A stretch of DNA of 64,000 bases, from IMG/VR virus record IMGVR_UViG_3300044630_006877. One strand, given 5' to 3'. Below are positions 1 through 64,000 of this stretch, piece after piece. The stretch comes from an uncultured virus (IMG/VR IMGVR_UViG_3300044630_006877). Its lineage: Duplodnaviria; Heunggongvirae; Uroviricota; Caudoviricetes. The first letter of the stretch is position 1. Each line of letters opens with the position of its first letter. The notes beneath the pieces were generated by a model. That model saw only the letters and a program-made list of their open reading frames with translations, was not told where the DNA came from and searched no databases. The position numbers were made by a program, and so were the translations under genes.

Positions 1-101
1 ACCCGAGGGTCGATCAGCACGCTCTGGTCTACCGTTGCCGTATACTCCGGAGTCGGAGATTCGAGGGCCGGAGTGATATCGATTTCTTCTGGACTTGTCA
101 T
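1..101 (-). CDS. hypothetical protein, truncated at window edge (MTSPEEIDITPALESPTPEY...)
   Basis: ATG at 101 overlaps the upstream stop (ATGA) and follows a GAGGA RBS; frame is open to position 1; not in the ORF track. Confidence 0.55.
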   Translation of the reverse strand, partial: MTSPEEIDITPALESPTPEYTATVDQSVLIDPR

Positions 102-331
102 GATTCAATCCTCGTTCGTTCATCTGTTTCACCTTTGATTGCCCCACCGGTTAGGGCATTACGCGCATTACGCAAAATGCCTGCCACCAGAGGGCCAATC
201 TCGGGTTGGTATCCACCCCATTGACAAAGGGGCAGTCTTTGCTCGAGCGTCGACAGAAAAGCGTCTGCTGCTGTCCAGCTGGCTATTTCCACGGCGTCCC
301 GAATGTCCTTTGGGAAGTCTTCGATTTTCAT
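98..331 (-). CDS. hypothetical protein (77 aa, MKIEDFPKDIRDAV...)
   Basis: Start re-called at the ATG coupled to the glycosyltransferase stop (TGATG). Confidence 0.65.
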   Translation of the reverse strand: MKIEDFPKDIRDAVEIASWTAADAFLSTLEQRLPLCQWGGYQPEIGPLVAGILRNARNALTGGAIKGETDERTRIES

Positions 332-1368
332 CAGACTTCCTCGTAGTCGTTGCAGTTTTGGCAACAACGAATGCCGTCGCCGTTGTCCGTGAACGGTCGG
401 CATTTTTCATGGAGTTCGCACTTGTAGACAAATTTGAGAGGGCAGTTGCAGCTTGCCGTGTCGATGGGGGTCGTGCTTTTGTGGAAGCAGGGCAAGGTCC
501 GCCTGATATTGCCGACAGAGCGGAAACGCTCCGGAAAAACGCCTTCGTTGGGATTAACAAACTCGGCTTCCGCAAGAACGGTTTTGAGATTGGCCTCGGC
601 AATTCTGGGAGTGAAATGCTCAACGACATCGTTGTAGGGCAGACCGAGTTCGCGGCGACCGACGACATAGTTGAAAATTCTGTCTTCCAGAAACAGGCGA
701 TAGGGAACACCCTTGGGTCGGCCGAACCGGTGCAGCCACGTCATCCAAGGAACACACATCGCTTGACCGCCGAACTTGCGGACCTTGGAATGTATATACC
801 CCTCTTCCCCGCCGAAGCCCCTGAACAGGGTGTTGAAGCCCGGCCATTCTTCCTTGTTCATCATGAACTGACCAAGACCCTGCATGGGGATGGGGAAGGG
901 TTCGCCGAGCTTCACCCTCTCGTCGGTGGCCCAGGTCCCATACATGCTGTCACGCCAGACGGGATCGAAGTGTGTGGCTAGGTTGATGTGATCGTCATAC
1001 ATCAACGGACCCTGATACATGCTTTTCTTGTCGGCGTTGCCGGAACGGATGAATTCTTTTGTCTTGGCCACAACCCCTTGCGTCAACAGGACATGGCTAT
1101 CAATACACATGACCCATTCGCCCTGAGCTTCTTCAAACACAAGCTGCCTGGGCAGGGAAGTGCCGGTTGCATGGCCTCGATGGAGATAGCGCGCCTTGGC
1201 CCATTCCGCCGCGCTCTTGGTGTGGGGACATCCTGCGGGTAGATTGTCCACCACCACCAACTCGACATCAGTTAGATCGTGGTAGGTCCGTAGCGCCTGT
1301 AGGGTGAAATAGACCCCGTCGTAATCGTCGTAGGTCGCCATTCCGATAGTGAGAAGTGGTCCGGCCAT
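331..1368 (-). CDS. GT-A fold glycosyltransferase (GT2/GT27-like) with C-terminal Cys-rich domain
   Basis: N-terminal LTIGMATYDD...ELVVVDN, DxH motif CIDSHV, GFGGEE motif; C-terminal Cys cluster CNC...CELHEKC...CCQNC; AGGAGG RBS before ATG 1368. Confidence 0.85.
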   Translation of the reverse strand: MAGPLLTIGMATYDDYDGVYFTLQALRTYHDLTDVELVVVDNLPAGCPHTKSAAEWAKARYLHRGHATGTSLPRQLVFEEAQGEWVMCIDSHVLLTQGVVAKTKEFIRSGNADKKSMYQGPLMYDDHINLATHFDPVWRDSMYGTWATDERVKLGEPFPIPMQGLGQFMMNKEEWPGFNTLFRGFGGEEGYIHSKVRKFGGQAMCVPWMTWLHRFGRPKGVPYRLFLEDRIFNYVVGRRELGLPYNDVVEHFTPRIAEANLKTVLAEAEFVNPNEGVFPERFRSVGNIRRTLPCFHKSTTPIDTASCNCPLKFVYKCELHEKCRPFTDNGDGIRCCQNCNDYEEV

Positions 1369-1441
1369 AGATTCCTCCTGCGTCATATGGTTTTATGCGT
1401 GGTGGCAGGGGGACGGGTTAGTATGGTAGGAGGATATTGAG

Positions 1442-2164
1442 ATGGCAGCGACGACAGTGATTATTGGCGAACCCCTGACTGGCTTTGGCGGCAATAGCAT
1501 TGTCAGCCAGGTCGAGACTGGGCCGTATCCGTATGTGGTCGTGGAGAACACTTTCGACACCCAGGTTCTTAATGAGGTTTTTTACACACTGCCGCCGTCC
1601 AACTGGTCGAACTGGGCGACCTACAACAACGACTTTGAAAGAAAGCGCACAAGCCGTGATCTGCCTTCGCTGTCGCCGTTCACGCGCAATTTGCTGGAGG
1701 CGATGCAAACCCCATCGTTCGTCAACATTGTCAGTTCCGTCACGGGCATTCCCAATCTGATCTCTGACCCGGGCCTGCATGGCATGGGTATCTATCGCTA
1801 CGACAACGGCGGCTTCCTCGCCCCCCACATGGGTTACGAGCTTCATCCCGTGTTGAATCTGGAACGCCGGGTCAATGTTTTGTTGTTCTTGACGCCAGAA
1901 TGGAACGTCGGTTGGAAGGGGCAGCATTTGCTGTGGGACGATGTCGGCTTCAATGTCATCCGAGAGATTGAGCCGAGACAAGGACGCATGGTTATTTATG
2001 AAAGCCAGGAAAACGGCTGGATGTCCGTCCGTCCAATTGAAACGCCAGGCGGCGAGAACCAATACCTTGCTATGGCGGCGACCACCTATCTCACCCAGCC
2101 ACGGGCCACGGCGACAAGGAAAAGGTCAGTCTTCATTCCCAATCGCGGTTACGAGTTCGCCTAG
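1442..2164 (+). CDS. 2OG-Fe(II) oxygenase family (prolyl-hydroxylase-like), apparently degenerate
   Basis: PYPYVVVEN, DPGLHGMG, GGFLAPH, HPVLNLERRVNVLLFLTPEW resemble the 2OG-FeII_Oxy_3 pattern; AGGAGG RBS. Confidence 0.8.
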   Translation: MAATTVIIGEPLTGFGGNSIVSQVETGPYPYVVVENTFDTQVLNEVFYTLPPSNWSNWATYNNDFERKRTSRDLPSLSPFTRNLLEAMQTPSFVNIVSSVTGIPNLISDPGLHGMGIYRYDNGGFLAPHMGYELHPVLNLERRVNVLLFLTPEWNVGWKGQHLLWDDVGFNVIREIEPRQGRMVIYESQENGWMSVRPIETPGGENQYLAMAATTYLTQPRATATRKRSVFIPNRGYEFA

Positions 2165-2171
2165 AAACGAC

Positions 2172-2200
2172 AAGACCCGCCCCTTGCAACGGGCGGGCCT
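2172..2200 (-). terminator. intrinsic terminator hairpin between convergent genes
   Basis: CCCGCCC(2176-2182)/GGGCGGG(2191-2197) stem, T-rich tail on the minus strand. Confidence 0.65.
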
Positions 2201-2226
2201 CATCGCTGCTTACAGGACGGGTTCTC

Positions 2227-2898
2227 TTAGACGTATTCCAGCTGGACCCATAGCCCAAACTGTTTACTTCCGATCCCGTCCGGACTGGCCGAAAGAGCCA
2301 AGTACCAGTCGTGTCGGGCAGCTGTGGTGTTTGCGCCCGAAGGACGCAGACCAGAGATTCCCGGCGAGGCGGTCAGGGTGACCGGATCTCGCTGCGCTGG
2401 AGTGGCCTGATTAGCCGTAGTGAACATTTCCCACGCCGTAGACCCCGAGCCGGTAGGATTACCGGAATCTTGCACAGTAACGGGGTGAATAATTTCGGCT
2501 AGATAAGTTGTTACACCAGATGCCGGATTAGTCGGAAGGACTCGATCATAAATGTAAGCTTTTACATTCTGCGTCTTGACCGCCGAGTCAGCGGTGAAGC
2601 GCACATTGAGGCTGCTCTGCCAGTTGGGAATGGCTCGCAGGGGGATGGCCGAAGTACCGCGCCCCACCAGCCCGCTTCCCGTGTTGGCGTATTTCACATT
2701 CCAAGCTTCGGGACCCTGATTGGTCCCTGTTGAATTGGTGATGAAGGTCTTGTCCTGAGCGTTACCGACAGGCACGGATTCACCGAACCCACCGCCGTAA
2801 AAACCCAGGCCTGAACCAGCCAGACTGGCAATCTGAAAGGTCGAGAACGTGCCACCGTCCTCAAACTGTCCTGCGTAAAACGAAATCGATGCTGGCAT
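2227..2898 (-). CDS. putative virion structural protein
   Basis: 223 aa, G/S/T-rich, beta-like composition; own GGTGTA box and GGAGG RBS. Confidence 0.55.
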   Translation of the reverse strand: MPASISFYAGQFEDGGTFSTFQIASLAGSGLGFYGGGFGESVPVGNAQDKTFITNSTGTNQGPEAWNVKYANTGSGLVGRGTSAIPLRAIPNWQSSLNVRFTADSAVKTQNVKAYIYDRVLPTNPASGVTTYLAEIIHPVTVQDSGNPTGSGSTAWEMFTTANQATPAQRDPVTLTASPGISGLRPSGANTTAARHDWYLALSASPDGIGSKQFGLWVQLEYV

Positions 2899-2921
2899 AA
2901 TCTAGTACCTCCAGTAGAAAT

Positions 2922-2927
2922 TACACC
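2922..2927 (-). promoter_or_regulatory. putative late-promoter box GGTGTA
   Basis: GGTGTA-N9-GGAGG upstream of ATG 2898. Confidence 0.65.
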
Positions 2928-2928
2928 G

Positions 2929-3285
2929 TCACCATTTGCCGTCTGGGCACTTTTGTTCGTCCCATGAGGCTTTTACGGTCATAACACAGCCACAACCAGA
3001 ACAACGGTTGTCGGGTCGAAGCTTTGGGCAGGCTTTACAAATAGCCATTCTTTTTTGATATGTCTCGCTATCAGATGATTTCATTCCTGTTACAACATGT
3101 TGAGCAGCCGCCGTGATGAGATTGAGTCCTTGCCGTAACAGACCTGGTAAGGGTGGCGGCTGAATCGTCTGGGCGGGCGTCGGCAAAGCAACCCCGTCCC
3201 AATGCGCACGATAAACTGGATCGTTGATATACAGCTTGCAGATAGCGCATTTGCAAATCAATGGGTCGTTGGGGCAGGGTTTCAT
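2929..3285 (-). CDS. Cys-rich protein (DUF6171-like C-terminus)
   Basis: RMAICKACP...RCSGCGC...KASW...CPDGKW motif plus N-terminal Cys cluster. Confidence 0.7.
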   Translation of the reverse strand: MKPCPNDPLICKCAICKLYINDPVYRAHWDGVALPTPAQTIQPPPLPGLLRQGLNLITAAAQHVVTGMKSSDSETYQKRMAICKACPKLRPDNRCSGCGCVMTVKASWDEQKCPDGKW

Positions 3286-5186
3286 GGCGTCACCGTGATC
3301 GGGGGATGGGCAACCCTATACCCAAGCTCGCAGGAATGACAGTTGGTTGACCAAATATTATTGACCCCATAAAGATCCCATAGTCTATATTTAAGTTTGA
3401 CATAAGCTCCATTGACTTTTTCCAAGAAGTAAAAATAAGGGCTGGTTTTTGTGTTGTCGTATCTGGAACTTAATTCAAAACGAGTCACCACCGGAGTAGA
3501 AACCGCATAGTGATATGAATAAGCGCTGGAGCGAGCTGGGCCAGTCACAAACGGATTGCATCGAATCGGTTCGTCTCGTAAATCAAGTGGCCAGTCCTGA
3601 TAGACGACATTGTCGTGCTTGTTTTTGAAATTGGCCGTACCTTGTTCACAAATATAGTAATAATCATATTCTGTGTTGTTGTACCAATTATACCAATAGT
3701 AATAGTATGGGTCGCCTATTTTCCAAGATTGAATAATAGAAGAACGCGGAACTATGTTTCCTTTATCGTCTTTGTAAAAATCCGGTATGACTGGGTTCTG
3801 TGGCTCTGCGTTGTAGTTCCCATCATCAATAAAAAATTCATAGACATAACTAAGATAATATTCTTGTTGTCCTTCGGGTATTCCGAAATCAATCGGCTCA
3901 CTATCTTTGTCAATCTTGTTAATGAGGTAATAGGAAGCGTCTGCGCTACCTAGCGAAAACTTACACTCAAGTAAGTCTTTGGTCGGGTTTACTCCAGAGC
4001 CGGTAAACGGTTCGTTGTAGCGGGCGTGAGCAAACATGTAATAGGTGGAGGCGTCTGCCTGTATTTCTGTGAAATTACCGCAGTTTGTGTAGGTGTAGGG
4101 AATGGGTTGAGTGTTTTCGTAGTCATAGAAGAGCGGAGTGGCCGCAGAAACCTGGGCGCTTTGTGAACCGAGACACTTCGTCACAACTGTGACATTAAGT
4201 GTGCCTGGTAAATTGCCGCCGCACGGCGGCAGAGAATCCTGCTCGTAGGCACACAAATCAAAATAGGTGTGCCCGCCCTTACCCCAGTACTTATCCAGAC
4301 TACGATTGGAATTTTGGTTATAGCCGTTATACCAGCCGTACCAGTAGTTGTAGTTGTAGTAGCCAGTATTTGGAAAAGGCCATTGACAATGGCCTGGCGT
4401 ATACGGTTCTTGATTGGAGCCAGGTAGAATCGCACCGCTTACATACATACCATACCAGTAACCACTCCATCCCCACCAATAATAATAGCCATCGTAGTTG
4501 CTGGAATAATCATATTCCTGAGAGCGAAGTTCGGCGCTTAACTTGCTTTTGGTGGAAACGCATTCTGGAATACCATTCTTGAAACGAATCACTACAAAAT
4601 TGACGTCGACATTCGCTGTCTTAAGAGGGTTCTCGGTGGGCCATTCGTCTAGATTAAACGGCAACGAGGAAAAGTTCAGATCCATGTCATTGTTGTTGGC
4701 TTGGAATGCGCCTTTGCCGATAGGTATGTACTGAGTGGATGAGTCGCCAAGAAACTCTGGTCCGTAATACCACGAGCCAGGAATATTCAATCTAGACATG
4801 GTTGCGACATCATTCAAGCATGGGCAACGCGTGGCGTTTACAAGCGGACCCAACACATCTGGGTTGGTGTAGTAGACCGCCCAGCCGTAATAGTGATTGT
4901 TCCAGTACCACCAGTAGTAATAGTTATTGTTATAGTCGTTGCGTTCAACCAGATGGGGGATCGGCAGATTTTGCCCATTCAGCTTCAAAGACAGGAAGCG
5001 TTCGGGGGATGAAAAATCAAAGTCCGGCAGGTATTTCCCCGTTGTCGAATTGTAAGTGCTGGATTCGCGCGCCCCAAATCGGACAAGAACAACATATTCG
5101 TATTCGCTGCCTGTGGGACTGGAATCACACCCCAGGCATTGGCTTGCACGATTGCAACAACACGGCCATCGCCCTTGACAACTCAT
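3282..5186 (-). CDS. Tyr/Trp- and Cys-rich protein, putative tail-tip/receptor-binding protein
   Basis: 634 aa; N-terminal CCC; repeated YYYWW-like tracts; translationally coupled to the tail-tip gene. Confidence 0.55.
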   Translation of the reverse strand: MSCQGRWPCCCNRASQCLGCDSSPTGSEYEYVVLVRFGARESSTYNSTTGKYLPDFDFSSPERFLSLKLNGQNLPIPHLVERNDYNNNYYYWWYWNNHYYGWAVYYTNPDVLGPLVNATRCPCLNDVATMSRLNIPGSWYYGPEFLGDSSTQYIPIGKGAFQANNNDMDLNFSSLPFNLDEWPTENPLKTANVDVNFVVIRFKNGIPECVSTKSKLSAELRSQEYDYSSNYDGYYYWWGWSGYWYGMYVSGAILPGSNQEPYTPGHCQWPFPNTGYYNYNYWYGWYNGYNQNSNRSLDKYWGKGGHTYFDLCAYEQDSLPPCGGNLPGTLNVTVVTKCLGSQSAQVSAATPLFYDYENTQPIPYTYTNCGNFTEIQADASTYYMFAHARYNEPFTGSGVNPTKDLLECKFSLGSADASYYLINKIDKDSEPIDFGIPEGQQEYYLSYVYEFFIDDGNYNAEPQNPVIPDFYKDDKGNIVPRSSIIQSWKIGDPYYYYWYNWYNNTEYDYYYICEQGTANFKNKHDNVVYQDWPLDLRDEPIRCNPFVTGPARSSAYSYHYAVSTPVVTRFELSSRYDNTKTSPYFYFLEKVNGAYVKLKYRLWDLYGVNNIWSTNCHSCELGYRVAHPPITVTP

Positions 5187-8100
5187 TAGCAGTCCGCCGA
5201 AACAACAACATAACTACTGCCATATTCCGCCACAATGACTTTAGCCCCAGACGAGATAGGCGTGGATAAATAATTATATACTGATTTGACTCCGCGGTTG
5301 AACAGGTTGGCATTGCCGCTAGAACCGCCGTAGATAAATCCGAGGGCGTTGCCCAGATAAACCTGACTACCACCGCTTGTCTGATACCATTTCTGTTCGT
5401 TCGGGACATAGGTCGCCAGAGTGAATCCCTGGGAGATGGTGCTGCCGACAGAACTGGAATAAACCTGGATGGCCTTGGTGGTTGTCACGCCGTTGATGAT
5501 GACATAGCCAGATGCAGGATTACCCTCCAAGAAAATGTAAACTCTGGTGATTCCAACGCCCGTCCAAACCTTGCGGATGTCATCCCAGAACAAGTCGGTT
5601 GGGCCTGCCCTGTTAAGATCCGATCTGTAGCCTTGCGTGCCGCCAGCTTGAGTCAAGGAGCCGGGATTGTAGATATCTTGCCCGTAACCAACAACCATCA
5701 GTGGGCCGCGCAGGCCAACGCTTCTGGCCTCAAAGGCGCCCGCACCAGCCCCGGCATTCCAATTGTTCATCTCGCAAGGTTGGCCATTCGCCTGCTGATA
5801 GGTGACGATGGAAATATCCGTCTGGCCAGGATAAGCGATCGGTGTCAGATTGGTCGCGTTGGCACCCGCAAGATTCACAGGCAATTCTGCCTTTGGCAGC
5901 AAAGATGTTCCGTCTGGAAGAGTCCTGTACGAAATCCCATACTGAGAACTGGATATGCCCCCGTTGTATGTCGGCGCACGGTATGGTCTGAACAAGGCGT
6001 CTTGGCTGGTGATCGCCCTATTGGCAAATGCCGCGGGGTCACCCGCTTCGGTATTGGCCATCAATTCGTGCAGGGGTGCCGATTTCACATCCAGACGGAC
6101 GGCGTTGTTGGACGGGCTAGCAAAGCCAGCGATGCATTCGTGTGGCGTTTGAACCCGATGAAACTTGTCGAACGCCCCAGCCGTCATCGACAGAGCGAAA
6201 GCGCCCGCACCCGCCCTCGCCGACCCTTGTCTGACCTTCGCTTGGTCAATAGCCATCTTGGAAAGGTTTCTGCGAAGCTGGAGACCCAACTGTCCCGCCT
6301 TCCGCACCCGGTCAATGGTTTGTCTTGGGATCACACCAAAGCGTGGGCTGTAGTTTTGGAACGCATAGGTGGAAGTCACACCGCTTGTGCCCAGAGAGAT
6401 CTCAATCGAAGTCACGGCTGGGCCATTGGCCTGGAGAGCTTGTCCCAACGATACCTTCGGATAGTCTGGTTGCGTGATCCGCCCATGCTCTGTCAAGGCT
6501 AGCTGGCTAGAGCCATCAAAAAGTCTGGCGATGGCGACGCGGTTCATCACGACTTCAGAACCGTAATTGCTCGGCACCAACTCACCGTCAACTTCGACCT
6601 TCACCCTTCCTGGCACACCCGAGTAAACCCAGTAGGGACCATAGGTGATGCGATTGCTTTTCAGCGGCACAACAAAGAAGGATGGAGAAATGGGGGGCGG
6701 ATGAATACGCGTTTTTGAAGACTCTGCGTTTGTCTGGTACAGATCCGCTGGAGTTCCCAGAACCCTGCTGATGATGCTGTGATTGCCGGATGGGTCAAAC
6801 GCCTTGGAGAAAATTGGATTCTGAATGGTCATCCGTGCCAGAGGCCCGCCCATGTAGGCTATGCCCGGTCCCGACAGAACATAACCAATGTATGGGCTAC
6901 TGCTATAAGGAGTTACAACCGAAGGATAGTACATTTCCTCAATCTTGTCACCGATGGAGCACTTGACATAGGCGCCTACCACATCCATCAAGACATCCTG
7001 CGGGTTGTCTATGTAGGCGCCAGCCTGGATCAGTCTCTGGTAGTTGTAGACCACAAAAGGCTCAAAGCGGCTTTGCTCGTCTGAAAGATAAAAGTGGGTC
7101 GGTGTTAAGGTGGTCAAGCCGAATGGCGCAAAAAGAGGGTTGGGATTGATCGGCGGCGGGGTGACCTCCATGAATGCGCTGCGAGTGATATCAAACTCAT
7201 AGCGAATATTCGGACGGAGATCTTCCTTGAAGGGGACTTTTTGATCAAGCGTCGACGCAGAAACGCCAAGGCTGACGATGAATTCTTTGCCAAGGTGCTG
7301 ATTGGCGACCCCGGACAGCCAGCTGTGGAACCTTCTTCTGCCTTCGGATCGATCGTATGTTGCTTCCAAAGCGCGGGCGAGTATGGCCTGTGGATTGGTC
7401 TGAGTCATGCTTCCTGTGTTGACGCCAGCAAGAAGCACCTGATTGGAGCGATTGCTTTGAAAGCCGGTCATGGCGAAAAATATATCTGGTCGGTATTTTT
7501 CGATGAACTCCATCCAGGAATCGATCCCGGCCATGGCGAATTGCAGTTCGAGCGTTGAACAAAAGTAATAGGCAGATCCGATGACATCCTCAACGCCTTG
7601 CGCGTAAAGGTTCATCATTTCGCACGGATAAGAAATGGGGCCTTCGCCGGGCAGTTTCGGGGCGAGGATGACCACCCCGGGTTGGCCAAGAATTGGATTC
7701 TTGTTTGCGTCATACCCCCAGAAGGAAGCATAGTCCAGTTTGCTGAACATCCCCTCGTAGGGGCCGCCAATCAACATTGAGGCTGTCTGATGGCCCTGCG
7801 CCATTTCAATGCCGTGTTCAATGGAAGTAGCGTTGGAGCCAGGCTGATTGACAATGGCCCCGATGGTTCCTAACGCCGGAGCCAGCTTGCGGCTGATCGT
7901 CCTGATCTTGATCGTGTAGCCGATCAACTCAACGACAAAATCAAACCCAGCGTCCTGACAAATTTTATTAATAACATCGTACAGGCTGACGACAGCGTTG
8001 CCTTCGATCCGATAGTACGGATCAGGGATGGGAAGTTCGCTCAAGTCCAGCGAATAATAAACGCCATTCGGGAACTCTGGTGTCGGAATACCCCACCGCA

Positions 8101-8641
8101 TGGGGCCACCATAGGGCGTGATTAGCGGCTGATTGCAAATGAACAGGAGGGCCTTAAAGAAGGTGATCCATGGCATGCCGATTTCATCAGAACCGGAAAA
8201 ACCAAATCCGCCAAGGCCATTGCTGTCGTCTTCCCAAAAACCGTAGGCGTTGATGACATTGGTGATGCCAATCGGTATGGGTCCGACATATTGACCGATG
8301 ATGACCTGGGTGGCCTGGAGAATTTCGCGAGGATCGACAAGAACAATATCGTAGGAGATACCGCTGGTTGATTTTTTCTTCGTTACTTTGGATAAGATGC
8401 CGCCGAAGTAAAATCCACCCAGAAGAAAACGCATCGGGTGGCCGACTTGGCACGGAAAATCGTTGTAGAGATAGTCAAAGTCGCCCGTCTCTTTGACGAG
8501 GCTCAGATTCATGGAGCTACCGTTGTCGCCCCAGGAAACATTGCTGCTCGCCTGCTGGACATAAAAGCCCAACAGGGTGCGGTCGTTTGACCCGTAGGTT
8601 ACCTGCGGTAACACATACCGATAATCACTTTCCGTAGGCAT
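5186..8641 (-). CDS. putative tail tip / baseplate hub protein
   Basis: 1151 aa, third gene after the TMP; hub-like N-terminus (SLYDVINKICQDAGFDFVV). Confidence 0.6.
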   Translation of the reverse strand: MPTESDYRYVLPQVTYGSNDRTLLGFYVQQASSNVSWGDNGSSMNLSLVKETGDFDYLYNDFPCQVGHPMRFLLGGFYFGGILSKVTKKKSTSGISYDIVLVDPREILQATQVIIGQYVGPIPIGITNVINAYGFWEDDSNGLGGFGFSGSDEIGMPWITFFKALLFICNQPLITPYGGPMRWGIPTPEFPNGVYYSLDLSELPIPDPYYRIEGNAVVSLYDVINKICQDAGFDFVVELIGYTIKIRTISRKLAPALGTIGAIVNQPGSNATSIEHGIEMAQGHQTASMLIGGPYEGMFSKLDYASFWGYDANKNPILGQPGVVILAPKLPGEGPISYPCEMMNLYAQGVEDVIGSAYYFCSTLELQFAMAGIDSWMEFIEKYRPDIFFAMTGFQSNRSNQVLLAGVNTGSMTQTNPQAILARALEATYDRSEGRRRFHSWLSGVANQHLGKEFIVSLGVSASTLDQKVPFKEDLRPNIRYEFDITRSAFMEVTPPPINPNPLFAPFGLTTLTPTHFYLSDEQSRFEPFVVYNYQRLIQAGAYIDNPQDVLMDVVGAYVKCSIGDKIEEMYYPSVVTPYSSSPYIGYVLSGPGIAYMGGPLARMTIQNPIFSKAFDPSGNHSIISRVLGTPADLYQTNAESSKTRIHPPPISPSFFVVPLKSNRITYGPYWVYSGVPGRVKVEVDGELVPSNYGSEVVMNRVAIARLFDGSSQLALTEHGRITQPDYPKVSLGQALQANGPAVTSIEISLGTSGVTSTYAFQNYSPRFGVIPRQTIDRVRKAGQLGLQLRRNLSKMAIDQAKVRQGSARAGAGAFALSMTAGAFDKFHRVQTPHECIAGFASPSNNAVRLDVKSAPLHELMANTEAGDPAAFANRAITSQDALFRPYRAPTYNGGISSSQYGISYRTLPDGTSLLPKAELPVNLAGANATNLTPIAYPGQTDISIVTYQQANGQPCEMNNWNAGAGAGAFEARSVGLRGPLMVVGYGQDIYNPGSLTQAGGTQGYRSDLNRAGPTDLFWDDIRKVWTGVGITRVYIFLEGNPASGYVIINGVTTTKAIQVYSSSVGSTISQGFTLATYVPNEQKWYQTSGGSQVYLGNALGFIYGGSSGNANLFNRGVKSVYNYLSTPISSGAKVIVAEYGSSYVVVSADC

Positions 8642-10268
8642 AGGTCACGCTAAAGTTGTAACGACCGGTCGTGTAATTGAAGCCGTCAGTTATTTTTTCA
8701 ACGAACAGCTTGGGATACTCAATGGTGCTTGGGATAAGACTCAACTGAGCGAGCGCCTCAAACACATTTTCTCTGGTTGGTTTTACCGGGCGTCCATCTG
8801 TCTGATTGACCGTACCCATCACCACTTCAACAGTGATATCGCGTGTACGCCGCGTGGTATTCAACAGATTTTGAAAGATAGGCCCCTTGCCAAGCGGATT
8901 GGAGGAGTCGATCCGTCCAAGCACATCAATGGAGGCGAAGAGCGGAGTTCCGCCGTTGTCAGTAAAACTGACCTCAAAGAACTTGGCGTCGACAAACACA
9001 GTGGGGCGATACCTGTTGTTGAACTCCAGATTGTAGGTGATCGTGCCAGCCGCCTTGTTGTGGCCGATGGTTACCTGCGATGGTTTTGTCGACAGGTATT
9101 CTGATCCCAGTATCGCTACGACCCTGTCCCGTATCAGCTTGTAGTTGTTGACGGCAAGCAAATCCCACTTGGTCTTGGCTTGAACATACTTGGTTTCTGG
9201 CTGCTCAAAAGCTCCCGTCCTGGCCGGACGCAGGGCCGTGATGGTGCCGTCGATAGAAAGCGTCTTTAGGGTGGACTCTGCGGAGTCCTTGATGCTGATG
9301 CTGAACTCTTCAAGGGCGGGGATATAGTTCCCCCCCACCTTGGCCCCGAACTCATCCAGATTAGCCTTGGCCAGATCAACGATTGTCCAGTTTTCAGTAA
9401 CGCTGAACTTGCCACCGGCCTCATCAACCGTAACAGTACGGATGGCGTCGTAGGCCCTGACGGTGTCGGTCCCAGAAGCCGGTTGTTCGCTGAAGGCGTT
9501 GGTAAGAGCGCCACCCAGACCAAAATAGCTCAGGCCAGCAGGAAGATTGTTCAGCTTGAGCTTGGAGGATGGCGGATTTCCCGTCGCCGCATTGTCAACG
9601 AGGTTGGTGTCGGAGGCCAACTTCTTCAGCACGGCAGTGCGGGCGATTTCAAACCCAGGCACATTTCTGTTGGTGGTGCCACCGACCCATCGGGTTGTCG
9701 CCTGCGCGCTGGCTTGATGGCTGAGTTTGTACTTGCGAAGGCTTTCGTCCGGCTCCATCGTCCAGGACTCTTCCACGCCCACATCGTCCTCGGCATCCAT
9801 ACCGATGGTGTTGGTGCCAATCTTAAGGTAGTCTGCCTCCAGATTGATCGTGTATTCAAAGTAGTCTGTGAACGGACCTTCCGGAATGTCGATCGACTTG
9901 ACACGCGGATAACAAAGGATTGTGGAAATTGCGCCAGAAGCATCCCAGGGGGTGATTTGGAGAATGGGGCGTTCTGTCTGTGCTAGCGGCAATTTTGGCC
10001 GGAACAACTCATTAAGCTGACCAATTTTTTGTTGAATTTTTGCTTGGCGACTATTTGGAAGCACTACTTCTAGGGCGCCCTGATTGGAGTCATTCGTGTT
10101 GTTAAGAACACCACCCTTGTACGCCAGCATCCGCCCCTTCAGGGTGATGTTGAACAGATACTTCTTGACGCGACCATCTTCAAATCTGTCAATCTGGGTT
10201 GAGATAGACACGAAGGGGGCTGGCGTCAGGAGTTTTTCTTGCCCCTGTGGTCCGTAAAGAACAGGCAT
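8625..10268 (-). CDS. putative distal tail / tail-tip protein
   Basis: 547 aa, synteny downstream of the TMP, beta-rich. Confidence 0.5.
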   Translation of the reverse strand: MPVLYGPQGQEKLLTPAPFVSISTQIDRFEDGRVKKYLFNITLKGRMLAYKGGVLNNTNDSNQGALEVVLPNSRQAKIQQKIGQLNELFRPKLPLAQTERPILQITPWDASGAISTILCYPRVKSIDIPEGPFTDYFEYTINLEADYLKIGTNTIGMDAEDDVGVEESWTMEPDESLRKYKLSHQASAQATTRWVGGTTNRNVPGFEIARTAVLKKLASDTNLVDNAATGNPPSSKLKLNNLPAGLSYFGLGGALTNAFSEQPASGTDTVRAYDAIRTVTVDEAGGKFSVTENWTIVDLAKANLDEFGAKVGGNYIPALEEFSISIKDSAESTLKTLSIDGTITALRPARTGAFEQPETKYVQAKTKWDLLAVNNYKLIRDRVVAILGSEYLSTKPSQVTIGHNKAAGTITYNLEFNNRYRPTVFVDAKFFEVSFTDNGGTPLFASIDVLGRIDSSNPLGKGPIFQNLLNTTRRTRDITVEVVMGTVNQTDGRPVKPTRENVFEALAQLSLIPSTIEYPKLFVEKITDGFNYTTGRYNFSVTYAYGK

Positions 10269-10876
10269 TAAGATATCTCCCTATATCCATCCGTAATCAG
10301 ATCAACAGAGTTTGTGCCCACACCAGTGCCTGCCGTGATCATGTCCAGAGACCCCGTAGATCCAACGGGGCCGACTAAATACAATACGCAGCCACCAGTG
10401 GCCTCTTGTGCATAGCCGGTCACTGTGAGCGGCAACACAGAAGAGGTCTCTGGCGTTCTCCAAACCACTAGGTTGAGGCCTGTGCCAAACACGGGCGCTT
10501 CGATAATCAGAGGTAGTGATTCGCTGACGATCTCGGTGGCGTTGTTGACAACGAGCAACGGCATGGAGTTTGAGACTGTCTGATTCGCCCCCTCCACAAA
10601 CAGGTTCATGTTTTGCTGGCTATCAGATATATTACAAAAGATATATAAGTTTATCCCTTGTCCATATATCTTGCCGCTGATGGTTAACGGCAAACCTTTG
10701 GCCACGCCGAAATTGACGCCGAGAGTATGCAAGGGCAGGGAGTTGCCGCCAGCAGGTATTTCCGGGCCTTTGAGGAATAGGTTGAGAGGCTCCCAAGTCA
10801 AGGATTCGCCGCCGAACCCGAGGACTAGCCCCCCGGGTGCGGCGAGCACATCTCCCAGTCTTCCGGTAAAGATCAT
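10268..10876 (-). CDS. virion protein with ~15-aa LPL/LNL repeats
   Basis: Repeated LPLxxxG / LNLFxxG units; coupled to the TMP stop. Confidence 0.55.
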   Translation of the reverse strand: MIFTGRLGDVLAAPGGLVLGFGGESLTWEPLNLFLKGPEIPAGGNSLPLHTLGVNFGVAKGLPLTISGKIYGQGINLYIFCNISDSQQNMNLFVEGANQTVSNSMPLLVVNNATEIVSESLPLIIEAPVFGTGLNLVVWRTPETSSVLPLTVTGYAQEATGGCVLYLVGPVGSTGSLDMITAGTGVGTNSVDLITDGYREIS

Positions 10877-13800
10877 TATTGCGACCTCTGCTCGACCGGC
10901 TGGTTAGCGCGGATGGCTTCGGCGATCATTGGCCCGATAGCTTCGGTGACCGCCTTGACGATTGAATCCTGACCCATCAGGTTGACGCTAATCTCATTGG
11001 CGCCGGACAGTTCGATCTGGCCGGGGATCTTGCCCACCGCCTCGTCGAACTTGTCGACAAAGGTGCCGAAGCTTGCCACGGCCCCGTTGAAGGTACTAAC
11101 CGAGGTGGAGAAGCCGGACAGTCCCTGGCTGATCTGAGTGGCGGCTTGGTTGAATTTGGCGGCGACGTCAAGAAGCTCAGGCCCACCACCCTGCGCCATT
11201 CCCCCGTTGGCGAATCCTTGGATGCCGCCCACGACTCCACCATTGGCGAATTTCTGGACGTGCTTCTTGGGGACGACCAGTTCTCCAGGTTCAAGCATGG
11301 CGGGGACGGTGTCTCCAGAACCAATACCGGGCACAATTCCGCCAGCGGCTTTCTTGGTTAAGTTGGCTTCGGCACTTTGTCTCATCCGAGCGGCTCGAAT
11401 CGCCTTGTCTATTTCTGTGCCGCCCTGATCCTGGGTTTTTTGTCGCTCCGCTTCCTTTCTTGCCCTTTCTTCTGCTATCGCTATATCCGCACCAGTCAAA
11501 CCTGGCTTTTGGGCTTCATTTAGTTCTTTTTGGCGCCTTATTTCTTTGTCTATCTGTGTTGGCCTCCCCATAGCAAACTTGCTTCTTTTCACGGGGTCGT
11601 CTGATTCAAAATCTGCATTTGACGCCAAGTATTCTCTTATAAATTTTTCTTTGTCGGAAATTCCTGGTTCATCAATTATCCTATCAGAAAATTTACTTTC
11701 TAATAATTTGTTGTAGCCTGTTAAATCAACGGGTGCTCCGTCACCTTTGGCGTATGATCTTTCCGCATGTACTCTGTGAAGCTCTGGGCCTTGGTATTTA
11801 GGAAGCCATGAATATTTTACATTTGGCCCCTCTGCTTGTTTTTTTTCGGCATATTTTAAACCTCTTGCTTCTTTTATTGCTTTGTCTACCGCTGTTAATT
11901 CTGATTCTTTTTTCGTCCCAAACTTGTTTTTATCAATATCTTCCAGCCTAGCTTTTTCAGCTGCTCGTACTTTTGCGTTATGTTCTTTTACGGCTTCTGG
12001 ACCGCTGATTTTTTCACCATATTTTTCTTTCATCTTTGCGTTATGTTCCGAAACAGCTTCTGGACCAGTAGGTTTCTTGCCGTACTTTTTCTCCATCGCT
12101 GTATTGTGCTCGGCAACGGCTTCTGGGCCATTTTTTATAACGCTATCATTTACTCTTCTATTGTGTGCTTGAACCGCTATTCGTTTTTCTTGCCATTCTC
12201 TTTCTATAATTTCATTATTTGCTGGCTTTTTTTCTTCAATCATCGCTGCCCGTAGGGCTTGTGGCGGAATCGACCTGGCAGCCAAAACGTACTCTTCATA
12301 CATTTCTTTTGCAAGAAGCCTGTCTTTGTAATTTGCTTTTGGGTTGTTCATTACTTGACGATGTCTTTTAGCCGCTTCCAGAAAATCCTTGGGGGACTCT
12401 TGGAATTTAGCCAATGCTTCTTGCGCACTCAACATTCTTTGCGCGGCGTCAGCCTGTACCACAAAAGGATTCGTCAGTTCGGCGTGAAGCTCTCGAAATT
12501 TAGCGATGTCTTCTTTGCTGCGAACCCTACTCTTTGTGAGCTTGTTTCGCAGCTGGTAATACTCAGTCTTTTTGTCGGCGAGAGCAAACCGATCGAGGTC
12601 TATTTTGTTAGCGCCCATAGCCTGTTGAAATTCTTGCTCGACCCCCATCTGATTCTGTGGGCCAGCGTGCAACGGAATGGCGCCAGCGTTCGCGTTGGCC
12701 CCAAAAGGCATCGCTTTGTTTTGCATGGCGCCTTGATTGATCGGCATCCCAGCAGCCCAAGGATTGGCGCCGTTAGGCATGAAAACCCACTGCCCATTTT
12801 GATTGGGGACGCCGCCACCAAATACTGCGGCGCCCTGAGCGTTTACCTTTTTCCCGCCGGGTTGGCCGCCCGGCACATCGCCTCCATAGAAGTAGCCAGG
12901 CAGCTTTCCGTTTTGGTTGATGTAGTCCAGCTTGCCCTTGCCTATCTTGGACGACTCGTCTGGCGTGAAGATATGTTCGCCAGGCATGACCATGGCCGGG
13001 ACGACACCGCCGGTGGCCATGTGCGGCAACGAGGCAAGGGTGTCAGCCCCTAGTTTGTTGACCGAGGATTTGCGAATCACATAGCTGCCTACCGGCAGAT
13101 TGGCGCGGACGGAGTCGGTGTTACCAACACCTGGAACTAAGCCGCCAGAGGCGAATTTGATGAGTCCGCCGTTGGCTTTTTTCTCTTTGCCGCCACCCAT
13201 TTCTCCCGCTTCGTTTGCGTCAAAAATTCCGGGCTTTTTGGGTTGAACTCCTGCGTCAGCAGGTTTGCCTCCAGTCAGGTTCTTGTCTTTGAATACGGCG
13301 AACACCCCAGGTATTTTAGTTGGCGTACCGAAGTGGCTCATCACCATCTCGATGAGCGCTGCTTCGTTGGCGTAAGCTTCCGCGCCCTTTTCTTCGGCGG
13401 CGGACATTCTGGCGTTGATCAGTCCGGGATTGGCAGACAGGAACTGTCCCATCCTGTTCAAGCCAGCACGATTTTTCTTGTCTTGAACTTGATCGTAGGC
13501 TTTTGTTTTTGCTTGACTTTCAAGAGAAATCAAATAAGCGTACTTTTCGGCTTCGTTTAAATTGCCTGGCTTTTTACCCTCGGAAACTTTCTCCATCATG
13601 ACTTCAAGATAAGCGCGCTGCAACAAAGAAAACTTGTTCTTGTCGCGCGCATAAATGGCTATTTCTTCGGAAGTTAAGTTGCCATCTTCCGCGAAACGAG
13701 GAAAATTAAATTGCTCCTTCTGATTAATATCAAGACCATTTTCTCTAATTGACGCCTTGAGAGGCTCAAGATATTTTGCTTGGAGGGCTGGATTCAACTG

Positions 13801-16800
13801 ATTGAACAATTCAGCTTCGCGAGCAAGGTTTTGCGCCTTGATAACTCCCAGCATATCTTTTCGACCCAATTCCATTGGGTTGATTGCGCCGACAGCTTTA
13901 CTTAATTGATCCTGTGGTGTTGAAAAAACCTTGATTCTTCTATCATTGACCTTTTTTTCAATTTCCTCTTTGGCCTTGACCATGCCAAAGTTCTTTTCTT
14001 TCTCTTTTTTTACTTCTTCCAATTGTGCGTTGATAACGCCCTTGATTGATTCTTCGTAATCAAACGCAATCGGCGGTATCAATGTTTTATTTCTGATAGC
14101 TTTAAAAGCTTCGTTTGTGTCTGCCATGAATTCCTGTTTGGTTGGTGATAAGGAATTGATGCCGCTTTGCCAGGCATTTTTCTCGAAGTGCTTTTCGATG
14201 TTGCCGCTGTAAATGTCCTTAATTATTTGAGCCTTATTCCTTTTTTGGCCTTTGACATTCCTTTTTTTCCGTGGGTCGTTGCGAAATTCTTCAATTTCAT
14301 TGGTGGTGTAAGTTATGCCATCGACCGTGCGAAATTGAGCAAAAACAGAATCAGGAATATTCTTATCCAATTTATCACCAAAAAAATGATCATATCTATC
14401 TTTATTTATTTTGATCAGACTCTGGCTAAGAACACTATCTCCAGTACCTATTAAAATGGCTTGATTTGAATCCCTGTAATTTTCATGATTTAGATTAAAT
14501 CTACCCGCCAATTTTTGACGAATATCTGGAATTTCTTGAATAATTTTTTCCTCATTGCCAATTCTTTCAGCCCCCGTCAAAGAAAGAGCTACGGCTCTAG
14601 CTTTCACAGCATCATGGATTTTTTCTGCGTCCGGCAGTAGATTTTGGTAAGCTGGGGCGTTTTTCTTTTCCTGAAACTCTTTTGTTTCTTTTTCGTAACT
14701 CTTTTGAAGTTCGCGTTTTTCCTTGATGTTGTTGAGAGCGTCAACTATCCCTTCCTGAAAAGGATTCTGTGGTCCATCCTTAAGAGTCTTGATTTGTTCG
14801 TCGATTAACTTTTCACGCTGATCCTTAGGCATGTCTTTCAGCTGCACAAGAAACATCGCGGCAGAATTGATTCGCGCAAGCCTTTTGGCCTCGTTGATCT
14901 CTTTCTCGCCGCCAATCATCTTGCCTTGCCGGGATAAAATGCTTTTGGCGTTATTCAAGTTGCCATAAATTTCGTCAACGATACCGCCGTCAGCCATCCC
15001 CACAAGGCCGCCGCCATTGATTTTCTCAAGAAGGTTTTTGTTCCTCTGGGCTGGACCAGCCGCGACCACGAACTCGTTTGGATTAATTCTGGCGTTGACG
15101 GTGTCGGCTCCGTGTGGGGTGGTGCTACCGCCACTGCCCCAGCCGCCCTTGTTGAAGAACCTAACCAGACCACCGTTCGCCTTTTTTTCTGGTTCGGCCA
15201 GCTTTTTTAATTTGTCTTTCGCTGCTTCAAGCTGTTTGCCAAAATCCTCAAATTTTCCACCGAAGGTTTCGACAGCTTTGATCGCGGTTTCCAAGTCAGC
15301 AAAATTCGACTTGCCGAATGCTTTTTCGGATTCCATCGCTATGTTATTGAGAATCTTTGGGTCTATCTTGGCGCCACCATTGTTTAACAATTTTCTTTCG
15401 GAAATATCAGACATCACCCGGGCGGTATTAGCTCGACCGCTAATAACATCCTTTAGAGTTACTCTTAGCGCTTCTTGAACGTCGTTGGTCCTGTCCTTAA
15501 ATTTGCCGCCACCCTTCTCGCCAAGGTTTATTTTAAACCTTTCAAAAACTTCTTTTTGGAGGTCGCCGCTGAGGCCCATATCCTCAAGGCGACGCAGAAC
15601 TACTCCCATGGAGGTCCCGCCTACAGTGCCAAGGTCTTGTCCGCCGATATCCCTATTGATGTTTTGAGAAAACAAATCCAACATTTCAGGTGTCGATATC
15701 TCTTTTAGTGTCGCATCAAGGCCAGCCGCCTCATTTCTTTTGGCGACCACTTGCTTGAGGTCGGCATTGATCTTGGGATTTTTTACCAGAGCCTTGAGCA
15801 CTTCAAACTGCTCGTTGTCTTTGATGCCGATATTACCCAACATCGACAATTCGCCGCCGCCCTTTTCGAGCTTGGAGACTTCTTCAGAAGCCCTCAGGAT
15901 GAGGGTTTGCTTCATCAGTTCGGCTGTTTCTTTGTTGATTTTCGCAAGCTCAGATAGGAATTTTGTCTGACTATTTTCCAATCTCCCAAACAGTTCAGAC
16001 ATCAAATTGGTCTGATTGTCCACTTGCAGTTGAGCCGCTCGGGATGCCACCTCGTAATTCTGCTGGACAAAATTCTCAAGCGCCCGCTCCATAGCGGCGG
16101 TTTGTGGGTCCAGACTGAAAGCGCCGCCGAATGTCGTGTCCAATAATTGCGAGGTGATATCCTTGACTGTGGCCCCACCCAGGCCTTGCAGGCGCATTTG
16201 CGGCGACAGCGAAGAGAGCAGGCTGAAGATTTGATTTTGATCGCGAGCTGTGAATGGCGCAGCCGTGCCCATTTTGGCGGCACTGCTCAACAGACCGAAC
16301 GCCTTGGCGATTTCGGCGCGACCCTCGATGTTCGAGGTGGCGTATCGCATCCCCAGAGACTGGCGTCCTTCCCGCTCATTTTGGATCTTGCCGAGCTTTT
16401 CTTGGGCAGCGGCATTGCGTTCGCTAGTGTCGGTCAAGTTTTTGAGGGCTTGATTGAGGTCTGCCGCCCTCCCTTTCAAATTAGCCAGTTCCGTTATGGC
16501 CTGATTGGAGGCGTTTATGTTCTTGCCTTTTGACAATTCGTCGACATTCCGCTCGGCCTTCTTGATTTTTGCCACGACTCCCTGAAGGGCGTCAAAGATC
16601 ATGTCTGGATTCTGAGCGTCGGCGACGGCTTGCTGATTGGGGAAAGCGTTCCCGTTGCCAAAATTGGTCAAGCGATTTTGACGCAGTTGCTGCTGACGCA
16701 GCGCCAGGTTAAAGATGTCGGTTTCAGCGGCTGATTCAGGAACTTGCCCGCGCTTGGCGGAAATTTGAACGCCATTGCGCACGGCGGCAATTTCAGCATC

Positions 16801-19800
16801 GTTGGCGGCATCCATCATCTCGCCCTTTTGGCGAGTCCTGCGGGCCATGTCGGCTATTTGATCGGCAAAGTCTTTCGCGCGATCATCCATCAGCTTTGAC
16901 ATTTTTTCTGAGTTGCGCGTCAATGGTTCGACAATTGGCTTGAGCAGGGTATCGACCATCTTGGTCATATCCTGCCCGCTTTCACGCAACATCTTGCTGA
17001 AATCTTCCTCGCCCAGTTGGCTTTGAACCATTCCAACAACAGAAGAAGAAACGCCTGCGTCCATACCTTTGGCAGTCAAGGCTTTTTGCAAAGTGTCGCC
17101 GACCTGGATGCCAAAGTTTTCACCCCTCGCCAGATTCGCCACTGGCTGAGAGCGGATGACTGCTATGATACCAGGAAGAAGCGTGCCAGCCATCGTGGCT
17201 GTTTCAGCCTGTTTGACAACGTCATCGTTATTTCCGGTGATGTCAGTGATGGTCTTGATGGCGTTGACAAAGTCTTCCCTGCCAGCCCCAAAAGGTTGCC
17301 GCAAAGACGAGGCCAGCCCAGACCCCATGAACGGTCCAATGTTGGAGTCCATTACGTCTGTGACATTTTTGCTGGCGGTCGACATCTCCATTAGCTTTTG
17401 CGTGGAAATTTCCAAGGCGGTGCTCAGATTGCCAAACAAAACAGCAGACTGATTAATTTTGGACGAAGACTGTTCCTGCTTGTTGCGAATAGCCTCGTTG
17501 TCGGCGATTCTCTTGAACATGTCAAGCATCTTCCCCCTGACGAGATTGATGTCCTGACCAGTGGCCGAAGCAATCTGACCCAGTTGAGCGCGGCCAAAAC
17601 CGCCATTTTCCATCAGAACATCATCAAACGCCTTCTTGCGGCTCTCCTCATTCATGTTGGCGCCGTTGCCAATTTCTTTTTTCGCCCGATCCTCGATAAT
17701 TTTACTTAGTGCATCCATCCTGGCTGGAACTTGCTGTGCCGCAGTTTCTTTACGGGCACTGAACACGCTATCTTGAAGTTCTCTATTTGAATAAAGCGGC
17801 ATATAAAAGGTCGAAAGCTGATTTGCCGCTTTTAGTGGCTGTTCCTTGTCGACGATGCTTTCCTGGTCTCGCAAATATCCAGCATTAAAATTGACAGTTC
17901 CCTTCGCAAAATTCATTAAGTATTCATCTATCTTTTTGATAGATTCGCCAATTTTTACATTTGATACTTCAATTTCTGCATCCTTCAGGGCGGACACGAA
18001 ACCAGCCAATCCGCCAACAACCCCTCCCAAGGCTCCCAGGATCATGGGGGCTTTTGAGTCTGGTCCACCTATGCTGTGTCCAGCAAAAGCACCAGAACCT
18101 ATGCCGGTTCCAATGCCAGAAATAGCGCCACCCAAACCTTTTTTATCCACAAAGGAACCGTCTTCTCCGCCTCGGGCAGCGTCCTCAGCATTTCCGGCGC
18201 TTCTTGAGACCGCGTCGCCAATATATGCTCCGGCTACGGAAATACCTGCTATGGCCATGTCCAAGTTCAGGAAGGTTTTCTTGAGCGATTCAAATGTTGT
18301 TTTGACAATATCGCCGATTGAGCTTTTTCCAGTTACTCCGGAGTCGAGCAATCCCTTGTCGTAAATTTTATTGCCTTTGCGAACGACCTTGGTGTTCTCG
18401 TCGATCGCCTTAATTCTCATTTCTTCAGCTATGATCAAGGCGTCGTCCATGCTTGTCAACTGGCGGGCTTTCTGAACTTGGCTAGAAATCGTTGTGAGAT
18501 ACTGATTTTTTATGTTTATTTCAGCCTCTTCCATAGCCCTCCGTTTGGACACGTCGCTAAGACCCATGCCTTTTGGGTCTTTCTTTTTGATAATGCTTTC
18601 GTATTCCGTAGCGACCAGATCCCCGTAGCTACCAGACGGTGGGCGGCTCGACCTGTTTGCGACGTTGGCGTCAACAACCTTGTTGCCAAGAGAATCAGTC
18701 TTGGTCATGACCAGGGTGTGGTTATGAAGATTCTTGTTGAACTCCTCGGTAGCGATTGCCCTGGCGGCTTCCAGACTATTGATCTTTCTTTCGGTCATGA
18801 TGATCTGCGCCATGCCGTCGGCGTATTCCCGGCGCAGTTTGTTGGTCTCTTCCTCGATCATCGCAGCCTTGGTGATCTCAGAAAGGCCCCTGCCGCCACC
18901 AATCGGGTCTATTTTAGCCATTGAGTCTGAAATGCGATTTTGACGCAGTTGGGCAAGCGTCAACCCGCCGCTCGGAAGTCCTGGAGGAGCTTCCGGTGGA
19001 CCTGCCCCATATCTTCCAGCATCTCCACCAAACCTAATCCCTTTTCTTCCCACGTCATCTTTAATAAAAGAGGCGTTCATTCCGTCAAAATCTTTCAATT
19101 GAACTTCAGCGTTTTTCCCGGCTTCTTTGGCCTGTTTTCCATAAGTTTCAGCCATCAATTGATTTTGAGTCATTCCACGAGATAAAGATTCTTTTGCGGC
19201 ATCGCGAATAGAAAATTTACCATTCTCATCAGACAAGTATTGTTTTTCTTCCAGGCCAGTCGCACTATTAATAGTTTTGACTGTTTCTTTTAGTTGATCC
19301 ATGGTTTTTTTAAGTTCTGGACCAACCGACGGATCAAGCCTGGATAATTCTTTCAATGAGTTGACTTTGTCAACAATGGCTGGTAAATTTTTAATTGAAT
19401 CAGAACGAAGTGAATATTCGCTTTGCAATGCTTGAGACTTAAATTGTTCGTCTTTTGTGTTTTTAAAATTATTGGCTTTGTCAAAAATATTGTTAGATTG
19501 TTCTTTGGCTAATCTTCTTCTCTCTCCTACGTCAAGATCAGGCCGTGTCGACTGCAAGCTTTCATAAATGCTTTTCTGTAGAAGTTTCTTGGTGTCTCTG
19601 TTTTTTGACATGTCGCCCAGAAGATTGGCAAAATCTTCTTGCTTCAATTCTTCTGTGACAGAAGCTCCAAAGCCGACTTTGTTTTTATTTTTGGCAATAT
19701 CGTTCAGCTCGCGCCCATAGTCACGAGTATTGTTTAGGACAACGCCATTTGGTGAGGTGATCTGTTTACTGGGGGCGGCCGGGTTCATTCCGACATCAAT

Positions 19801-22800
19801 GCCGGAAAAATTCACTCCGCGACGCCCACTGGCGTCTTTGGTTGTGATCGCCCTGATACCACTTAGCTTTTCCTTTTCTTCGTCGATGACCTTGTTGGCT
19901 TCTGATATATTTTCAGCAGCGGCGCGACCGATGCTGACAAGTTCACGATTTAGTTTTTTCAGAAGGGGTTCTACCGCATCGGAAATCTTGTATTGGCCAT
20001 TATCGATGTCGTAAATTGCGTTTGAATCAATTCCTTCATTTTTGGCGACTCGCTGTTTGACCGCATCCATCTTTTGAAGGACTTCGTCTCGCTGATTTTT
20101 GACGACCGGATCGTAGTCCGCCCTTTCTTTCAGGCTATTGGCTCGATTGGCATAAACATCCAATCGCTTCATGTCGGAAATGCGAGAGCTAGCTTGATTT
20201 TTAATGCCACTTTCGGCTTCGACGGTATCCTGAGCTTTGCGCATGGATTCTGCGCTAGAAAGAATATCACTGGCCCTTTTAGCGCTTTCAATTCTAGCGT
20301 CATTTGGAGATATGTCAGGTTTGTTAGCTGATATTTTTCTAAAGATGCTCTTTTCTAGGGCTTCAGCTCCACCAAGTGATTTACTGCTGGACATATCAGA
20401 CAAAAGATTAATGGTGTCTTGACTATTTAGTTTTTCGCGATTCATGGCGGTCGATGGATCATTGACGCCTAGATCATGGTGCCATTGTTTTCTTGGGTCA
20501 GGGCCTGAATTATCAATGCCGAGCGCGCTTGATCGATCAAGGATTGAGACTGGTGTCGTGGCAGGAGTTGATGCTGGGGTTTTAGAAGACCCTGGCGCTG
20601 GGGGTGTTACCCCGGCAGCGGCGTAGATGTCGGCCTTCAGCAAGGCTCCACCTTTGCCGCTACCAGTGATCGCATTGATATCAACGCCCAAGCTTTGCGC
20701 TAAACTTTGAATTGTTTTGTTGACAAACCTTTTTTTCTGCGGTGCTGTTGGCGACGACACAGAAGGCGTTGTGGGTGGTGGTGGTGGTGGTGGTATAGTT
20801 GCAGGCAATGGGTGGGGTGCAACCATTGTCAACGGCATTTTGACGGATGGCTTTGTGGGCGAGGGCGCTGGGGGTTTCTGTGCGGGCAGTGGCGCCATTT
20901 GCAAAGGCATTCTTGCGGGCTTAGGCGCCGTGGGCAAATCATCATCACGCAAGTTAAGGTCATCACCAAGCGAGAATGTCGGCGGTGACATTACAATATT
21001 ACCATGATCATCAAGCTCAAATTCAGCATATTGATTTTGAATTTCTTTAATCTCACGCTCGAGATCTTCGATTGATTTATCCGGATATCGGTCGCCAAAC
21101 GGGCTGCCACTGCCGCTGGATATCGGCGGTGTTGACGGTGGTGGCAGTTGTGGTTTGCCTGGCCTGGCGCCTTGCCTGCGGGGCTTTCTCGGAGAAACAG
21201 AAGGTTTGGAACCTTCATCCAAGTCGATCTCAATAAGACTGGCTACCTCTTTCCTAAAAGTTGCTTCAAGTTCTTGGGTTTGTTTATAGAATTGAGCGCG
21301 CTGTTTACTCGGAAGACTTGACCCCACGGTTTTTGTGAATTGGCTGTTGCCAGAAACGCCACCCTCCATAACACGAGCCAAAATTTCATCTGGGCTAGTG
21401 TAGTATTTAAGTGCTTCTTCCTTATCTCCACTTGAATGCTGGAGATATCCTTTTTCTACAGCCTTTCTTACATAGGACTGTAATAGCCTGGCTGCTTTAT
21501 TCGTCTGTGAGTTTTCGTTCTCACTTAAGAACTTGCTTCCGATGTCGCCTTTGTTCGCGCCCGGAAATCTTAATCCGGCCTGTCGATCAAGCAGATGAAT
21601 GATTTCATGCCCAAGAGTATTTATCTGACCAGTCTTGCTTTGATTAGCAAACGACATATCGGTCAAAGCGACCCTGTTACCCCTGGATCTTGAGTGAACG
21701 TACCCGTAGCTATCCTCTGATGGCATAGCGATTGTTCTTGAGCCTTTAATATCCGGCAAAATCGCCATCAGGTCTTGAAGGCCATGTTTTTCGATGGCTT
21801 GTTTTTCCATTTTGTTTAATAGATTGCGTACTTTTGGGTCCTTGTTTATATCAGCCGTAGCTTTTAAATTCGCGCCGACGTCATCGCTCATTGACATCGA
21901 AGACAATTTTCGTCTAGCCTTAGAATCATCATCTAGACCAATCATTTTTTTAAAAAAATCACCAATGCTAGAACCAGACTTAGGCTGTGTTCCATCGGCG
22001 AACTTTTCGAGGCTGCCACTATTAACAGAATTGAGGGTTGAAGAACCGATACTGGAGACTTGAGCGGGGGTGAAAATAAACTCGCCCGGCATCACCATGG
22101 CGGAAACCTTGCCGCCCCTGGCGTAGCCATTAGCGAGCGTGGACATGGCTTCGCGCCCATATTTGGCCACCGACGACTTGCGGACGACAAAAGATCCTGG
22201 TTGCAGATCTACCGGGACACTGTCGGTATTACCAGAGCCTGGAACAAGACCACCGGTAGCGAACTTCTTCTTGCCGGGAATTTGGGTGACGCCAGACGCC
22301 GCCTCCCGCAGAAATGGCGTGACGATAGAACCCAATTTGACCGCAGCAATCGCCGTCAGCAAAGGCAGGAGCGGGCGGGCTGCATCCAATACGCTGAGAA
22401 TACTCTTGGCCAAGCTCTCAAAACCCGAGAAGGCCCCCTTGAAGGTGTCGGTATTCATGACAGTACGGCCAAAAGCGGCGTAGCTCTCGCTCAACTTGGT
22501 CAACCTGTTGCCGTAGGAATCAGCGGCCTGGGCGGCATTTACCTGAAGGCTGACGCGTCCAGCCTCGGCGACCATCAAGGCCCGCTCGCTGACCGCGAAC
22601 TCCTTGAGCATCGGGATCACTTTGCCGATTTGCCGGTATCCGCCCAACTCCTCGCTGATGGAGGCAAACCGCGAGTCGCTTTCTGGGATTTGAGCCAGAG
22701 CTTGGGAGAGGCGATGAACAGCCTCGTAAGCACCGACGAACTGGTCGGTCAGCTTGATGTTGCCCATCTGCTCGGCTTCCGCTCTGGTGTAGCGAAGTTC

Positions 22801-23652
22801 GACGCCGATGCTCTTGAGCTGGCTGACCGTCTCGTTTCGTTGTAGGCGCGTGAAAATGGTTCGCAGGCCTGTGGAGATGCTTTCAGCCGATTCGCGGGTT
22901 GTCTGACGAACAGAGGTGAAGATAGCCATCAATTCATTGAGATCACCACCGCTGGCCTTGAACGCGCCGCCCGTGCGGCGAACCACCTCGATCAAGTCGC
23001 CGGCTTCAACGGCGAACTCGCCAGCCACCGCATTCATCGAACCCAGAGCCTGCTCCAGATCCTTGCTTTCGATCTTGAACTGATTCATCACCGCAATGGC
23101 GCCTTCGGTCGTTTGGGCCATTGAGTCAAAGTTGGGGGCTAGGGCAGACTTGGCAAGAGCCTCCAGCGCTATTCTTGTTTCATCGATTGAAAGGTTCGCC
23201 TGCTTCAGTACCACGGCGGTTTTGATCAACTCTTGGCTGGAAACACCAAAGCCAACAGACAACCGAGTCACTTCGGCAGCAATGGATTTGACCTCGCCGC
23301 CGACATCCATGGAGACCTGGCGCAGGCGCAACATCTCCTTGTCAAACGACAAGGCTTCGCTGGCGGCGCTACGGAAAGCCGAACCGAGCGCCATAACGGG
23401 ACCGGCAGCCAGACTGAAAGCGGCAAAACGCTTGAGGGCCAAACCGGACTGTTGCGCAAATTTAAGAACGGACGAATTGACGGTGTCGAGCTGGCTGCTC
23501 AATGATTTAATAGAAGCCGTATCGGCTTTAACCGGAATATTGACAGCGCCGACGCCAGAGCTGCGCAATCCAGAATTGATTTCACTTGCTATATTGCGAA
23601 TAGCACCTGAAGCAAGACGTAGATTAAGCTGTCCAGTTATATCAAATGCCAT
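10876..23652 (-). CDS. tape measure protein (4258 aa) with inserted cargo domains
   Basis: TP901-type TMP core at the N-terminus, Gly-rich hydrophobic segment ~17990-18260, position after tube and chaperones; start re-called to MAFDITGQ (ATG 23652). Confidence 0.9.
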   Translation of the reverse strand: MAFDITGQLNLRLASGAIRNIASEINSGLRSSGVGAVNIPVKADTASIKSLSSQLDTVNSSVLKFAQQSGLALKRFAAFSLAAGPVMALGSAFRSAASEALSFDKEMLRLRQVSMDVGGEVKSIAAEVTRLSVGFGVSSQELIKTAVVLKQANLSIDETRIALEALAKSALAPNFDSMAQTTEGAIAVMNQFKIESKDLEQALGSMNAVAGEFAVEAGDLIEVVRRTGGAFKASGGDLNELMAIFTSVRQTTRESAESISTGLRTIFTRLQRNETVSQLKSIGVELRYTRAEAEQMGNIKLTDQFVGAYEAVHRLSQALAQIPESDSRFASISEELGGYRQIGKVIPMLKEFAVSERALMVAEAGRVSLQVNAAQAADSYGNRLTKLSESYAAFGRTVMNTDTFKGAFSGFESLAKSILSVLDAARPLLPLLTAIAAVKLGSIVTPFLREAASGVTQIPGKKKFATGGLVPGSGNTDSVPVDLQPGSFVVRKSSVAKYGREAMSTLANGYARGGKVSAMVMPGEFIFTPAQVSSIGSSTLNSVNSGSLEKFADGTQPKSGSSIGDFFKKMIGLDDDSKARRKLSSMSMSDDVGANLKATADINKDPKVRNLLNKMEKQAIEKHGLQDLMAILPDIKGSRTIAMPSEDSYGYVHSRSRGNRVALTDMSFANQSKTGQINTLGHEIIHLLDRQAGLRFPGANKGDIGSKFLSENENSQTNKAARLLQSYVRKAVEKGYLQHSSGDKEEALKYYTSPDEILARVMEGGVSGNSQFTKTVGSSLPSKQRAQFYKQTQELEATFRKEVASLIEIDLDEGSKPSVSPRKPRRQGARPGKPQLPPPSTPPISSGSGSPFGDRYPDKSIEDLEREIKEIQNQYAEFELDDHGNIVMSPPTFSLGDDLNLRDDDLPTAPKPARMPLQMAPLPAQKPPAPSPTKPSVKMPLTMVAPHPLPATIPPPPPPPTTPSVSSPTAPQKKRFVNKTIQSLAQSLGVDINAITGSGKGGALLKADIYAAAGVTPPAPGSSKTPASTPATTPVSILDRSSALGIDNSGPDPRKQWHHDLGVNDPSTAMNREKLNSQDTINLLSDMSSSKSLGGAEALEKSIFRKISANKPDISPNDARIESAKRASDILSSAESMRKAQDTVEAESGIKNQASSRISDMKRLDVYANRANSLKERADYDPVVKNQRDEVLQKMDAVKQRVAKNEGIDSNAIYDIDNGQYKISDAVEPLLKKLNRELVSIGRAAAENISEANKVIDEEKEKLSGIRAITTKDASGRRGVNFSGIDVGMNPAAPSKQITSPNGVVLNNTRDYGRELNDIAKNKNKVGFGASVTEELKQEDFANLLGDMSKNRDTKKLLQKSIYESLQSTRPDLDVGERRRLAKEQSNNIFDKANNFKNTKDEQFKSQALQSEYSLRSDSIKNLPAIVDKVNSLKELSRLDPSVGPELKKTMDQLKETVKTINSATGLEEKQYLSDENGKFSIRDAAKESLSRGMTQNQLMAETYGKQAKEAGKNAEVQLKDFDGMNASFIKDDVGRKGIRFGGDAGRYGAGPPEAPPGLPSGGLTLAQLRQNRISDSMAKIDPIGGGRGLSEITKAAMIEEETNKLRREYADGMAQIIMTERKINSLEAARAIATEEFNKNLHNHTLVMTKTDSLGNKVVDANVANRSSRPPSGSYGDLVATEYESIIKKKDPKGMGLSDVSKRRAMEEAEINIKNQYLTTISSQVQKARQLTSMDDALIIAEEMRIKAIDENTKVVRKGNKIYDKGLLDSGVTGKSSIGDIVKTTFESLKKTFLNLDMAIAGISVAGAYIGDAVSRSAGNAEDAARGGEDGSFVDKKGLGGAISGIGTGIGSGAFAGHSIGGPDSKAPMILGALGGVVGGLAGFVSALKDAEIEVSNVKIGESIKKIDEYLMNFAKGTVNFNAGYLRDQESIVDKEQPLKAANQLSTFYMPLYSNRELQDSVFSARKETAAQQVPARMDALSKIIEDRAKKEIGNGANMNEESRKKAFDDVLMENGGFGRAQLGQIASATGQDINLVRGKMLDMFKRIADNEAIRNKQEQSSSKINQSAVLFGNLSTALEISTQKLMEMSTASKNVTDVMDSNIGPFMGSGLASSLRQPFGAGREDFVNAIKTITDITGNNDDVVKQAETATMAGTLLPGIIAVIRSQPVANLARGENFGIQVGDTLQKALTAKGMDAGVSSSVVGMVQSQLGEEDFSKMLRESGQDMTKMVDTLLKPIVEPLTRNSEKMSKLMDDRAKDFADQIADMARRTRQKGEMMDAANDAEIAAVRNGVQISAKRGQVPESAAETDIFNLALRQQQLRQNRLTNFGNGNAFPNQQAVADAQNPDMIFDALQGVVAKIKKAERNVDELSKGKNINASNQAITELANLKGRAADLNQALKNLTDTSERNAAAQEKLGKIQNEREGRQSLGMRYATSNIEGRAEIAKAFGLLSSAAKMGTAAPFTARDQNQIFSLLSSLSPQMRLQGLGGATVKDITSQLLDTTFGGAFSLDPQTAAMERALENFVQQNYEVASRAAQLQVDNQTNLMSELFGRLENSQTKFLSELAKINKETAELMKQTLILRASEEVSKLEKGGGELSMLGNIGIKDNEQFEVLKALVKNPKINADLKQVVAKRNEAAGLDATLKEISTPEMLDLFSQNINRDIGGQDLGTVGGTSMGVVLRRLEDMGLSGDLQKEVFERFKINLGEKGGGKFKDRTNDVQEALRVTLKDVISGRANTARVMSDISERKLLNNGGAKIDPKILNNIAMESEKAFGKSNFADLETAIKAVETFGGKFEDFGKQLEAAKDKLKKLAEPEKKANGGLVRFFNKGGWGSGGSTTPHGADTVNARINPNEFVVAAGPAQRNKNLLEKINGGGLVGMADGGIVDEIYGNLNNAKSILSRQGKMIGGEKEINEAKRLARINSAAMFLVQLKDMPKDQREKLIDEQIKTLKDGPQNPFQEGIVDALNNIKEKRELQKSYEKETKEFQEKKNAPAYQNLLPDAEKIHDAVKARAVALSLTGAERIGNEEKIIQEIPDIRQKLAGRFNLNHENYRDSNQAILIGTGDSVLSQSLIKINKDRYDHFFGDKLDKNIPDSVFAQFRTVDGITYTTNEIEEFRNDPRKKRNVKGQKRNKAQIIKDIYSGNIEKHFEKNAWQSGINSLSPTKQEFMADTNEAFKAIRNKTLIPPIAFDYEESIKGVINAQLEEVKKEKEKNFGMVKAKEEIEKKVNDRRIKVFSTPQDQLSKAVGAINPMELGRKDMLGVIKAQNLAREAELFNQLNPALQAKYLEPLKASIRENGLDINQKEQFNFPRFAEDGNLTSEEIAIYARDKNKFSLLQRAYLEVMMEKVSEGKKPGNLNEAEKYAYLISLESQAKTKAYDQVQDKKNRAGLNRMGQFLSANPGLINARMSAAEEKGAEAYANEAALIEMVMSHFGTPTKIPGVFAVFKDKNLTGGKPADAGVQPKKPGIFDANEAGEMGGGKEKKANGGLIKFASGGLVPGVGNTDSVRANLPVGSYVIRKSSVNKLGADTLASLPHMATGGVVPAMVMPGEHIFTPDESSKIGKGKLDYINQNGKLPGYFYGGDVPGGQPGGKKVNAQGAAVFGGGVPNQNGQWVFMPNGANPWAAGMPINQGAMQNKAMPFGANANAGAIPLHAGPQNQMGVEQEFQQAMGANKIDLDRFALADKKTEYYQLRNKLTKSRVRSKEDIAKFRELHAELTNPFVVQADAAQRMLSAQEALAKFQESPKDFLEAAKRHRQVMNNPKANYKDRLLAKEMYEEYVLAARSIPPQALRAAMIEEKKPANNEIIEREWQEKRIAVQAHNRRVNDSVIKNGPEAVAEHNTAMEKKYGKKPTGPEAVSEHNAKMKEKYGEKISGPEAVKEHNAKVRAAEKARLEDIDKNKFGTKKESELTAVDKAIKEARGLKYAEKKQAEGPNVKYSWLPKYQGPELHRVHAERSYAKGDGAPVDLTGYNKLLESKFSDRIIDEPGISDKEKFIREYLASNADFESDDPVKRSKFAMGRPTQIDKEIRRQKELNEAQKPGLTGADIAIAEERARKEAERQKTQDQGGTEIDKAIRAARMRQSAEANLTKKAAGGIVPGIGSGDTVPAMLEPGELVVPKKHVQKFANGGVVGGIQGFANGGMAQGGGPELLDVAAKFNQAATQISQGLSGFSTSVSTFNGAVASFGTFVDKFDEAVGKIPGQIELSGANEISVNLMGQDSIVKAVTEAIGPMIAEAIRANQPVEQRSQ
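11965..12135 (-). repeat. three tandem 21-aa repeats (GPEAVxEHN...KYG) in TMP
   Basis: GPEAVAEHNTAMEKKYG / GPEAVSEHNAKMKEKYG / GPEAVKEHNAKV. Confidence 0.85.
19025..20430 (-). repeat. two diverged ~210-aa tandem repeats in TMP
   Basis: Both copies share NLLxDMS..KSI..PD..NSLKE..DPxV..NG..IxDA..KDxxGRxGxxFxG. Confidence 0.7.
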
Positions 23653-23663
23653 ATTAACCCCGC

Positions 23664-23713
23664 GAAATAAAAGGACGGTGGTCCCCACTCACAAAGAGCA
23701 AAGACCACCGCCC
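23664..23713 (-). terminator. long hairpin + U tract immediately upstream of the TMP gene
   Basis: Minus strand GGGCGGTGGTCTTTGCTC-TTTGT-GAGTGGGGACCACCGTCC-TTTTATTT. Confidence 0.75.
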
Positions 23714-23740
23714 GCATAAGCCTGTCCGGTTCAACAGAAA

Positions 23741-24565
23741 TTACACCGAGGGGACAGCCTCGGGAGCACTAACAATCGGGTTTCCTTCGTCATCCAAAAA
23801 GGGCTTTTCGTCGACGATAAAATTGCCTTCCGTATCGACCAAAGCGCCCTCGCGGTCGACAAACTGTCCCGCCTCGTTGATGTATCGACCGTTCTCGTCC
23901 ACCAGTCGGCCATCGGCATCAACCTTGCGCCCCTGCTTGTCCACAAGATGCAGACTTTCGTCGGCGAACTTGTACTTGAGCAGGAACTGATTCTCGGGGA
24001 GCTTATTCTCATAATCATCCTCGAGGTTGTAGATGATTTTGGCCAAGGCGCTGGCGGCGGGGCCGATAACGGGATCATCTTCTTTGGTCAAATACTCTTC
24101 ATGGGACTTGAAATAGGGTTTGCCGTCGTTGGCGTGGACGGTGCAAGCCGAAACCCAGTAATTGAACTGGGCGTTGTCTGCCTGAGCCTCGGCGGAATTG
24201 TTGTCCAGGCTCATGCGCTCGGAATTGAAACCGCGTAGTTCAGCGCGATCCCGGCGAAGCTGGATGGCCAGATCACGGGCTTCTGACAGCTTGATGCCGC
24301 CCGACCGGACCTTGCGTTCCTTTTCGCCGATAGCGGCCTGTAGCTTGCGCAGATCGGCCTCCTTCTGATCGTCCCAAAGCTTTTGCTCACGCATGACGCT
24401 TTCGATCTTGGCCCGGAGTATGGCTCCGGATTCGACCGCTTCACGGAAAGCCCTGTTGTAGACTTTCTGTGCTTCCTGGCGCTGTTTGGCATTGGGACGA
24501 AGAACAGCCAGTTCTACTTCCTTGCCACCGATCTCAACCTTGACAATCTTCTTGTTAGCGCTCAC
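23741..24565 (-). CDS. putative tail assembly chaperone with VDxxG repeats
   Basis: 274 aa, gene directly before the TMP; C-terminal 7-residue VDxxG repeats. Confidence 0.55.
   Translation of the reverse strand: MSANKKIVKVEIGGKEVELAVLRPNAKQRQEAQKVYNRAFREAVESGAILRAKIESVMREQKLWDDQKEADLRKLQAAIGEKERKVRSGGIKLSEARDLAIQLRRDRAELRGFNSERMSLDNNSAEAQADNAQFNYWVSACTVHANDGKPYFKSHEEYLTKEDDPVIGPAASALAKIIYNLEDDYENKLPENQFLLKYKFADESLHLVDKQGRKVDADGRLVDENGRYINEAGQFVDREGALVDTEGNFIVDEKPFLDDEGNPIVSAPEAVPSV
23742..23747 (-). promoter_or_regulatory. putative late-promoter box GGTGTA
   Basis: CGGTGTAATTTCT, same 13-nt context as the box at 2922; overlaps the upstream stop codon. Confidence 0.6.
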
Positions 24566-24930
24566 GATTCATCCTCCACGGGTAGGGTCTTCTGACAACG
24601 GTTCCAGCTAACCGTGTATTGGGCCAGTTCTGATTCGACGGCACGCAGCTGGGCGTTGCCGTTGTTCAGGATAGAGGAGCGACAGGTTTCCCAAATCTGC
24701 TTCCATTTTTCCCTAGCTGCTTCCCGCTGTTCCGGTGTGCCGTTGCGGCCCCACAACTCACCGAAGCTTTGTTCCACGGCGCTTAAGGCACCGATGAAAG
24801 CGGTTCGCATTTTTGTGGCGAGAATCCTCTGAAGACGAGCGCGTGAATTGCGTTCGTGATTCTTGAGAGCGTCCTCGTCCGTTCGACGGGCTGCATCCGC
24901 AGCAGCCTCCATTTGGTTATAAGCATCCAC
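24562..24930 (-). CDS. hypothetical protein (tail assembly region)
   Basis: 122 aa, GTG start with AGGAGG RBS, coupled to the next gene. Confidence 0.65.
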   Translation of the reverse strand: MDAYNQMEAAADAARRTDEDALKNHERNSRARLQRILATKMRTAFIGALSAVEQSFGELWGRNGTPEQREAAREKWKQIWETCRSSILNNGNAQLRAVESELAQYTVSWNRCQKTLPVEDES

Positions 24931-24941
24931 AGGGGTCCTCC

Positions 24942-25985
24942 TTACTGGCCCGGCATGGTCTTTTGAGCCATCATCATGATTTCCCGACGAGAATCGGGCA
25001 TGTGTTGCTCTTCAACCTCACCCTTTTTGGCGATGTGAGCCAGTCTCTCTCTTTTAATCGCCGCGGCCTGGGGACTGTTCAAAGATTCAATATTTTGCAA
25101 GTCCTCGTCCGTCTCGGCGACCAGGAAAATTTCGCCAGAATCCGGCAATTTCATGTTGGAAAGGGTGGATTCAGCTGTCGCCTCTTTCCGTTGGCGCTCT
25201 CGTTCGCGGCGCTGGACAATCAGCCAGCCGTCAAAGGCGTCGTCATCCTTCAGGATGTCGTCGTGGGGAGGGTTTGGGTGTTCGGCGACATTGTCGTAAA
25301 GCTGAGACCAAGACAGCAGACCACGCTGCTCTTCGGTCAAATCGACGGCGCACTTGCCAAAAATATCCAGGCAACCGCCTTTGCAATTCCAGACCGAGCG
25401 CCACTGATCGGAGCGGGCGATGGCCCGCGTGACAGACTCAAATATCTGGGCTTCGGAATAAGCCGTGACCGCTTCGTCCAGCAGCGAATCGTTGCCCTTG
25501 TAGAAGTCGTCGCCCTTCCAGACACGCTTGCCCTTGTCGTCGAGCAGGCCGCTGCCGACCAGATAGCGAGTGCGCGCCACCTGGGCGAAACCGCTCGCGC
25601 CCATGGATGAATAAACATTTTTTTGGCTGTGGAGCGAGGACAACTCAATCCTGGCGACCTGGAGAGACTTGCGTGAAAAATCACGCTCCTTGGATTTAAA
25701 AAAGGCCTTGAAGAGGCCGACCTTCAGTTTTTCAATGTCTTTGTTGAGGGTCTCTATTTGTTTTTGGCGCTCGTCATCCCAAAGGCCGTTGGAGCGAAGA
25801 AGGGCGCCTATCTCGTCGTCGCTATAAAGCTCCTCGGACAACCCTTCGTTGAAGGCTTCCTGGTAGACTTGCTGGGCTTTGTAGCGGCGTAAACGACCAG
25901 GCTGGCGGATCAGGTACCGCTTGTCGTCGACGGAAAAACGCAGACAACCCGCAATGATACGGGCGATCAGAAGCTCAAAATCCAA
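24942..25985 (-). CDS. putative tail assembly chaperone
   Basis: Helical protein after the tail tube; start re-called to TTG 25985 (GGAGG RBS, downstream of the terminator hairpin). Confidence 0.55.
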   Translation of the reverse strand: MDFELLIARIIAGCLRFSVDDKRYLIRQPGRLRRYKAQQVYQEAFNEGLSEELYSDDEIGALLRSNGLWDDERQKQIETLNKDIEKLKVGLFKAFFKSKERDFSRKSLQVARIELSSLHSQKNVYSSMGASGFAQVARTRYLVGSGLLDDKGKRVWKGDDFYKGNDSLLDEAVTAYSEAQIFESVTRAIARSDQWRSVWNCKGGCLDIFGKCAVDLTEEQRGLLSWSQLYDNVAEHPNPPHDDILKDDDAFDGWLIVQRRERERQRKEATAESTLSNMKLPDSGEIFLVAETDEDLQNIESLNSPQAAAIKRERLAHIAKKGEVEEQHMPDSRREIMMMAQKTMPGQ

Positions 25986-26000
25986 GGCATCCTCCAAATA

Positions 26001-26028
26001 GAAGAGGGGGCCTTGCGGCCCCCCCTCC
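26001..26028 (-). terminator. intrinsic terminator after tail tube gene
   Basis: Minus strand GGGGGCC-GCAA-GGCCCCC followed by TCTTCTATTT. Confidence 0.8.
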
Positions 26029-26054
26029 GTCATCCTCTACTAACCAGTCAAGGC

Positions 26055-27038
26055 TTAGGACTTGGTCACGGTCAGGTCGTTGAAGGTGCGGAAGCTGTAG
26101 GTCACCGTGCGGTTTGCGCCGTCGGTGCCGCCGCCGTTGTAGTTGGCGGATTGCAGTTTGCACTTGTCACCGAGGTCGACAACGGTTCCGTCAGCGAAGG
26201 CGATCTCGATCGACTCGTCGTTCAGCTGGTCGGCGTTGCCGTCATTGGCCTGGGCGAAGTCGCCGGACTGGGTCATGACCTCGAATTCCGCGGTCACTTC
26301 CACGGGGAACTTGACATAACGGAAGAAGGGACCCTTGCGGCCCAGCTCCATCATTTGCTCGCGACCCAGGTTGCAGTTGACGCTGACAGACTGGATGTGA
26401 GCGCTGTAACCGCTGCCGGGGATGTCGGTCAGTTTGCCGTTGCTGCCCACGCCAGGGATCACCTTGGGGAACAGGCAGTCGTCGATGACCACATGCTGAC
26501 GACGCACGATACCGGAAGGTGCAGTCGGGGACTCGGAAGTGGGAGCATTGGGGGTCCAGTAGCTGCCGCCGGATGCCCAAATCTTGTTGTTGGCTACCAC
26601 AGTCATCGACTCGGTGGCATTGCCGTCCATGGCGCTCTTGAAGCTGATAGCCGAAGCGTAGGCTCCGGACACCAGGCACTGAGCGACTGGGGTGCCGCTG
26701 GCGGACACTGCGGTGTCGGCGTGAACCGACAACACGAGGTTGCAGCGGGAGTTGGCTCGACCGATCAGGGTGTTGCTAACGCGGCCAGAGGTGGCCAGGT
26801 CGAACATCAGCGGGGTGCCGTCCAGAACTCGCTCGAGCTGGACTTCGATTTCCGGCACGCCTTCGATGTTCTGGTACAAGCTGAGCATACCCAGTTCGTA
26901 GGCTGCTTCCAGATTGTAGTTGGTGGTGATGGTTGCGCTCTGAAGGCCACGAACACGGGTATAAGTACCAGCGTTAGCGCCACTGTGTGGGCCGATTCCA
27001 ACAGCAGTGATGGCGTAGAATACACGATTGTTTGCCAC
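26055..27038 (-). CDS. major tail tube protein
   Basis: 327 aa, strongly biased codons, own promoter box and terminator, tube-like motifs (IQSVSV...REQMMELG...FPVEVTAEFE), synteny. Confidence 0.75.
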   Translation of the reverse strand: MANNRVFYAITAVGIGPHSGANAGTYTRVRGLQSATITTNYNLEAAYELGMLSLYQNIEGVPEIEVQLERVLDGTPLMFDLATSGRVSNTLIGRANSRCNLVLSVHADTAVSASGTPVAQCLVSGAYASAISFKSAMDGNATESMTVVANNKIWASGGSYWTPNAPTSESPTAPSGIVRRQHVVIDDCLFPKVIPGVGSNGKLTDIPGSGYSAHIQSVSVNCNLGREQMMELGRKGPFFRYVKFPVEVTAEFEVMTQSGDFAQANDGNADQLNDESIEIAFADGTVVDLGDKCKLQSANYNGGGTDGANRTVTYSFRTFNDLTVTKS

Positions 27039-27088
27039 GATGTTCTCCTTGACTCGGGAATTGGCCCAATGGGCTTACCATATTCAAG

Positions 27089-27094
27089 TACACC
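27089..27094 (-). promoter_or_regulatory. putative late-promoter box GGTGTA
   Basis: Intergenic, upstream of the tail tube gene. Confidence 0.55.
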
Positions 27095-27106
27095 ACCACC
27101 AATTGA

Positions 27107-28081
27107 TCAGGGTAAATCCACCGATAGTGTGGCCCGAACGACCGCCCTGAACAAAGGAGGCTTGGACGGCACCTCGGTTGATTTGATCTCTTCCCAGGTA
27201 ATCTTGCGCCAACGGTAAGTGGTGCTAGTGTCAACCATTTGCTGGTAATTGCAGCCGGACGGGTTGATTTGGCCATCGTAAGTGAGGGGGAAACACCCGT
27301 CGGTGGCCAGCTTCTTCTTGTCGACGCCCTCTATCCTGCGTTGCCATTGATTGACAACAATGTCATGCAGTTGTTTGCGATCAAATTTTGTCTCTGCCAG
27401 AATGTGGAAAACGACATCCTGGTAATGGACCCTGGAAAGATTGCCCATCTGCAACCCTTCCATGTTCACTCGTGGTACGGAACCGATAACGATAGCCGGT
27501 AACTGAACCCTATTGGCCGACAGTATGTCCCATGCGCCTGAGCCTGCTGGGGACTGGAATTGCGGGTCGGCTACATTGAAGCTGTCAAACTGCACAGACT
27601 TGAACCATTGGGCGTCGTCCATGTCCAGGCGGACATTCTTGAAAGAGAACTGGCAAGCCACCCTGGTTCCTGTCGGCACAGGAGTGTTGAAGATGATTCG
27701 CCCTTCAGGATAATTGACCTTGTAGCCGGAGACGCCGACATTGGTGTTGGGCCTGAAGGTATTGTTGACATAGATGCCGCTGATGGCGATCGGTTGCCTG
27801 TCGTATTGAATGCCTGACTCGTAAACCCAATTAGAACGGAAACCTTCCCAAATCTGACCGGCTGTGTAGCGTGGATCGCGGGCCGATCTCAGCACATACG
27901 GTTCACTTGCGTGGGAACCGACGCCGGATGGATAGGAACCTGACGGAAAAGTTACATTGGTGAACGCCCCCGTCCCAAGAAGCCCCCAGTCAAGGAATTG
28001 ATAACAAGACCACTCCAGCAGATCGCTAACGAGTGGATCTCCGTATTGCGTGACTCCAGACAGTTTGGTTAGGTCGCTCAT
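27107..28081 (-). CDS. putative tail terminator / neck protein
   Basis: 324 aa, precedes the tube; LPAIVI...QDVVFHILAE pattern. Confidence 0.6.
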   Translation of the reverse strand: MSDLTKLSGVTQYGDPLVSDLLEWSCYQFLDWGLLGTGAFTNVTFPSGSYPSGVGSHASEPYVLRSARDPRYTAGQIWEGFRSNWVYESGIQYDRQPIAISGIYVNNTFRPNTNVGVSGYKVNYPEGRIIFNTPVPTGTRVACQFSFKNVRLDMDDAQWFKSVQFDSFNVADPQFQSPAGSGAWDILSANRVQLPAIVIGSVPRVNMEGLQMGNLSRVHYQDVVFHILAETKFDRKQLHDIVVNQWQRRIEGVDKKKLATDGCFPLTYDGQINPSGCNYQQMVDTSTTYRWRKITWEEIKSTEVPSKPPLFRAVVRATLSVDLP

Positions 28082-28761
28082 GAGAATGCTTTCTTAATTT
28101 CTTCTTCCAACTCGTGTTGGATTTTGGGAAGAGCCGCATAAGCTGCGCGAGTGATCCAGTTGTCTTCTGCGGTACCGGCGTAGCTCGGGACGATGCTGAA
28201 ACCGCCACTCTCGCTTTTGTTGTTTGGATACATGATCGCATCACCTGTTCTTGAGGTCTTTGCGTTCGTGCCATACTTAACGTGATAACCGGCGACAACA
28301 ACTTCTGTTCCGCTAAATAATAACCAATACAGCCAAGGTATCACATTCTCATCACTCATATAATAAGCATCTGGAGAAGATATTAATTGATATAAAAAGT
28401 TATTAGGAATAATAACTACTTCTATCCCGCCAAAATCAGTAACATCATTATATCTTGTTCTAACAGTCATAGGTCTAATTGCAAGTTGATTGACTGTTTC
28501 TTGCACGATAGCGCTGCGTGTTGTCTCGGGATTAGACAACCCCAATTCTCCCAGCAATCCAATAGATCTTGGGCTGGCTACCTCGTTGACCAAGGCCCTA
28601 TATACCCTGCTATTTTCTAGTTGAGTTTTAAAATGACTTCGGCATTTTTCCTGAGATTTACCGATCGCTTTTCTTAAACGATACCGAACGGCTTGACCGG
28701 TAGCCCTTTGAATTTTTTTGCTTAACTCGTCCTCGTTGATTTTTATATCAAACCCGATCAC
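28078..28761 (-). CDS. putative neck / tail completion protein
   Basis: Synteny between head-closure and terminator genes; start re-called to GTG 28761 (GTGA overlap). Confidence 0.5.
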   Translation of the reverse strand: MIGFDIKINEDELSKKIQRATGQAVRYRLRKAIGKSQEKCRSHFKTQLENSRVYRALVNEVASPRSIGLLGELGLSNPETTRSAIVQETVNQLAIRPMTVRTRYNDVTDFGGIEVVIIPNNFLYQLISSPDAYYMSDENVIPWLYWLLFSGTEVVVAGYHVKYGTNAKTSRTGDAIMYPNNKSESGGFSIVPSYAGTAEDNWITRAAYAALPKIQHELEEEIKKAFS

Positions 28762-29279
28762 GCCCCGATCCTCGTCCAAGTCGCCGTCCAAAACTTGCCC
28801 TGAGCGATATTGTTGGTATCGATCGGCTCGCCATACATCTCGTAGGTCAGGCGAAGGGCGTTGGAAAGATCACTTTGGACGATGATTTTGCGAGTCTGAA
28901 GGACATCGGCCAAATCGGCTATCATTCCTTTAGTCGTTATAACTCCATCTGGCACTTGATATCTTGCTGGCATATTCTGTAAGAATTTTGCTGGGACGGT
29001 GCTGACCAACAGCTTGACGCTTTTGGTGATTTCTCTGGAGTGCAGGCCCTGACCATTGCAGGATGGGCAAACCGATCCGTTCGAGAAGGGGAGTGGGCCA
29101 CCCGTACGCCAATGGTTGGACGATTTCTGTCCGATCTCGTCATACAGACAATTGACGCAGGGTTCCCATGTCGGGGGATAAACCAGGAGACAGGTCTTCC
29201 CCAACTGATCGATGAGATCCGTGATGGCCTGTTCGGCCACCGTCCGGATCTCCTGGTCGATCGAAAAGAGGTAGGCCAT
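28758..29279 (-). CDS. putative head-closure protein with CxxC...CxxC insertion
   Basis: Start MAYLFSID (TAATG coupling); CVNC and CPSC pairs; synteny. Confidence 0.55.
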   Translation of the reverse strand: MAYLFSIDQEIRTVAEQAITDLIDQLGKTCLLVYPPTWEPCVNCLYDEIGQKSSNHWRTGGPLPFSNGSVCPSCNGQGLHSREITKSVKLLVSTVPAKFLQNMPARYQVPDGVITTKGMIADLADVLQTRKIIVQSDLSNALRLTYEMYGEPIDTNNIAQGKFWTATWTRIGA

Positions 29280-29806
29280 TACTCTACTCGGTGTCCGATG
29301 AGGTTGATGTCGCCGGTCACGCCAGAGCCGCCAGCCGACAACGTGATGATGGCGGCGGTGTTGGAGGAGCAAATCTTGGGCGGGTAAAAGTTGACCGAAT
29401 CAAAGCCCGCCGTGGTGATGGGAGCCTTGTAGACCACATTGCCCGCGCCGTCCTCGATCTTGATGGAACAGCCCGAGGCGGGGGTGGCGTTGTAGCCGAA
29501 GGACAGGCCGGTGATCAGGTGGTTGCGACCCGGGCCAGCGGCTGGCAAGGTGATGACTGCGGCAGCGTTGGTGCCGGTGGCATAGTCGCCCGAGGAAGCT
29601 GGCAAGCTGTCAGGCTTACCCTCGTACCAAGTCAGATAGCGCTGATCGAGGGATGTGCCCACGATGTTGGTATTGATGTTGCCGACCACATTGGCGCGGC
29701 GATCAAGGGTGGTGATCAGGCCGGAAGGGGCGCTTTGGGGAACGGCGCAAATGACTGCGGAGCCGTCCTTGATCGGATTGCCTCCGGGCTGGTATGCAAT
29801 TGCCAT
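29279..29806 (-). CDS. putative virion protein
   Basis: 175 aa, AGGAG RBS, small-residue beta-rich C-terminal domain. Confidence 0.55.
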   Translation of the reverse strand: MAIAYQPGGNPIKDGSAVICAVPQSAPSGLITTLDRRANVVGNINTNIVGTSLDQRYLTWYEGKPDSLPASSGDYATGTNAAAVITLPAAGPGRNHLITGLSFGYNATPASGCSIKIEDGAGNVVYKAPITTAGFDSVNFYPPKICSSNTAAIITLSAGGSGVTGDINLIGHRVE

Positions 29807-29807
29807 G

Positions 29808-30017
29808 TTAGGACTTCTCCTTGATTTTCATCGGCCAGAAAAGGTGCCCAAGAACAACGCCGACGAGCAAAGGCACCACAGGCTCGCGCTGCGACAAATC
29901 GAGAATGACCGTGCTGAAGGTGTAGTCGCTACCCCAGGCCAGAATGGCGAACAGGTCGTAGCAGGCAATGACCAGGACGATCAAGCCGATCATGACATAG
30001 GTGGGTATACCCTTCAT
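29808..30017 (-). CDS. small membrane protein (two hydrophobic segments), holin-like candidate
   Basis: 69 aa, two hydrophobic stretches, basic C-terminus KIKEKS, GGAGG RBS. Confidence 0.5.
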   Translation of the reverse strand: MKGIPTYVMIGLIVLVIACYDLFAILAWGSDYTFSTVILDLSQREPVVPLLVGVVLGHLFWPMKIKEKS

Positions 30018-30028
30018 GCCGACCTCCG

Positions 30029-30568
30029 TTACCTGACGAATGTTTGACGACCTTCCGAGACCGGATAGTAGGCCTGATCGCCGTAGCCAGCAAAGATTCG
30101 GAAGGGGCTGAGAATGGCTGCTCCCGCCACGACACCCGCCCGACCGGTCTTGTATTCCAGCTTGGCGTCTTCGTAGGCTTTGCAGTAGCCATCCTTGAGC
30201 AGGGCGATGCGTCCTTGCAGGGGACCCCTCAGGTCGATGGCGGAGGAGCCGTCCCGGATGGATATGCCCTGTCGAACCGCGTTACGGGCCTCGCCACGCT
30301 CGGTGATGCAAGCAGCTTTGAGACAGACAAGATTGATGAAGTTGTCATCCCTGGTGGGGCTGACCTCGTCGCGGTCGGTAGGGTCGGGGGTGATGCTGAG
30401 AGACTGCACATCGGCTTCGTAAACGAGCCGGAAGTTCAGTTCCGACAACACAAGCTGGGATGCAGCACAGATGGTTTGATATATGCGTTGATCCGTGAAC
30501 TGGTACGGGACCGTAAAATCGTTCAGCAGGACCCGCAGTAGGGTTCCCATTTCTGTTTGCCATGCCAT
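30029..30568 (-). CDS. head-tail adaptor protein
   Basis: MAWQTEM...LRVLLND...YQFTDQRI pattern, helical, first gene of the neck block. Confidence 0.65.
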   Translation of the reverse strand: MAWQTEMGTLLRVLLNDFTVPYQFTDQRIYQTICAASQLVLSELNFRLVYEADVQSLSITPDPTDRDEVSPTRDDNFINLVCLKAACITERGEARNAVRQGISIRDGSSAIDLRGPLQGRIALLKDGYCKAYEDAKLEYKTGRAGVVAGAAILSPFRIFAGYGDQAYYPVSEGRQTFVR

Positions 30569-30589
30569 CAGCGCACCTCCTACTGGAGA

Positions 30590-30595
30590 TACACC
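30590..30595 (-). promoter_or_regulatory. putative late-promoter box GGTGTA
   Basis: GGTGTA-N9-GGAGG upstream of ATG 30568. Confidence 0.65.
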
Positions 30596-30600
30596 GCAGG

Positions 30601-30906
30601 CTATTGGACCAGATAGACTGAAATATGGCCGGTAGCCGTGGTCAAGACATGCCCATTTGGCAGGGTGGCACGGACTTCAAAGGGGTGGAAGCCGTTGCCC
30701 AGATAGTGCATGGTGGCCCGGGCGATCATGACTTGCAGTTTGCCGTCGACGTAAGAAAGGGGCTTGTAGAAGTCGTGTAGAAATAAAATGATAGCACTTG
30801 ATGGCTCAAGTGAATCGACCGCAAAGACCAAGGGATCGGTGAACCTGTCGACCTTCAGGCTGAAATCGAGATGCGGGACGGCAAAATCGGGGAGCTGGAT
30901 CAACAT
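30601..30906 (-). CDS. hypothetical protein
   Basis: 101 aa, coupled to the upstream gene; resembles the C-terminal half of 30906-31544. Confidence 0.55.
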   Translation of the reverse strand: MLIQLPDFAVPHLDFSLKVDRFTDPLVFAVDSLEPSSAIILFLHDFYKPLSYVDGKLQVMIARATMHYLGNGFHPFEVRATLPNGHVLTTATGHISVYLVQ

Positions 30907-31544
30907 CAGTTGAAGGGGGCCGTCACGCTGAAGATACCCTTGAGCAGGGTCAACAGGTGATCATTGGCCAATCGGGTGTTGATCTCAAAGGGCCAACGCC
31001 CGCTCCCCATCTGGGCCAATTCGGTGCTGGACAGTTCTAAACGGACGGTGTTGTCCGGCAGGACGGGGAGGACTTTGATGAATCCGGGCTTCTTGGATTT
31101 GACCGTCAGGCGAACGACCGCCTCGGCAAGGGGTGGCCAGGCCTCGCTGGAGACATCGATCGACCGCCCCTCGCTGGCAAAGTAGTCATCGGTTTGACGA
31201 AAGACCACAGGGGTTCCCTCGTCGGCGACCACCGGAATGCTGAAGGTGGGAACCTTGATGGCCGAAGTCAGACGGGAGGAGATGGGGGCGTCCACATATT
31301 CCAGCAACTCCGGGTTGATGGTCATGAACGCCATTAAGTCGTTGCCAGCAAAGAACTTAACGCCACCCCGGAAGCTGGCCGGGAACTGGTCGTAGGTCCA
31401 CATGTAGTTGCCCTGACCAATCTCCACGAATCCACTGGAGATCAGGCTACCGACCAGCGCGCCGCTGGGGCTGACAAGTTGAGCCTTCAGGCTCTGGCCC
31501 GTCTTGGATACCCCAAGGACAACGCCGATCGTTGCCTTGTACAT
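30906..31544 (-). CDS. putative virion protein with BppU/Ig-like C-terminal domain
   Basis: VRLELSSTELAQMGSGRWPFEI...TLLKG pattern. Confidence 0.5.
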   Translation of the reverse strand: MYKATIGVVLGVSKTGQSLKAQLVSPSGALVGSLISSGFVEIGQGNYMWTYDQFPASFRGGVKFFAGNDLMAFMTINPELLEYVDAPISSRLTSAIKVPTFSIPVVADEGTPVVFRQTDDYFASEGRSIDVSSEAWPPLAEAVVRLTVKSKKPGFIKVLPVLPDNTVRLELSSTELAQMGSGRWPFEINTRLANDHLLTLLKGIFSVTAPFN

Positions 31545-31894
31545 TAAATGACGCCTTTGGCCTTGGCGATCTTGTCGAGAGCAGCCACAACCAGACCGAA
31601 AGCCTGGGCGACATCGGCGTCCGTGGAGGCGAGTTCGTACAGGTTGGGCACGAACAGATTGGTCTTGATGCTTGAATTGACCTCGACCCTTTCGACCGAG
31701 GTATCCTCGTTGGTTTCCGGATCGGTCACTGTCTCGGTGTAGACGCGACTTTTCACGAAAATTACATGGAGTTGGACGGGGGAGGTTACCCCATCGCCAA
31801 CCGTGCTAAATTGTTCGATGCGCCACTTGTCGAAAACCTTTTCGGCGATCGGGGGGACAACGCTGGGTTCGGTAGCTTCAATCCACTGTGCCAT
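31544..31894 (-). CDS. hypothetical protein
   Basis: 116 aa, AGGAG RBS, variant AGTGTA box at 31931-31936. Confidence 0.65.
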   Translation of the reverse strand: MAQWIEATEPSVVPPIAEKVFDKWRIEQFSTVGDGVTSPVQLHVIFVKSRVYTETVTDPETNEDTSVERVEVNSSIKTNLFVPNLYELASTDADVAQAFGLVVAALDKIAKAKGVI

Positions 31895-31941
31895 ATTAAA
31901 AACTCCTAAAAAGAAAGGGTCACCATATAATACACTTCAAA

Positions 31942-32922
31942 CTACAAGCCAAATCGGCTTTTTATCCTGCTGAATAAATAGGCGACTTGGTTGTCTGTGA
32001 ACACACTGTTGTAAAACCCTAGGTGTGTTATGTAGGCGTTCGTCAACGGGTAAGAGGTCAGTTGGGTCGATCCCGTGGCCCCACCCCTGGCAATCTGGAG
32101 CGTGGAGTGGGTAACGGCTGATCCGAAGGATTCCGTCCCCTTCTTGACCCCGTCGATGTAGACCGTCTGGGTTTTAGTCGAGAACTTGTAGGTTAAAGTG
32201 AACATGTGCCAGCCATTGCGAATGCTGGCCGTCGTGGCCCAGTTTAGCCCGCCCCCGGCCCCGTTGTTTGTCCAAGACCGGATGTTCGCCCCCGTCCCGC
32301 TTGTCGCAATGGCAAATCCATTCCAGCTGGTATCCCAGGTTGAAAGAATCCCCTGTTCGGTGGCATTGTTGCTGATGTAATACATCCAGAAATTGACGCT
32401 GAAATCGGCGCTGTTGGTCAGGCCGCAGTTGGCGTAGGCGTAGGAAGCGGCGCCATCGAAAATGAAATAGCCGTCGTTATTGACGGAATAGGTGGGGCTG
32501 CTGATGAAGGTTCCGTCGTTGCCGCTGTAGCTCAGGTCGTTCCAGGTTCCGCTGTTGGGGCCAAAATTGGTGGCGTACTGATCCAGGAATAGGGTCGCCC
32601 CCACGCAGTTAAACACATCGACATTCTGGAAAGTCTGCCCCGTCACAAAGGTGCCGTCGATGGCAGACTGTATGGTGTTGTCAGCAATAGTGACCGTGAT
32701 AATGTCGCCGGGTGAAATGCTCACTCCGCTCAGGGTGAAGACCACGGCCTCGTCGTTGTAGGCGGGGTCGGCTGTGGCTAAGGTCAGAGAAGCATTGACT
32801 GGGGCGGCGGTCGTCGTGGTCGGAGTTAGGGTCGTCGTTGTGGTTGTCGTGGTCGTGGTCGTAACCCCGACAGTCGTGGTCGATGTCGTTGTCGTGGTTG
32901 TTGGGGACGCTGTTCCGGACAT
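31942..32922 (-). CDS. LamG/ConA-like lectin-domain protein with N-terminal poly-Thr tract
   Basis: TWNDLSYSGNDGT...FDG...WHMFTLTY...YIDG; N-terminal Thr runs. Confidence 0.8.
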   Translation of the reverse strand: MSGTASPTTTTTTSTTTVGVTTTTTTTTTTTLTPTTTTAAPVNASLTLATADPAYNDEAVVFTLSGVSISPGDIITVTIADNTIQSAIDGTFVTGQTFQNVDVFNCVGATLFLDQYATNFGPNSGTWNDLSYSGNDGTFISSPTYSVNNDGYFIFDGAASYAYANCGLTNSADFSVNFWMYYISNNATEQGILSTWDTSWNGFAIATSGTGANIRSWTNNGAGGGLNWATTASIRNGWHMFTLTYKFSTKTQTVYIDGVKKGTESFGSAVTHSTLQIARGGATGSTQLTSYPLTNAYITHLGFYNSVFTDNQVAYLFSRIKSRFGL

Positions 32923-32932
32923 AGTAAAATCC

Positions 32933-33199
32933 TCAGACCTTGGTCACCGTAACTGTTATACCTGAGGTCGTGGGTACAACGGGAGAAGTGAATGGAACCA
33001 CCACAGTCGTGGCAGACTTGACAAGAGGCTTGGGCGGGGTCCTGGGTGGCTGGGCTGGCGGGTTTGTCATGCTCTTTTTGATGACGCTAATAGAAGTGCC
33101 ACCAGGATAAACCGTTGGTGGGGTTCCAGGCCCTTGGGCTGGACACCCCTGAACTCCGCTGTTCGGTCGCCTCTTGCATCGACGAGAAATGCCAGCCAT
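32933..33199 (-). CDS. small Pro/Thr-rich protein
   Basis: Start re-called to ATG 33199 (GGAGG RBS). Confidence 0.55.
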   Translation of the reverse strand: MAGISRRCKRRPNSGVQGCPAQGPGTPPTVYPGGTSISVIKKSMTNPPAQPPRTPPKPLVKSATTVVVPFTSPVVPTTSGITVTVTKV

Positions 33200-33225
33200 G
33201 ACAAAACCTCCCAATGATTGTTTGA

Positions 33226-36200
33226 TTAAGCTACGCGCCAACCGGCTGCTCCAGAACCGTTGTTGGTTGCGTCGTAAATGAGTTCTGCGAAGTCGTTAGC
33301 TGCGATGATAATGTCTACCGACTGAACACAAAACATCCTGTTGGCTTGAGTTGTGCCAGTTGTGTAGTTGTGTTTTAAAGTCAAATTGAATGAGCCTACA
33401 TTGTAGATTCTGATCATCCTGCCATCGACATGAGAACCTCCAGAAGGAGGCGCTATGCTAAATATGTTTCTTGCTGCTGTGCCGCTCAGGCGTTGAAACG
33501 CTGAGCCGCTAAGGGCTAAATCGGTCTGATCACCTGTATAGCCCCCAGGACTGCTGCTGGTGAAAGCAAAAGAGCCGCCGCCTGTCGAGGCGTTACTTAC
33601 CCTAATCTGACCCGTGCTACCGTTTTCAATAGCCGCTGTCGGAACATTGCTTGGAAATTGAAGCTTGGGGTTAATTACGGCAAACTGCGCGTAGGCATTG
33701 GCGTATATTGAACCGACATTTGCTAGGGTATTGCTGTTGCAATCTAAGCTGGCTCCTAATGTTAAAAAAGCACTAGACACTGACAACACAGTAGTGCCGG
33801 TTGAATTTTTTAAAGCAAAAGCAGCTCCAGACTGAGTGGTAATAGTAAGGGTGCTTGAATCTGTACTAAATTTAGATATAGCTGTGCCTGCGCTACTATT
33901 GAAAGTAATGGTGCCGTTGCCACCACTCGTAACCTGAGCACCTGGCTGCAAAATGATAGAGCCGCCAGCACCTGTGGTTGCGGCAGAACCGGCGACGACA
34001 GTAAAATTGCCGCCAACCCCAGTACCCATGCCCGTTCCAGCGGACAGAGTAACACCAGTGCCATTTCCGGATGATCCAGGAGGATCAACAGCGGTCATGG
34101 TTGGCTGCAAACGATTGCTTAGTCTATAGTCAGTAATATAGCTATTAGCAATTGCTGATGTCCCTGTTCCTGTTCTTTCGTCTAAAGAGAAAGAGCCGCT
34201 GCCGCCGCCGCCGTAACTATAAAATTGCTCAATTAGCACTGAAGCAATAGCTGATGTAGTCCCCTTACTGCGTCTAAGACGAAGCACGGCAGTTCCCGCC
34301 GCCTCATAAAAAATTTCAAGCTCGCAATCATGCGTGGGATTTGTGCTTTGGTTTATGGGTGGGACAATGCCGGAAAGACTAAGCTGATAATTGTTAAACA
34401 AGTAAGATTTGTTAATTCCAGATTCGCCTGGACCCCAACCAACAACAACATGTACTCTGAATGTGCTTATGCCGTAGTTCGCAAAACGAGTTAATTCAAC
34501 ATAATCACCAACGACATTCGGAAGAGTCCTAGCAAAAGATTTTCTTAGTGTGTAATTGCTACTCAAAAGAGTGGTACTGGCTGTGGGAAAACTAGCATTG
34601 CCCGAAGAGTCTATGGAGGAAAGAACAGTTCCTCCGGTGTTCTGCCACTCTTGCAAGTTCGCACTCTGCGAGGCTGCACCACGAACGACCAAGCCCTTAG
34701 TGGCGTTGCTTGTCGGCGCAACATAAGCTTGACCACCGCCAGCAGCAGTCGTGGCCCCAAATGCAACGCTGCCACCAGTAAAGTATGATGTTCCATTTGG
34801 ATTCAATAAAACATTGGCCGTTAAAGCAGTTGGGTGCAGCAGGGCAAATATATTTTTGCTTGCATCTCCTAAATAGGCAGAATACTTACCATCTGCCGAA
34901 AAGTATATCGTGTTGTCTGACTTCAAAGTTGGATATGAGCCGTTGGCATAGCCTGGCAGGTCGCCAGTCATGGCTAAGTAGCCGTAAGTGTAGTTGCCAG
35001 CTCTGACATTGCCGATGACATGGAGCTTGTCGGAAGGGGAAGTCGTGCCGATACCAACCGATCCGACATCGGGTTGAAGAGCAAGATTTATGGCGCCAAT
35101 AGCATTTTCATAAGCCTTAATAAAAGCATAGTTGCTAGTGTGAACGCCACAAGTTAGACGGAAGCGGTCGTTGGTGCTAGCCCGCTTGATCATCAACTGA
35201 CCGGTAGCACTACTAGAAGCGTCGGCAGTAATGTCAAGACCCGGCGACGTGGAAACGGGGCTGGTGCCACCAACACAGACCCTCCCACCGTTAGCTTGCA
35301 AAATTACATCGCCGAAGTTGGAACCGTAAGCTCCGGCGAAGCCGGTGCCGCCCTGGATGAACACCCGCCCGCCAGTTTTGCCTGCGGCGTTATCGGACTT
35401 GCCACCCAGCAACATGATGTCGCGACCAGAACCGGAGTTTTGATCAGCAGGAGTCTGTCCGCCCGCCCCTTCCGGCATCAAAACAACACGAGCTGTGTAG
35501 TATTCACCAAACTTGATAATAGTGGTTGTGCCGGTAGCAAGTGTTGCTGTTCCACCGTTGCCGCCATCGGTGAAGAATGCGGTCACGCGGGCGTGGGTCT
35601 GGGTGTCCGGCTCGTAGGTTGGCCAGGCCGCAATAGCGGTAGCTACGGCAGTCGTCGGGCGGGTGACGTGCAGTGGAGCACCAGGCCCCGAAGGGAAATA
35701 GGTTGCGTTAGGAACGCCGACAGCAAGGTCGCCAGTTGGATCTACATAGACTAGATTTGTACCCGAACTGTTTTGGACTTCAAGGATGTTCGCCGTCGGC
35801 GTAGCCGCCGCCTTGACAATGAGACCCTTCGTTCCCGCCGCCCCTGTGTCGATTTGGAGCTTTGCTCCGGGCGAAGTATTGCCGATGCCAACATTACCAG
35901 ATGTGTCAATTCGCATACGCTCAGCTGCCGCAGCTGATGTGGAGCCTGTCGTAAAACGAGTGCCTATTGCTCCGAATCCACCAAGAACAAATCCGTTTGA
36001 GTTGGCGTAAAGAGTACCTGACACAACATTGCCATAATTCAGCTCGACACCGGCATCTGTTGAGCCGTTTATGGAAACCGTTCTCGTTCCGCCAATTTGA
36101 TTTAGCGTTGTTGTGCCAATTCCGATATGTGATCCGCTGTCATAAATCAGCGAATTACCCACCACATTTGCGCTAGTAAATTTCGGAACATACGAAGCAG

Positions 36201-37857
36201 TCCCGCTGACTGATCCCGATGCCGTACCAGTCGTGTTCTGATTCAGGGTGGGGACGTCCGCAGCAGCAATCGCCGCCCATGCCGGTGCTGCTGATACGGT
36301 ACCCGTGCCAGTCTGTACCAAAAACTGCTTGGTCGCTGTCGTGTTGCCTGCGAGCCTTGCGGCGCTGCCACCAGATGCCTCGTAGGTGATGTCGCCAAGC
36401 GTTGTCATCGGGCTGAGTGCGTTGTAAGCTGCCGCCGCTGTGGTAGCCCCCGTACCGCCGTTGGCGATTGGCAAAGTGCCGGTTACCTGACTGGCTAGAT
36501 TAACCCCAGACAGACTTCCTCCGAGGGCTAGACTACCCGAGGAGGTTACCGTGCCTGTCAGAGTGATCCCATTGACTGTGCCTGTGCCGCTGACACTTGT
36601 GACGGTTCCGCTACCACCACCAGACGCCCAACTGAGAGTTCCTGAGCCGTTGGTGGACAGCAGTTGACCACTAGTGCCATCAACTGTAGGCATGTTATAC
36701 GGGTACATTTCCCCGTGAACCCGCCACTTCGTCGATGTCCCGTCGTAAGTGCATTGGACGATGCGATTGGGGCCGAGAACGATGTCGCCGCCGTTTTCAT
36801 TGATGAACTGATTGGCGGCTACGCTGGTCTGGCTGTGTTTTAAGGTGATATTAAAGGAGCCGACATTGTGGAGCCAGATTACGCGACCATCGACATGGGC
36901 ACCAGTACTGGGCGGGGCAATCCCCGTCAGGTTGTAAGTCGCCGACGAGGAAAGGCGTTGAAAGGCTGATCCACCCAAAGCCAAATCGTTGGTGTTTGCA
37001 CTGAGTGCAGATGGAGTGTTTGCGGTATAAGCTAAAGAACCGCCACCGCTGGAAGAATTACCAACGATGAGTTGTTGTTTGGAACCCCTGTAAAAACCAA
37101 CATCTGTCCAGTTGATTGGATAACTTGAATTGTTTGGTTCCCAAGCCCCAGTAGCATAATTAGAATACCACCAACCAGCATAAACAGTTTGATTGATTGG
37201 ATTGCCAATAGCTATAGTGTTTGTGCCGACCGGATAGACACCCACCGTCGAAGCACTAATTCTGCCAATTTGCACACCAAAGTCATTTGATGACTTCAAA
37301 ATAATTGAGCTTGATGTGCCATAATCCGCAACAGCAGTAAAGTTTTTTATGTGAAACTGACTGCCGTCATGCCACATCTGCACTTCGTTTGTGCCAGCTG
37401 TTCCATTTGGCTGACGAACAATCAGCCTGCCATCCCCACCCGTGGTGGCCTGTTGTCCTGGCTGCAACAAGATGTTACCGCCCGCCCCGCTCGTCAAGCC
37501 ATCAGCGGCACGAATAGTGACGCTGTTGCCTGACCCGGCCACCGTCCTTGGCACACCATATAGGGTATTGCTGTATGTGGTCCCACCCAACGGCGCCAGC
37601 CTCACCAGCCCCGACGCATCAACATCAATCATCGGCACGCCCGACACGTCATTAACCGAGAAGATGACGCCAGATGTCAGATTGTTGTTGATGGAAAAGA
37701 GCTGGCCCGAAGAGCCTTCAAAGCTGAGCGTGCCGTAGGCATCGTCCAACACCTTGAGAGTGATGGGAACGTTGCCCTGACCCGTGAACACAACATTGGG
37801 TTGCGCGGTCTGGCTGATGTTCGGCGTGATCTTGATGTTCTTGTCTGAGTTAGCCAT
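33226..37857 (-). CDS. long fibre protein (1543 aa)
   Basis: Repeated VGIGxTSP shaft modules, G/T/S-rich; duplicated HVDGR..NVGSFN domain. Confidence 0.85.
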   Translation of the reverse strand: MANSDKNIKITPNISQTAQPNVVFTGQGNVPITLKVLDDAYGTLSFEGSSGQLFSINNNLTSGVIFSVNDVSGVPMIDVDASGLVRLAPLGGTTYSNTLYGVPRTVAGSGNSVTIRAADGLTSGAGGNILLQPGQQATTGGDGRLIVRQPNGTAGTNEVQMWHDGSQFHIKNFTAVADYGTSSSIILKSSNDFGVQIGRISASTVGVYPVGTNTIAIGNPINQTVYAGWWYSNYATGAWEPNNSSYPINWTDVGFYRGSKQQLIVGNSSSGGGSLAYTANTPSALSANTNDLALGGSAFQRLSSSATYNLTGIAPPSTGAHVDGRVIWLHNVGSFNITLKHSQTSVAANQFINENGGDIVLGPNRIVQCTYDGTSTKWRVHGEMYPYNMPTVDGTSGQLLSTNGSGTLSWASGGGSGTVTSVSGTGTVNGITLTGTVTSSGSLALGGSLSGVNLASQVTGTLPIANGGTGATTAAAAYNALSPMTTLGDITYEASGGSAARLAGNTTATKQFLVQTGTGTVSAAPAWAAIAAADVPTLNQNTTGTASGSVSGTASYVPKFTSANVVGNSLIYDSGSHIGIGTTTLNQIGGTRTVSINGSTDAGVELNYGNVVSGTLYANSNGFVLGGFGAIGTRFTTGSTSAAAAERMRIDTSGNVGIGNTSPGAKLQIDTGAAGTKGLIVKAAATPTANILEVQNSSGTNLVYVDPTGDLAVGVPNATYFPSGPGAPLHVTRPTTAVATAIAAWPTYEPDTQTHARVTAFFTDGGNGGTATLATGTTTIIKFGEYYTARVVLMPEGAGGQTPADQNSGSGRDIMLLGGKSDNAAGKTGGRVFIQGGTGFAGAYGSNFGDVILQANGGRVCVGGTSPVSTSPGLDITADASSSATGQLMIKRASTNDRFRLTCGVHTSNYAFIKAYENAIGAINLALQPDVGSVGIGTTSPSDKLHVIGNVRAGNYTYGYLAMTGDLPGYANGSYPTLKSDNTIYFSADGKYSAYLGDASKNIFALLHPTALTANVLLNPNGTSYFTGGSVAFGATTAAGGGQAYVAPTSNATKGLVVRGAASQSANLQEWQNTGGTVLSSIDSSGNASFPTASTTLLSSNYTLRKSFARTLPNVVGDYVELTRFANYGISTFRVHVVVGWGPGESGINKSYLFNNYQLSLSGIVPPINQSTNPTHDCELEIFYEAAGTAVLRLRRSKGTTSAIASVLIEQFYSYGGGGSGSFSLDERTGTGTSAIANSYITDYRLSNRLQPTMTAVDPPGSSGNGTGVTLSAGTGMGTGVGGNFTVVAGSAATTGAGGSIILQPGAQVTSGGNGTITFNSSAGTAISKFSTDSSTLTITTQSGAAFALKNSTGTTVLSVSSAFLTLGASLDCNSNTLANVGSIYANAYAQFAVINPKLQFPSNVPTAAIENGSTGQIRVSNASTGGGSFAFTSSSPGGYTGDQTDLALSGSAFQRLSGTAARNIFSIAPPSGGSHVDGRMIRIYNVGSFNLTLKHNYTTGTTQANRMFCVQSVDIIIAANDFAELIYDATNNGSGAAGWRVA

Positions 37858-37890
37858 TGTCCAAGCTCCATTAGAGATCTACAGAATATA

Positions 37891-39237
37891 TTAGATGCCG
37901 AACCTAGCACGAGTTGCATCAAATATGCTTCCAATTTCGGTGGTGGTCAGGGTTCGGTTGTACATGCTGAACTTTGCAATTCTCCCAGGAAAAGGAAATG
38001 AAGTTCCTCTCGCAACGCCTAAGGTTAAAGCATTTGTATTAGTATTGGGTGTGATGGATTGACCAAGTGTAGAGCTAGATTTATCGACGCCATTCACATA
38101 AAGCTTTAAGGTCGAGGTGGTGCCAGATCTGCTCTGGGTCACTACTAAATGATACCAAGTATTTAGTGAAAAGGACAAAGTAGTAGGCTGAATGTATGGG
38201 CCACCGCCGCCGCCTATGTCATAGTACACATTAGTCCTGCTTGCATCTATTAAAAGACAATATTGTTCATCTCCATCACCAGTACCTTTGCCAAACAAAG
38301 CAGCCCAGCCAGCAGTTGCAGCAGTTTGATAAAACCACACACTGATGGTGTGATTTTCAGTCAAGTTCATCACACTATTATGCGGTATGCTGACATAACC
38401 ATTTGACCCATTTAAAACAATACTACCGCCATTGCTAGAATTATAAGTTGGACCGTTTATCAAAGTACCAGTATTTCCGTAAGAACTTAAGTCAATCCAG
38501 GCAGTACCAGCTCCAGAATACGAAGCTATTTTGCCAGCGTCCAAATCTATTATAGCTCCAGCTTTAGTCTCTGATGGAGCATCAAATCTTTGACGATTCG
38601 CAGTATAATTTTGCAATACTTCTGCGGCTGTCAACCCTCTTCCCTTATATATAAATAAATTAGATATACTGCCTAGATGATTATAGCCAAGATTTCCGCC
38701 ATATCTTCCTATATTTAAAGTGGTTCCCCAAGAACCTATATTTCCAGCATCAGCAGCGCTATTTACTAAAGAGCCGTTAGAATAAAAATATGTTATTCCA
38801 GATATTCTTGAAACGACTAGATTATACCAAGTGTTTACGGTGTGTGTTGGACCAAGTATATACCCAACAGTCGGATTATAGTATCTAAACCCCGCAGTGA
38901 TAGAAGTTCCGCTAGAAAGAGTTCCACCGTTACTACCAAAATCCCAAACATACCTATTTGTGACAGTATCAGTCTTATAAACAAATACACAAATAGCAAA
39001 GTCTCCAGTTCCAGGAGATATATTATTGGATACTGTTGCGTAGCTATTTGTTCCGTCAAAAACTATGCTTCCACCATTACTATAACTGAACATTCCGTTA
39101 GTTAATGTGCCTACGTTCCCATTTCCACTCAAGTCAGTCCAGGTAGTCCCACCGCCTGGATAACTCTTGGTGTTGCCAGCATCTAAAGCCAGCACCAAGC
39201 CAGAGTCGTTAATCTCAGGTCCGCCGTAAGCACTCAT
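37891..39237 (-). CDS. tandem LamG/ConA-like domain protein
   Basis: Two LDAG..SY.G.GT.W.DLS modules, each with a LamG core. Confidence 0.85.
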   Translation of the reverse strand: MSAYGGPEINDSGLVLALDAGNTKSYPGGGTTWTDLSGNGNVGTLTNGMFSYSNGGSIVFDGTNSYATVSNNISPGTGDFAICVFVYKTDTVTNRYVWDFGSNGGTLSSGTSITAGFRYYNPTVGYILGPTHTVNTWYNLVVSRISGITYFYSNGSLVNSAADAGNIGSWGTTLNIGRYGGNLGYNHLGSISNLFIYKGRGLTAAEVLQNYTANRQRFDAPSETKAGAIIDLDAGKIASYSGAGTAWIDLSSYGNTGTLINGPTYNSSNGGSIVLNGSNGYVSIPHNSVMNLTENHTISVWFYQTAATAGWAALFGKGTGDGDEQYCLLIDASRTNVYYDIGGGGGPYIQPTTLSFSLNTWYHLVVTQSRSGTTSTLKLYVNGVDKSSSTLGQSITPNTNTNALTLGVARGTSFPFPGRIAKFSMYNRTLTTTEIGSIFDATRARFGI

Positions 39238-40616
39238 AAGCCGAACCTCCCACGAAGGGCGTTGAAGTTTTGAAATATTTCAGCTGGCGACAAAGCGCGT
39301 TTCCAGATGCGAGCTACAGCTATGTTTTTTGAGCGGTACTCGGAGCCATAGCCCCAGCCGATGTTAAGGGTTTGAGCTGTAAAGTTATTGTTGAAGCCAG
39401 TAGCGCTGCCTTTTAAGACTGCGTTTTTATATCCATAAGCAGCGGCGCTGCTTCTGACAAATACAATGTGATTCCAAACATTTCTATCTAATACCCAATC
39501 ATTAACTGTTGCGTAGGGAATAGACGGAGAATAACTAGGCGTATAAAAATAAATCTGACCTATAGTTCCGTTGTCAAAAGCTTTTAACGCAAAAGTATTT
39601 TGATCAGGTAGAGCAAGCATGTGTGTATAAGAATTGCCGATTGTTCCATGTTTTATCCACACCTCCAAAGTAAAGTCACCAGTACCAAAAGCAAAGTCGC
39701 TTGACGATGCACAAGAAGCGTAGTCATTAGTGCCGTCAAACAAAATGGTTCCGCCGTTAGCTGTATCAAACGCAGGTCCGTTTTGAAGTGTGGCATTGTT
39801 GGTACCAGTAAGGCTTGTCCAAGTAGTACCAGAACCTGAATAGCTTGACGGGTTACCTGCGTCTAGGTTGAGAACAAGACTGGTCGCGTCTATGGGCGCA
39901 GAATAAAAGTTATCAAACCTGCCTCGACCTGCTGCGTAATTTTTAGCTATTGTTTCAGAGGTAACAGCAGAGTGCTGAATTGTTAGGTTAGACAGGTAGC
40001 CCTTGAAAAGCCCAGTGTTGCCAGCATCGTAAGAGTATTTGGCCAGCATTAGATTTTGAGTAGAAACTCCTATTGTTGCGGTGTAAGTGTTCTGGCCGCA
40101 CAAAACATTATCTACATAAAGTTTAATGTTGTTGGTACCAGAACCACTTCTGGTTACACAGATATGATGCCAAGTGTTTGTGCTTAAAGCTGTAATCGAA
40201 ACAACATTGTCTTCCAACACCAAGGCATTCGTGCCGGTTAATCCGCTGTAAATGGTGAAACCGCGTGCTGAACCAAACTCCAACCAAAAACCATAAGTTG
40301 CGTTTCCGTTAGCTGCGGAACTGATCACATTTTGATAAGTGGCGTAAGTTTTAAAGTTCACCCAAAACGAAATGGTGAAATCACCAGTAAAAACTGGAGC
40401 GTAACTGCTAGTTGCTTGATCGTCCACACCGTCAAAGTACATGCTGCCAAGATAGCCGTAACTTTCATAAGGGCCGTTTACCAATGTAAAGTTTCTACCG
40501 TTGCCACTTAGGTCAGACCAAGTAGTACCAGAACCTGCGTAGCTTCTGGAGTTGGCGGCGTCCAATAAAAGCTGAAGGTTGCTTGTGTCTATGCTAGGTG
40601 AGTGTCCCAAACCCAT
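39234..40616 (-). CDS. tandem LamG/ConA-like domain protein
   Basis: Two LamG modules; start re-called to ATG 40616 (AGGAGG, 8-nt spacer). Confidence 0.85.
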   Translation of the reverse strand: MGLGHSPSIDTSNLQLLLDAANSRSYAGSGTTWSDLSGNGRNFTLVNGPYESYGYLGSMYFDGVDDQATSSYAPVFTGDFTISFWVNFKTYATYQNVISSAANGNATYGFWLEFGSARGFTIYSGLTGTNALVLEDNVVSITALSTNTWHHICVTRSGSGTNNIKLYVDNVLCGQNTYTATIGVSTQNLMLAKYSYDAGNTGLFKGYLSNLTIQHSAVTSETIAKNYAAGRGRFDNFYSAPIDATSLVLNLDAGNPSSYSGSGTTWTSLTGTNNATLQNGPAFDTANGGTILFDGTNDYASCASSSDFAFGTGDFTLEVWIKHGTIGNSYTHMLALPDQNTFALKAFDNGTIGQIYFYTPSYSPSIPYATVNDWVLDRNVWNHIVFVRSSAAAYGYKNAVLKGSATGFNNNFTAQTLNIGWGYGSEYRSKNIAVARIWKRALSPAEIFQNFNALRGRFGL

Positions 40617-40629
40617 TTTCATGCCCTCC

Positions 40630-41310
40630 TTACAGGCCAAACCTGCCACGAAGGGCATTGTAGTTTTGGAGAACTTGGGAGTCTGTTAGGGCGGTGTTGT
40701 ATATTCTTGCTAAAGCTATTTTACCGCCAGCATAAAAATTAGTAGCATCGCTATAGTATCTTCCGATAACAAAAGCTGCACCGCTATCAGAAAGGCCTGG
40801 AGATTGCGAGTCTATTTGTTTGACGCCATTTATAAAAATACGATTAACGCCAGCAGTCCTGACGCCTACAACATGAAACCAGTTGCTGTTAGAAACATAA
40901 GTAGTGTCTGAGTTAGTGTAGGTGTATGCGTTGCCTGAAGCTGTCCAAAACGCAAAATAGCCTCCCACTTTTACTAAACCGTATCCATTGTAGGGACTAT
41001 ATGTCATTTTAGATATAATGCCTTGATAGGTGTTGTCACCTAAGACCACCCAAGCAGAAAGAGTTAAATTCCCTGTGATTTGAACAGAGCTTGCATTTGT
41101 TCCAGTAACGTATTGGTTAGAACCGTTAAAAGAAAAATAACCAGCGTTAGACGAAGAGTAAGTTGGTGAGTTTTGTAGGGTGCCTGTATTAGCGTTTCCG
41201 CTCAGGTCAGTCCAAGTCGTTCCAGTACCTGGATAACTCTTAGTATTACCGGCGTCTAGACAAAGAACCAGCCCGCTCGTCACTATGCTGGGATTGTAAT
41301 TAGTTGCCAT
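40630..41310 (-). CDS. LamG/ConA-like domain protein
   Basis: Single module LDAGNTKSYPG...WFHVVGVR...YNALRGRFGL. Confidence 0.85.
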   Translation of the reverse strand: MATNYNPSIVTSGLVLCLDAGNTKSYPGTGTTWTDLSGNANTGTLQNSPTYSSSNAGYFSFNGSNQYVTGTNASSVQITGNLTLSAWVVLGDNTYQGIISKMTYSPYNGYGLVKVGGYFAFWTASGNAYTYTNSDTTYVSNSNWFHVVGVRTAGVNRIFINGVKQIDSQSPGLSDSGAAFVIGRYYSDATNFYAGGKIALARIYNTALTDSQVLQNYNALRGRFGL

Positions 41311-44300
41311 CTGGCTCCACCTCCAGCTTGGCTATGTCTTTGCGAGTGCCGTACACGATGAAATCGCAACAAATCTCACGATCAGACTCGACGATCACTT
41401 TCTCTGCGTTGGCGTCAACAACAAAGAGCGAGGGTTGGGCAAACTTGCGGGCAGTCAGGTTGACTGTGATGCTCTCAGGATCGACCAGGTCTTTCCAATA
41501 GTCAGGCAGGATAATCTCGTTGTCACCCGTCAGGGTGCCCCTAAAGTAGACGCCGTTCTCTGGACCTTCTAATGAGGCGTAGCGTAGCTTCTTGCCTTCG
41601 GCGGCCTTGCCTGGGGTGGGGTGGTCAATCAAGAACGACTTCGTCACCGCAGTCAGATTGCCGCTGGAATCAATTGCGGCTATCGTCGTTCCGCTGCTGT
41701 TCTGAAGCTGGAAGGAGCCGAAGATGTAGTTGGCTGTTGTGCTGGTGTTGCCGATGACGGTGGTGTTGCTGCCTTTACCAGCGGCTGATGCACCTATCAC
41801 TATCTCATTTGTAGCACTATTGTTTCCAGTTGAAGAATAACCAATGTATATGCTATTGATAACACCTGTTAAAGCTCCTGATGAAATATTAAAAAGACCG
41901 GCATAACGCCCGAATGCCGAATTTCCACTAGTGCTAGTTATGTTGGCTAGAACACCTTCGCCTACTGCCGTATTGCTTGATCCGCTGGTGCAAGCTTCTA
42001 AGGCAGCGTTACCTACCGCTGTATTAAAACTCCCAGTAGAAGAAGCCGAAGCATTTCTTCCTACTGCTGTGTTGTAGCTGCCCGTTGTGTTTATTGCCAG
42101 AGCAGATGTGCCAAACGCAGTGTTGAACGAGCCAGTTGTGTTCGCATTGAGAGCATACACACCAAAGGCTGTGTTGGTCGAAATCTGCCCGCCGCCGTGA
42201 CAAACAGGAACGCCGTTCGCCGCAACATACGCTAGAACTGTGCCGCCGTTGTTCTGCCACTCTTGAAGATTAGCTGTCTGAGAACCAGACCCTCTGACAA
42301 TCAAGCCTTTGGTGGCAGCTACCCCAGTATCAATTTGCAGTCGCGCACCAGGAGAATTCGTGCCGATGCCAACATTAGTCTTTACATCCGTACCCTTGGC
42401 CACATTATTAAAAATATAACGATCTTCCGTCATAGACCCGTTAACAGCTGGATATCTTGTATATGCCTCAAGTTCCCTTAAGCCGTTATTTCCAGTGGAA
42501 TACTTGCTGATGGTGGTGTAGCGAATGAAGCTGGTGGTGACTGGACGGATGTTATATTCTTGCATTCCAGTATAACTGGCGGGAAACGTGAACTTCTGAA
42601 CCGAACCATCTGAAAAGTCGAGCTGAAACTCTTGTGGCTGACCGTCGCTGGTAGAGGCGTCATAGCGACCCGCCAAACGCACCCTATCGATGACATAAGT
42701 GGCATTAAACACCACTTTGATAAATGTCACACCACCTTCGCCGTTGGCATCGATCCAAGTATTAGTGCTTCCGTCGATAGCTAACCCCGACCCCCAACTT
42801 GCAGTACTACCTGCTCCAGCTGTGTATGGGGACGTATTATTGGTTGGATAATTACCAGACACTTCAGTAACAGTGCCGCCATTTGCAGATGCTGCTACAT
42901 TGACACCTCTTAAGAAGGCTGCGCCGTTTGCGTAGATCGCCCCCAAGATGTTTGCCGAACTATCTTGCCACTCTTGTAAGTTGGCCGTCTGCCCCAAGAA
43001 CGCCTTGATAATCTGGCCCTTGGTGCCGGTTGCTCCGGTATCAACCTGGAGCTTCGCACCAGGAGAGGTTGTATTAATTCCCACATTGCCATCGTGAATA
43101 CAAAGGCGAGTGGCTACAGTTCTGGCGTTGTCTGCCGTATCGATGTAAAATCGAGTGGCCGCATAGCCTGGGCCTGGCTCAGTATAAATTCTAGCTTTAT
43201 AATAACCTTGATTTCCATTATACCAACTAATTGCTTGGCGACCAGTTCCCTGCGCGCTAGCTTCATAAAGATAAACGGAATCCCTAACAACCCCATCTGC
43301 TACGGTTTGGTCAATATAGAGCGGGTTGGAGGCTCCATTGCCAAGGTAAGTCTGTCCAGACACCTGTAGTCTGTAAGATGGCGAAGCCGTGCCGATGCCG
43401 ACATTGCCTGCGGAATCAATCCGCATTTTTTCAGTATTGTTGGTATAGAAGGTCATACCGATAGGGGTGGAAGTTCCCCCCTGATTTAGTCTAAGCTCCC
43501 CAGTTCCGGAATTGTTGTTTATTTCAAAGACATAGCGATCATTGCCGCTCGTGGACTTAAAGCCCATCGTGCAGTATTCGCCATCACCAGAACCGCGCTG
43601 GAACCCGATCTTGCCAGCGGCTGTGCCGATTGAAAGGTTGCTGGACGGCGAAGCCGTCCCAATACCAACATTCGTCCCGTTGTCGTAAACAATGCTGTTG
43701 CCAAGCGTCTGCTGGCTCGTGAACTTCGGGTGGTAGCCGGAGGTGCCGGAGATGCCGAAGGGTTGACCGATAGGTCCGAACTGAACGTTGTTCAGAGACG
43801 CATTCTGCGTCAAGAACGAGGTATCGAAATAGAGCGGGTTGCCTGTAGACCTAGCTACCGTTCGCTGGATAACGCCGTCTTTCCAGTATTGAACATTGGA
43901 GCCATCGTAAGTCAAAGACAATACGGTTGAAGTTGTATAAGAACCAAAATTTGCAACTAAACCGCCACTTTCATATATTTCTACTGTTCCATCCCTAAAG
44001 TACCACGCATAATCCAATGAGCTATTGTTCGCATCTGTCGTCGGGTCGCTATTAAGCCCGAACATGATGTGACCAGTAGTCTGCGAAGCTCTAGACGCAC
44101 AGTAAACATTCTTGATATACCCTTCGCTTGAATAAACCTGCGAATCCCAAGCTGCCGTTGCAGCCGTTTTTGTAAAAGTTCCGGTTGACGGATTACTAAC
44201 GCCACTCAGGTTCGGCGTCCAATAGTTATTTCCAAAGATTGTCGTAGTAGAGTTAAATGTGCCGTAGGGCGTGAAGGATGAACCCGTGAAGGCTCCGTTC

Positions 44301-45814
44301 GGACTCACCGCCGCAACAATTGTCCCTGCGCTGTCTTGCCACTCCGTCAGGTTGGCGGTCTGTGACGCAGACCCCTTAACAACCAAACCTCGTCGAGCAG
44401 CCCCAGTCCCGCCACCGCTATCTGGACCTGTGGTTATCAAAAGCTTAGGACCGCCGGTCTTATCCAAGGATGCAGCAGCACCCATGACAATATTACCGCC
44501 GTTACCTATAATCATACGATCTGTATTGTTTGATACATTATCAAAAAATCGAAGACTTCCACTGCCATCGTGGTAAACCTGCCATCTGACAGTACTATTA
44601 GTGCTAAAGTTTAAATATTGACTAGAAGAATTGTTTATATTTATAGATGTGGCAGTAATAGTCCCAGAAACATCCAGTTTGGAAGACGGCGAAGCCGTTC
44701 CAATTCCGACATTCGTGTCATTGTCAAATATCTGGCTGTTGCCAAGCGTAGAAGCCCCCGTGAACTTGGCGATGTAATTGGTCGTGCCGCTGGCGGTAGC
44801 CCCAGCACTTACGGTTGCCCACGAAAGCGAGCCGCTGCCGTTGGTGGTCAGGACCTGGCCGTTGGTGCCGTCGGCGGTGGGGAAGACATACGGGTAGGTT
44901 TCACCGCTGGTGCGCCAACGAGAAGAGGTGCCATCATAGACGATCTGCATCATCCTGCCCGGGCCTAGGACGACATTGGCCCCGGTCTGGGTGGTGACAC
45001 GGTTGCCCGCCGTGCTGGAGGCGTTTTCGTTCGACAGGGTGATGTTGAAGGTGCCGACATTGTACAGCCAGAAAATTCGCCCGTCGGTATGAATCCATGT
45101 TGGCGTACCTGTTCCACCAGCGGTTGACGCCGGAGCAATGCCGGTGATGGTGGTGGTCGCTGTGGCATTCAACCTTTGAAAAGCGGAATGTCCAGACAGA
45201 TTTAGGTCATTGTAAGAAGTGTTGACGGTGGTTGTTGAAGACCGATAAGCCCACGCACCACCGCCTGTGCTACCGTCCGTAACTTCTAAAGTTGCGCGCC
45301 TTCCATTGGTGTTGCTGCCGGTATAAGCAATGCCGCAATTGGAGTATCCTTTGATGTGTGCCCAACCAACACGAATGTGAAAGTTTTGATTCCAGTTAAA
45401 AGCACTGCTGTCAATTCCCCAACTGTAGCTGTCGTTGGTCTGACCATCAGCATTGATAATATCAGAAGAATAAAGAGCATCACAGTAAATTGTTCCAGCG
45501 GTCAAATTGGCTTTAGCATTATTTGCCACCGTTCGTAGGGCGATGTGGGAACCGCCCAGTTGCAGCACTCCATCCTTGTTGATGACGCTGCCCTTGCCGC
45601 CGTCATGCGACAATTGAAGTTCGTCAGTCCCAGCGACGCCGCTAGGCTGGCGAATAATCAGTAGACCATTTCCGCCCGTCGTCGCCTGAGCACCAGGCTG
45701 GATAATGATGTGGCCACCAGCCCCGCTGGTGTTCGCATTACCGGCTTTAATCTGGACATCATCACCCGCCCCCGAAATGGCCTTGTCCTGGGCGGCTATT
45801 ACTCTAGTTGCCAT
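41300..45814 (-). CDS. long fibre protein (1504 aa) with discoidin-like insert and chaperone-like C-terminal domain
   Basis: NVGIGTxSP repeats; NTAxG beta-helix repeats; F5/8-like segment ~42470-42790; C-terminal KSFLIDHP...LEGPENGVYFRG. Confidence 0.85.
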   Translation of the reverse strand: MATRVIAAQDKAISGAGDDVQIKAGNANTSGAGGHIIIQPGAQATTGGNGLLIIRQPSGVAGTDELQLSHDGGKGSVINKDGVLQLGGSHIALRTVANNAKANLTAGTIYCDALYSSDIINADGQTNDSYSWGIDSSAFNWNQNFHIRVGWAHIKGYSNCGIAYTGSNTNGRRATLEVTDGSTGGGAWAYRSSTTTVNTSYNDLNLSGHSAFQRLNATATTTITGIAPASTAGGTGTPTWIHTDGRIFWLYNVGTFNITLSNENASSTAGNRVTTQTGANVVLGPGRMMQIVYDGTSSRWRTSGETYPYVFPTADGTNGQVLTTNGSGSLSWATVSAGATASGTTNYIAKFTGASTLGNSQIFDNDTNVGIGTASPSSKLDVSGTITATSININNSSSQYLNFSTNSTVRWQVYHDGSGSLRFFDNVSNNTDRMIIGNGGNIVMGAAASLDKTGGPKLLITTGPDSGGGTGAARRGLVVKGSASQTANLTEWQDSAGTIVAAVSPNGAFTGSSFTPYGTFNSTTTIFGNNYWTPNLSGVSNPSTGTFTKTAATAAWDSQVYSSEGYIKNVYCASRASQTTGHIMFGLNSDPTTDANNSSLDYAWYFRDGTVEIYESGGLVANFGSYTTSTVLSLTYDGSNVQYWKDGVIQRTVARSTGNPLYFDTSFLTQNASLNNVQFGPIGQPFGISGTSGYHPKFTSQQTLGNSIVYDNGTNVGIGTASPSSNLSIGTAAGKIGFQRGSGDGEYCTMGFKSTSGNDRYVFEINNNSGTGELRLNQGGTSTPIGMTFYTNNTEKMRIDSAGNVGIGTASPSYRLQVSGQTYLGNGASNPLYIDQTVADGVVRDSVYLYEASAQGTGRQAISWYNGNQGYYKARIYTEPGPGYAATRFYIDTADNARTVATRLCIHDGNVGINTTSPGAKLQVDTGATGTKGQIIKAFLGQTANLQEWQDSSANILGAIYANGAAFLRGVNVAASANGGTVTEVSGNYPTNNTSPYTAGAGSTASWGSGLAIDGSTNTWIDANGEGGVTFIKVVFNATYVIDRVRLAGRYDASTSDGQPQEFQLDFSDGSVQKFTFPASYTGMQEYNIRPVTTSFIRYTTISKYSTGNNGLRELEAYTRYPAVNGSMTEDRYIFNNVAKGTDVKTNVGIGTNSPGARLQIDTGVAATKGLIVRGSGSQTANLQEWQNNGGTVLAYVAANGVPVCHGGGQISTNTAFGVYALNANTTGSFNTAFGTSALAINTTGSYNTAVGRNASASSTGSFNTAVGNAALEACTSGSSNTAVGEGVLANITSTSGNSAFGRYAGLFNISSGALTGVINSIYIGYSSTGNNSATNEIVIGASAAGKGSNTTVIGNTSTTANYIFGSFQLQNSSGTTIAAIDSSGNLTAVTKSFLIDHPTPGKAAEGKKLRYASLEGPENGVYFRGTLTGDNEIILPDYWKDLVDPESITVNLTARKFAQPSLFVVDANAEKVIVESDREICCDFIVYGTRKDIAKLEVEPDGN

Positions 45815-45829
45815 TTATCAAACTCCAGA

Positions 45830-47797
45830 TTAGACCAAGCCACTTGAGGGACCACCGCTTCCGCCGCCACCGCCACCGCCACCGCCCGCAGTGCCGATTC
45901 GGACTAGGGAGACCTTCGACTGCCAGTAGATGGTCTTGTTGAGTTCGCCCGTGCAGTTGATCTTCAGGGCGTTGTTTCCTGTGTCGGCGGTCACGCTGGT
46001 CGCCCAGTTCGCCGCTCCGGCGTCACGAGCATCAATATCCTGCGATGTCGATCCGACCATGGACGTAGTGCCGCCGGTAGAACGCTTGATCACCCCGGTA
46101 AATCGAGTGCCAAAGCTATCACCTACCGTACCCGAGGTACCACCCGTTTGTGTTCCAAGAACCTTGGCTTCGTAATACCAGGTTTCGCCACTAGAAAGGC
46201 CGAGCCGGACGCTGGAGCCATCCATAAACAAATCGACAGGGGAAGCGGAGGACGAAGTGTTGTAGGGGAAGAGATCGGTGTTCTTTGAGTTGTTGACGCC
46301 GATCCAGCGATCCATCTGTCGGACAGGAATACCCGAGGCGCCAATCCCGAAATAGTTGTTCACCGAAGGGGTGATCTGGCTGGCGATCAAACCGCTGGCG
46401 AAGGTCTTGACGCCGTTGACCGTCTGGCTGGTGTTGACGGTGACATAGGTCGCCGAAATATCGGGTATGTCCGACGCCGACAGCGAACCGGAGGACAGGT
46501 TCGTGCCATCACTCTTCAGGATGCCTAAGGCAAAGCTGGTTTGACCCGTACCACCGTTGGCGATGGGGAGCGTGCCAGTAACAGCAGCTCCGCTGCTGAG
46601 GTTGATTGATCCGAAGGCCGGAGAACCGCCGCCGGATGGAATACGCAACACTTGGTTGGCGGTGCCTGCCGCAGTCGCCTGGATGGCTGATGTGCCATTG
46701 CCTAAAAGAACACCGGCGCTGGTGAGTGTTGCAGCACCAGTACCACCATTGCTAACACCAAGCGTACCAGAGATATCTCCTGCTGGAATTTTTCCGTCGC
46801 TTGAGGCAGTAAGCCCAGTGCCGCCGTTGGCTTTGACATAACCAGTCAAATTTGTAAAAATCAGGGTGCCCGTAAAAGTCTTGGCCCCCGAGATCGTCTG
46901 AGTGCCCGACAAAGTCACATAGGTCGCCGAGATGTCGGGGATATCGCCCGAGGTCAGGGTAGCGTAACTCAGGCTGGTACCATTGCCCTTGAGGAAGCCA
47001 GTCCCCACCGTGGTCAGGCCTGTTCCGCCACTGGTCGTGGTAACCGGAGTGATCAACGAAATCGTGTTGCCTGACTTGGTCAGACCGGTTCCCGCTGTGA
47101 TCTGACCTGCGCCGGAAAACTGAGACCACACTAGGGCGGTGGTGCCCAGCACATAGGTGCCAGTCGGTTGTTGCAGCACCCAGCCGGTGGTTGCAGCGAT
47201 AGTGCCTTCTTCCACGAAGACGAATGCGCCACCGTTGAGCTTGGTCGTGCTGTCAGCGTCCGAGGCCCGCGTCATAGCTGAAGCAGCACCATTCCAGACA
47301 TAGATGCCGTTCTGGCTGGCTGTGGTCTGATCCTTCACCAGCACCCGGTCGCCCGAGACCATCGTCACACCGTCAATGGTGCCGCCAGGGGAGGATAGGT
47401 TCAGATTGGTGGTGGTGGCGACATGGACGGAGTTCTTAGGGTCCAAACCCTGCGAGACGGAATCCACATAGTTCTTTGTCGCCCCGTCCTGTGCATTGGT
47501 GGGGTCGGCAAGACCGGTGATCTTCTGGCTGTTGAAAGCAACAGCGGCGGTGGGGGCCGCCATCTGATCCAGCCTGCTCGTCCTAACCTGCGTGTCGAAA
47601 TCGCTGATCTTTGACGCAGTCAAAGTCGGAATGTCGGCAGCAATCAGCGTGACAAAGGTGAGCGTGCCCGAGCCGTTGGTCGAAAGAAGCTGGCGGTTGG
47701 TGCCGTCTGCTGCTGGCAGGATCAATAAAACAGATCCTGTGGCTGGAGCCTTGAGCGTGATTGATCCAGCTGGACTCTTATCAAAATTAATTGGCAC
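45830..47797 (-). CDS. fibre protein (655 aa)
   Basis: GDRVLVKDQT..QNGIYV module, LPIANGGTG repeats, C-terminal domain shared with two neighbours. Confidence 0.8.
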   Translation of the reverse strand: MPINFDKSPAGSITLKAPATGSVLLILPAADGTNRQLLSTNGSGTLTFVTLIAADIPTLTASKISDFDTQVRTSRLDQMAAPTAAVAFNSQKITGLADPTNAQDGATKNYVDSVSQGLDPKNSVHVATTTNLNLSSPGGTIDGVTMVSGDRVLVKDQTTASQNGIYVWNGAASAMTRASDADSTTKLNGGAFVFVEEGTIAATTGWVLQQPTGTYVLGTTALVWSQFSGAGQITAGTGLTKSGNTISLITPVTTTSGGTGLTTVGTGFLKGNGTSLSYATLTSGDIPDISATYVTLSGTQTISGAKTFTGTLIFTNLTGYVKANGGTGLTASSDGKIPAGDISGTLGVSNGGTGAATLTSAGVLLGNGTSAIQATAAGTANQVLRIPSGGGSPAFGSINLSSGAAVTGTLPIANGGTGQTSFALGILKSDGTNLSSGSLSASDIPDISATYVTVNTSQTVNGVKTFASGLIASQITPSVNNYFGIGASGIPVRQMDRWIGVNNSKNTDLFPYNTSSSASPVDLFMDGSSVRLGLSSGETWYYEAKVLGTQTGGTSGTVGDSFGTRFTGVIKRSTGGTTSMVGSTSQDIDARDAGAANWATSVTADTGNNALKINCTGELNKTIYWQSKVSLVRIGTAGGGGGGGGGSGGPSSGLV

Positions 47798-49334
47798 GAC
47801 GCACCTCGACTGTTTTGACGGCTGCCACCCAGCGAATGGATTTGGCTGACTCGCCGGTTACCTGAATGCTGATCGCCCCATTAGTCGTATCCGTGGCAAC
47901 GGAAACATCCCAAGGAACTTCAGACTTGGAAATGCTGGTCTTGCTGACGCCGCCAATGAGGATGTCTACCGTGGCCGCACCGGTATTCCGGAAGGCCACT
48001 CCCTCAAAGCGAAACGCCGCCCTCTCCCCGATAGCATCTTCGCGCTGTGCGCTAACAAGAATATCAAAGAGATAGGTTGCGTTATCAGGTAATACAACCT
48101 GATTGCTGCCAGTCACCGACTGCCCGTCCGTGGTCAACCTTTCCACAGAGGCCGATTGGGTCAGCTTGTGAACAACATAGAGGCCGCACCTCGTGTTGAT
48201 TGATCCGGTCAGGAGGGGACCCTGCACTCGCAGATCCGATCCATTGGTAAATACACCCGTGGCTCCCGCAGGCAAACCAGCCAGGGCATATTGAACGGCT
48301 CCGTCCGCCCCCTGCGCCACGGAAGAACCGGCGCTGCCGCCCGAGACGACCCAGCGTGAGGCGACTGAGTCATAAGTCAAGTCCAGGCTTGTGTTTACGG
48401 GGACTATCGTGACGGATGTGTTCAGTTTCAGGCGATTTCCGACGACGCTGTCGACATCGTTGCTGCTCACCACAAGATTGGCGGTGCCGACATTGAACAG
48501 GCTGACTTTCCTGCCGTCGGCGTGGGAACCGCTGGTGGGGGCGGCGATGCCGGTCAAAGTCGTGGTGGAGGTGACATTCAGCCGGACGAACGAGGCGGCT
48601 TCAATCGCAAGATTGTTGGCATTCCCGCCCGCAAGGGTGAGCGTGGTGGACGGCGACGAGAAAGAGCCGCCCGCCGTCGAACCATCGGTGACCTTCAGGA
48701 TGCCCTTGACCGCCCGCTCAATGCCGACATCGGGAGCGCCCGAGCCGGAAGTCGCCAGCGTCGAGACCTTGCGCGGCCACAACAGCTTCGGGTTGACGAC
48801 ATCAAACGAGGAGAAGTCTTCCTGGAAGACGCCCTGACCGTTGACGAACAGCCCGTTGGAAATCAGCGGCCCGACAATGGCGGTGGCGGGACCGGACGAA
48901 AGGCTCTGGCCGATGTGGACCGAGCAGAGTGTGGCGGTGCCGCTTTGCAAGAGGATCGACTTGCCCGAGCCTGTCTGGCCAGACACCAGAAGCACCTTGT
49001 CGGTGTCGAAGGCGAAGTAGAAGTCGGCGTTGGTCGGGGAGACGCCGCCCGAGGCCACGAGGTAGATCCTGCCGTAGTAGTCGGAGGGGGCCGTGCCGGG
49101 TCCTCCCGGCTTTTTGCCGGGGGCGAGCAGGATGTGCCCGCCCGATCCCGTGACCGTTCTCTCGGGGCCGATGATGGGCAGGGAATTGCCGCCCGTATCA
49201 ACCGACTGGTCAAGCCCGTTGCGGATCAGCTGGTAAAGCCTGGATCGGGTCGCTGGCCCGCTGCTGATCGTCGAGACCACCCAGTCGTTATTGACGGGTG
49301 TGCGATCCCCAAGCTGGTCGATTCTTTTAGCCAT
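47787..49334 (-). CDS. fibre-associated protein
   Basis: Start MAKRIDQL (TAATG coupling); shares HxDGR..NVG domain and C-terminal domain with neighbours. Confidence 0.7.
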   Translation of the reverse strand: MAKRIDQLGDRTPVNNDWVVSTISSGPATRSRLYQLIRNGLDQSVDTGGNSLPIIGPERTVTGSGGHILLAPGKKPGGPGTAPSDYYGRIYLVASGGVSPTNADFYFAFDTDKVLLVSGQTGSGKSILLQSGTATLCSVHIGQSLSSGPATAIVGPLISNGLFVNGQGVFQEDFSSFDVVNPKLLWPRKVSTLATSGSGAPDVGIERAVKGILKVTDGSTAGGSFSSPSTTLTLAGGNANNLAIEAASFVRLNVTSTTTLTGIAAPTSGSHADGRKVSLFNVGTANLVVSSNDVDSVVGNRLKLNTSVTIVPVNTSLDLTYDSVASRWVVSGGSAGSSVAQGADGAVQYALAGLPAGATGVFTNGSDLRVQGPLLTGSINTRCGLYVVHKLTQSASVERLTTDGQSVTGSNQVVLPDNATYLFDILVSAQREDAIGERAAFRFEGVAFRNTGAATVDILIGGVSKTSISKSEVPWDVSVATDTTNGAISIQVTGESAKSIRWVAAVKTVEVRRAN

Positions 49335-49981
49335 TAGGCCGTGACCTCCGTGATCTTGACGGTGGCCACCCAACGGATGGTCTTGGCTGCCTGGCCCGTG
49401 ACGGTGACGACCATGCGCCCGTTGGTGGCGTCAGCCGTGACATTGCAGTCCCAGGCGTCGGTTGTCTTCGCCACGGTGGTCTTGCCGACGGTGCCGACAA
49501 GGGCGGTCGTGGCTGCGGTGGCGTCGCGGGAAATGCAGCCCGAAAAATGCCAGGCTCCATGCTCGCCGGTCGTGTCCGTCCTGCGGGCCACCACCTGGAT
49601 GTCGAAATTGAATGTGGCGTTGTTGGGGAGGACGAAGGTGTTGGAGTTGCTGGCGGCGGCCCCGTCCAGACTCAGCTCTGCGGCGGTGGCCGTGCTGGTT
49701 GAGAAGCGCAGGTTGCCGATGCGGTGCTGGGCGTCTCCCGTCGCCGCAAAGGTGCCGTTCGCATAGGCGTTGCAGGTGACAGAGCGGGCTGTCGCCCCGA
49801 CGCCGACGACCACAAGGCCATACTGATTGAACGGAACGAGCTTGAGGACGGTGCCCGATTCATTCTTCGTGAACAGGACGCCGTCTGCCGTGTTGATCGC
49901 CAACTCGCCGGTTGAGAGAGAACCAGCGGCTGGAGATACCCCTGCCGCAATGTTTCTCTTCAGCCGGATCGTATTGGCCAT
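49334..49981 (-). CDS. fibre protein with Mtd-N-like N-terminus
   Basis: MANTIRLKR...GELAINTADG; shared C-terminal domain. Confidence 0.7.
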   Translation of the reverse strand: MANTIRLKRNIAAGVSPAAGSLSTGELAINTADGVLFTKNESGTVLKLVPFNQYGLVVVGVGATARSVTCNAYANGTFAATGDAQHRIGNLRFSTSTATAAELSLDGAAASNSNTFVLPNNATFNFDIQVVARRTDTTGEHGAWHFSGCISRDATAATTALVGTVGKTTVAKTTDAWDCNVTADATNGRMVVTVTGQAAKTIRWVATVKITEVTA

Positions 49982-51474
49982 TAGAACGAGCCGCCGTCAA
50001 GGGTGCTGTTGGGGTCGAGGTAATCGGTACCGGCGGTGGCGGCGCTGATCGCCGAAGTGCCGTTCCCCTTGAGAATACCCGTCAGGGTGGTGGCCCCCGT
50101 ACCGCCGTTGGCCACGGCCACGGTGCCTGTCACATTGGCGGCGTTGCCGGAGATGTTGCCGGTGATATCCGAGCCAGGAATCGTTGAGGAGCCTGTGAAG
50201 GCCGACGTGCCGTTGCCCTTGAGGTAGCCGGTCAGGGTCGACGCGCCCGATCCACCGTAGGAGACAGAGATGACGGTGCCGTTCCAGGTGCCGGTTGCGA
50301 TGGTGCCGACCGTGGTGATCGTGTTTTGTCCAGCGTAGGTGCTGGCGATGTCGATGGAGTCGGCGTTAACCGTGATGCGGTTGGCGGTGCCCACCACATC
50401 GAGGGTGTTGCCGCTCTTGGTCAAACCGGCCCCAGCCGTGATCTGGCCGGTGCCGCTGAACTGCACGAAGGTCAGGGCGCTGGTGCCCAGCACATAGGAA
50501 CCGGTTGGCTTTTGCAGCACGAAGCCGTCGTTGGTATCGCTGCCTTCCTCGACGAAGAAGAAAGCGCCGCCGTTGAGTTTGGTCGTCGAATCCGAATCGG
50601 TGGCCCTGGTCATCAAGGCGGCTGCGCCGTTGTAGACATAGATGCCGTTTTCGGAAGCGGTTGTCTGCGACTTGACCAAGACGCGGTCGCCATTGACCAT
50701 GGTCACGCCGTCGATGGTCGAGCCGGGCGCCGACAGGGTCAGGTTCGACTGGGTGGCGACCCGGACGGACTGCTTGGGGTCCAGTCCAGCCGACAGGGAG
50801 TCTACATAGTTCTTGGTGGCTGCGTCCTGGGCGTTGACGGGGTCGGCCAGGCTGATGATGCGCTGGCTGTTGAAGCCGACCGAAGCCGACGGGGCGGACA
50901 TCTGATCGAGGCGGCTGGTACGGACTTGAGTGTCGAAGTCCGAAATCTTTGACGCAGTCAAAGTGGGGATGTCGGAGGCGGCGAGCGTGGTCGCCGAAGT
51001 GATCAGACCCTTGGCGTTGACGGTGACCTTGGTGTAGGTGCCTGCCGTTGCACCCGAGTTGGCCAGGGTCAGCGTGATGGAGCTGGTGCCCGAGCCGGTG
51101 GCATCACCGAAGACATTGATCGTCTGATTGCCGGTGATGTATCCCTGATTGCGAACCCAGGCGGTCGTGGCGAGCTTGGTGCTGTTGTCGTTGGCTGTGA
51201 CGGTTAGAGCGGTGGTGGTGCTCTGGAAGTCGATGGTGCCGGTGAAATTAACGGCTTTGCTTAGCGTGGCCGTCCCAGCACCCGCCAACGCCAGATAGGC
51301 GCCTTCGCCCGCAATGGCGATGACCGAACCGGCCGTACCACCCGCCCCGCCCGTGCCGAAGCCGTAGTAGAGGACCTTGTCGACTTCGTTGAATGCCAAC
51401 TCCGCATTGTACAGCGAGGTAGGTGCTCCGGTCGCCCCGGAAGTCCTGCGCTTGATCCTGATCGTGTTCGCCAT
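49981..51474 (-). CDS. fibre protein (497 aa), paralogue of 45830-47797
   Basis: MANTIRIKR N-terminus, GDRVLVK module, C-terminal LDGGSF. Confidence 0.8.
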   Translation of the reverse strand: MANTIRIKRRTSGATGAPTSLYNAELAFNEVDKVLYYGFGTGGAGGTAGSVIAIAGEGAYLALAGAGTATLSKAVNFTGTIDFQSTTTALTVTANDNSTKLATTAWVRNQGYITGNQTINVFGDATGSGTSSITLTLANSGATAGTYTKVTVNAKGLITSATTLAASDIPTLTASKISDFDTQVRTSRLDQMSAPSASVGFNSQRIISLADPVNAQDAATKNYVDSLSAGLDPKQSVRVATQSNLTLSAPGSTIDGVTMVNGDRVLVKSQTTASENGIYVYNGAAALMTRATDSDSTTKLNGGAFFFVEEGSDTNDGFVLQKPTGSYVLGTSALTFVQFSGTGQITAGAGLTKSGNTLDVVGTANRITVNADSIDIASTYAGQNTITTVGTIATGTWNGTVISVSYGGSGASTLTGYLKGNGTSAFTGSSTIPGSDITGNISGNAANVTGTVAVANGGTGATTLTGILKGNGTSAISAATAGTDYLDPNSTLDGGSF

Positions 51475-51740
51475 TACCAGTTGCCTCCATCAAGAATGTG
51501 TTCGTTCGTCCACTTCTGGTCGCCAGAGCGGAACATGAGGACGTCATTACCCGACGGGGCCGCTACCTGAACGTCCGTGAGACCAGCAAGGGTCCTGCCG
51601 ACAGGGGGAATGAGGGGTAGGAGATCGGCAGAGGTGAACTTGCCGGAGGAGGCGTCGAAGTAAACGACTTGGCCGGACTGCGGGACGCCGGTAAAGTCGT
51701 CCTGATCCTGAATTCTGGTGACGATCCGGTAGGCGTTCAT
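51474..51740 (-). CDS. small fibre-associated protein (88 aa)
   Basis: Start re-called to ATG 51740 (GGAGG RBS); LAGLTDV motif, ends LDGGNW. Confidence 0.7.
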   Translation of the reverse strand: MNAYRIVTRIQDQDDFTGVPQSGQVVYFDASSGKFTSADLLPLIPPVGRTLAGLTDVQVAAPSGNDVLMFRSGDQKWTNEHILDGGNW

Positions 51741-51760
51741 CTGTATCCTCCACCGGAATT

Positions 51761-51766
51761 TACACC
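51761..51766 (-). promoter_or_regulatory. putative late-promoter box GGTGTA
   Basis: GGTGTA-N9-GGAGG, just downstream of the MCP terminator. Confidence 0.65.
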
Positions 51767-51769
51767 TTA

Positions 51770-51800
51770 TAAAGCACAAGGGCAGCCTTGCGGCTGCCCT
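51770..51800 (-). terminator. intrinsic terminator after major capsid gene
   Basis: AGGGCAGCC-GCAA-GGCTGCCCT followed by TGTGCTTT. Confidence 0.8.
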
Positions 51801-51828
51801 CGCATGAGTTCTGTTGTCAGGCTTCCCG

Positions 51829-52848
51829 TTACAGGGCGCCCAAGAGAACGCGGCGGTTGTCGAGGATCGAGAAACCGTACTCACCGAAGCCATAGAAGCC
51901 AGCGCGACGCTGACGATGGAAGGTGGGGTCCTCGAACACTTCGATTTCCTGGCGCCATGGCATCACGAAGGAGTCGTCCTTGGTGAGGTCGAGGCCGACG
52001 GCAAGCTCAAGCTTCTCGTCGTTGCCGCTGCCGAAGTCCAGGGTGCCGCCGAGGGTGCTGGTGAAGTAGGTCTGATAGTCCTGACCCACGCCCAACTCGT
52101 CAATGTCGTGCAGGTTCACACCAAAGATCTTGGTGAGACCGTACTCGCTATTGCCTTCGCCGGACAGCATGATCTCGCGACGGGTGAAGTCGTCGACTTG
52201 GCTCAGGTCCCAAGAGCGCATGTCTTCCAGCGCTTCTGGGCTGACGTACAAGTCGGACAGTTGACCGCGGTTGACCGAGGTGCTGTTACCGCCAGCGTTG
52301 CGGCGCATGATGGTTTTCATCAGGGCGACGAGACGCTTGGTGAACAGGCCGGGTGTTGCGGCGCTGTCGTACACCGTCAAGCTGCGGCTGCTGCCAGCCG
52401 ACAGGATGGTGCGCCAGCCGTCATCATTCATCTTGCGGATGAAGGAAGCCTCGAGGACCTGCATGCAGCGGCCCACGATGTCCCAACGGGCGTCGCGAGC
52501 GTACTTCAGGGCGAAGTCGATCGAGTCGGCCACTTCGTAGGTCGGAACCATCACGAAGTCACCGCTGACATGCTTCTCGGGGATGCGACCCTGAGCAGGC
52601 ACGGTGTAGGCCACGAAGTCCTTCTCGGTTCCTGGAGCCAGGAAGTCGAGGGGGAACTCAACAGCGGTACCGGGCGCGAAATAAATCGGCTGGTAGATGC
52701 CGCTGACGATGTCACCCTTCAGGACGCCCTGACGGAGCGGCATGGTGAGGGCTTTGGCCAATTCAGCCTGGGCTGCGCTGGCAGTCTCGAAACCGTGGTC
52801 GCCAGCACGCCGAAGCAGGGCAACCATCTCATCACTGGGCTTCTTCAT
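51829..52848 (-). CDS. major capsid protein (HK97 fold, inferred)
   Basis: 339 aa, strong codon bias, canonical position; LYVSPE..., IFGVNL, GFYGFGEYGF patterns. Confidence 0.85.
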   Translation of the reverse strand: MKKPSDEMVALLRRAGDHGFETASAAQAELAKALTMPLRQGVLKGDIVSGIYQPIYFAPGTAVEFPLDFLAPGTEKDFVAYTVPAQGRIPEKHVSGDFVMVPTYEVADSIDFALKYARDARWDIVGRCMQVLEASFIRKMNDDGWRTILSAGSSRSLTVYDSAATPGLFTKRLVALMKTIMRRNAGGNSTSVNRGQLSDLYVSPEALEDMRSWDLSQVDDFTRREIMLSGEGNSEYGLTKIFGVNLHDIDELGVGQDYQTYFTSTLGGTLDFGSGNDEKLELAVGLDLTKDDSFVMPWRQEIEVFEDPTFHRQRRAGFYGFGEYGFSILDNRRVLLGAL

Positions 52849-52877
52849 CTCATTGATCTCCTTGAGAGGTTACCGGG

Positions 52878-53342
52878 TTACGCCTGGGGAAGGTCGATGT
52901 AAACCTTCACAAAGCCATCGGCGTCCACCTTGTTGGCGAACTGGCCGACCTTGGGATTGGTGCTGGCCACGGTGGTCAGCTTGCCGCTTGCGCCGAGGTA
53001 GGCGGTCACACCGGAGTCGATTGAGCTGGCTTGGCCAGACACGATCATGTCGGTGACAACCCAGCCCTTTTTCAGCAGGGGAGCCTTCTCACCCACGACT
53101 TGCTCGTCGCGCTGGAAGTTCTTCTTCTGGCGGGTCTGGTCGATATTGACGAAAGCCGCGAGGCTGACGCCGACAGGAACCTTGCCGGATGGGTTGGCCA
53201 CAACGGTTGCAACACCAGGCGTATAAAGCGCGGTGCCGCTACCTGCGGTGCTGTAAACCAATACAGCTCCCTTTTCGTGAACATCATTGCACACGAGGGA
53301 GATGTCGGTCTCCAGAATGTGACGATCAGGTTTAAGTGCCAT
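52878..53342 (-). CDS. capsid decoration/cement protein
   Basis: 154 aa between scaffold and MCP; AYLGASGKLT...VGQF...DADGFVKV pattern. Confidence 0.7.
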   Translation of the reverse strand: MALKPDRHILETDISLVCNDVHEKGAVLVYSTAGSGTALYTPGVATVVANPSGKVPVGVSLAAFVNIDQTRQKKNFQRDEQVVGEKAPLLKKGWVVTDMIVSGQASSIDSGVTAYLGASGKLTTVASTNPKVGQFANKVDADGFVKVYIDLPQA

Positions 53343-53370
53343 CTCTCTCGTCTCCTTATAAGTGAGAAAA

Positions 53371-54786
53371 CTACTCGGCTTCAGTCTTGCTCTCAGGCTC
53401 GTCCGCGTTAAAAAACGCAGCGATCTGAGCGGCCACCTTGTTCACACTTTGGTTAGCCGCGGTCCCCGCGAGGGCCGGTTCCTCGCTCGGGATGACGTTC
53501 TCAAGAACGGTAGCAACCACAGAAGCTGCTTCCGGTGGAATGGAACCCTTGTCCATGCGGATGGTGGCCACAGGGGCTGGCTTGGCAGGATTGGCCTCGC
53601 CAAGGCCCTTGGGGGCGGGGGTGATTTCAGATGCGACCTTTTTCAACTCTTCCACCTGAGCCTTGAGGGCCTCGATGGTGGCGGTCAGGTCTTCGGAAGC
53701 CTTGGCCTTGCTGGCCGCTTCCTTGTAGGCGGCGAGTTTGACCGCAAGGTAATCGTTGGTGGCTGCGACTGCGGCGTCGAACTGCTCGTCGGTGAGCGTC
53801 GACAACACAGAGGCGATGGCTACCGCGTGAACCTGCTCGGCTTCCAGCTTCTCGACCACCGAGGCGGTCAGGCGGGCCAGACGCTGCTCGGCTTCGATCT
53901 TCGCCAGCTTCTCGGCTGCGACGACCAATTGAGCTTCGAGTTTCTCGTTCTTGGCTTTGGCCTCAGCGGCTTCCGCCTCGATCTTTTGGACTTCTTCAGC
54001 ATTCATAGTGTGAGTCTCCTCTCTGGGAAGTTCATACCCCGAAGCCCTACTGGCCTCGAGGATTACGCTTTCCGGGTTGGCGGGCTTGCTAACCAGCCCC
54101 TTCCCGGAGAACACGATTCGCCGCAGGACGCGGCCAAGCTTTGATCCCTCAAACTCCCCCCTGCCTCCGTAGGCCCGAAGGTGCTTGGTGAGAAAAGCCG
54201 TCTTGTCGTTACGTTCGATGATACGCATGCCCTTGGAGGTCTGGACCGCGTAGTCAAAACCATAGAAGAGGGCTTCCATCGAAACGAACCACTTGCCGTC
54301 ATCGATCTCGGCGATCAGCTTGTCCATGCGCTCCTGGAGTTCTTTCGACTCCCAGAACTTGTACAGGACAGCGTTGGTGGCGAGATGGTAGTGTTCGGGC
54401 AGCTGTTCGGCGTTCGTCTCGTCGGGGATCGGCTGCATGGAGTCGTCGACTGCGACGGACTTCGTGATGTGGCCGATGATGTCGTGCTGCTCGTGCATGT
54501 AGTTGAACGGCTTGTCTTCGGGGCTGGACTTGGCGAGCCACATGTCCTGCGGGGTGAAGATGTCGTCGTTGAGGTTCCAACCGGCGGTGACCATGATGGT
54601 GCGCAGGTAGTGGAGGTCGATCTGGCCGCGATTCTCGGCTTTGGCGAGAAGGTGCGCCTTGGTGGTGCCATTCAGCTCGAACGCCGCACAGGTGTGCGCG
54701 TCGGCGAGCCAAGCGACGGAAGCGTTGGCCTGGATCTGCTCCTCGAGGCCAGCTTCTAGTTCGGCTTTATAAACGGCGATGTTCAT
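53371..54786 (-). CDS. prohead protease/scaffold fusion (putative)
   Basis: Globular N-terminal domain (WNLNDDIF...VSME...FSGKGLVSKPANP) plus Ala/Glu coiled-coil C-terminus; between portal and MCP. Confidence 0.7.
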   Translation of the reverse strand: MNIAVYKAELEAGLEEQIQANASVAWLADAHTCAAFELNGTTKAHLLAKAENRGQIDLHYLRTIMVTAGWNLNDDIFTPQDMWLAKSSPEDKPFNYMHEQHDIIGHITKSVAVDDSMQPIPDETNAEQLPEHYHLATNAVLYKFWESKELQERMDKLIAEIDDGKWFVSMEALFYGFDYAVQTSKGMRIIERNDKTAFLTKHLRAYGGRGEFEGSKLGRVLRRIVFSGKGLVSKPANPESVILEASRASGYELPREETHTMNAEEVQKIEAEAAEAKAKNEKLEAQLVVAAEKLAKIEAEQRLARLTASVVEKLEAEQVHAVAIASVLSTLTDEQFDAAVAATNDYLAVKLAAYKEAASKAKASEDLTATIEALKAQVEELKKVASEITPAPKGLGEANPAKPAPVATIRMDKGSIPPEAASVVATVLENVIPSEEPALAGTAANQSVNKVAAQIAAFFNADEPESKTEAE

Positions 54787-54811
54787 GAAGAAATAAACCT
54801 CCCTCGGTTTT

Positions 54812-54817
54812 TACACC
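54812..54817 (-). promoter_or_regulatory. putative late-promoter box GGTGTA
   Basis: GGTGTA-N9-GGAGG upstream of ATG 54786. Confidence 0.65.
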
Positions 54818-54841
54818 GGGGAGGGTGGGGTGTTGGACAAA

Positions 54842-56911
54842 TCAAATAACTGAATAGACAGCGTAAACAGAAGCTTCTATCCGTCGACGCTCCTCGGCGG
54901 AAGGCGTCGTCCCCTTGGCCGCGATGAACTTGGAGATCGTCTCCCTGTGCAGGGACTGGATCGGGGCTGGCACCACCATCGCCTTGGAGAGCACTTCCCG
55001 CATCTTCTCCTTGGTCACGTCCTCGCCGACGGAGAACTGGCACAGGGCGGCGAAGCGGAACTCCTCCAGGGCGGCTATCTCCTCGGCGGAAGCCTCGCGC
55101 AGATTCTTCTTGCCGATGCTTTTCAGGTAGGCTGGCTGGGTCAACTCGGAGACCTGCTTGTGTGCCGAGTCTGCCCAAACAAAGGCGGCGGCGTACTCTG
55201 CCTGGGCGGGCTTCTCCGGCTTGATCTCGCGCTTCTGGCGGGGTTGGGTGTCGTTCGATCCCGGCGGACGGCCCTGTCCTGGCTGGCCCTTTGGCTCGTC
55301 GCCGCCAAACGGCTGGCCCTGCGGTGTCGGTGGCTCGCCCGTCGCATCGATGCCGAAATCTTCGGGGGTCATGCGGCCATTCTGGGCGAAGATCTTCTTG
55401 ACGGCTTCCTTGGTGTCCGATGTGAACGGGCCGACCTTGGCGGGGAGATTGCCGTTGTCACGCATGCGTGCCTCGCGACGGGTGCGGACGCGCTCGATCT
55501 CGGGGATCAGGCCGAAACGCTCCTGGAGCGCCTCATCGGAGATCAGGCCGCGGTCTGCCAGGTCAACCAACAGGCGTTGCTGCGCAACCTCGTCGGTCAA
55601 GGTCTGCTTGTCGAAGACCACCTGGGCGGGGAGCCGGAAGCCCATCGCCTGCTGCACGAGACGGATCTCGTTCGACCAGAACTTGATCAGGATTTCCCGA
55701 CCGTACTGCAACCGCTCGACCAGCGTTTGCAGGCTGATGAAGTTGTTGCCGAAACCGCCCGGCGAGGGCAGGCCGGTCAAGCCCGGCGGAATGCCCAACC
55801 CGGCGAAAATGTTGTTCAGGATCGGGCGGTATTTTTCCTCGCCCAGAAACTTGGAGATGTCCGTCGAGGTCTCCTGCAATTGCAGTTCCGGACCCCAGAT
55901 CAGATCGATGGAGCCGCCCCCGACATTGTTCATCAGCATGTCGGCCAGGCGGGCGATGGCGGCTTCGGTGGGCAGGATGCGGTGCTCGAGGCTGCCCAGC
56001 TTCCACAGCCGGATGTACGAGACCGCCCCGTCAAGTGCGGCCAGGTCGGCCAGCTTCATCTTGCGCAGCATGATCAGGTCTTCAAGGATGGCGTAGGTCA
56101 TGGGGCGCGCCCAAACCTGCCAGTCATCGCGCTTGTAATAGATGGCGACCGTCTTGTCGGGGGGCAGCGGGATCATCTTGCCGCCCTGCCTGGCCAGATC
56201 CAGCACCTCGCGGGGGATCTTGGTCATCATCTGCTTCTCGATGGTGACCTCGGGCTTCTTGATTTTCTTGCTGACCATATCGGAAATGCGCACGCCGTAC
56301 CGGAAATACTTCGTGCCCAAAAACGGCGCCAGCTCCTGCCCGAAGACGTCGACGGAAAGCGGGTTGAAGATCGTGTATTCCCACGGGATCTCCATGGCGA
56401 CGGCCTTCTTGGCGATGTCCGTCTTCGTGTCGGCGGCGTGGCCCCGCTGGAGGGTGGCGGCGTCCTCGTCGGAAAGGCGTGCGGTGCTGCGCTTGACCAC
56501 CACATTCCCGGCGCGGTACAGCATGTTCAGCAGCCGTTCGGTGCGCTCCTTGCCGTTGACCTTCAGGAACCATTCCTTGAAAAACTTCTCGATGCGGGGG
56601 TTGGGGTGGACCAGATCGATCCCCTGGCAGGCGAACTCGGCCATCATGTCGATGGTGTTGCGCACGATGCCGATGCGGTCGTAGGCCTGCATGCAGGCGC
56701 CGATGATGTCGATATCCTTGGTGGGTATCTGTTCGCCGGGGCGGAAGAAGTCATAATCGCGGCGGTCGAAGCCTTCACGCACCGACACATTGGGCTGGCT
56801 GACGTTGCGGAAAGTGTTGCCAGCAGTAGTCTTATGCTGAATCACCTCCCCGTCTCGGTAGGCCAGGTCGGCTTGGTCGGAGGTGACGAAAAGTGGCTTC
56901 TTGTCGCTCAT
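54842..56911 (-). CDS. portal protein
   Basis: 689 aa directly after the terminase; portal-like helical segments (IFAGLGIP..., GLISDE). Confidence 0.8.
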   Translation of the reverse strand: MSDKKPLFVTSDQADLAYRDGEVIQHKTTAGNTFRNVSQPNVSVREGFDRRDYDFFRPGEQIPTKDIDIIGACMQAYDRIGIVRNTIDMMAEFACQGIDLVHPNPRIEKFFKEWFLKVNGKERTERLLNMLYRAGNVVVKRSTARLSDEDAATLQRGHAADTKTDIAKKAVAMEIPWEYTIFNPLSVDVFGQELAPFLGTKYFRYGVRISDMVSKKIKKPEVTIEKQMMTKIPREVLDLARQGGKMIPLPPDKTVAIYYKRDDWQVWARPMTYAILEDLIMLRKMKLADLAALDGAVSYIRLWKLGSLEHRILPTEAAIARLADMLMNNVGGGSIDLIWGPELQLQETSTDISKFLGEEKYRPILNNIFAGLGIPPGLTGLPSPGGFGNNFISLQTLVERLQYGREILIKFWSNEIRLVQQAMGFRLPAQVVFDKQTLTDEVAQQRLLVDLADRGLISDEALQERFGLIPEIERVRTRREARMRDNGNLPAKVGPFTSDTKEAVKKIFAQNGRMTPEDFGIDATGEPPTPQGQPFGGDEPKGQPGQGRPPGSNDTQPRQKREIKPEKPAQAEYAAAFVWADSAHKQVSELTQPAYLKSIGKKNLREASAEEIAALEEFRFAALCQFSVGEDVTKEKMREVLSKAMVVPAPIQSLHRETISKFIAAKGTTPSAEERRRIEASVYAVYSVI

Positions 56912-56925
56912 TGCAATTGTATTCC

Positions 56926-59900
56926 CTATGCAGTTGGGTCTGCTAGTTCTACACCGTCACGACCCACCGCCGCGCCGTACTCCCCCCGTGTCGCCTCGAC
57001 GAACCAGGCTGGGCCGATGTACAAATCGCCGTCGGCATCCTTGACCGATGTGGCGAAGCCGCCCACCGGGTGGTATTCCTGCGGGGCGTCTGTGCGCTGG
57101 ATGGTGCGGGCGATGGAGTTGGCCATCAGCAGGGCCGAGTAGCGATCCTTGCGCTGCTTGCCCGCCTTGGAGCCTGGCAGTTTGGCCCCCGGCACATCCC
57201 AGCGATCCCTGCCTCCGGAGGTGGCGGTGTGGACGATGCTCGCCAGTTCATCCTTCAGTTCCTCGATGTCCACGACGGCGTCTTCGAGCGTGTCGTAGAG
57301 CGAGACCTCCTCCCCGTCCTCCAGCACGATGCGTCCGGACGCCTTGTCTTCCTCGTAGGCGAGACCCAGCGCTGCGGTGTCGAAGGCTGGCAACAGCAGG
57401 ACCTTGTCCTCCAGATCCTTGCGCAGCCCATGGTTGGAGTCGACGATCCATTTGCCGTCGGCGAAATTGATCATGCGGATGATGTGCAGGCCCGGTTTGT
57501 TGTCGCTGTCCTTGTACTTCTTCGGGTCGGGATCAATCTCACGCCAGAGCGGCATCTCGCCGTCCTTCAGCTTCTCCAGATCGTGCAGCGATTCCTCGAC
57601 CGTCACGCCGCCGCCCTGCGAGTCGATGCCCAGCACTTCCACGTTCGGGAAGGCGAGCATCAGCTCGCGCAGTTTGCGGGCGCAGAAGGCGTAGAAGTTC
57701 TGTTCCTTGACGACGCCGCGCTTGAGGCGCTCCTTGTGGCTTTTCCGGTTGGTGGTCCAACAATGGACAAGGCGCCGGTGGTCGGGATAGAGAGCAAGGA
57801 CGACGACGGAGAAATGGTCACGCTCTGAGGCCGGATCGACCGCGATCACATGGCAGACATCATCACCCATCAGCGAAGCGGAGAACTCGACCGCCTCCTC
57901 GTTGAGGACGATTGGATTCTCCGAACGCCCCACCACGCACGACTCAATCAGGCTGCGCTTGAAGAAGCCCTCGGAGTCGGTGGCGAACGAGGCCCCGAAC
58001 TCGATCATGTAATTGCTCTTGGAGAGGGTGGCCCGGGCCGACGAGATCTGCTTCTCGTCCATGAAACCGCGCGGCAGCATGTCCACGGGGATGCGGATGA
58101 TCGAGAAGTCCTTCCAGTCGAAGCCTTCGGGCACCGGGCCGTCGAAGATCTCCTCCAGCTTCTTCCTGTCGCCGCAGCTTTCGATGAACGCCTTGTAGGT
58201 CTTCCAGGTCTTGTAGAAGTGGTTGAACGAGTAGTAGGCGGTCCCCGAGATGATGTTCTGGTTGGAGCGCATGATTTTTGCTTCCGCAATATCATCGTCC
58301 TTTGTCCATTGTCCCAGCTTTTTCAAAAGCTGAACGCGAGCCTGGTGTCGTACTCCAGAGGCCGGATCAGCACTCACCGAGGCAAAGCCGCGGACCACAT
58401 TTTGATAAATATCTTCGGGAATGCTATTGTGTTGAACAAATCCATTGGCGACGAAGCGATTACCCTCCGGGAGGTAGTAATCAAAAAGAACCTGCTCGCC
58501 AGGAAGCTCTTCCACCGAGATAACGGGTTGACACGACATTTTCTTTTCTTGAAGAACACAACTGAGTGCTTCCTCGCGAGAATCAAAGCGACCAAGATGT
58601 TTGCTTTTGCCGAAATCAGCGACCCTTGCGGCCCACTTGTTGCGGCTCTTATCCCAAACAACCCCGGCTTCACTCCTGTCAACAGGCTCAACAGCAGCGT
58701 CAACCACTTTCTGCCACTTTGGAATTTGCAACATGTCTACTAATTTGTGGGCGTGTGCTCCATTCAAACGCAGCATCCACTGCGGATTATCGGAAAGTTT
58801 GCTGGCCCTGACTTGGATTGAACTCTTGAGTCCGAGTTTCAACAGCAGTATTTGAGTCTCTCGAACCAATTGTTCTGAAACAGAATAATAGGCGACGCCC
58901 AGATGATTGCAGCGTCCTCTTGATTCAAACAAGAAAGCACTACCGTCACCCTCAAAAAGTCCAGCCAAATAAGAAATAACCACTTGGCGTGGAGATTGAA
59001 GAATTCCAGAAGGTGTTCTTTTATCGTGACATTTGTGATATTCAAGGCCCAGCTTTGCCAGCTTTTGACGAAATTGCTTGTGGTAAAGACTAACCGAATA
59101 CCTTGGCTTACAAACCCAGCCACGCTTGTCGACATAGCCGTCTCGGCTGTAGCGTTTGACTCGCTCGGGCGACACGAAATTACCTAGCTTGTCGGCAAGA
59201 CGATCTAGGCAATCTTTGTCTGTCATCAGCACGGTCGTGATGTGCGGCGACACAACAGCGCCCTCAGAGATCAAAAGCCCGAGACACCAGCTGAGATTTC
59301 CGTCAAGCACAAGATCATCGGCGACCACGGGATTTTTAGGAAATTCGTAAGAGTTGGGCATGGTAAGCATGTCTCCGGCGACAAGATCCCTGCCAAGTTT
59401 CCAGCCTTCACGAGTCAAAACCTGATGAATACCAGAACAAACAAAAGAATAGCCGCTGCGGACAGTCACTTTGTAAGCTTTAGTCGGGGGGGTTTTTATA
59501 AAATGGGCTGGTTCTTCGTAGCCGCGCTCATCACCTGTGTTCAAGCAGAAGTCACGCATGTCTTCTGTTTCTTCGATACGAAACAGACCGCGGTCTGTTT
59601 CCACCAGGGTGCCACGACCAAGACAGGCGAATTCGTCCGCCACTATGTAATTCGCACGCTGGCCGCGAATTTTCTCGCCGTTACCCAACGGGATGGCTAT
59701 ACCAACCGAATCACCGATGATCATCTCGCAGCGGTCGACATCCCGTCTCGGCCCCTGCTCGCGCCCCGCCCGTCCCTTGCCGGTGCCGCACAGATCCCGC
59801 AGGACAGCCCCGTCCGCCCAGACCTTTTCCATGTACTCGAAGATCACCTTCGACTGCCGGAACGATGCGCCGATGACGGCGACCTTGGAACCCTGCGTGA

Positions 59901-60282
59901 AGACCAGGCGCAGCATCGAGTACAAAGCTAGGATAAAGCTTTTTCCCAGACCGCGGCTTCCTATGAGCATCGGAAACGGCCGCATCCAAAGCTCCCGCAG
60001 GATCACATGCTGGAAGGGCATGATGTCGATGCCCATCAGCAGCTTGCAGGTGAACGGGAAGTAATTGGGGTCCCGCATGACCCGCATCAGATCTTCCGGC
60101 TGGATCTCGCGGTGCCCGATTCCGCGCAGGGGATGCGCGGCGTCGACAGGAAGAGAGATCAGGCTCTCCAGCTGGTCCACCGGGGTAGTGGGGGTGACAT
60201 GGGCGATGTCGGTCTCGGACAGGAGCCAGGCGTGCTCAATCAGCCGCTTGATCCGGTCCTGGTCCTTGGGGTGACTTGGCAT
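56926..60282 (-). CDS. terL: terminase large subunit, intein-containing
   Basis: Walker A GSRGLGKS, IRGQRA..., Walker B IVADEF, RNase-H-like nuclease IAVDPA...KDRYSAL; start re-called to ATG 60282. Confidence 0.95.
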   Translation of the reverse strand: MPSHPKDQDRIKRLIEHAWLLSETDIAHVTPTTPVDQLESLISLPVDAAHPLRGIGHREIQPEDLMRVMRDPNYFPFTCKLLMGIDIMPFQHVILRELWMRPFPMLIGSRGLGKSFILALYSMLRLVFTQGSKVAVIGASFRQSKVIFEYMEKVWADGAVLRDLCGTGKGRAGREQGPRRDVDRCEMIIGDSVGIAIPLGNGEKIRGQRANYIVADEFACLGRGTLVETDRGLFRIEETEDMRDFCLNTGDERGYEEPAHFIKTPPTKAYKVTVRSGYSFVCSGIHQVLTREGWKLGRDLVAGDMLTMPNSYEFPKNPVVADDLVLDGNLSWCLGLLISEGAVVSPHITTVLMTDKDCLDRLADKLGNFVSPERVKRYSRDGYVDKRGWVCKPRYSVSLYHKQFRQKLAKLGLEYHKCHDKRTPSGILQSPRQVVISYLAGLFEGDGSAFLFESRGRCNHLGVAYYSVSEQLVRETQILLLKLGLKSSIQVRASKLSDNPQWMLRLNGAHAHKLVDMLQIPKWQKVVDAAVEPVDRSEAGVVWDKSRNKWAARVADFGKSKHLGRFDSREEALSCVLQEKKMSCQPVISVEELPGEQVLFDYYLPEGNRFVANGFVQHNSIPEDIYQNVVRGFASVSADPASGVRHQARVQLLKKLGQWTKDDDIAEAKIMRSNQNIISGTAYYSFNHFYKTWKTYKAFIESCGDRKKLEEIFDGPVPEGFDWKDFSIIRIPVDMLPRGFMDEKQISSARATLSKSNYMIEFGASFATDSEGFFKRSLIESCVVGRSENPIVLNEEAVEFSASLMGDDVCHVIAVDPASERDHFSVVVLALYPDHRRLVHCWTTNRKSHKERLKRGVVKEQNFYAFCARKLRELMLAFPNVEVLGIDSQGGGVTVEESLHDLEKLKDGEMPLWREIDPDPKKYKDSDNKPGLHIIRMINFADGKWIVDSNHGLRKDLEDKVLLLPAFDTAALGLAYEEDKASGRIVLEDGEEVSLYDTLEDAVVDIEELKDELASIVHTATSGGRDRWDVPGAKLPGSKAGKQRKDRYSALLMANSIARTIQRTDAPQEYHPVGGFATSVKDADGDLYIGPAWFVEATRGEYGAAVGRDGVELADPTA
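56950..56955 (-). promoter_or_regulatory. putative late-promoter box GGTGTA upstream of portal
   Basis: Inside the last codons of terL, 39 nt before the portal ATG. Confidence 0.45.
58426..59625 (-). mobile_element. intein (400 aa) with LAGLIDADG homing endonuclease and AP2 domain
   Basis: DEFA|CLGRGTLV start, block B FVCSGIHQV, LGLLISEG and LAGLFEGDG motifs, end FVANGFVQHN|S. Confidence 0.95.
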
Positions 60283-60736
60283 CGAGTACTCTCCGGAAGA
60301 TATGGTGGGCGACATCCATCCCGTGGCGTCCGGCGAGGATGATCTTCACGGGGTACTGGACTTGGAACTCAAGGAGTCTGCGCAGGATGAAGGGGCCGCG
60401 GACGCGGACGAAGGGGATCTTTGACTTGGGAAGACCGGCTCCGTAGGGGAAACGCATGATGTCGTCGAGCGTGAACTCCAGCACCATGAAGGGGAATTCA
60501 AACTCCCGCATCCGCTCCAGTTCCTTGTCAAAGCGGGGCTGGGTGATGTTGGCGGCGAATTCGGCGACCGACCCCTTGCGTTCGATTGTGAGGATATTCT
60601 CATACCCCCTCATCGTGTAGTCGCCCGTCTTCAGCGTGCCGATGTCCATCCCGGCGCACGACTTGCCAGCCCCGAAGGTCCAGCCGTCCTGCTCCCGCGT
60701 GTCCTTGATGACTGTAAAGCGCTCTTCGTTCTTCAT
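60236..60736 (-). CDS. ERCC4/XPF-like nuclease domain protein
   Basis: DTRE...GDY...IERK signature. Confidence 0.85.
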   Translation of the reverse strand: MKNEERFTVIKDTREQDGWTFGAGKSCAGMDIGTLKTGDYTMRGYENILTIERKGSVAEFAANITQPRFDKELERMREFEFPFMVLEFTLDDIMRFPYGAGLPKSKIPFVRVRGPFILRRLLEFQVQYPVKIILAGRHGMDVAHHIFRRVLDAKSPQGPGPDQAAD

Positions 60737-60761
60737 GGTTCCACCAGCCTTCTATGGGTAA

Positions 60762-60767
60762 TACACC
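60762..60767 (-). promoter_or_regulatory. putative late-promoter box GGTGTA
   Basis: Intergenic, upstream of the nuclease/terL genes. Confidence 0.6.
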
Positions 60768-60769
60768 CG

Positions 60770-61615
60770 TTAGTGCTCCCCCAGAATCGTCTCGGCGTTG
60801 AGTACCGGGAGATCCTCTATCCCGTCCTCAAAGTTGTGCGCGGAACCCAGTCGCTTGCCTTCCCTGTCTGCTGCGTTGCGCAGCAGCTCCATGTGCCGCC
60901 CGGCGAACTCCCTCTCGTCTTCATTTTGAAGCCGTCTAATCGTTCCGAGGAACGTCTCTTTGGATGACTCCACGCGCGAAACACGCTGATCCCTCGTCGC
61001 CTTGAGATCCTTGAGCAGCGCCTGATGTTTCTCTTCAAGTTTGATGAACTCGGTCGAGCGTGCGGACTCGGCCGACTTGCAGGCCTGGATCTGGGTTTCC
61101 AATGCCATGACGTATTCGCGGTCGGATTCGGACATGTCGGACGGGTCGCCGAACTTGCGCAGGAATCCGTCGCGGATCGTGGACAGCCTGGTGATGTCTC
61201 CGGCTGCGTTGCGCTTGGCCTTGCTGTTTCTGTGCAGCATGATTTCCAGCTTGATCACCAGGAAGATCTGCGTTTCCTCGGTGACCAGGACGTCTTCGCG
61301 GAACTGGGTCATGTACTGGGCGTATTTTTCCTCGAAGTAAAGCAGTTCGTTGTCGTCAAGTTCGTCGTTGAGCTGACGCCAGGCCATGGTTTGGCGCAGC
61401 TTGTGGCGGACCTCGATAATGACCGCATCGCTTTCGGTTTCGGCTCCCGGTGGTCCGGAGGCGGCGACAGATAGAAGGCTATGTTCGGTCAAGTAGTTGA
61501 GGACTTGCTTTTCCGACCGGCTCAGCTTCTCGGCGATCTGAACCGGCTTCATGCGGGTGGCGTTGGCCCGGATAAAACCCTTTTCGGCGTTGGAAAGTTG
61601 ACCCTTCTTGATCAC
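60770..61615 (-). CDS. putative terminase small subunit (HTH + coiled coil)
   Basis: N-terminal HTH-like QIAEKLSRSEKQV, helical C-terminus, upstream of terL; GTG 61615 overlaps the sigma stop. Confidence 0.45.
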   Translation of the reverse strand: MIKKGQLSNAEKGFIRANATRMKPVQIAEKLSRSEKQVLNYLTEHSLLSVAASGPPGAETESDAVIIEVRHKLRQTMAWRQLNDELDDNELLYFEEKYAQYMTQFREDVLVTEETQIFLVIKLEIMLHRNSKAKRNAAGDITRLSTIRDGFLRKFGDPSDMSESDREYVMALETQIQACKSAESARSTEFIKLEEKHQALLKDLKATRDQRVSRVESSKETFLGTIRRLQNEDEREFAGRHMELLRNAADREGKRLGSAHNFEDGIEDLPVLNAETILGEH

Positions 61616-62172
61616 GACAGAATCTCCCGGATGCACTTCAGGACCATTTCTCTCTTGGCTTTGGGGACGGACTCGCCGCATTTCATGCGGAGGTAGGCCG
61701 ACCGGATTTCGGCGGGCAGGAACATGTCGATCTTGGCGATGATCTCGTCCTTGTTCAGCGACTCGGTGAGGTCCTCGCAGATGGAGTCGACATCGTCGCG
61801 GTCACCGAGATCGACGGGGCGCATCAAACTCTGTTTCGCAGAATTGCGCTTTTTCCAGGCGATGAACTTGGCGCATTGGTTGCCGTCCTCATGGCGCTCA
61901 CCAGCCGAGCAGGGCTGGCACGGCGGGTCGTTGCGGTGGAATCGATCCCGTTTGAAATTGATCAGGCGATTTTTGATGTGCGTGTAGAGGAAGTTGGCCA
62001 GGGGGCGCGATCTGTCGTAGCGAACGACGGCCTCCATGGCGAAGATGAAGGCTTCCTGCCGAATGTCGTCGGAGTCAAAGTAGCCGAAGGCGAAGGATTT
62101 TGCCAAGACGTCGCAGGCTTTGTTGACGGCCTCAAGAAACTCTTTCTCGTTAATACCATCAGGCAGGGCCAC
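61612..62172 (-). CDS. sigma-70 family RNA polymerase sigma factor
   Basis: Region 2 signature DDIRQEA...YDRSRPLANFLYTHIKNRLINFKR; CxxC..H..C insertion; reduced region 4. Confidence 0.85.
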   Translation of the reverse strand: MALPDGINEKEFLEAVNKACDVLAKSFAFGYFDSDDIRQEAFIFAMEAVVRYDRSRPLANFLYTHIKNRLINFKRDRFHRNDPPCQPCSAGERHEDGNQCAKFIAWKKRNSAKQSLMRPVDLGDRDDVDSICEDLTESLNKDEIIAKIDMFLPAEIRSAYLRMKCGESVPKAKREMVLKCIREILS

Positions 62173-62350
62173 GAGGCGACTCCTCGTCTGGATTGCTGTC
62201 TTCGCTCAGGAGTTTGGCGACGACGTGAGAAGGTGGGTCAGGCATTAAAAGCTCTGCCTTGACGATCTCCAGGAGTTCTTTGCCTGGCCTGCTTTTTACC
62301 GTTGACGCTATGTCCTGCGGAGCAGGTTCTTGTGAGTGATCGGTTTCCAT
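62159..62350 (-). CDS. hypothetical protein (63 aa)
   Basis: Overlaps the sigma start; first gene after the GGTGTA box at 62406. Confidence 0.5.
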   Translation of the reverse strand: METDHSQEPAPQDIASTVKSRPGKELLEIVKAELLMPDPPSHVVAKLLSEDSNPDEESPRGPA

Positions 62351-62405
62351 GCCAAATTCCGTAAGTTATTATGGGCAGCCATCTAACAGTAGTAATCTTG
62401 AGGTA

Positions 62406-62411
62406 TACACC
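62406..62411 (-). promoter_or_regulatory. putative late-promoter box GGTGTA at the head of the operon
   Basis: In the divergent intergenic gap upstream of 62350. Confidence 0.55.
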
Positions 62412-62412
62412 C

Positions 62413-62664
62413 ATGATCCAATGGACCGAGCCGATGTACGAGTTCCTGAGGAACAACTTCCAGACAATGGAGGACCGCGAGATCGCGGATTTTTTCACGA
62501 ATGTGTGCGGGGTTCAAGTTAATGTGAGGATGGTCGAACACGCGCGAGCGCGACTAGGACTGACCAAATGGAAGATAGGATCGGGGCAGGCGGGGCGGCC
62601 GGTGCATCCGAAGCTGAGGGAGGCTTGGGTGAGGGCCAAAGGGCCACCGGGAGAGAGTGGGTGA
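62413..62664 (+). CDS. small HTH-like protein
   Basis: W..FLRNNF..MEDREIA...ARARLGL pattern; GAGG RBS before ATG 62413. Confidence 0.55.
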   Translation: MIQWTEPMYEFLRNNFQTMEDREIADFFTNVCGVQVNVRMVEHARARLGLTKWKIGSGQAGRPVHPKLREAWVRAKGPPGESG

Positions 62665-63245
62665 GACTTAGGGGTGTGCGGGCTTGTTGAGTGTGAACCC
62701 CCCGCCGAATTACCCCCTTAGCAGGTAGAAATACTATTAAACTAAAAAACCCCCCCTATGTAGCTAAGCTAACAAAACTATAACAAAACTCAATAAGCAC
62801 CTAAGTACATCTGTTTTATTGTTTTTATTTTGTTAGGCTAACAAAATGGCAAGGCAAAGGGGGGCAAAGGCCCCAAAAACAGCTTCCAAAAACAGTTTTC
62901 ACATTTTTGGCGTATGCCATTTGCCATTGCAAAACAGGCCCCCCAAGGCCTTTTTTTTTATTTGGCCAAAGGCCCCATATTTGAAAAAAGCCGTTTATAG
63001 GCAATTTTAAGCCCCTAGAAACAAATGCGATAAAACTATCGCATTGGTGCGAATATGCCCCTTTTTGGGCGTTGGTTATACAAAATTTTACCAAAAAAAC
63101 TTTGCCATTATGCCATTTTGGCCTATTCGCAAAAGCAAAAATGACGATAATGGGGGGTGGGGGGCTTCCCGGGCTTCCCAATTTTTCCCCCCTATGGTGG
63201 GGGGGTTGAATTCAACCAAAACGGGAAAAAGTGAGAAGTTTTACC
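62665..63245. other. AT-rich, homopolymer- and palindrome-rich non-coding region
   Basis: Abrupt composition change; inverted repeats at 62827-62847, 63024-63045, 63204-63217. Confidence 0.7.
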
Positions 63246-64000
63246 ATGTTATACAATCCAAGCGGTTCAGTTTTAGTGGGCATTTTGCGGGCAGCATGGG
63301 CAGATATTTTGGGTGGGAATGAACGGGAAGCTTTTCAAAAAATAGCATTGATATCAATTGCAATAGAAAAGCAAATGAAGCTATTTGGTGAGACTGGAAT
63401 GCTACAAAAGAAATCAGAAGCCCTATCGGTGAAATTCTATATGGGGCAAAGTTATACGGACTATGCTAAGCAGTCAAAAGAGATAAGAGATAAGGGCAGA
63501 AAAGTATCATCGGTGTTACATCCGTATCAAGGCATAGATCCTATTGCAATTGATATGGCTGATGCAAGCTATCAAAATGTATTTGACTGCTTCACCGATA
63601 AAATTTTGGCCCATGCAAAAGCGCAAGCAAAAGCGCAAGCAAAAGGGGGGGAAGAATTCAAGCCCGTTGAATGCCCTTGTCCTTGGCGTGGGTTTGCCGA
63701 TGAAAACGCAAAAGATAGCATGGTGCTATCTTTTTATAAACTAAGGGCTGCCATAGCATTCTCGAATTATATTCGAGACCGAAAACGAAAAAATATTATT
63801 TTAAGCCAAATGGTTCTGCCGATCGAATTAAAGCCGGAACAAATTGCAATAGCTATAAAAAATGATATCAAAAGCAAAATAAAGTCTATTTTGCGGAAAA
63901 CAGATATCAATTTCATCAATGCATGGGCAGCCAATATATATACGGCTTCCAATAGAGCTGGCGGAGCAACTAAGGATATCACAAAACCACTAGAAGAGAT
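63246..64000 (+). CDS. hypothetical protein, truncated (>=251 aa), weak sigma-region-2-like motif
   Basis: Manually translated open frame MLYNPSGSVLVGILRAAW...TKPLEE with no stop before the window end. Confidence 0.7.
   Translation, partial: MLYNPSGSVLVGILRAAWADILGGNEREAFQKIALISIAIEKQMKLFGETGMLQKKSEALSVKFYMGQSYTDYAKQSKEIRDKGRKVSSVLHPYQGIDPIAIDMADASYQNVFDCFTDKILAHAKAQAKAQAKGGEEFKPVECPCPWRGFADENAKDSMVLSFYKLRAAIAFSNYIRDRKRKNIILSQMVLPIELKPEQIAIAIKNDIKSKIKSILRKTDINFINAWAANIYTASNRAGGATKDITKPLEE

Follow-up and report, generated by a model that had tools for sequence, protein, structure and literature searches.

The window analysed here, a stretch of 64,000 nucleotides from an uncultured virus, belongs to a divergent phage, and essentially every gene in it lies on the minus strand. 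One of these genes encodes a giant protein (Table 1) that we identify, from its sequence matches, as a phage tail tape measure protein (TMP). In addition to the PhageMin_Tail domain near its N-terminus, this open reading frame matches phrog_4211, 'tail length tape measure protein', in a PHROG search, and a database protein with 99.9% identity carries the annotation 'TP901 family phage tail tape measure protein'. The true start codon is likely the ATG at 23652, which would give a protein of 4258 aa, equal in length to the database protein P0003. The latter, present in a public collection, is the window's own TMP and begins at Met13 of the 4270-aa frame; both P0003 and P0153 are 4258 aa long and are annotated as TMPs by a source. 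The genes that flank the TMP gene are encoded on the same strand and are without a family match, and no tRNA genes were found within the window. TMPs occupy the tail tube, set the tail length and assist the passage of DNA into the cell (PMC5099701).

The N-terminal 1200 residues of the TMP have relatives with 49-74% identity at 10 IMG/VR loci from 9 contigs. All 10 loci are situated inside giant open frames, the longest of which comprises 4759 aa, and one of the corresponding records is 145 kb long and rated 97% complete. A search across 185,579 species genomes revealed no TMP relatives and gave no clue to the host. The Pfam scan of the 4270-aa protein returned two domains only, PhageMin_Tail and E3_binding, the latter being the peripheral subunit-binding domain (PSBD) known from 2-oxoacid dehydrogenase complexes. 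Other features of the protein include a Gly-rich hydrophobic stretch, whose composition makes it a possible membrane-inserting segment, and a zincin-like HExxH module.

Table 1. Features of the tape measure protein in the window, and small stand-alone PSBD proteins on two other contigs (L012 and L013)
Feature	Sequence	Position	Strand	Residues or length	Basis or remark
Tape measure protein (TMP) gene	window	10876..23688	minus	4270-aa ORF from GTG	PhageMin_Tail and PHROG matches
PhageMin_Tail domain	window	22669..23265	minus	142-340	Pfam, E 1.2e-20, 74.7 bits, cut-off 33.2
HExxH (zincin-like) module	window	21259..21921	minus	590-810	motif-level evidence only
HEIIH motif	window	21595-21609		694-698	within HExxH module
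P.EILA motif	window	21376-21393			conserved; within HExxH module
N-side Pro-rich linker	window	20731..20976	minus	905-986	ends in basic run QKKR
PSBD (E3_binding) mini-domain	window	20614..20730	minus	987-1025	Pfam, PDB matches, alignment, AlphaFold2, Foldseek
Pfam-matched PSBD core	window	20626-20706	minus	995-1021	PF02817
C-side Pro/Thr/Ala-rich linker	window	20551..20613	minus	1026-1046	Thr 23.8%
Gly-rich hydrophobic stretch	window	17986..18255	minus	1812-1901	72% G/A/V/L/I/F/M in the densest 60-residue window; possible membrane-inserting segment
Small stand-alone PSBD protein	L012	2928-3170		80 aa	PSBD in C-terminal half, strong profile score
Small stand-alone PSBD protein	L013	69-410		113 aa from listed TTG start	PSBD in C-terminal half

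A subunit-binding domain between proline-rich linkers

A preliminary description of the window had placed a PSBD at 20613..20730, inside the TMP and between long Pro/Ala/Thr linkers. The coordinates stand, and the placement needs amending in that the domain is read from the minus strand, with its codons spanning 20614-20730: the minus-strand translation, RFVNKTIQSLAQSLGVDINAITGSGKGGALLKADIYAAA, equals the peptide given in that description plus one leading Arg, whereas the plus-strand translation of 20613-20730 is riddled with stops. The location within a TMP is borne out by the PhageMin_Tail, PHROG and 99.9% identical protein matches reported above. The linkers are likewise confirmed on both sides, since proline accounts for 30.5% of the N-side and 28.6% of the C-side linker, against 4.2% of the whole TMP.

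Membership in the PSBD family, which had been proposed from the peptide, is backed by the profile, by sequence matches in the PDB and by the predicted fold. The HMMER comparison with Pfam E3_binding that had been suggested as a check gave a significant match, with the peptide alone scoring 34.6 bits (E 2.3e-8) and the full-length TMP 26.7 bits (E 6.6e-6) against a curated gathering cut-off of 23.7; besides E3_binding, the peptide matched zero Pfam families even at E<=10. The match spans positions 9-35 of the 36 profile positions and leaves the profile start uncovered. When a 79-aa piece was compared with all PDB sequences by phmmer, the top chains were pyruvate dehydrogenase (PDH) E2 chains and isolated PSBDs (6zzl_A, 5.5e-6; 3duf_I, 6.2e-6; then 1w3d, 1w85, 1ebd and others), and all significant matches were E2 PSBDs.

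The search of 1.84 billion representative proteins with a 49-aa query yielded 182 proteins at E<=1e-3, and 147 of the best 150 were scanned in reverse against Pfam, the three unscanned ones being two spidroin-like repeat proteins and the window's own TMP, P0003. E3_binding is carried by 143 of the 147 scanned proteins. By our reading of the scan, 95 of these carriers also contain lipoyl and/or E2 catalytic domains and 46 have E3_binding only, many of them being short fragments; of the remaining two, one is a Ser/Thr kinase that contains three PSBDs, and the other has an E1 fragment. The four scanned matches without E3_binding comprise three ankyrin proteins and one TPR protein. We rejected these, together with the spidroin-like proteins, as spurious, with half of the query aligned and the score built up by repetition; the verdict on the two spidroin-like proteins comes from visual inspection of their matches, which recur many times and cover only half of the query.

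In a 24-sequence alignment, the domain in the window retains all five invariant columns, namely the Ala of the LA pair, the three Gly residues of G-x-G-x-x-G, and the Asp, and it conforms to the PSBD signature LA...G(V/I)D...G(S/T)G..G...D. The AlphaFold2 model has a mean pLDDT of 80.8, with block means of 82-94 over residues 11-50, and contains two helices, at model residues 17-26 and 44-51, linked by a short turn; it was built from the 24-sequence PSBD alignment and leans towards the PSBD fold for that reason. The two-helix fold, the lack of which had been named as grounds for dismissing the assignment, is present in this model. Among the rows listed in a Foldseek comparison with the PDB, 32 of 35 are PSBD-bearing chains, and the best superpositions have an rmsd of 0.6-1.4 A over 36-42 residues, with a target-normalised TM score of up to 0.94.

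The resemblance might in principle be fortuitous or convergent, the segment being a helix-loop-helix, such as an ankyrin-like or HeH-like motif, with only a superficial likeness to a PSBD. Such a reading could point to the ankyrin, TPR and spidroin-like repeat proteins that the query also drew, to the missed start of the profile, and to weak Foldseek E-values (0.03), which the tiny size of the domain would lead one to expect. Against it stand the E-value of the peptide in Pfam with zero competing families, the predominance of PSBD carriers among the scanned reverse matches from the best 150 of 182, and top PDB matches that, by sequence and by fold alike, are PSBDs only; the spurious matches, for their part, cover half of the query and gain their score via repetition. 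We regard a chance resemblance as scarcely credible, and conclude that TMP residues 987-1025 are a genuine member of the PSBD family with a foldable sequence.

Docking surface of the domain

The closest known counterparts are the PSBDs of E2 chains, foremost that of PDH from Geobacillus stearothermophilus (3DUF/1W85/1W3D/1EBD). They share with the window domain a length of about 35 residues and the order of helix, 3-10 turn, loop and helix (modelled in the case of the window), as well as the G-x-G-x-x-G loop, the Asp, the hydrophobic core and the flanking Pro/Ala-rich linkers, and identity to the Geobacillus chains in the Foldseek alignments amounts to 33-39%. In contrast to E2 chains, the protein in the window contains neither a lipoyl domain nor a 2-oxoacid_dh catalytic domain and is instead a virion tape measure protein.

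A further difference concerns the residues available for docking. In G. stearothermophilus, three Arg columns are located in the stretch ...sVRkyaRekG...nGRv...; we take them to be R135, R139 and R156 and to act in the complexes with E3 and E1. The HMMER alignment with 3duf_I and 1w85_I places Gln, Gln and Ala of the window domain at these columns. The substitution of the usual start and of the Arg of GGR, as reported in the preliminary description, is therefore correct in alignment to the PDB E2 chains. For comparison, we counted residues in 238 PSBD segments that a regular expression had picked out of the 143 carriers, a sample that misses PSBDs not fitting the expression: Arg or Lys occupies the first column in 199, the second in 67 and the third in 144 of the 238 segments, and the third holds Ala in 49, so that real E2 chains often have Ala at the GGR position. 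Segments without a basic residue at any of the three columns are rare (15 of 238), and zero Arg or Lys in the nine helix-1 residues, as in the window, occurs in only 4 of 238. The window domain thus lacks the basic patch formed by the helix-1 Arg and the GGR Arg. Judging from these alignments, the surface that usually grips E1 and E3 is missing, and the fold-determining residues are kept; with the basic helix-1 surface gone, the partner has most likely changed or the binding mode is non-electrostatic. A basic run, KKRFVNK, directly precedes helix 1 and could stand in for the lost helix-1 charges.

The closest real relative of the domain among the best 150 of the 182 matches is P0040, a protein of 134 aa with 59% identity over 39 residues and an E3_binding score of 42.6 bits, which originates from a single metagenome contig of 2.7 kb; no locus for it was found in viral contigs. 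It shares with the window domain the tail AAGVTPP and the Ala at the GGR position, and differs from it in retaining the helix-1 Arg and in having an unrelated C-terminal half.

PSBDs were also found outside TMPs. A small alignment of four PSBD sequences, used to scan IMG/VR, led to the contigs L012 and L013, each of which encodes a small stand-alone PSBD protein (52.7 and 51.3 bits, respectively) just upstream of an ORF with a lysin-like PG_binding_1 domain. The family of stand-alone PSBDs falls into no fewer than 54 clusters, with lengths of 49-87 aa and an exclusively metagenomic origin. Among 44 parsed members, 42 have Ala at the first Arg column and 42 have Arg or Lys at the third (GGR) column. 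The proteins from L012 and L013 resemble the window domain in their phage context, in 50-60% identity to its core and in the absence of the helix-1 Arg, so PSBDs of this type are not unique to the TMP in the window. Unlike the window domain, the stand-alone PSBDs are free proteins with a conserved N-terminal extension, are encoded next to a lysin-like gene rather than within a TMP, and keep the basic residue at the GGR position. PHROGs gave no informative family for 20 non-E2 PSBD carriers and the peptide, and tblastn of P0042 and P0030 against phages produced no match. A weak tblastn match in 'UNVERIFIED Pseudomonas phage Y12' was rejected because it corresponds to a complete E2 gene and not to a phage PSBD protein.

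Distribution and surroundings of the domain

The alignment of seven TMPs places the PSBD segment in a hypervariable part of the protein. A survey of phage TMPs for the same domain had been proposed as a check; our six-frame scan of nine related viral records for PF02817 gave a match in just one, the record of L001, and the domain is not kept in the relatives. This PSBD-like segment scores 25.6 bits within the 4759-aa frame, and occupies a TMP position other than that of the window domain; its loop is longer and its Gly motif degenerate. The only close TMP homologue is 99.9% identical and has zero changes within the PSBD. Word-based comparison of giant proteins with residues 975-1040 retrieved only the window's own protein (124 candidates scored), tblastn of the 79-aa piece against 50,697 GenBank phage records gave nothing at E<=0.1, and Foldseek of the PSBD model against the BFVD viral models gave nothing credible (best E 2.3). 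Conservation this patchy, with the domain in 1 of 9 relatives, is just as compatible with a passenger that has no function.

The HExxH module is located upstream of the N-side linker, and the PSBD follows just downstream. The HExxH motif is present in three of the seven aligned TMPs (the window, L001 and L007), and the patterns T..HE..H..D..AG and Y...P.EILA are invariant in the alignment of these three sequences. The module had zero Pfam matches and zero PDB matches in a profile search against PDB sequences, and its AlphaFold2 model from the three-sequence alignment is poor (pLDDT 45.3). Our best reading of these alignments is that the PSBD-bearing part of the TMP would be a cargo region in which small modules come and go.

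Possible roles of the embedded domain

To our knowledge, the PSBD has a single established role, which is to keep E1 and E3 attached to the E2 core in central metabolic complexes. The preliminary description extended this role to the phage and suggested that the injected protein may mimic E2 and bind or sequester the host's E1/E3 (pyruvate or 2-oxoglutarate dehydrogenase), altering central metabolism at entry. On this view, an E2 mimic would, once ejected, dock on dihydrolipoamide dehydrogenase (E3) of the host or on E1, and would thereby interfere with 2-oxoacid dehydrogenase complexes or put them to use. Binding of E1 and E3 is indeed the known function of the family, the domain is displayed on flexible tethers like those of E2, many real E2 chains likewise have Ala after GG (49 of 238 segments), and human E3BP binds E3 largely via hydrophobic contacts; with the basic run just upstream of helix 1, canonical docking on E3 or E1 via KKRFVNK could still be conceived. 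These points are opposed by the replacement of all three Arg columns (Q, Q, A), by a helix 1 devoid of basic residues, as seen in 4 of 238 segments, and by the lack of conservation in the relatives (1 of 9 records). Moreover, a virion carries only a few TMP copies, which cannot titrate an abundant enzyme; even with docking, the numbers therefore make sequestration on a scale that alters metabolism implausible. The proposed binding or sequestering of E1/E3 is left unsupported, though unrefuted, by our analysis, and we consider E2 mimicry improbable.

Alternatively, the domain could be a functionless or structural passenger, a small, autonomously folding unit recombined into the TMP together with its linkers and tolerated there because the central parts of TMPs can take up insertions whose sole effect is a longer tail. 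The hypervariability of the region, where modules such as HExxH (3 of 7 TMPs) come and go, speaks for this explanation, as do the PSBD's occurrence in just 1 of 9 related records, the failure of the word-based search to find another similar segment among 124 scored giant-protein candidates, and the loss of the canonical binding residues. On the other hand, all fold-determining residues are kept despite only about 40% identity to any E2, which suggests maintenance of the fold and not decay. Tiny stand-alone proteins on phage contigs retain a PSBD as well, and in a free protein of about 80 aa the domain cannot be a mere spacer; in addition, the TMP in the L001 record bears a PSBD-like segment at another position. 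On balance, a passenger without function appears somewhat unlikely to us.

We tentatively favour, at odds a little short of even, a captured and tethered docking module in the cargo region of the TMP, with a changed partner or binding mode. A PSBD with its E2-style Pro-rich tethers would have been captured into the variable cargo stretch of a giant siphovirus-type TMP, landing just downstream of the HExxH module. It would ride in the tail lumen as a part of the TMP, presumably become exposed once the TMP is expelled at infection, and then may act as a tethered protein-docking bead. Its partner would most likely differ from that of E2 PSBDs, or the binding would be non-electrostatic, with no titration of the host E1/E3. 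A bolder version, which we hold to be decidedly improbable, is that phages keep an Arg-poor PSBD lineage of their own, both TMP-embedded and in free proteins of about 80 aa, that docks non-electrostatically on the E3/E1 hub or on another conserved host protein; the PSBD in the window would then anchor the ejected TMP there, or deliver the HExxH module to that site, at DNA entry.

A well-preserved PSBD in a virion protein expelled into the host would mean that the domain has been put to a new use. Should a host protein turn out to be its ligand, the domain would offer a way to learn what the ejected TMP encounters in the cell with its N-terminal part; should it bind none, it would illustrate how giant TMPs grow via the uptake of small, fast-folding domains. 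Together, the PSBD in the TMP and the stand-alone PSBD proteins on viral contigs suggest that phages employ this domain in an as yet unstudied way. Our literature search brought up no account of a PSBD in a tape measure protein and nothing usable in the literature on phage proteins that bind PDH; one preprint that mentions PF02817 deals with folding fragments only.

The PSBD would also represent a new kind of host-derived TMP module, since the known embedded motifs are cell-wall hydrolases. Many mycobacteriophage TMPs hold small motifs resembling host proteins, namely the Rpf-like motif 1 and motifs 2 and 3, one of which improves the infection of stationary-phase cells (Piuri and Hatfull 2006, PMC1796659). 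The two systems have in common a small host-like module that is inserted in a long TMP, is dispensable for the family overall, and varies from phage to phage. The mycobacteriophage motifs, as characterised there, are related to cell-wall hydrolases and act on peptidoglycan (PMC1796659), whereas the PSBD in the window is non-catalytic and has its origin in a metabolic complex of the cytoplasm.

TMP length and internal modules

The tail tape measure proteins (TMPs) of this group are of extreme length, with 4270 aa in the window and a 4759-aa open frame in the record of L001, an IMG/VR locus encoding a TMP relative. Tape measure proteins usually rise by ~1.5 Å per residue, and thus these lengths imply tails of roughly 0.6-0.7 micrometre. 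The genome of one relative is 145 kb long, at an estimated completeness of 97%.

Several internal modules were delineated in the TMP (see the table). The HExxH module is common to the window, L001, and L007 (a second such locus) and is missing from four other aligned relatives. Searches of Pfam and PDB with this module gave no match, and its AF2 model was of poor quality; by its motif, it may constitute a small zinc-dependent peptidase. The copies of the GG(L/I)VPGxGxxD(S/T)V ... AM(V/L)xPGE motif lie at residues 479, 3515, and 4116, the N-terminal one being kept in all relatives, and three stretches of the protein are matched by phrog_35029. The mid-TMP Gly-rich stretch may represent a membrane-inserting glycine zipper; weak Pfam Gly-zipper matches were observed in L007.

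Coordinates of the features in the window and in related records
Feature	Coordinates	Strand	Remarks
TMP	10876-23688	-	
HExxH (HEIIH) module with conserved P.EILA	21259-21921	-	motif, inside TMP
GG(L/I)VPGxGxxD(S/T)V ... AM(V/L)xPGE motif	22009-22254, 12889-13146, 11209-11343	-	three TMP copies
Hydrophobic Gly-rich stretch	17986-18255	-	mid-TMP, residues 1812-1901
Laminin_G_3 proteins and two ~1500-aa ORFs	31942-32922, 37891-41310, 33226-37857, 41300-45814	-	
1129-aa ORF with intein	56926-60315	-	LAGLIDADG_3 and Intein_splicing domains
ERCC4-like nuclease ORF and sigma-70 region 2 ORF	60236-60736, 61612-62172	-	near right end of window
Small PSBD protein	L012:2928-3170	+	IMG/VR contig
Small PSBD protein	L013:69-410	+	IMG/VR contig
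Complete E2 acyltransferase gene	L014:2773-3885		GenBank OQ572413.1, 'UNVERIFIED' Pseudomonas phage Y12

PSBDs outside the TMP

The peripheral subunit-binding domain (PSBD) also forms a family of free-standing small proteins (P0164-P0217; 49-87 aa) with the consensus YYEDIsTTGAAAeLAaELGVDLStVeGTGKgGrITKADVEAAA, comprising at least 54 clusters, each of them metagenomic. The helix-1 Arg column is occupied by Ala in 42 of the 44 parsed members, and in two members, encoded on the IMG/VR contigs L012 and L013, a PG_binding_1 lysin-like ORF lies directly downstream. Further non-E2 carriers were found among proteins P0005, P0007, P0008, P0037, and P0104, which include a Ser/Thr kinase with three PSBDs at its C-terminal end, tandem arrays of three to four PSBDs that make up whole proteins, and an acidic protein combining two PSBDs with an Arc/SAP-like tail. 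The Pseudomonas phage Y12 record with the E2 gene also holds an E1-beta-like ORF within high-GC surrounding DNA, and this region is probably host DNA inside a phage record.

Other ORFs of the window

The Laminin_G_3 (concanavalin-like lectin) proteins form a run together with the two ~1500-aa ORFs, and an F5/8 type C domain is present in one of these two. The group probably serves in receptor binding or decoration; one of its proteins matches Toxin_R_bind_N, which has the same lectin-like fold. The match of the ERCC4-like nuclease ORF is slightly under the cut-off.
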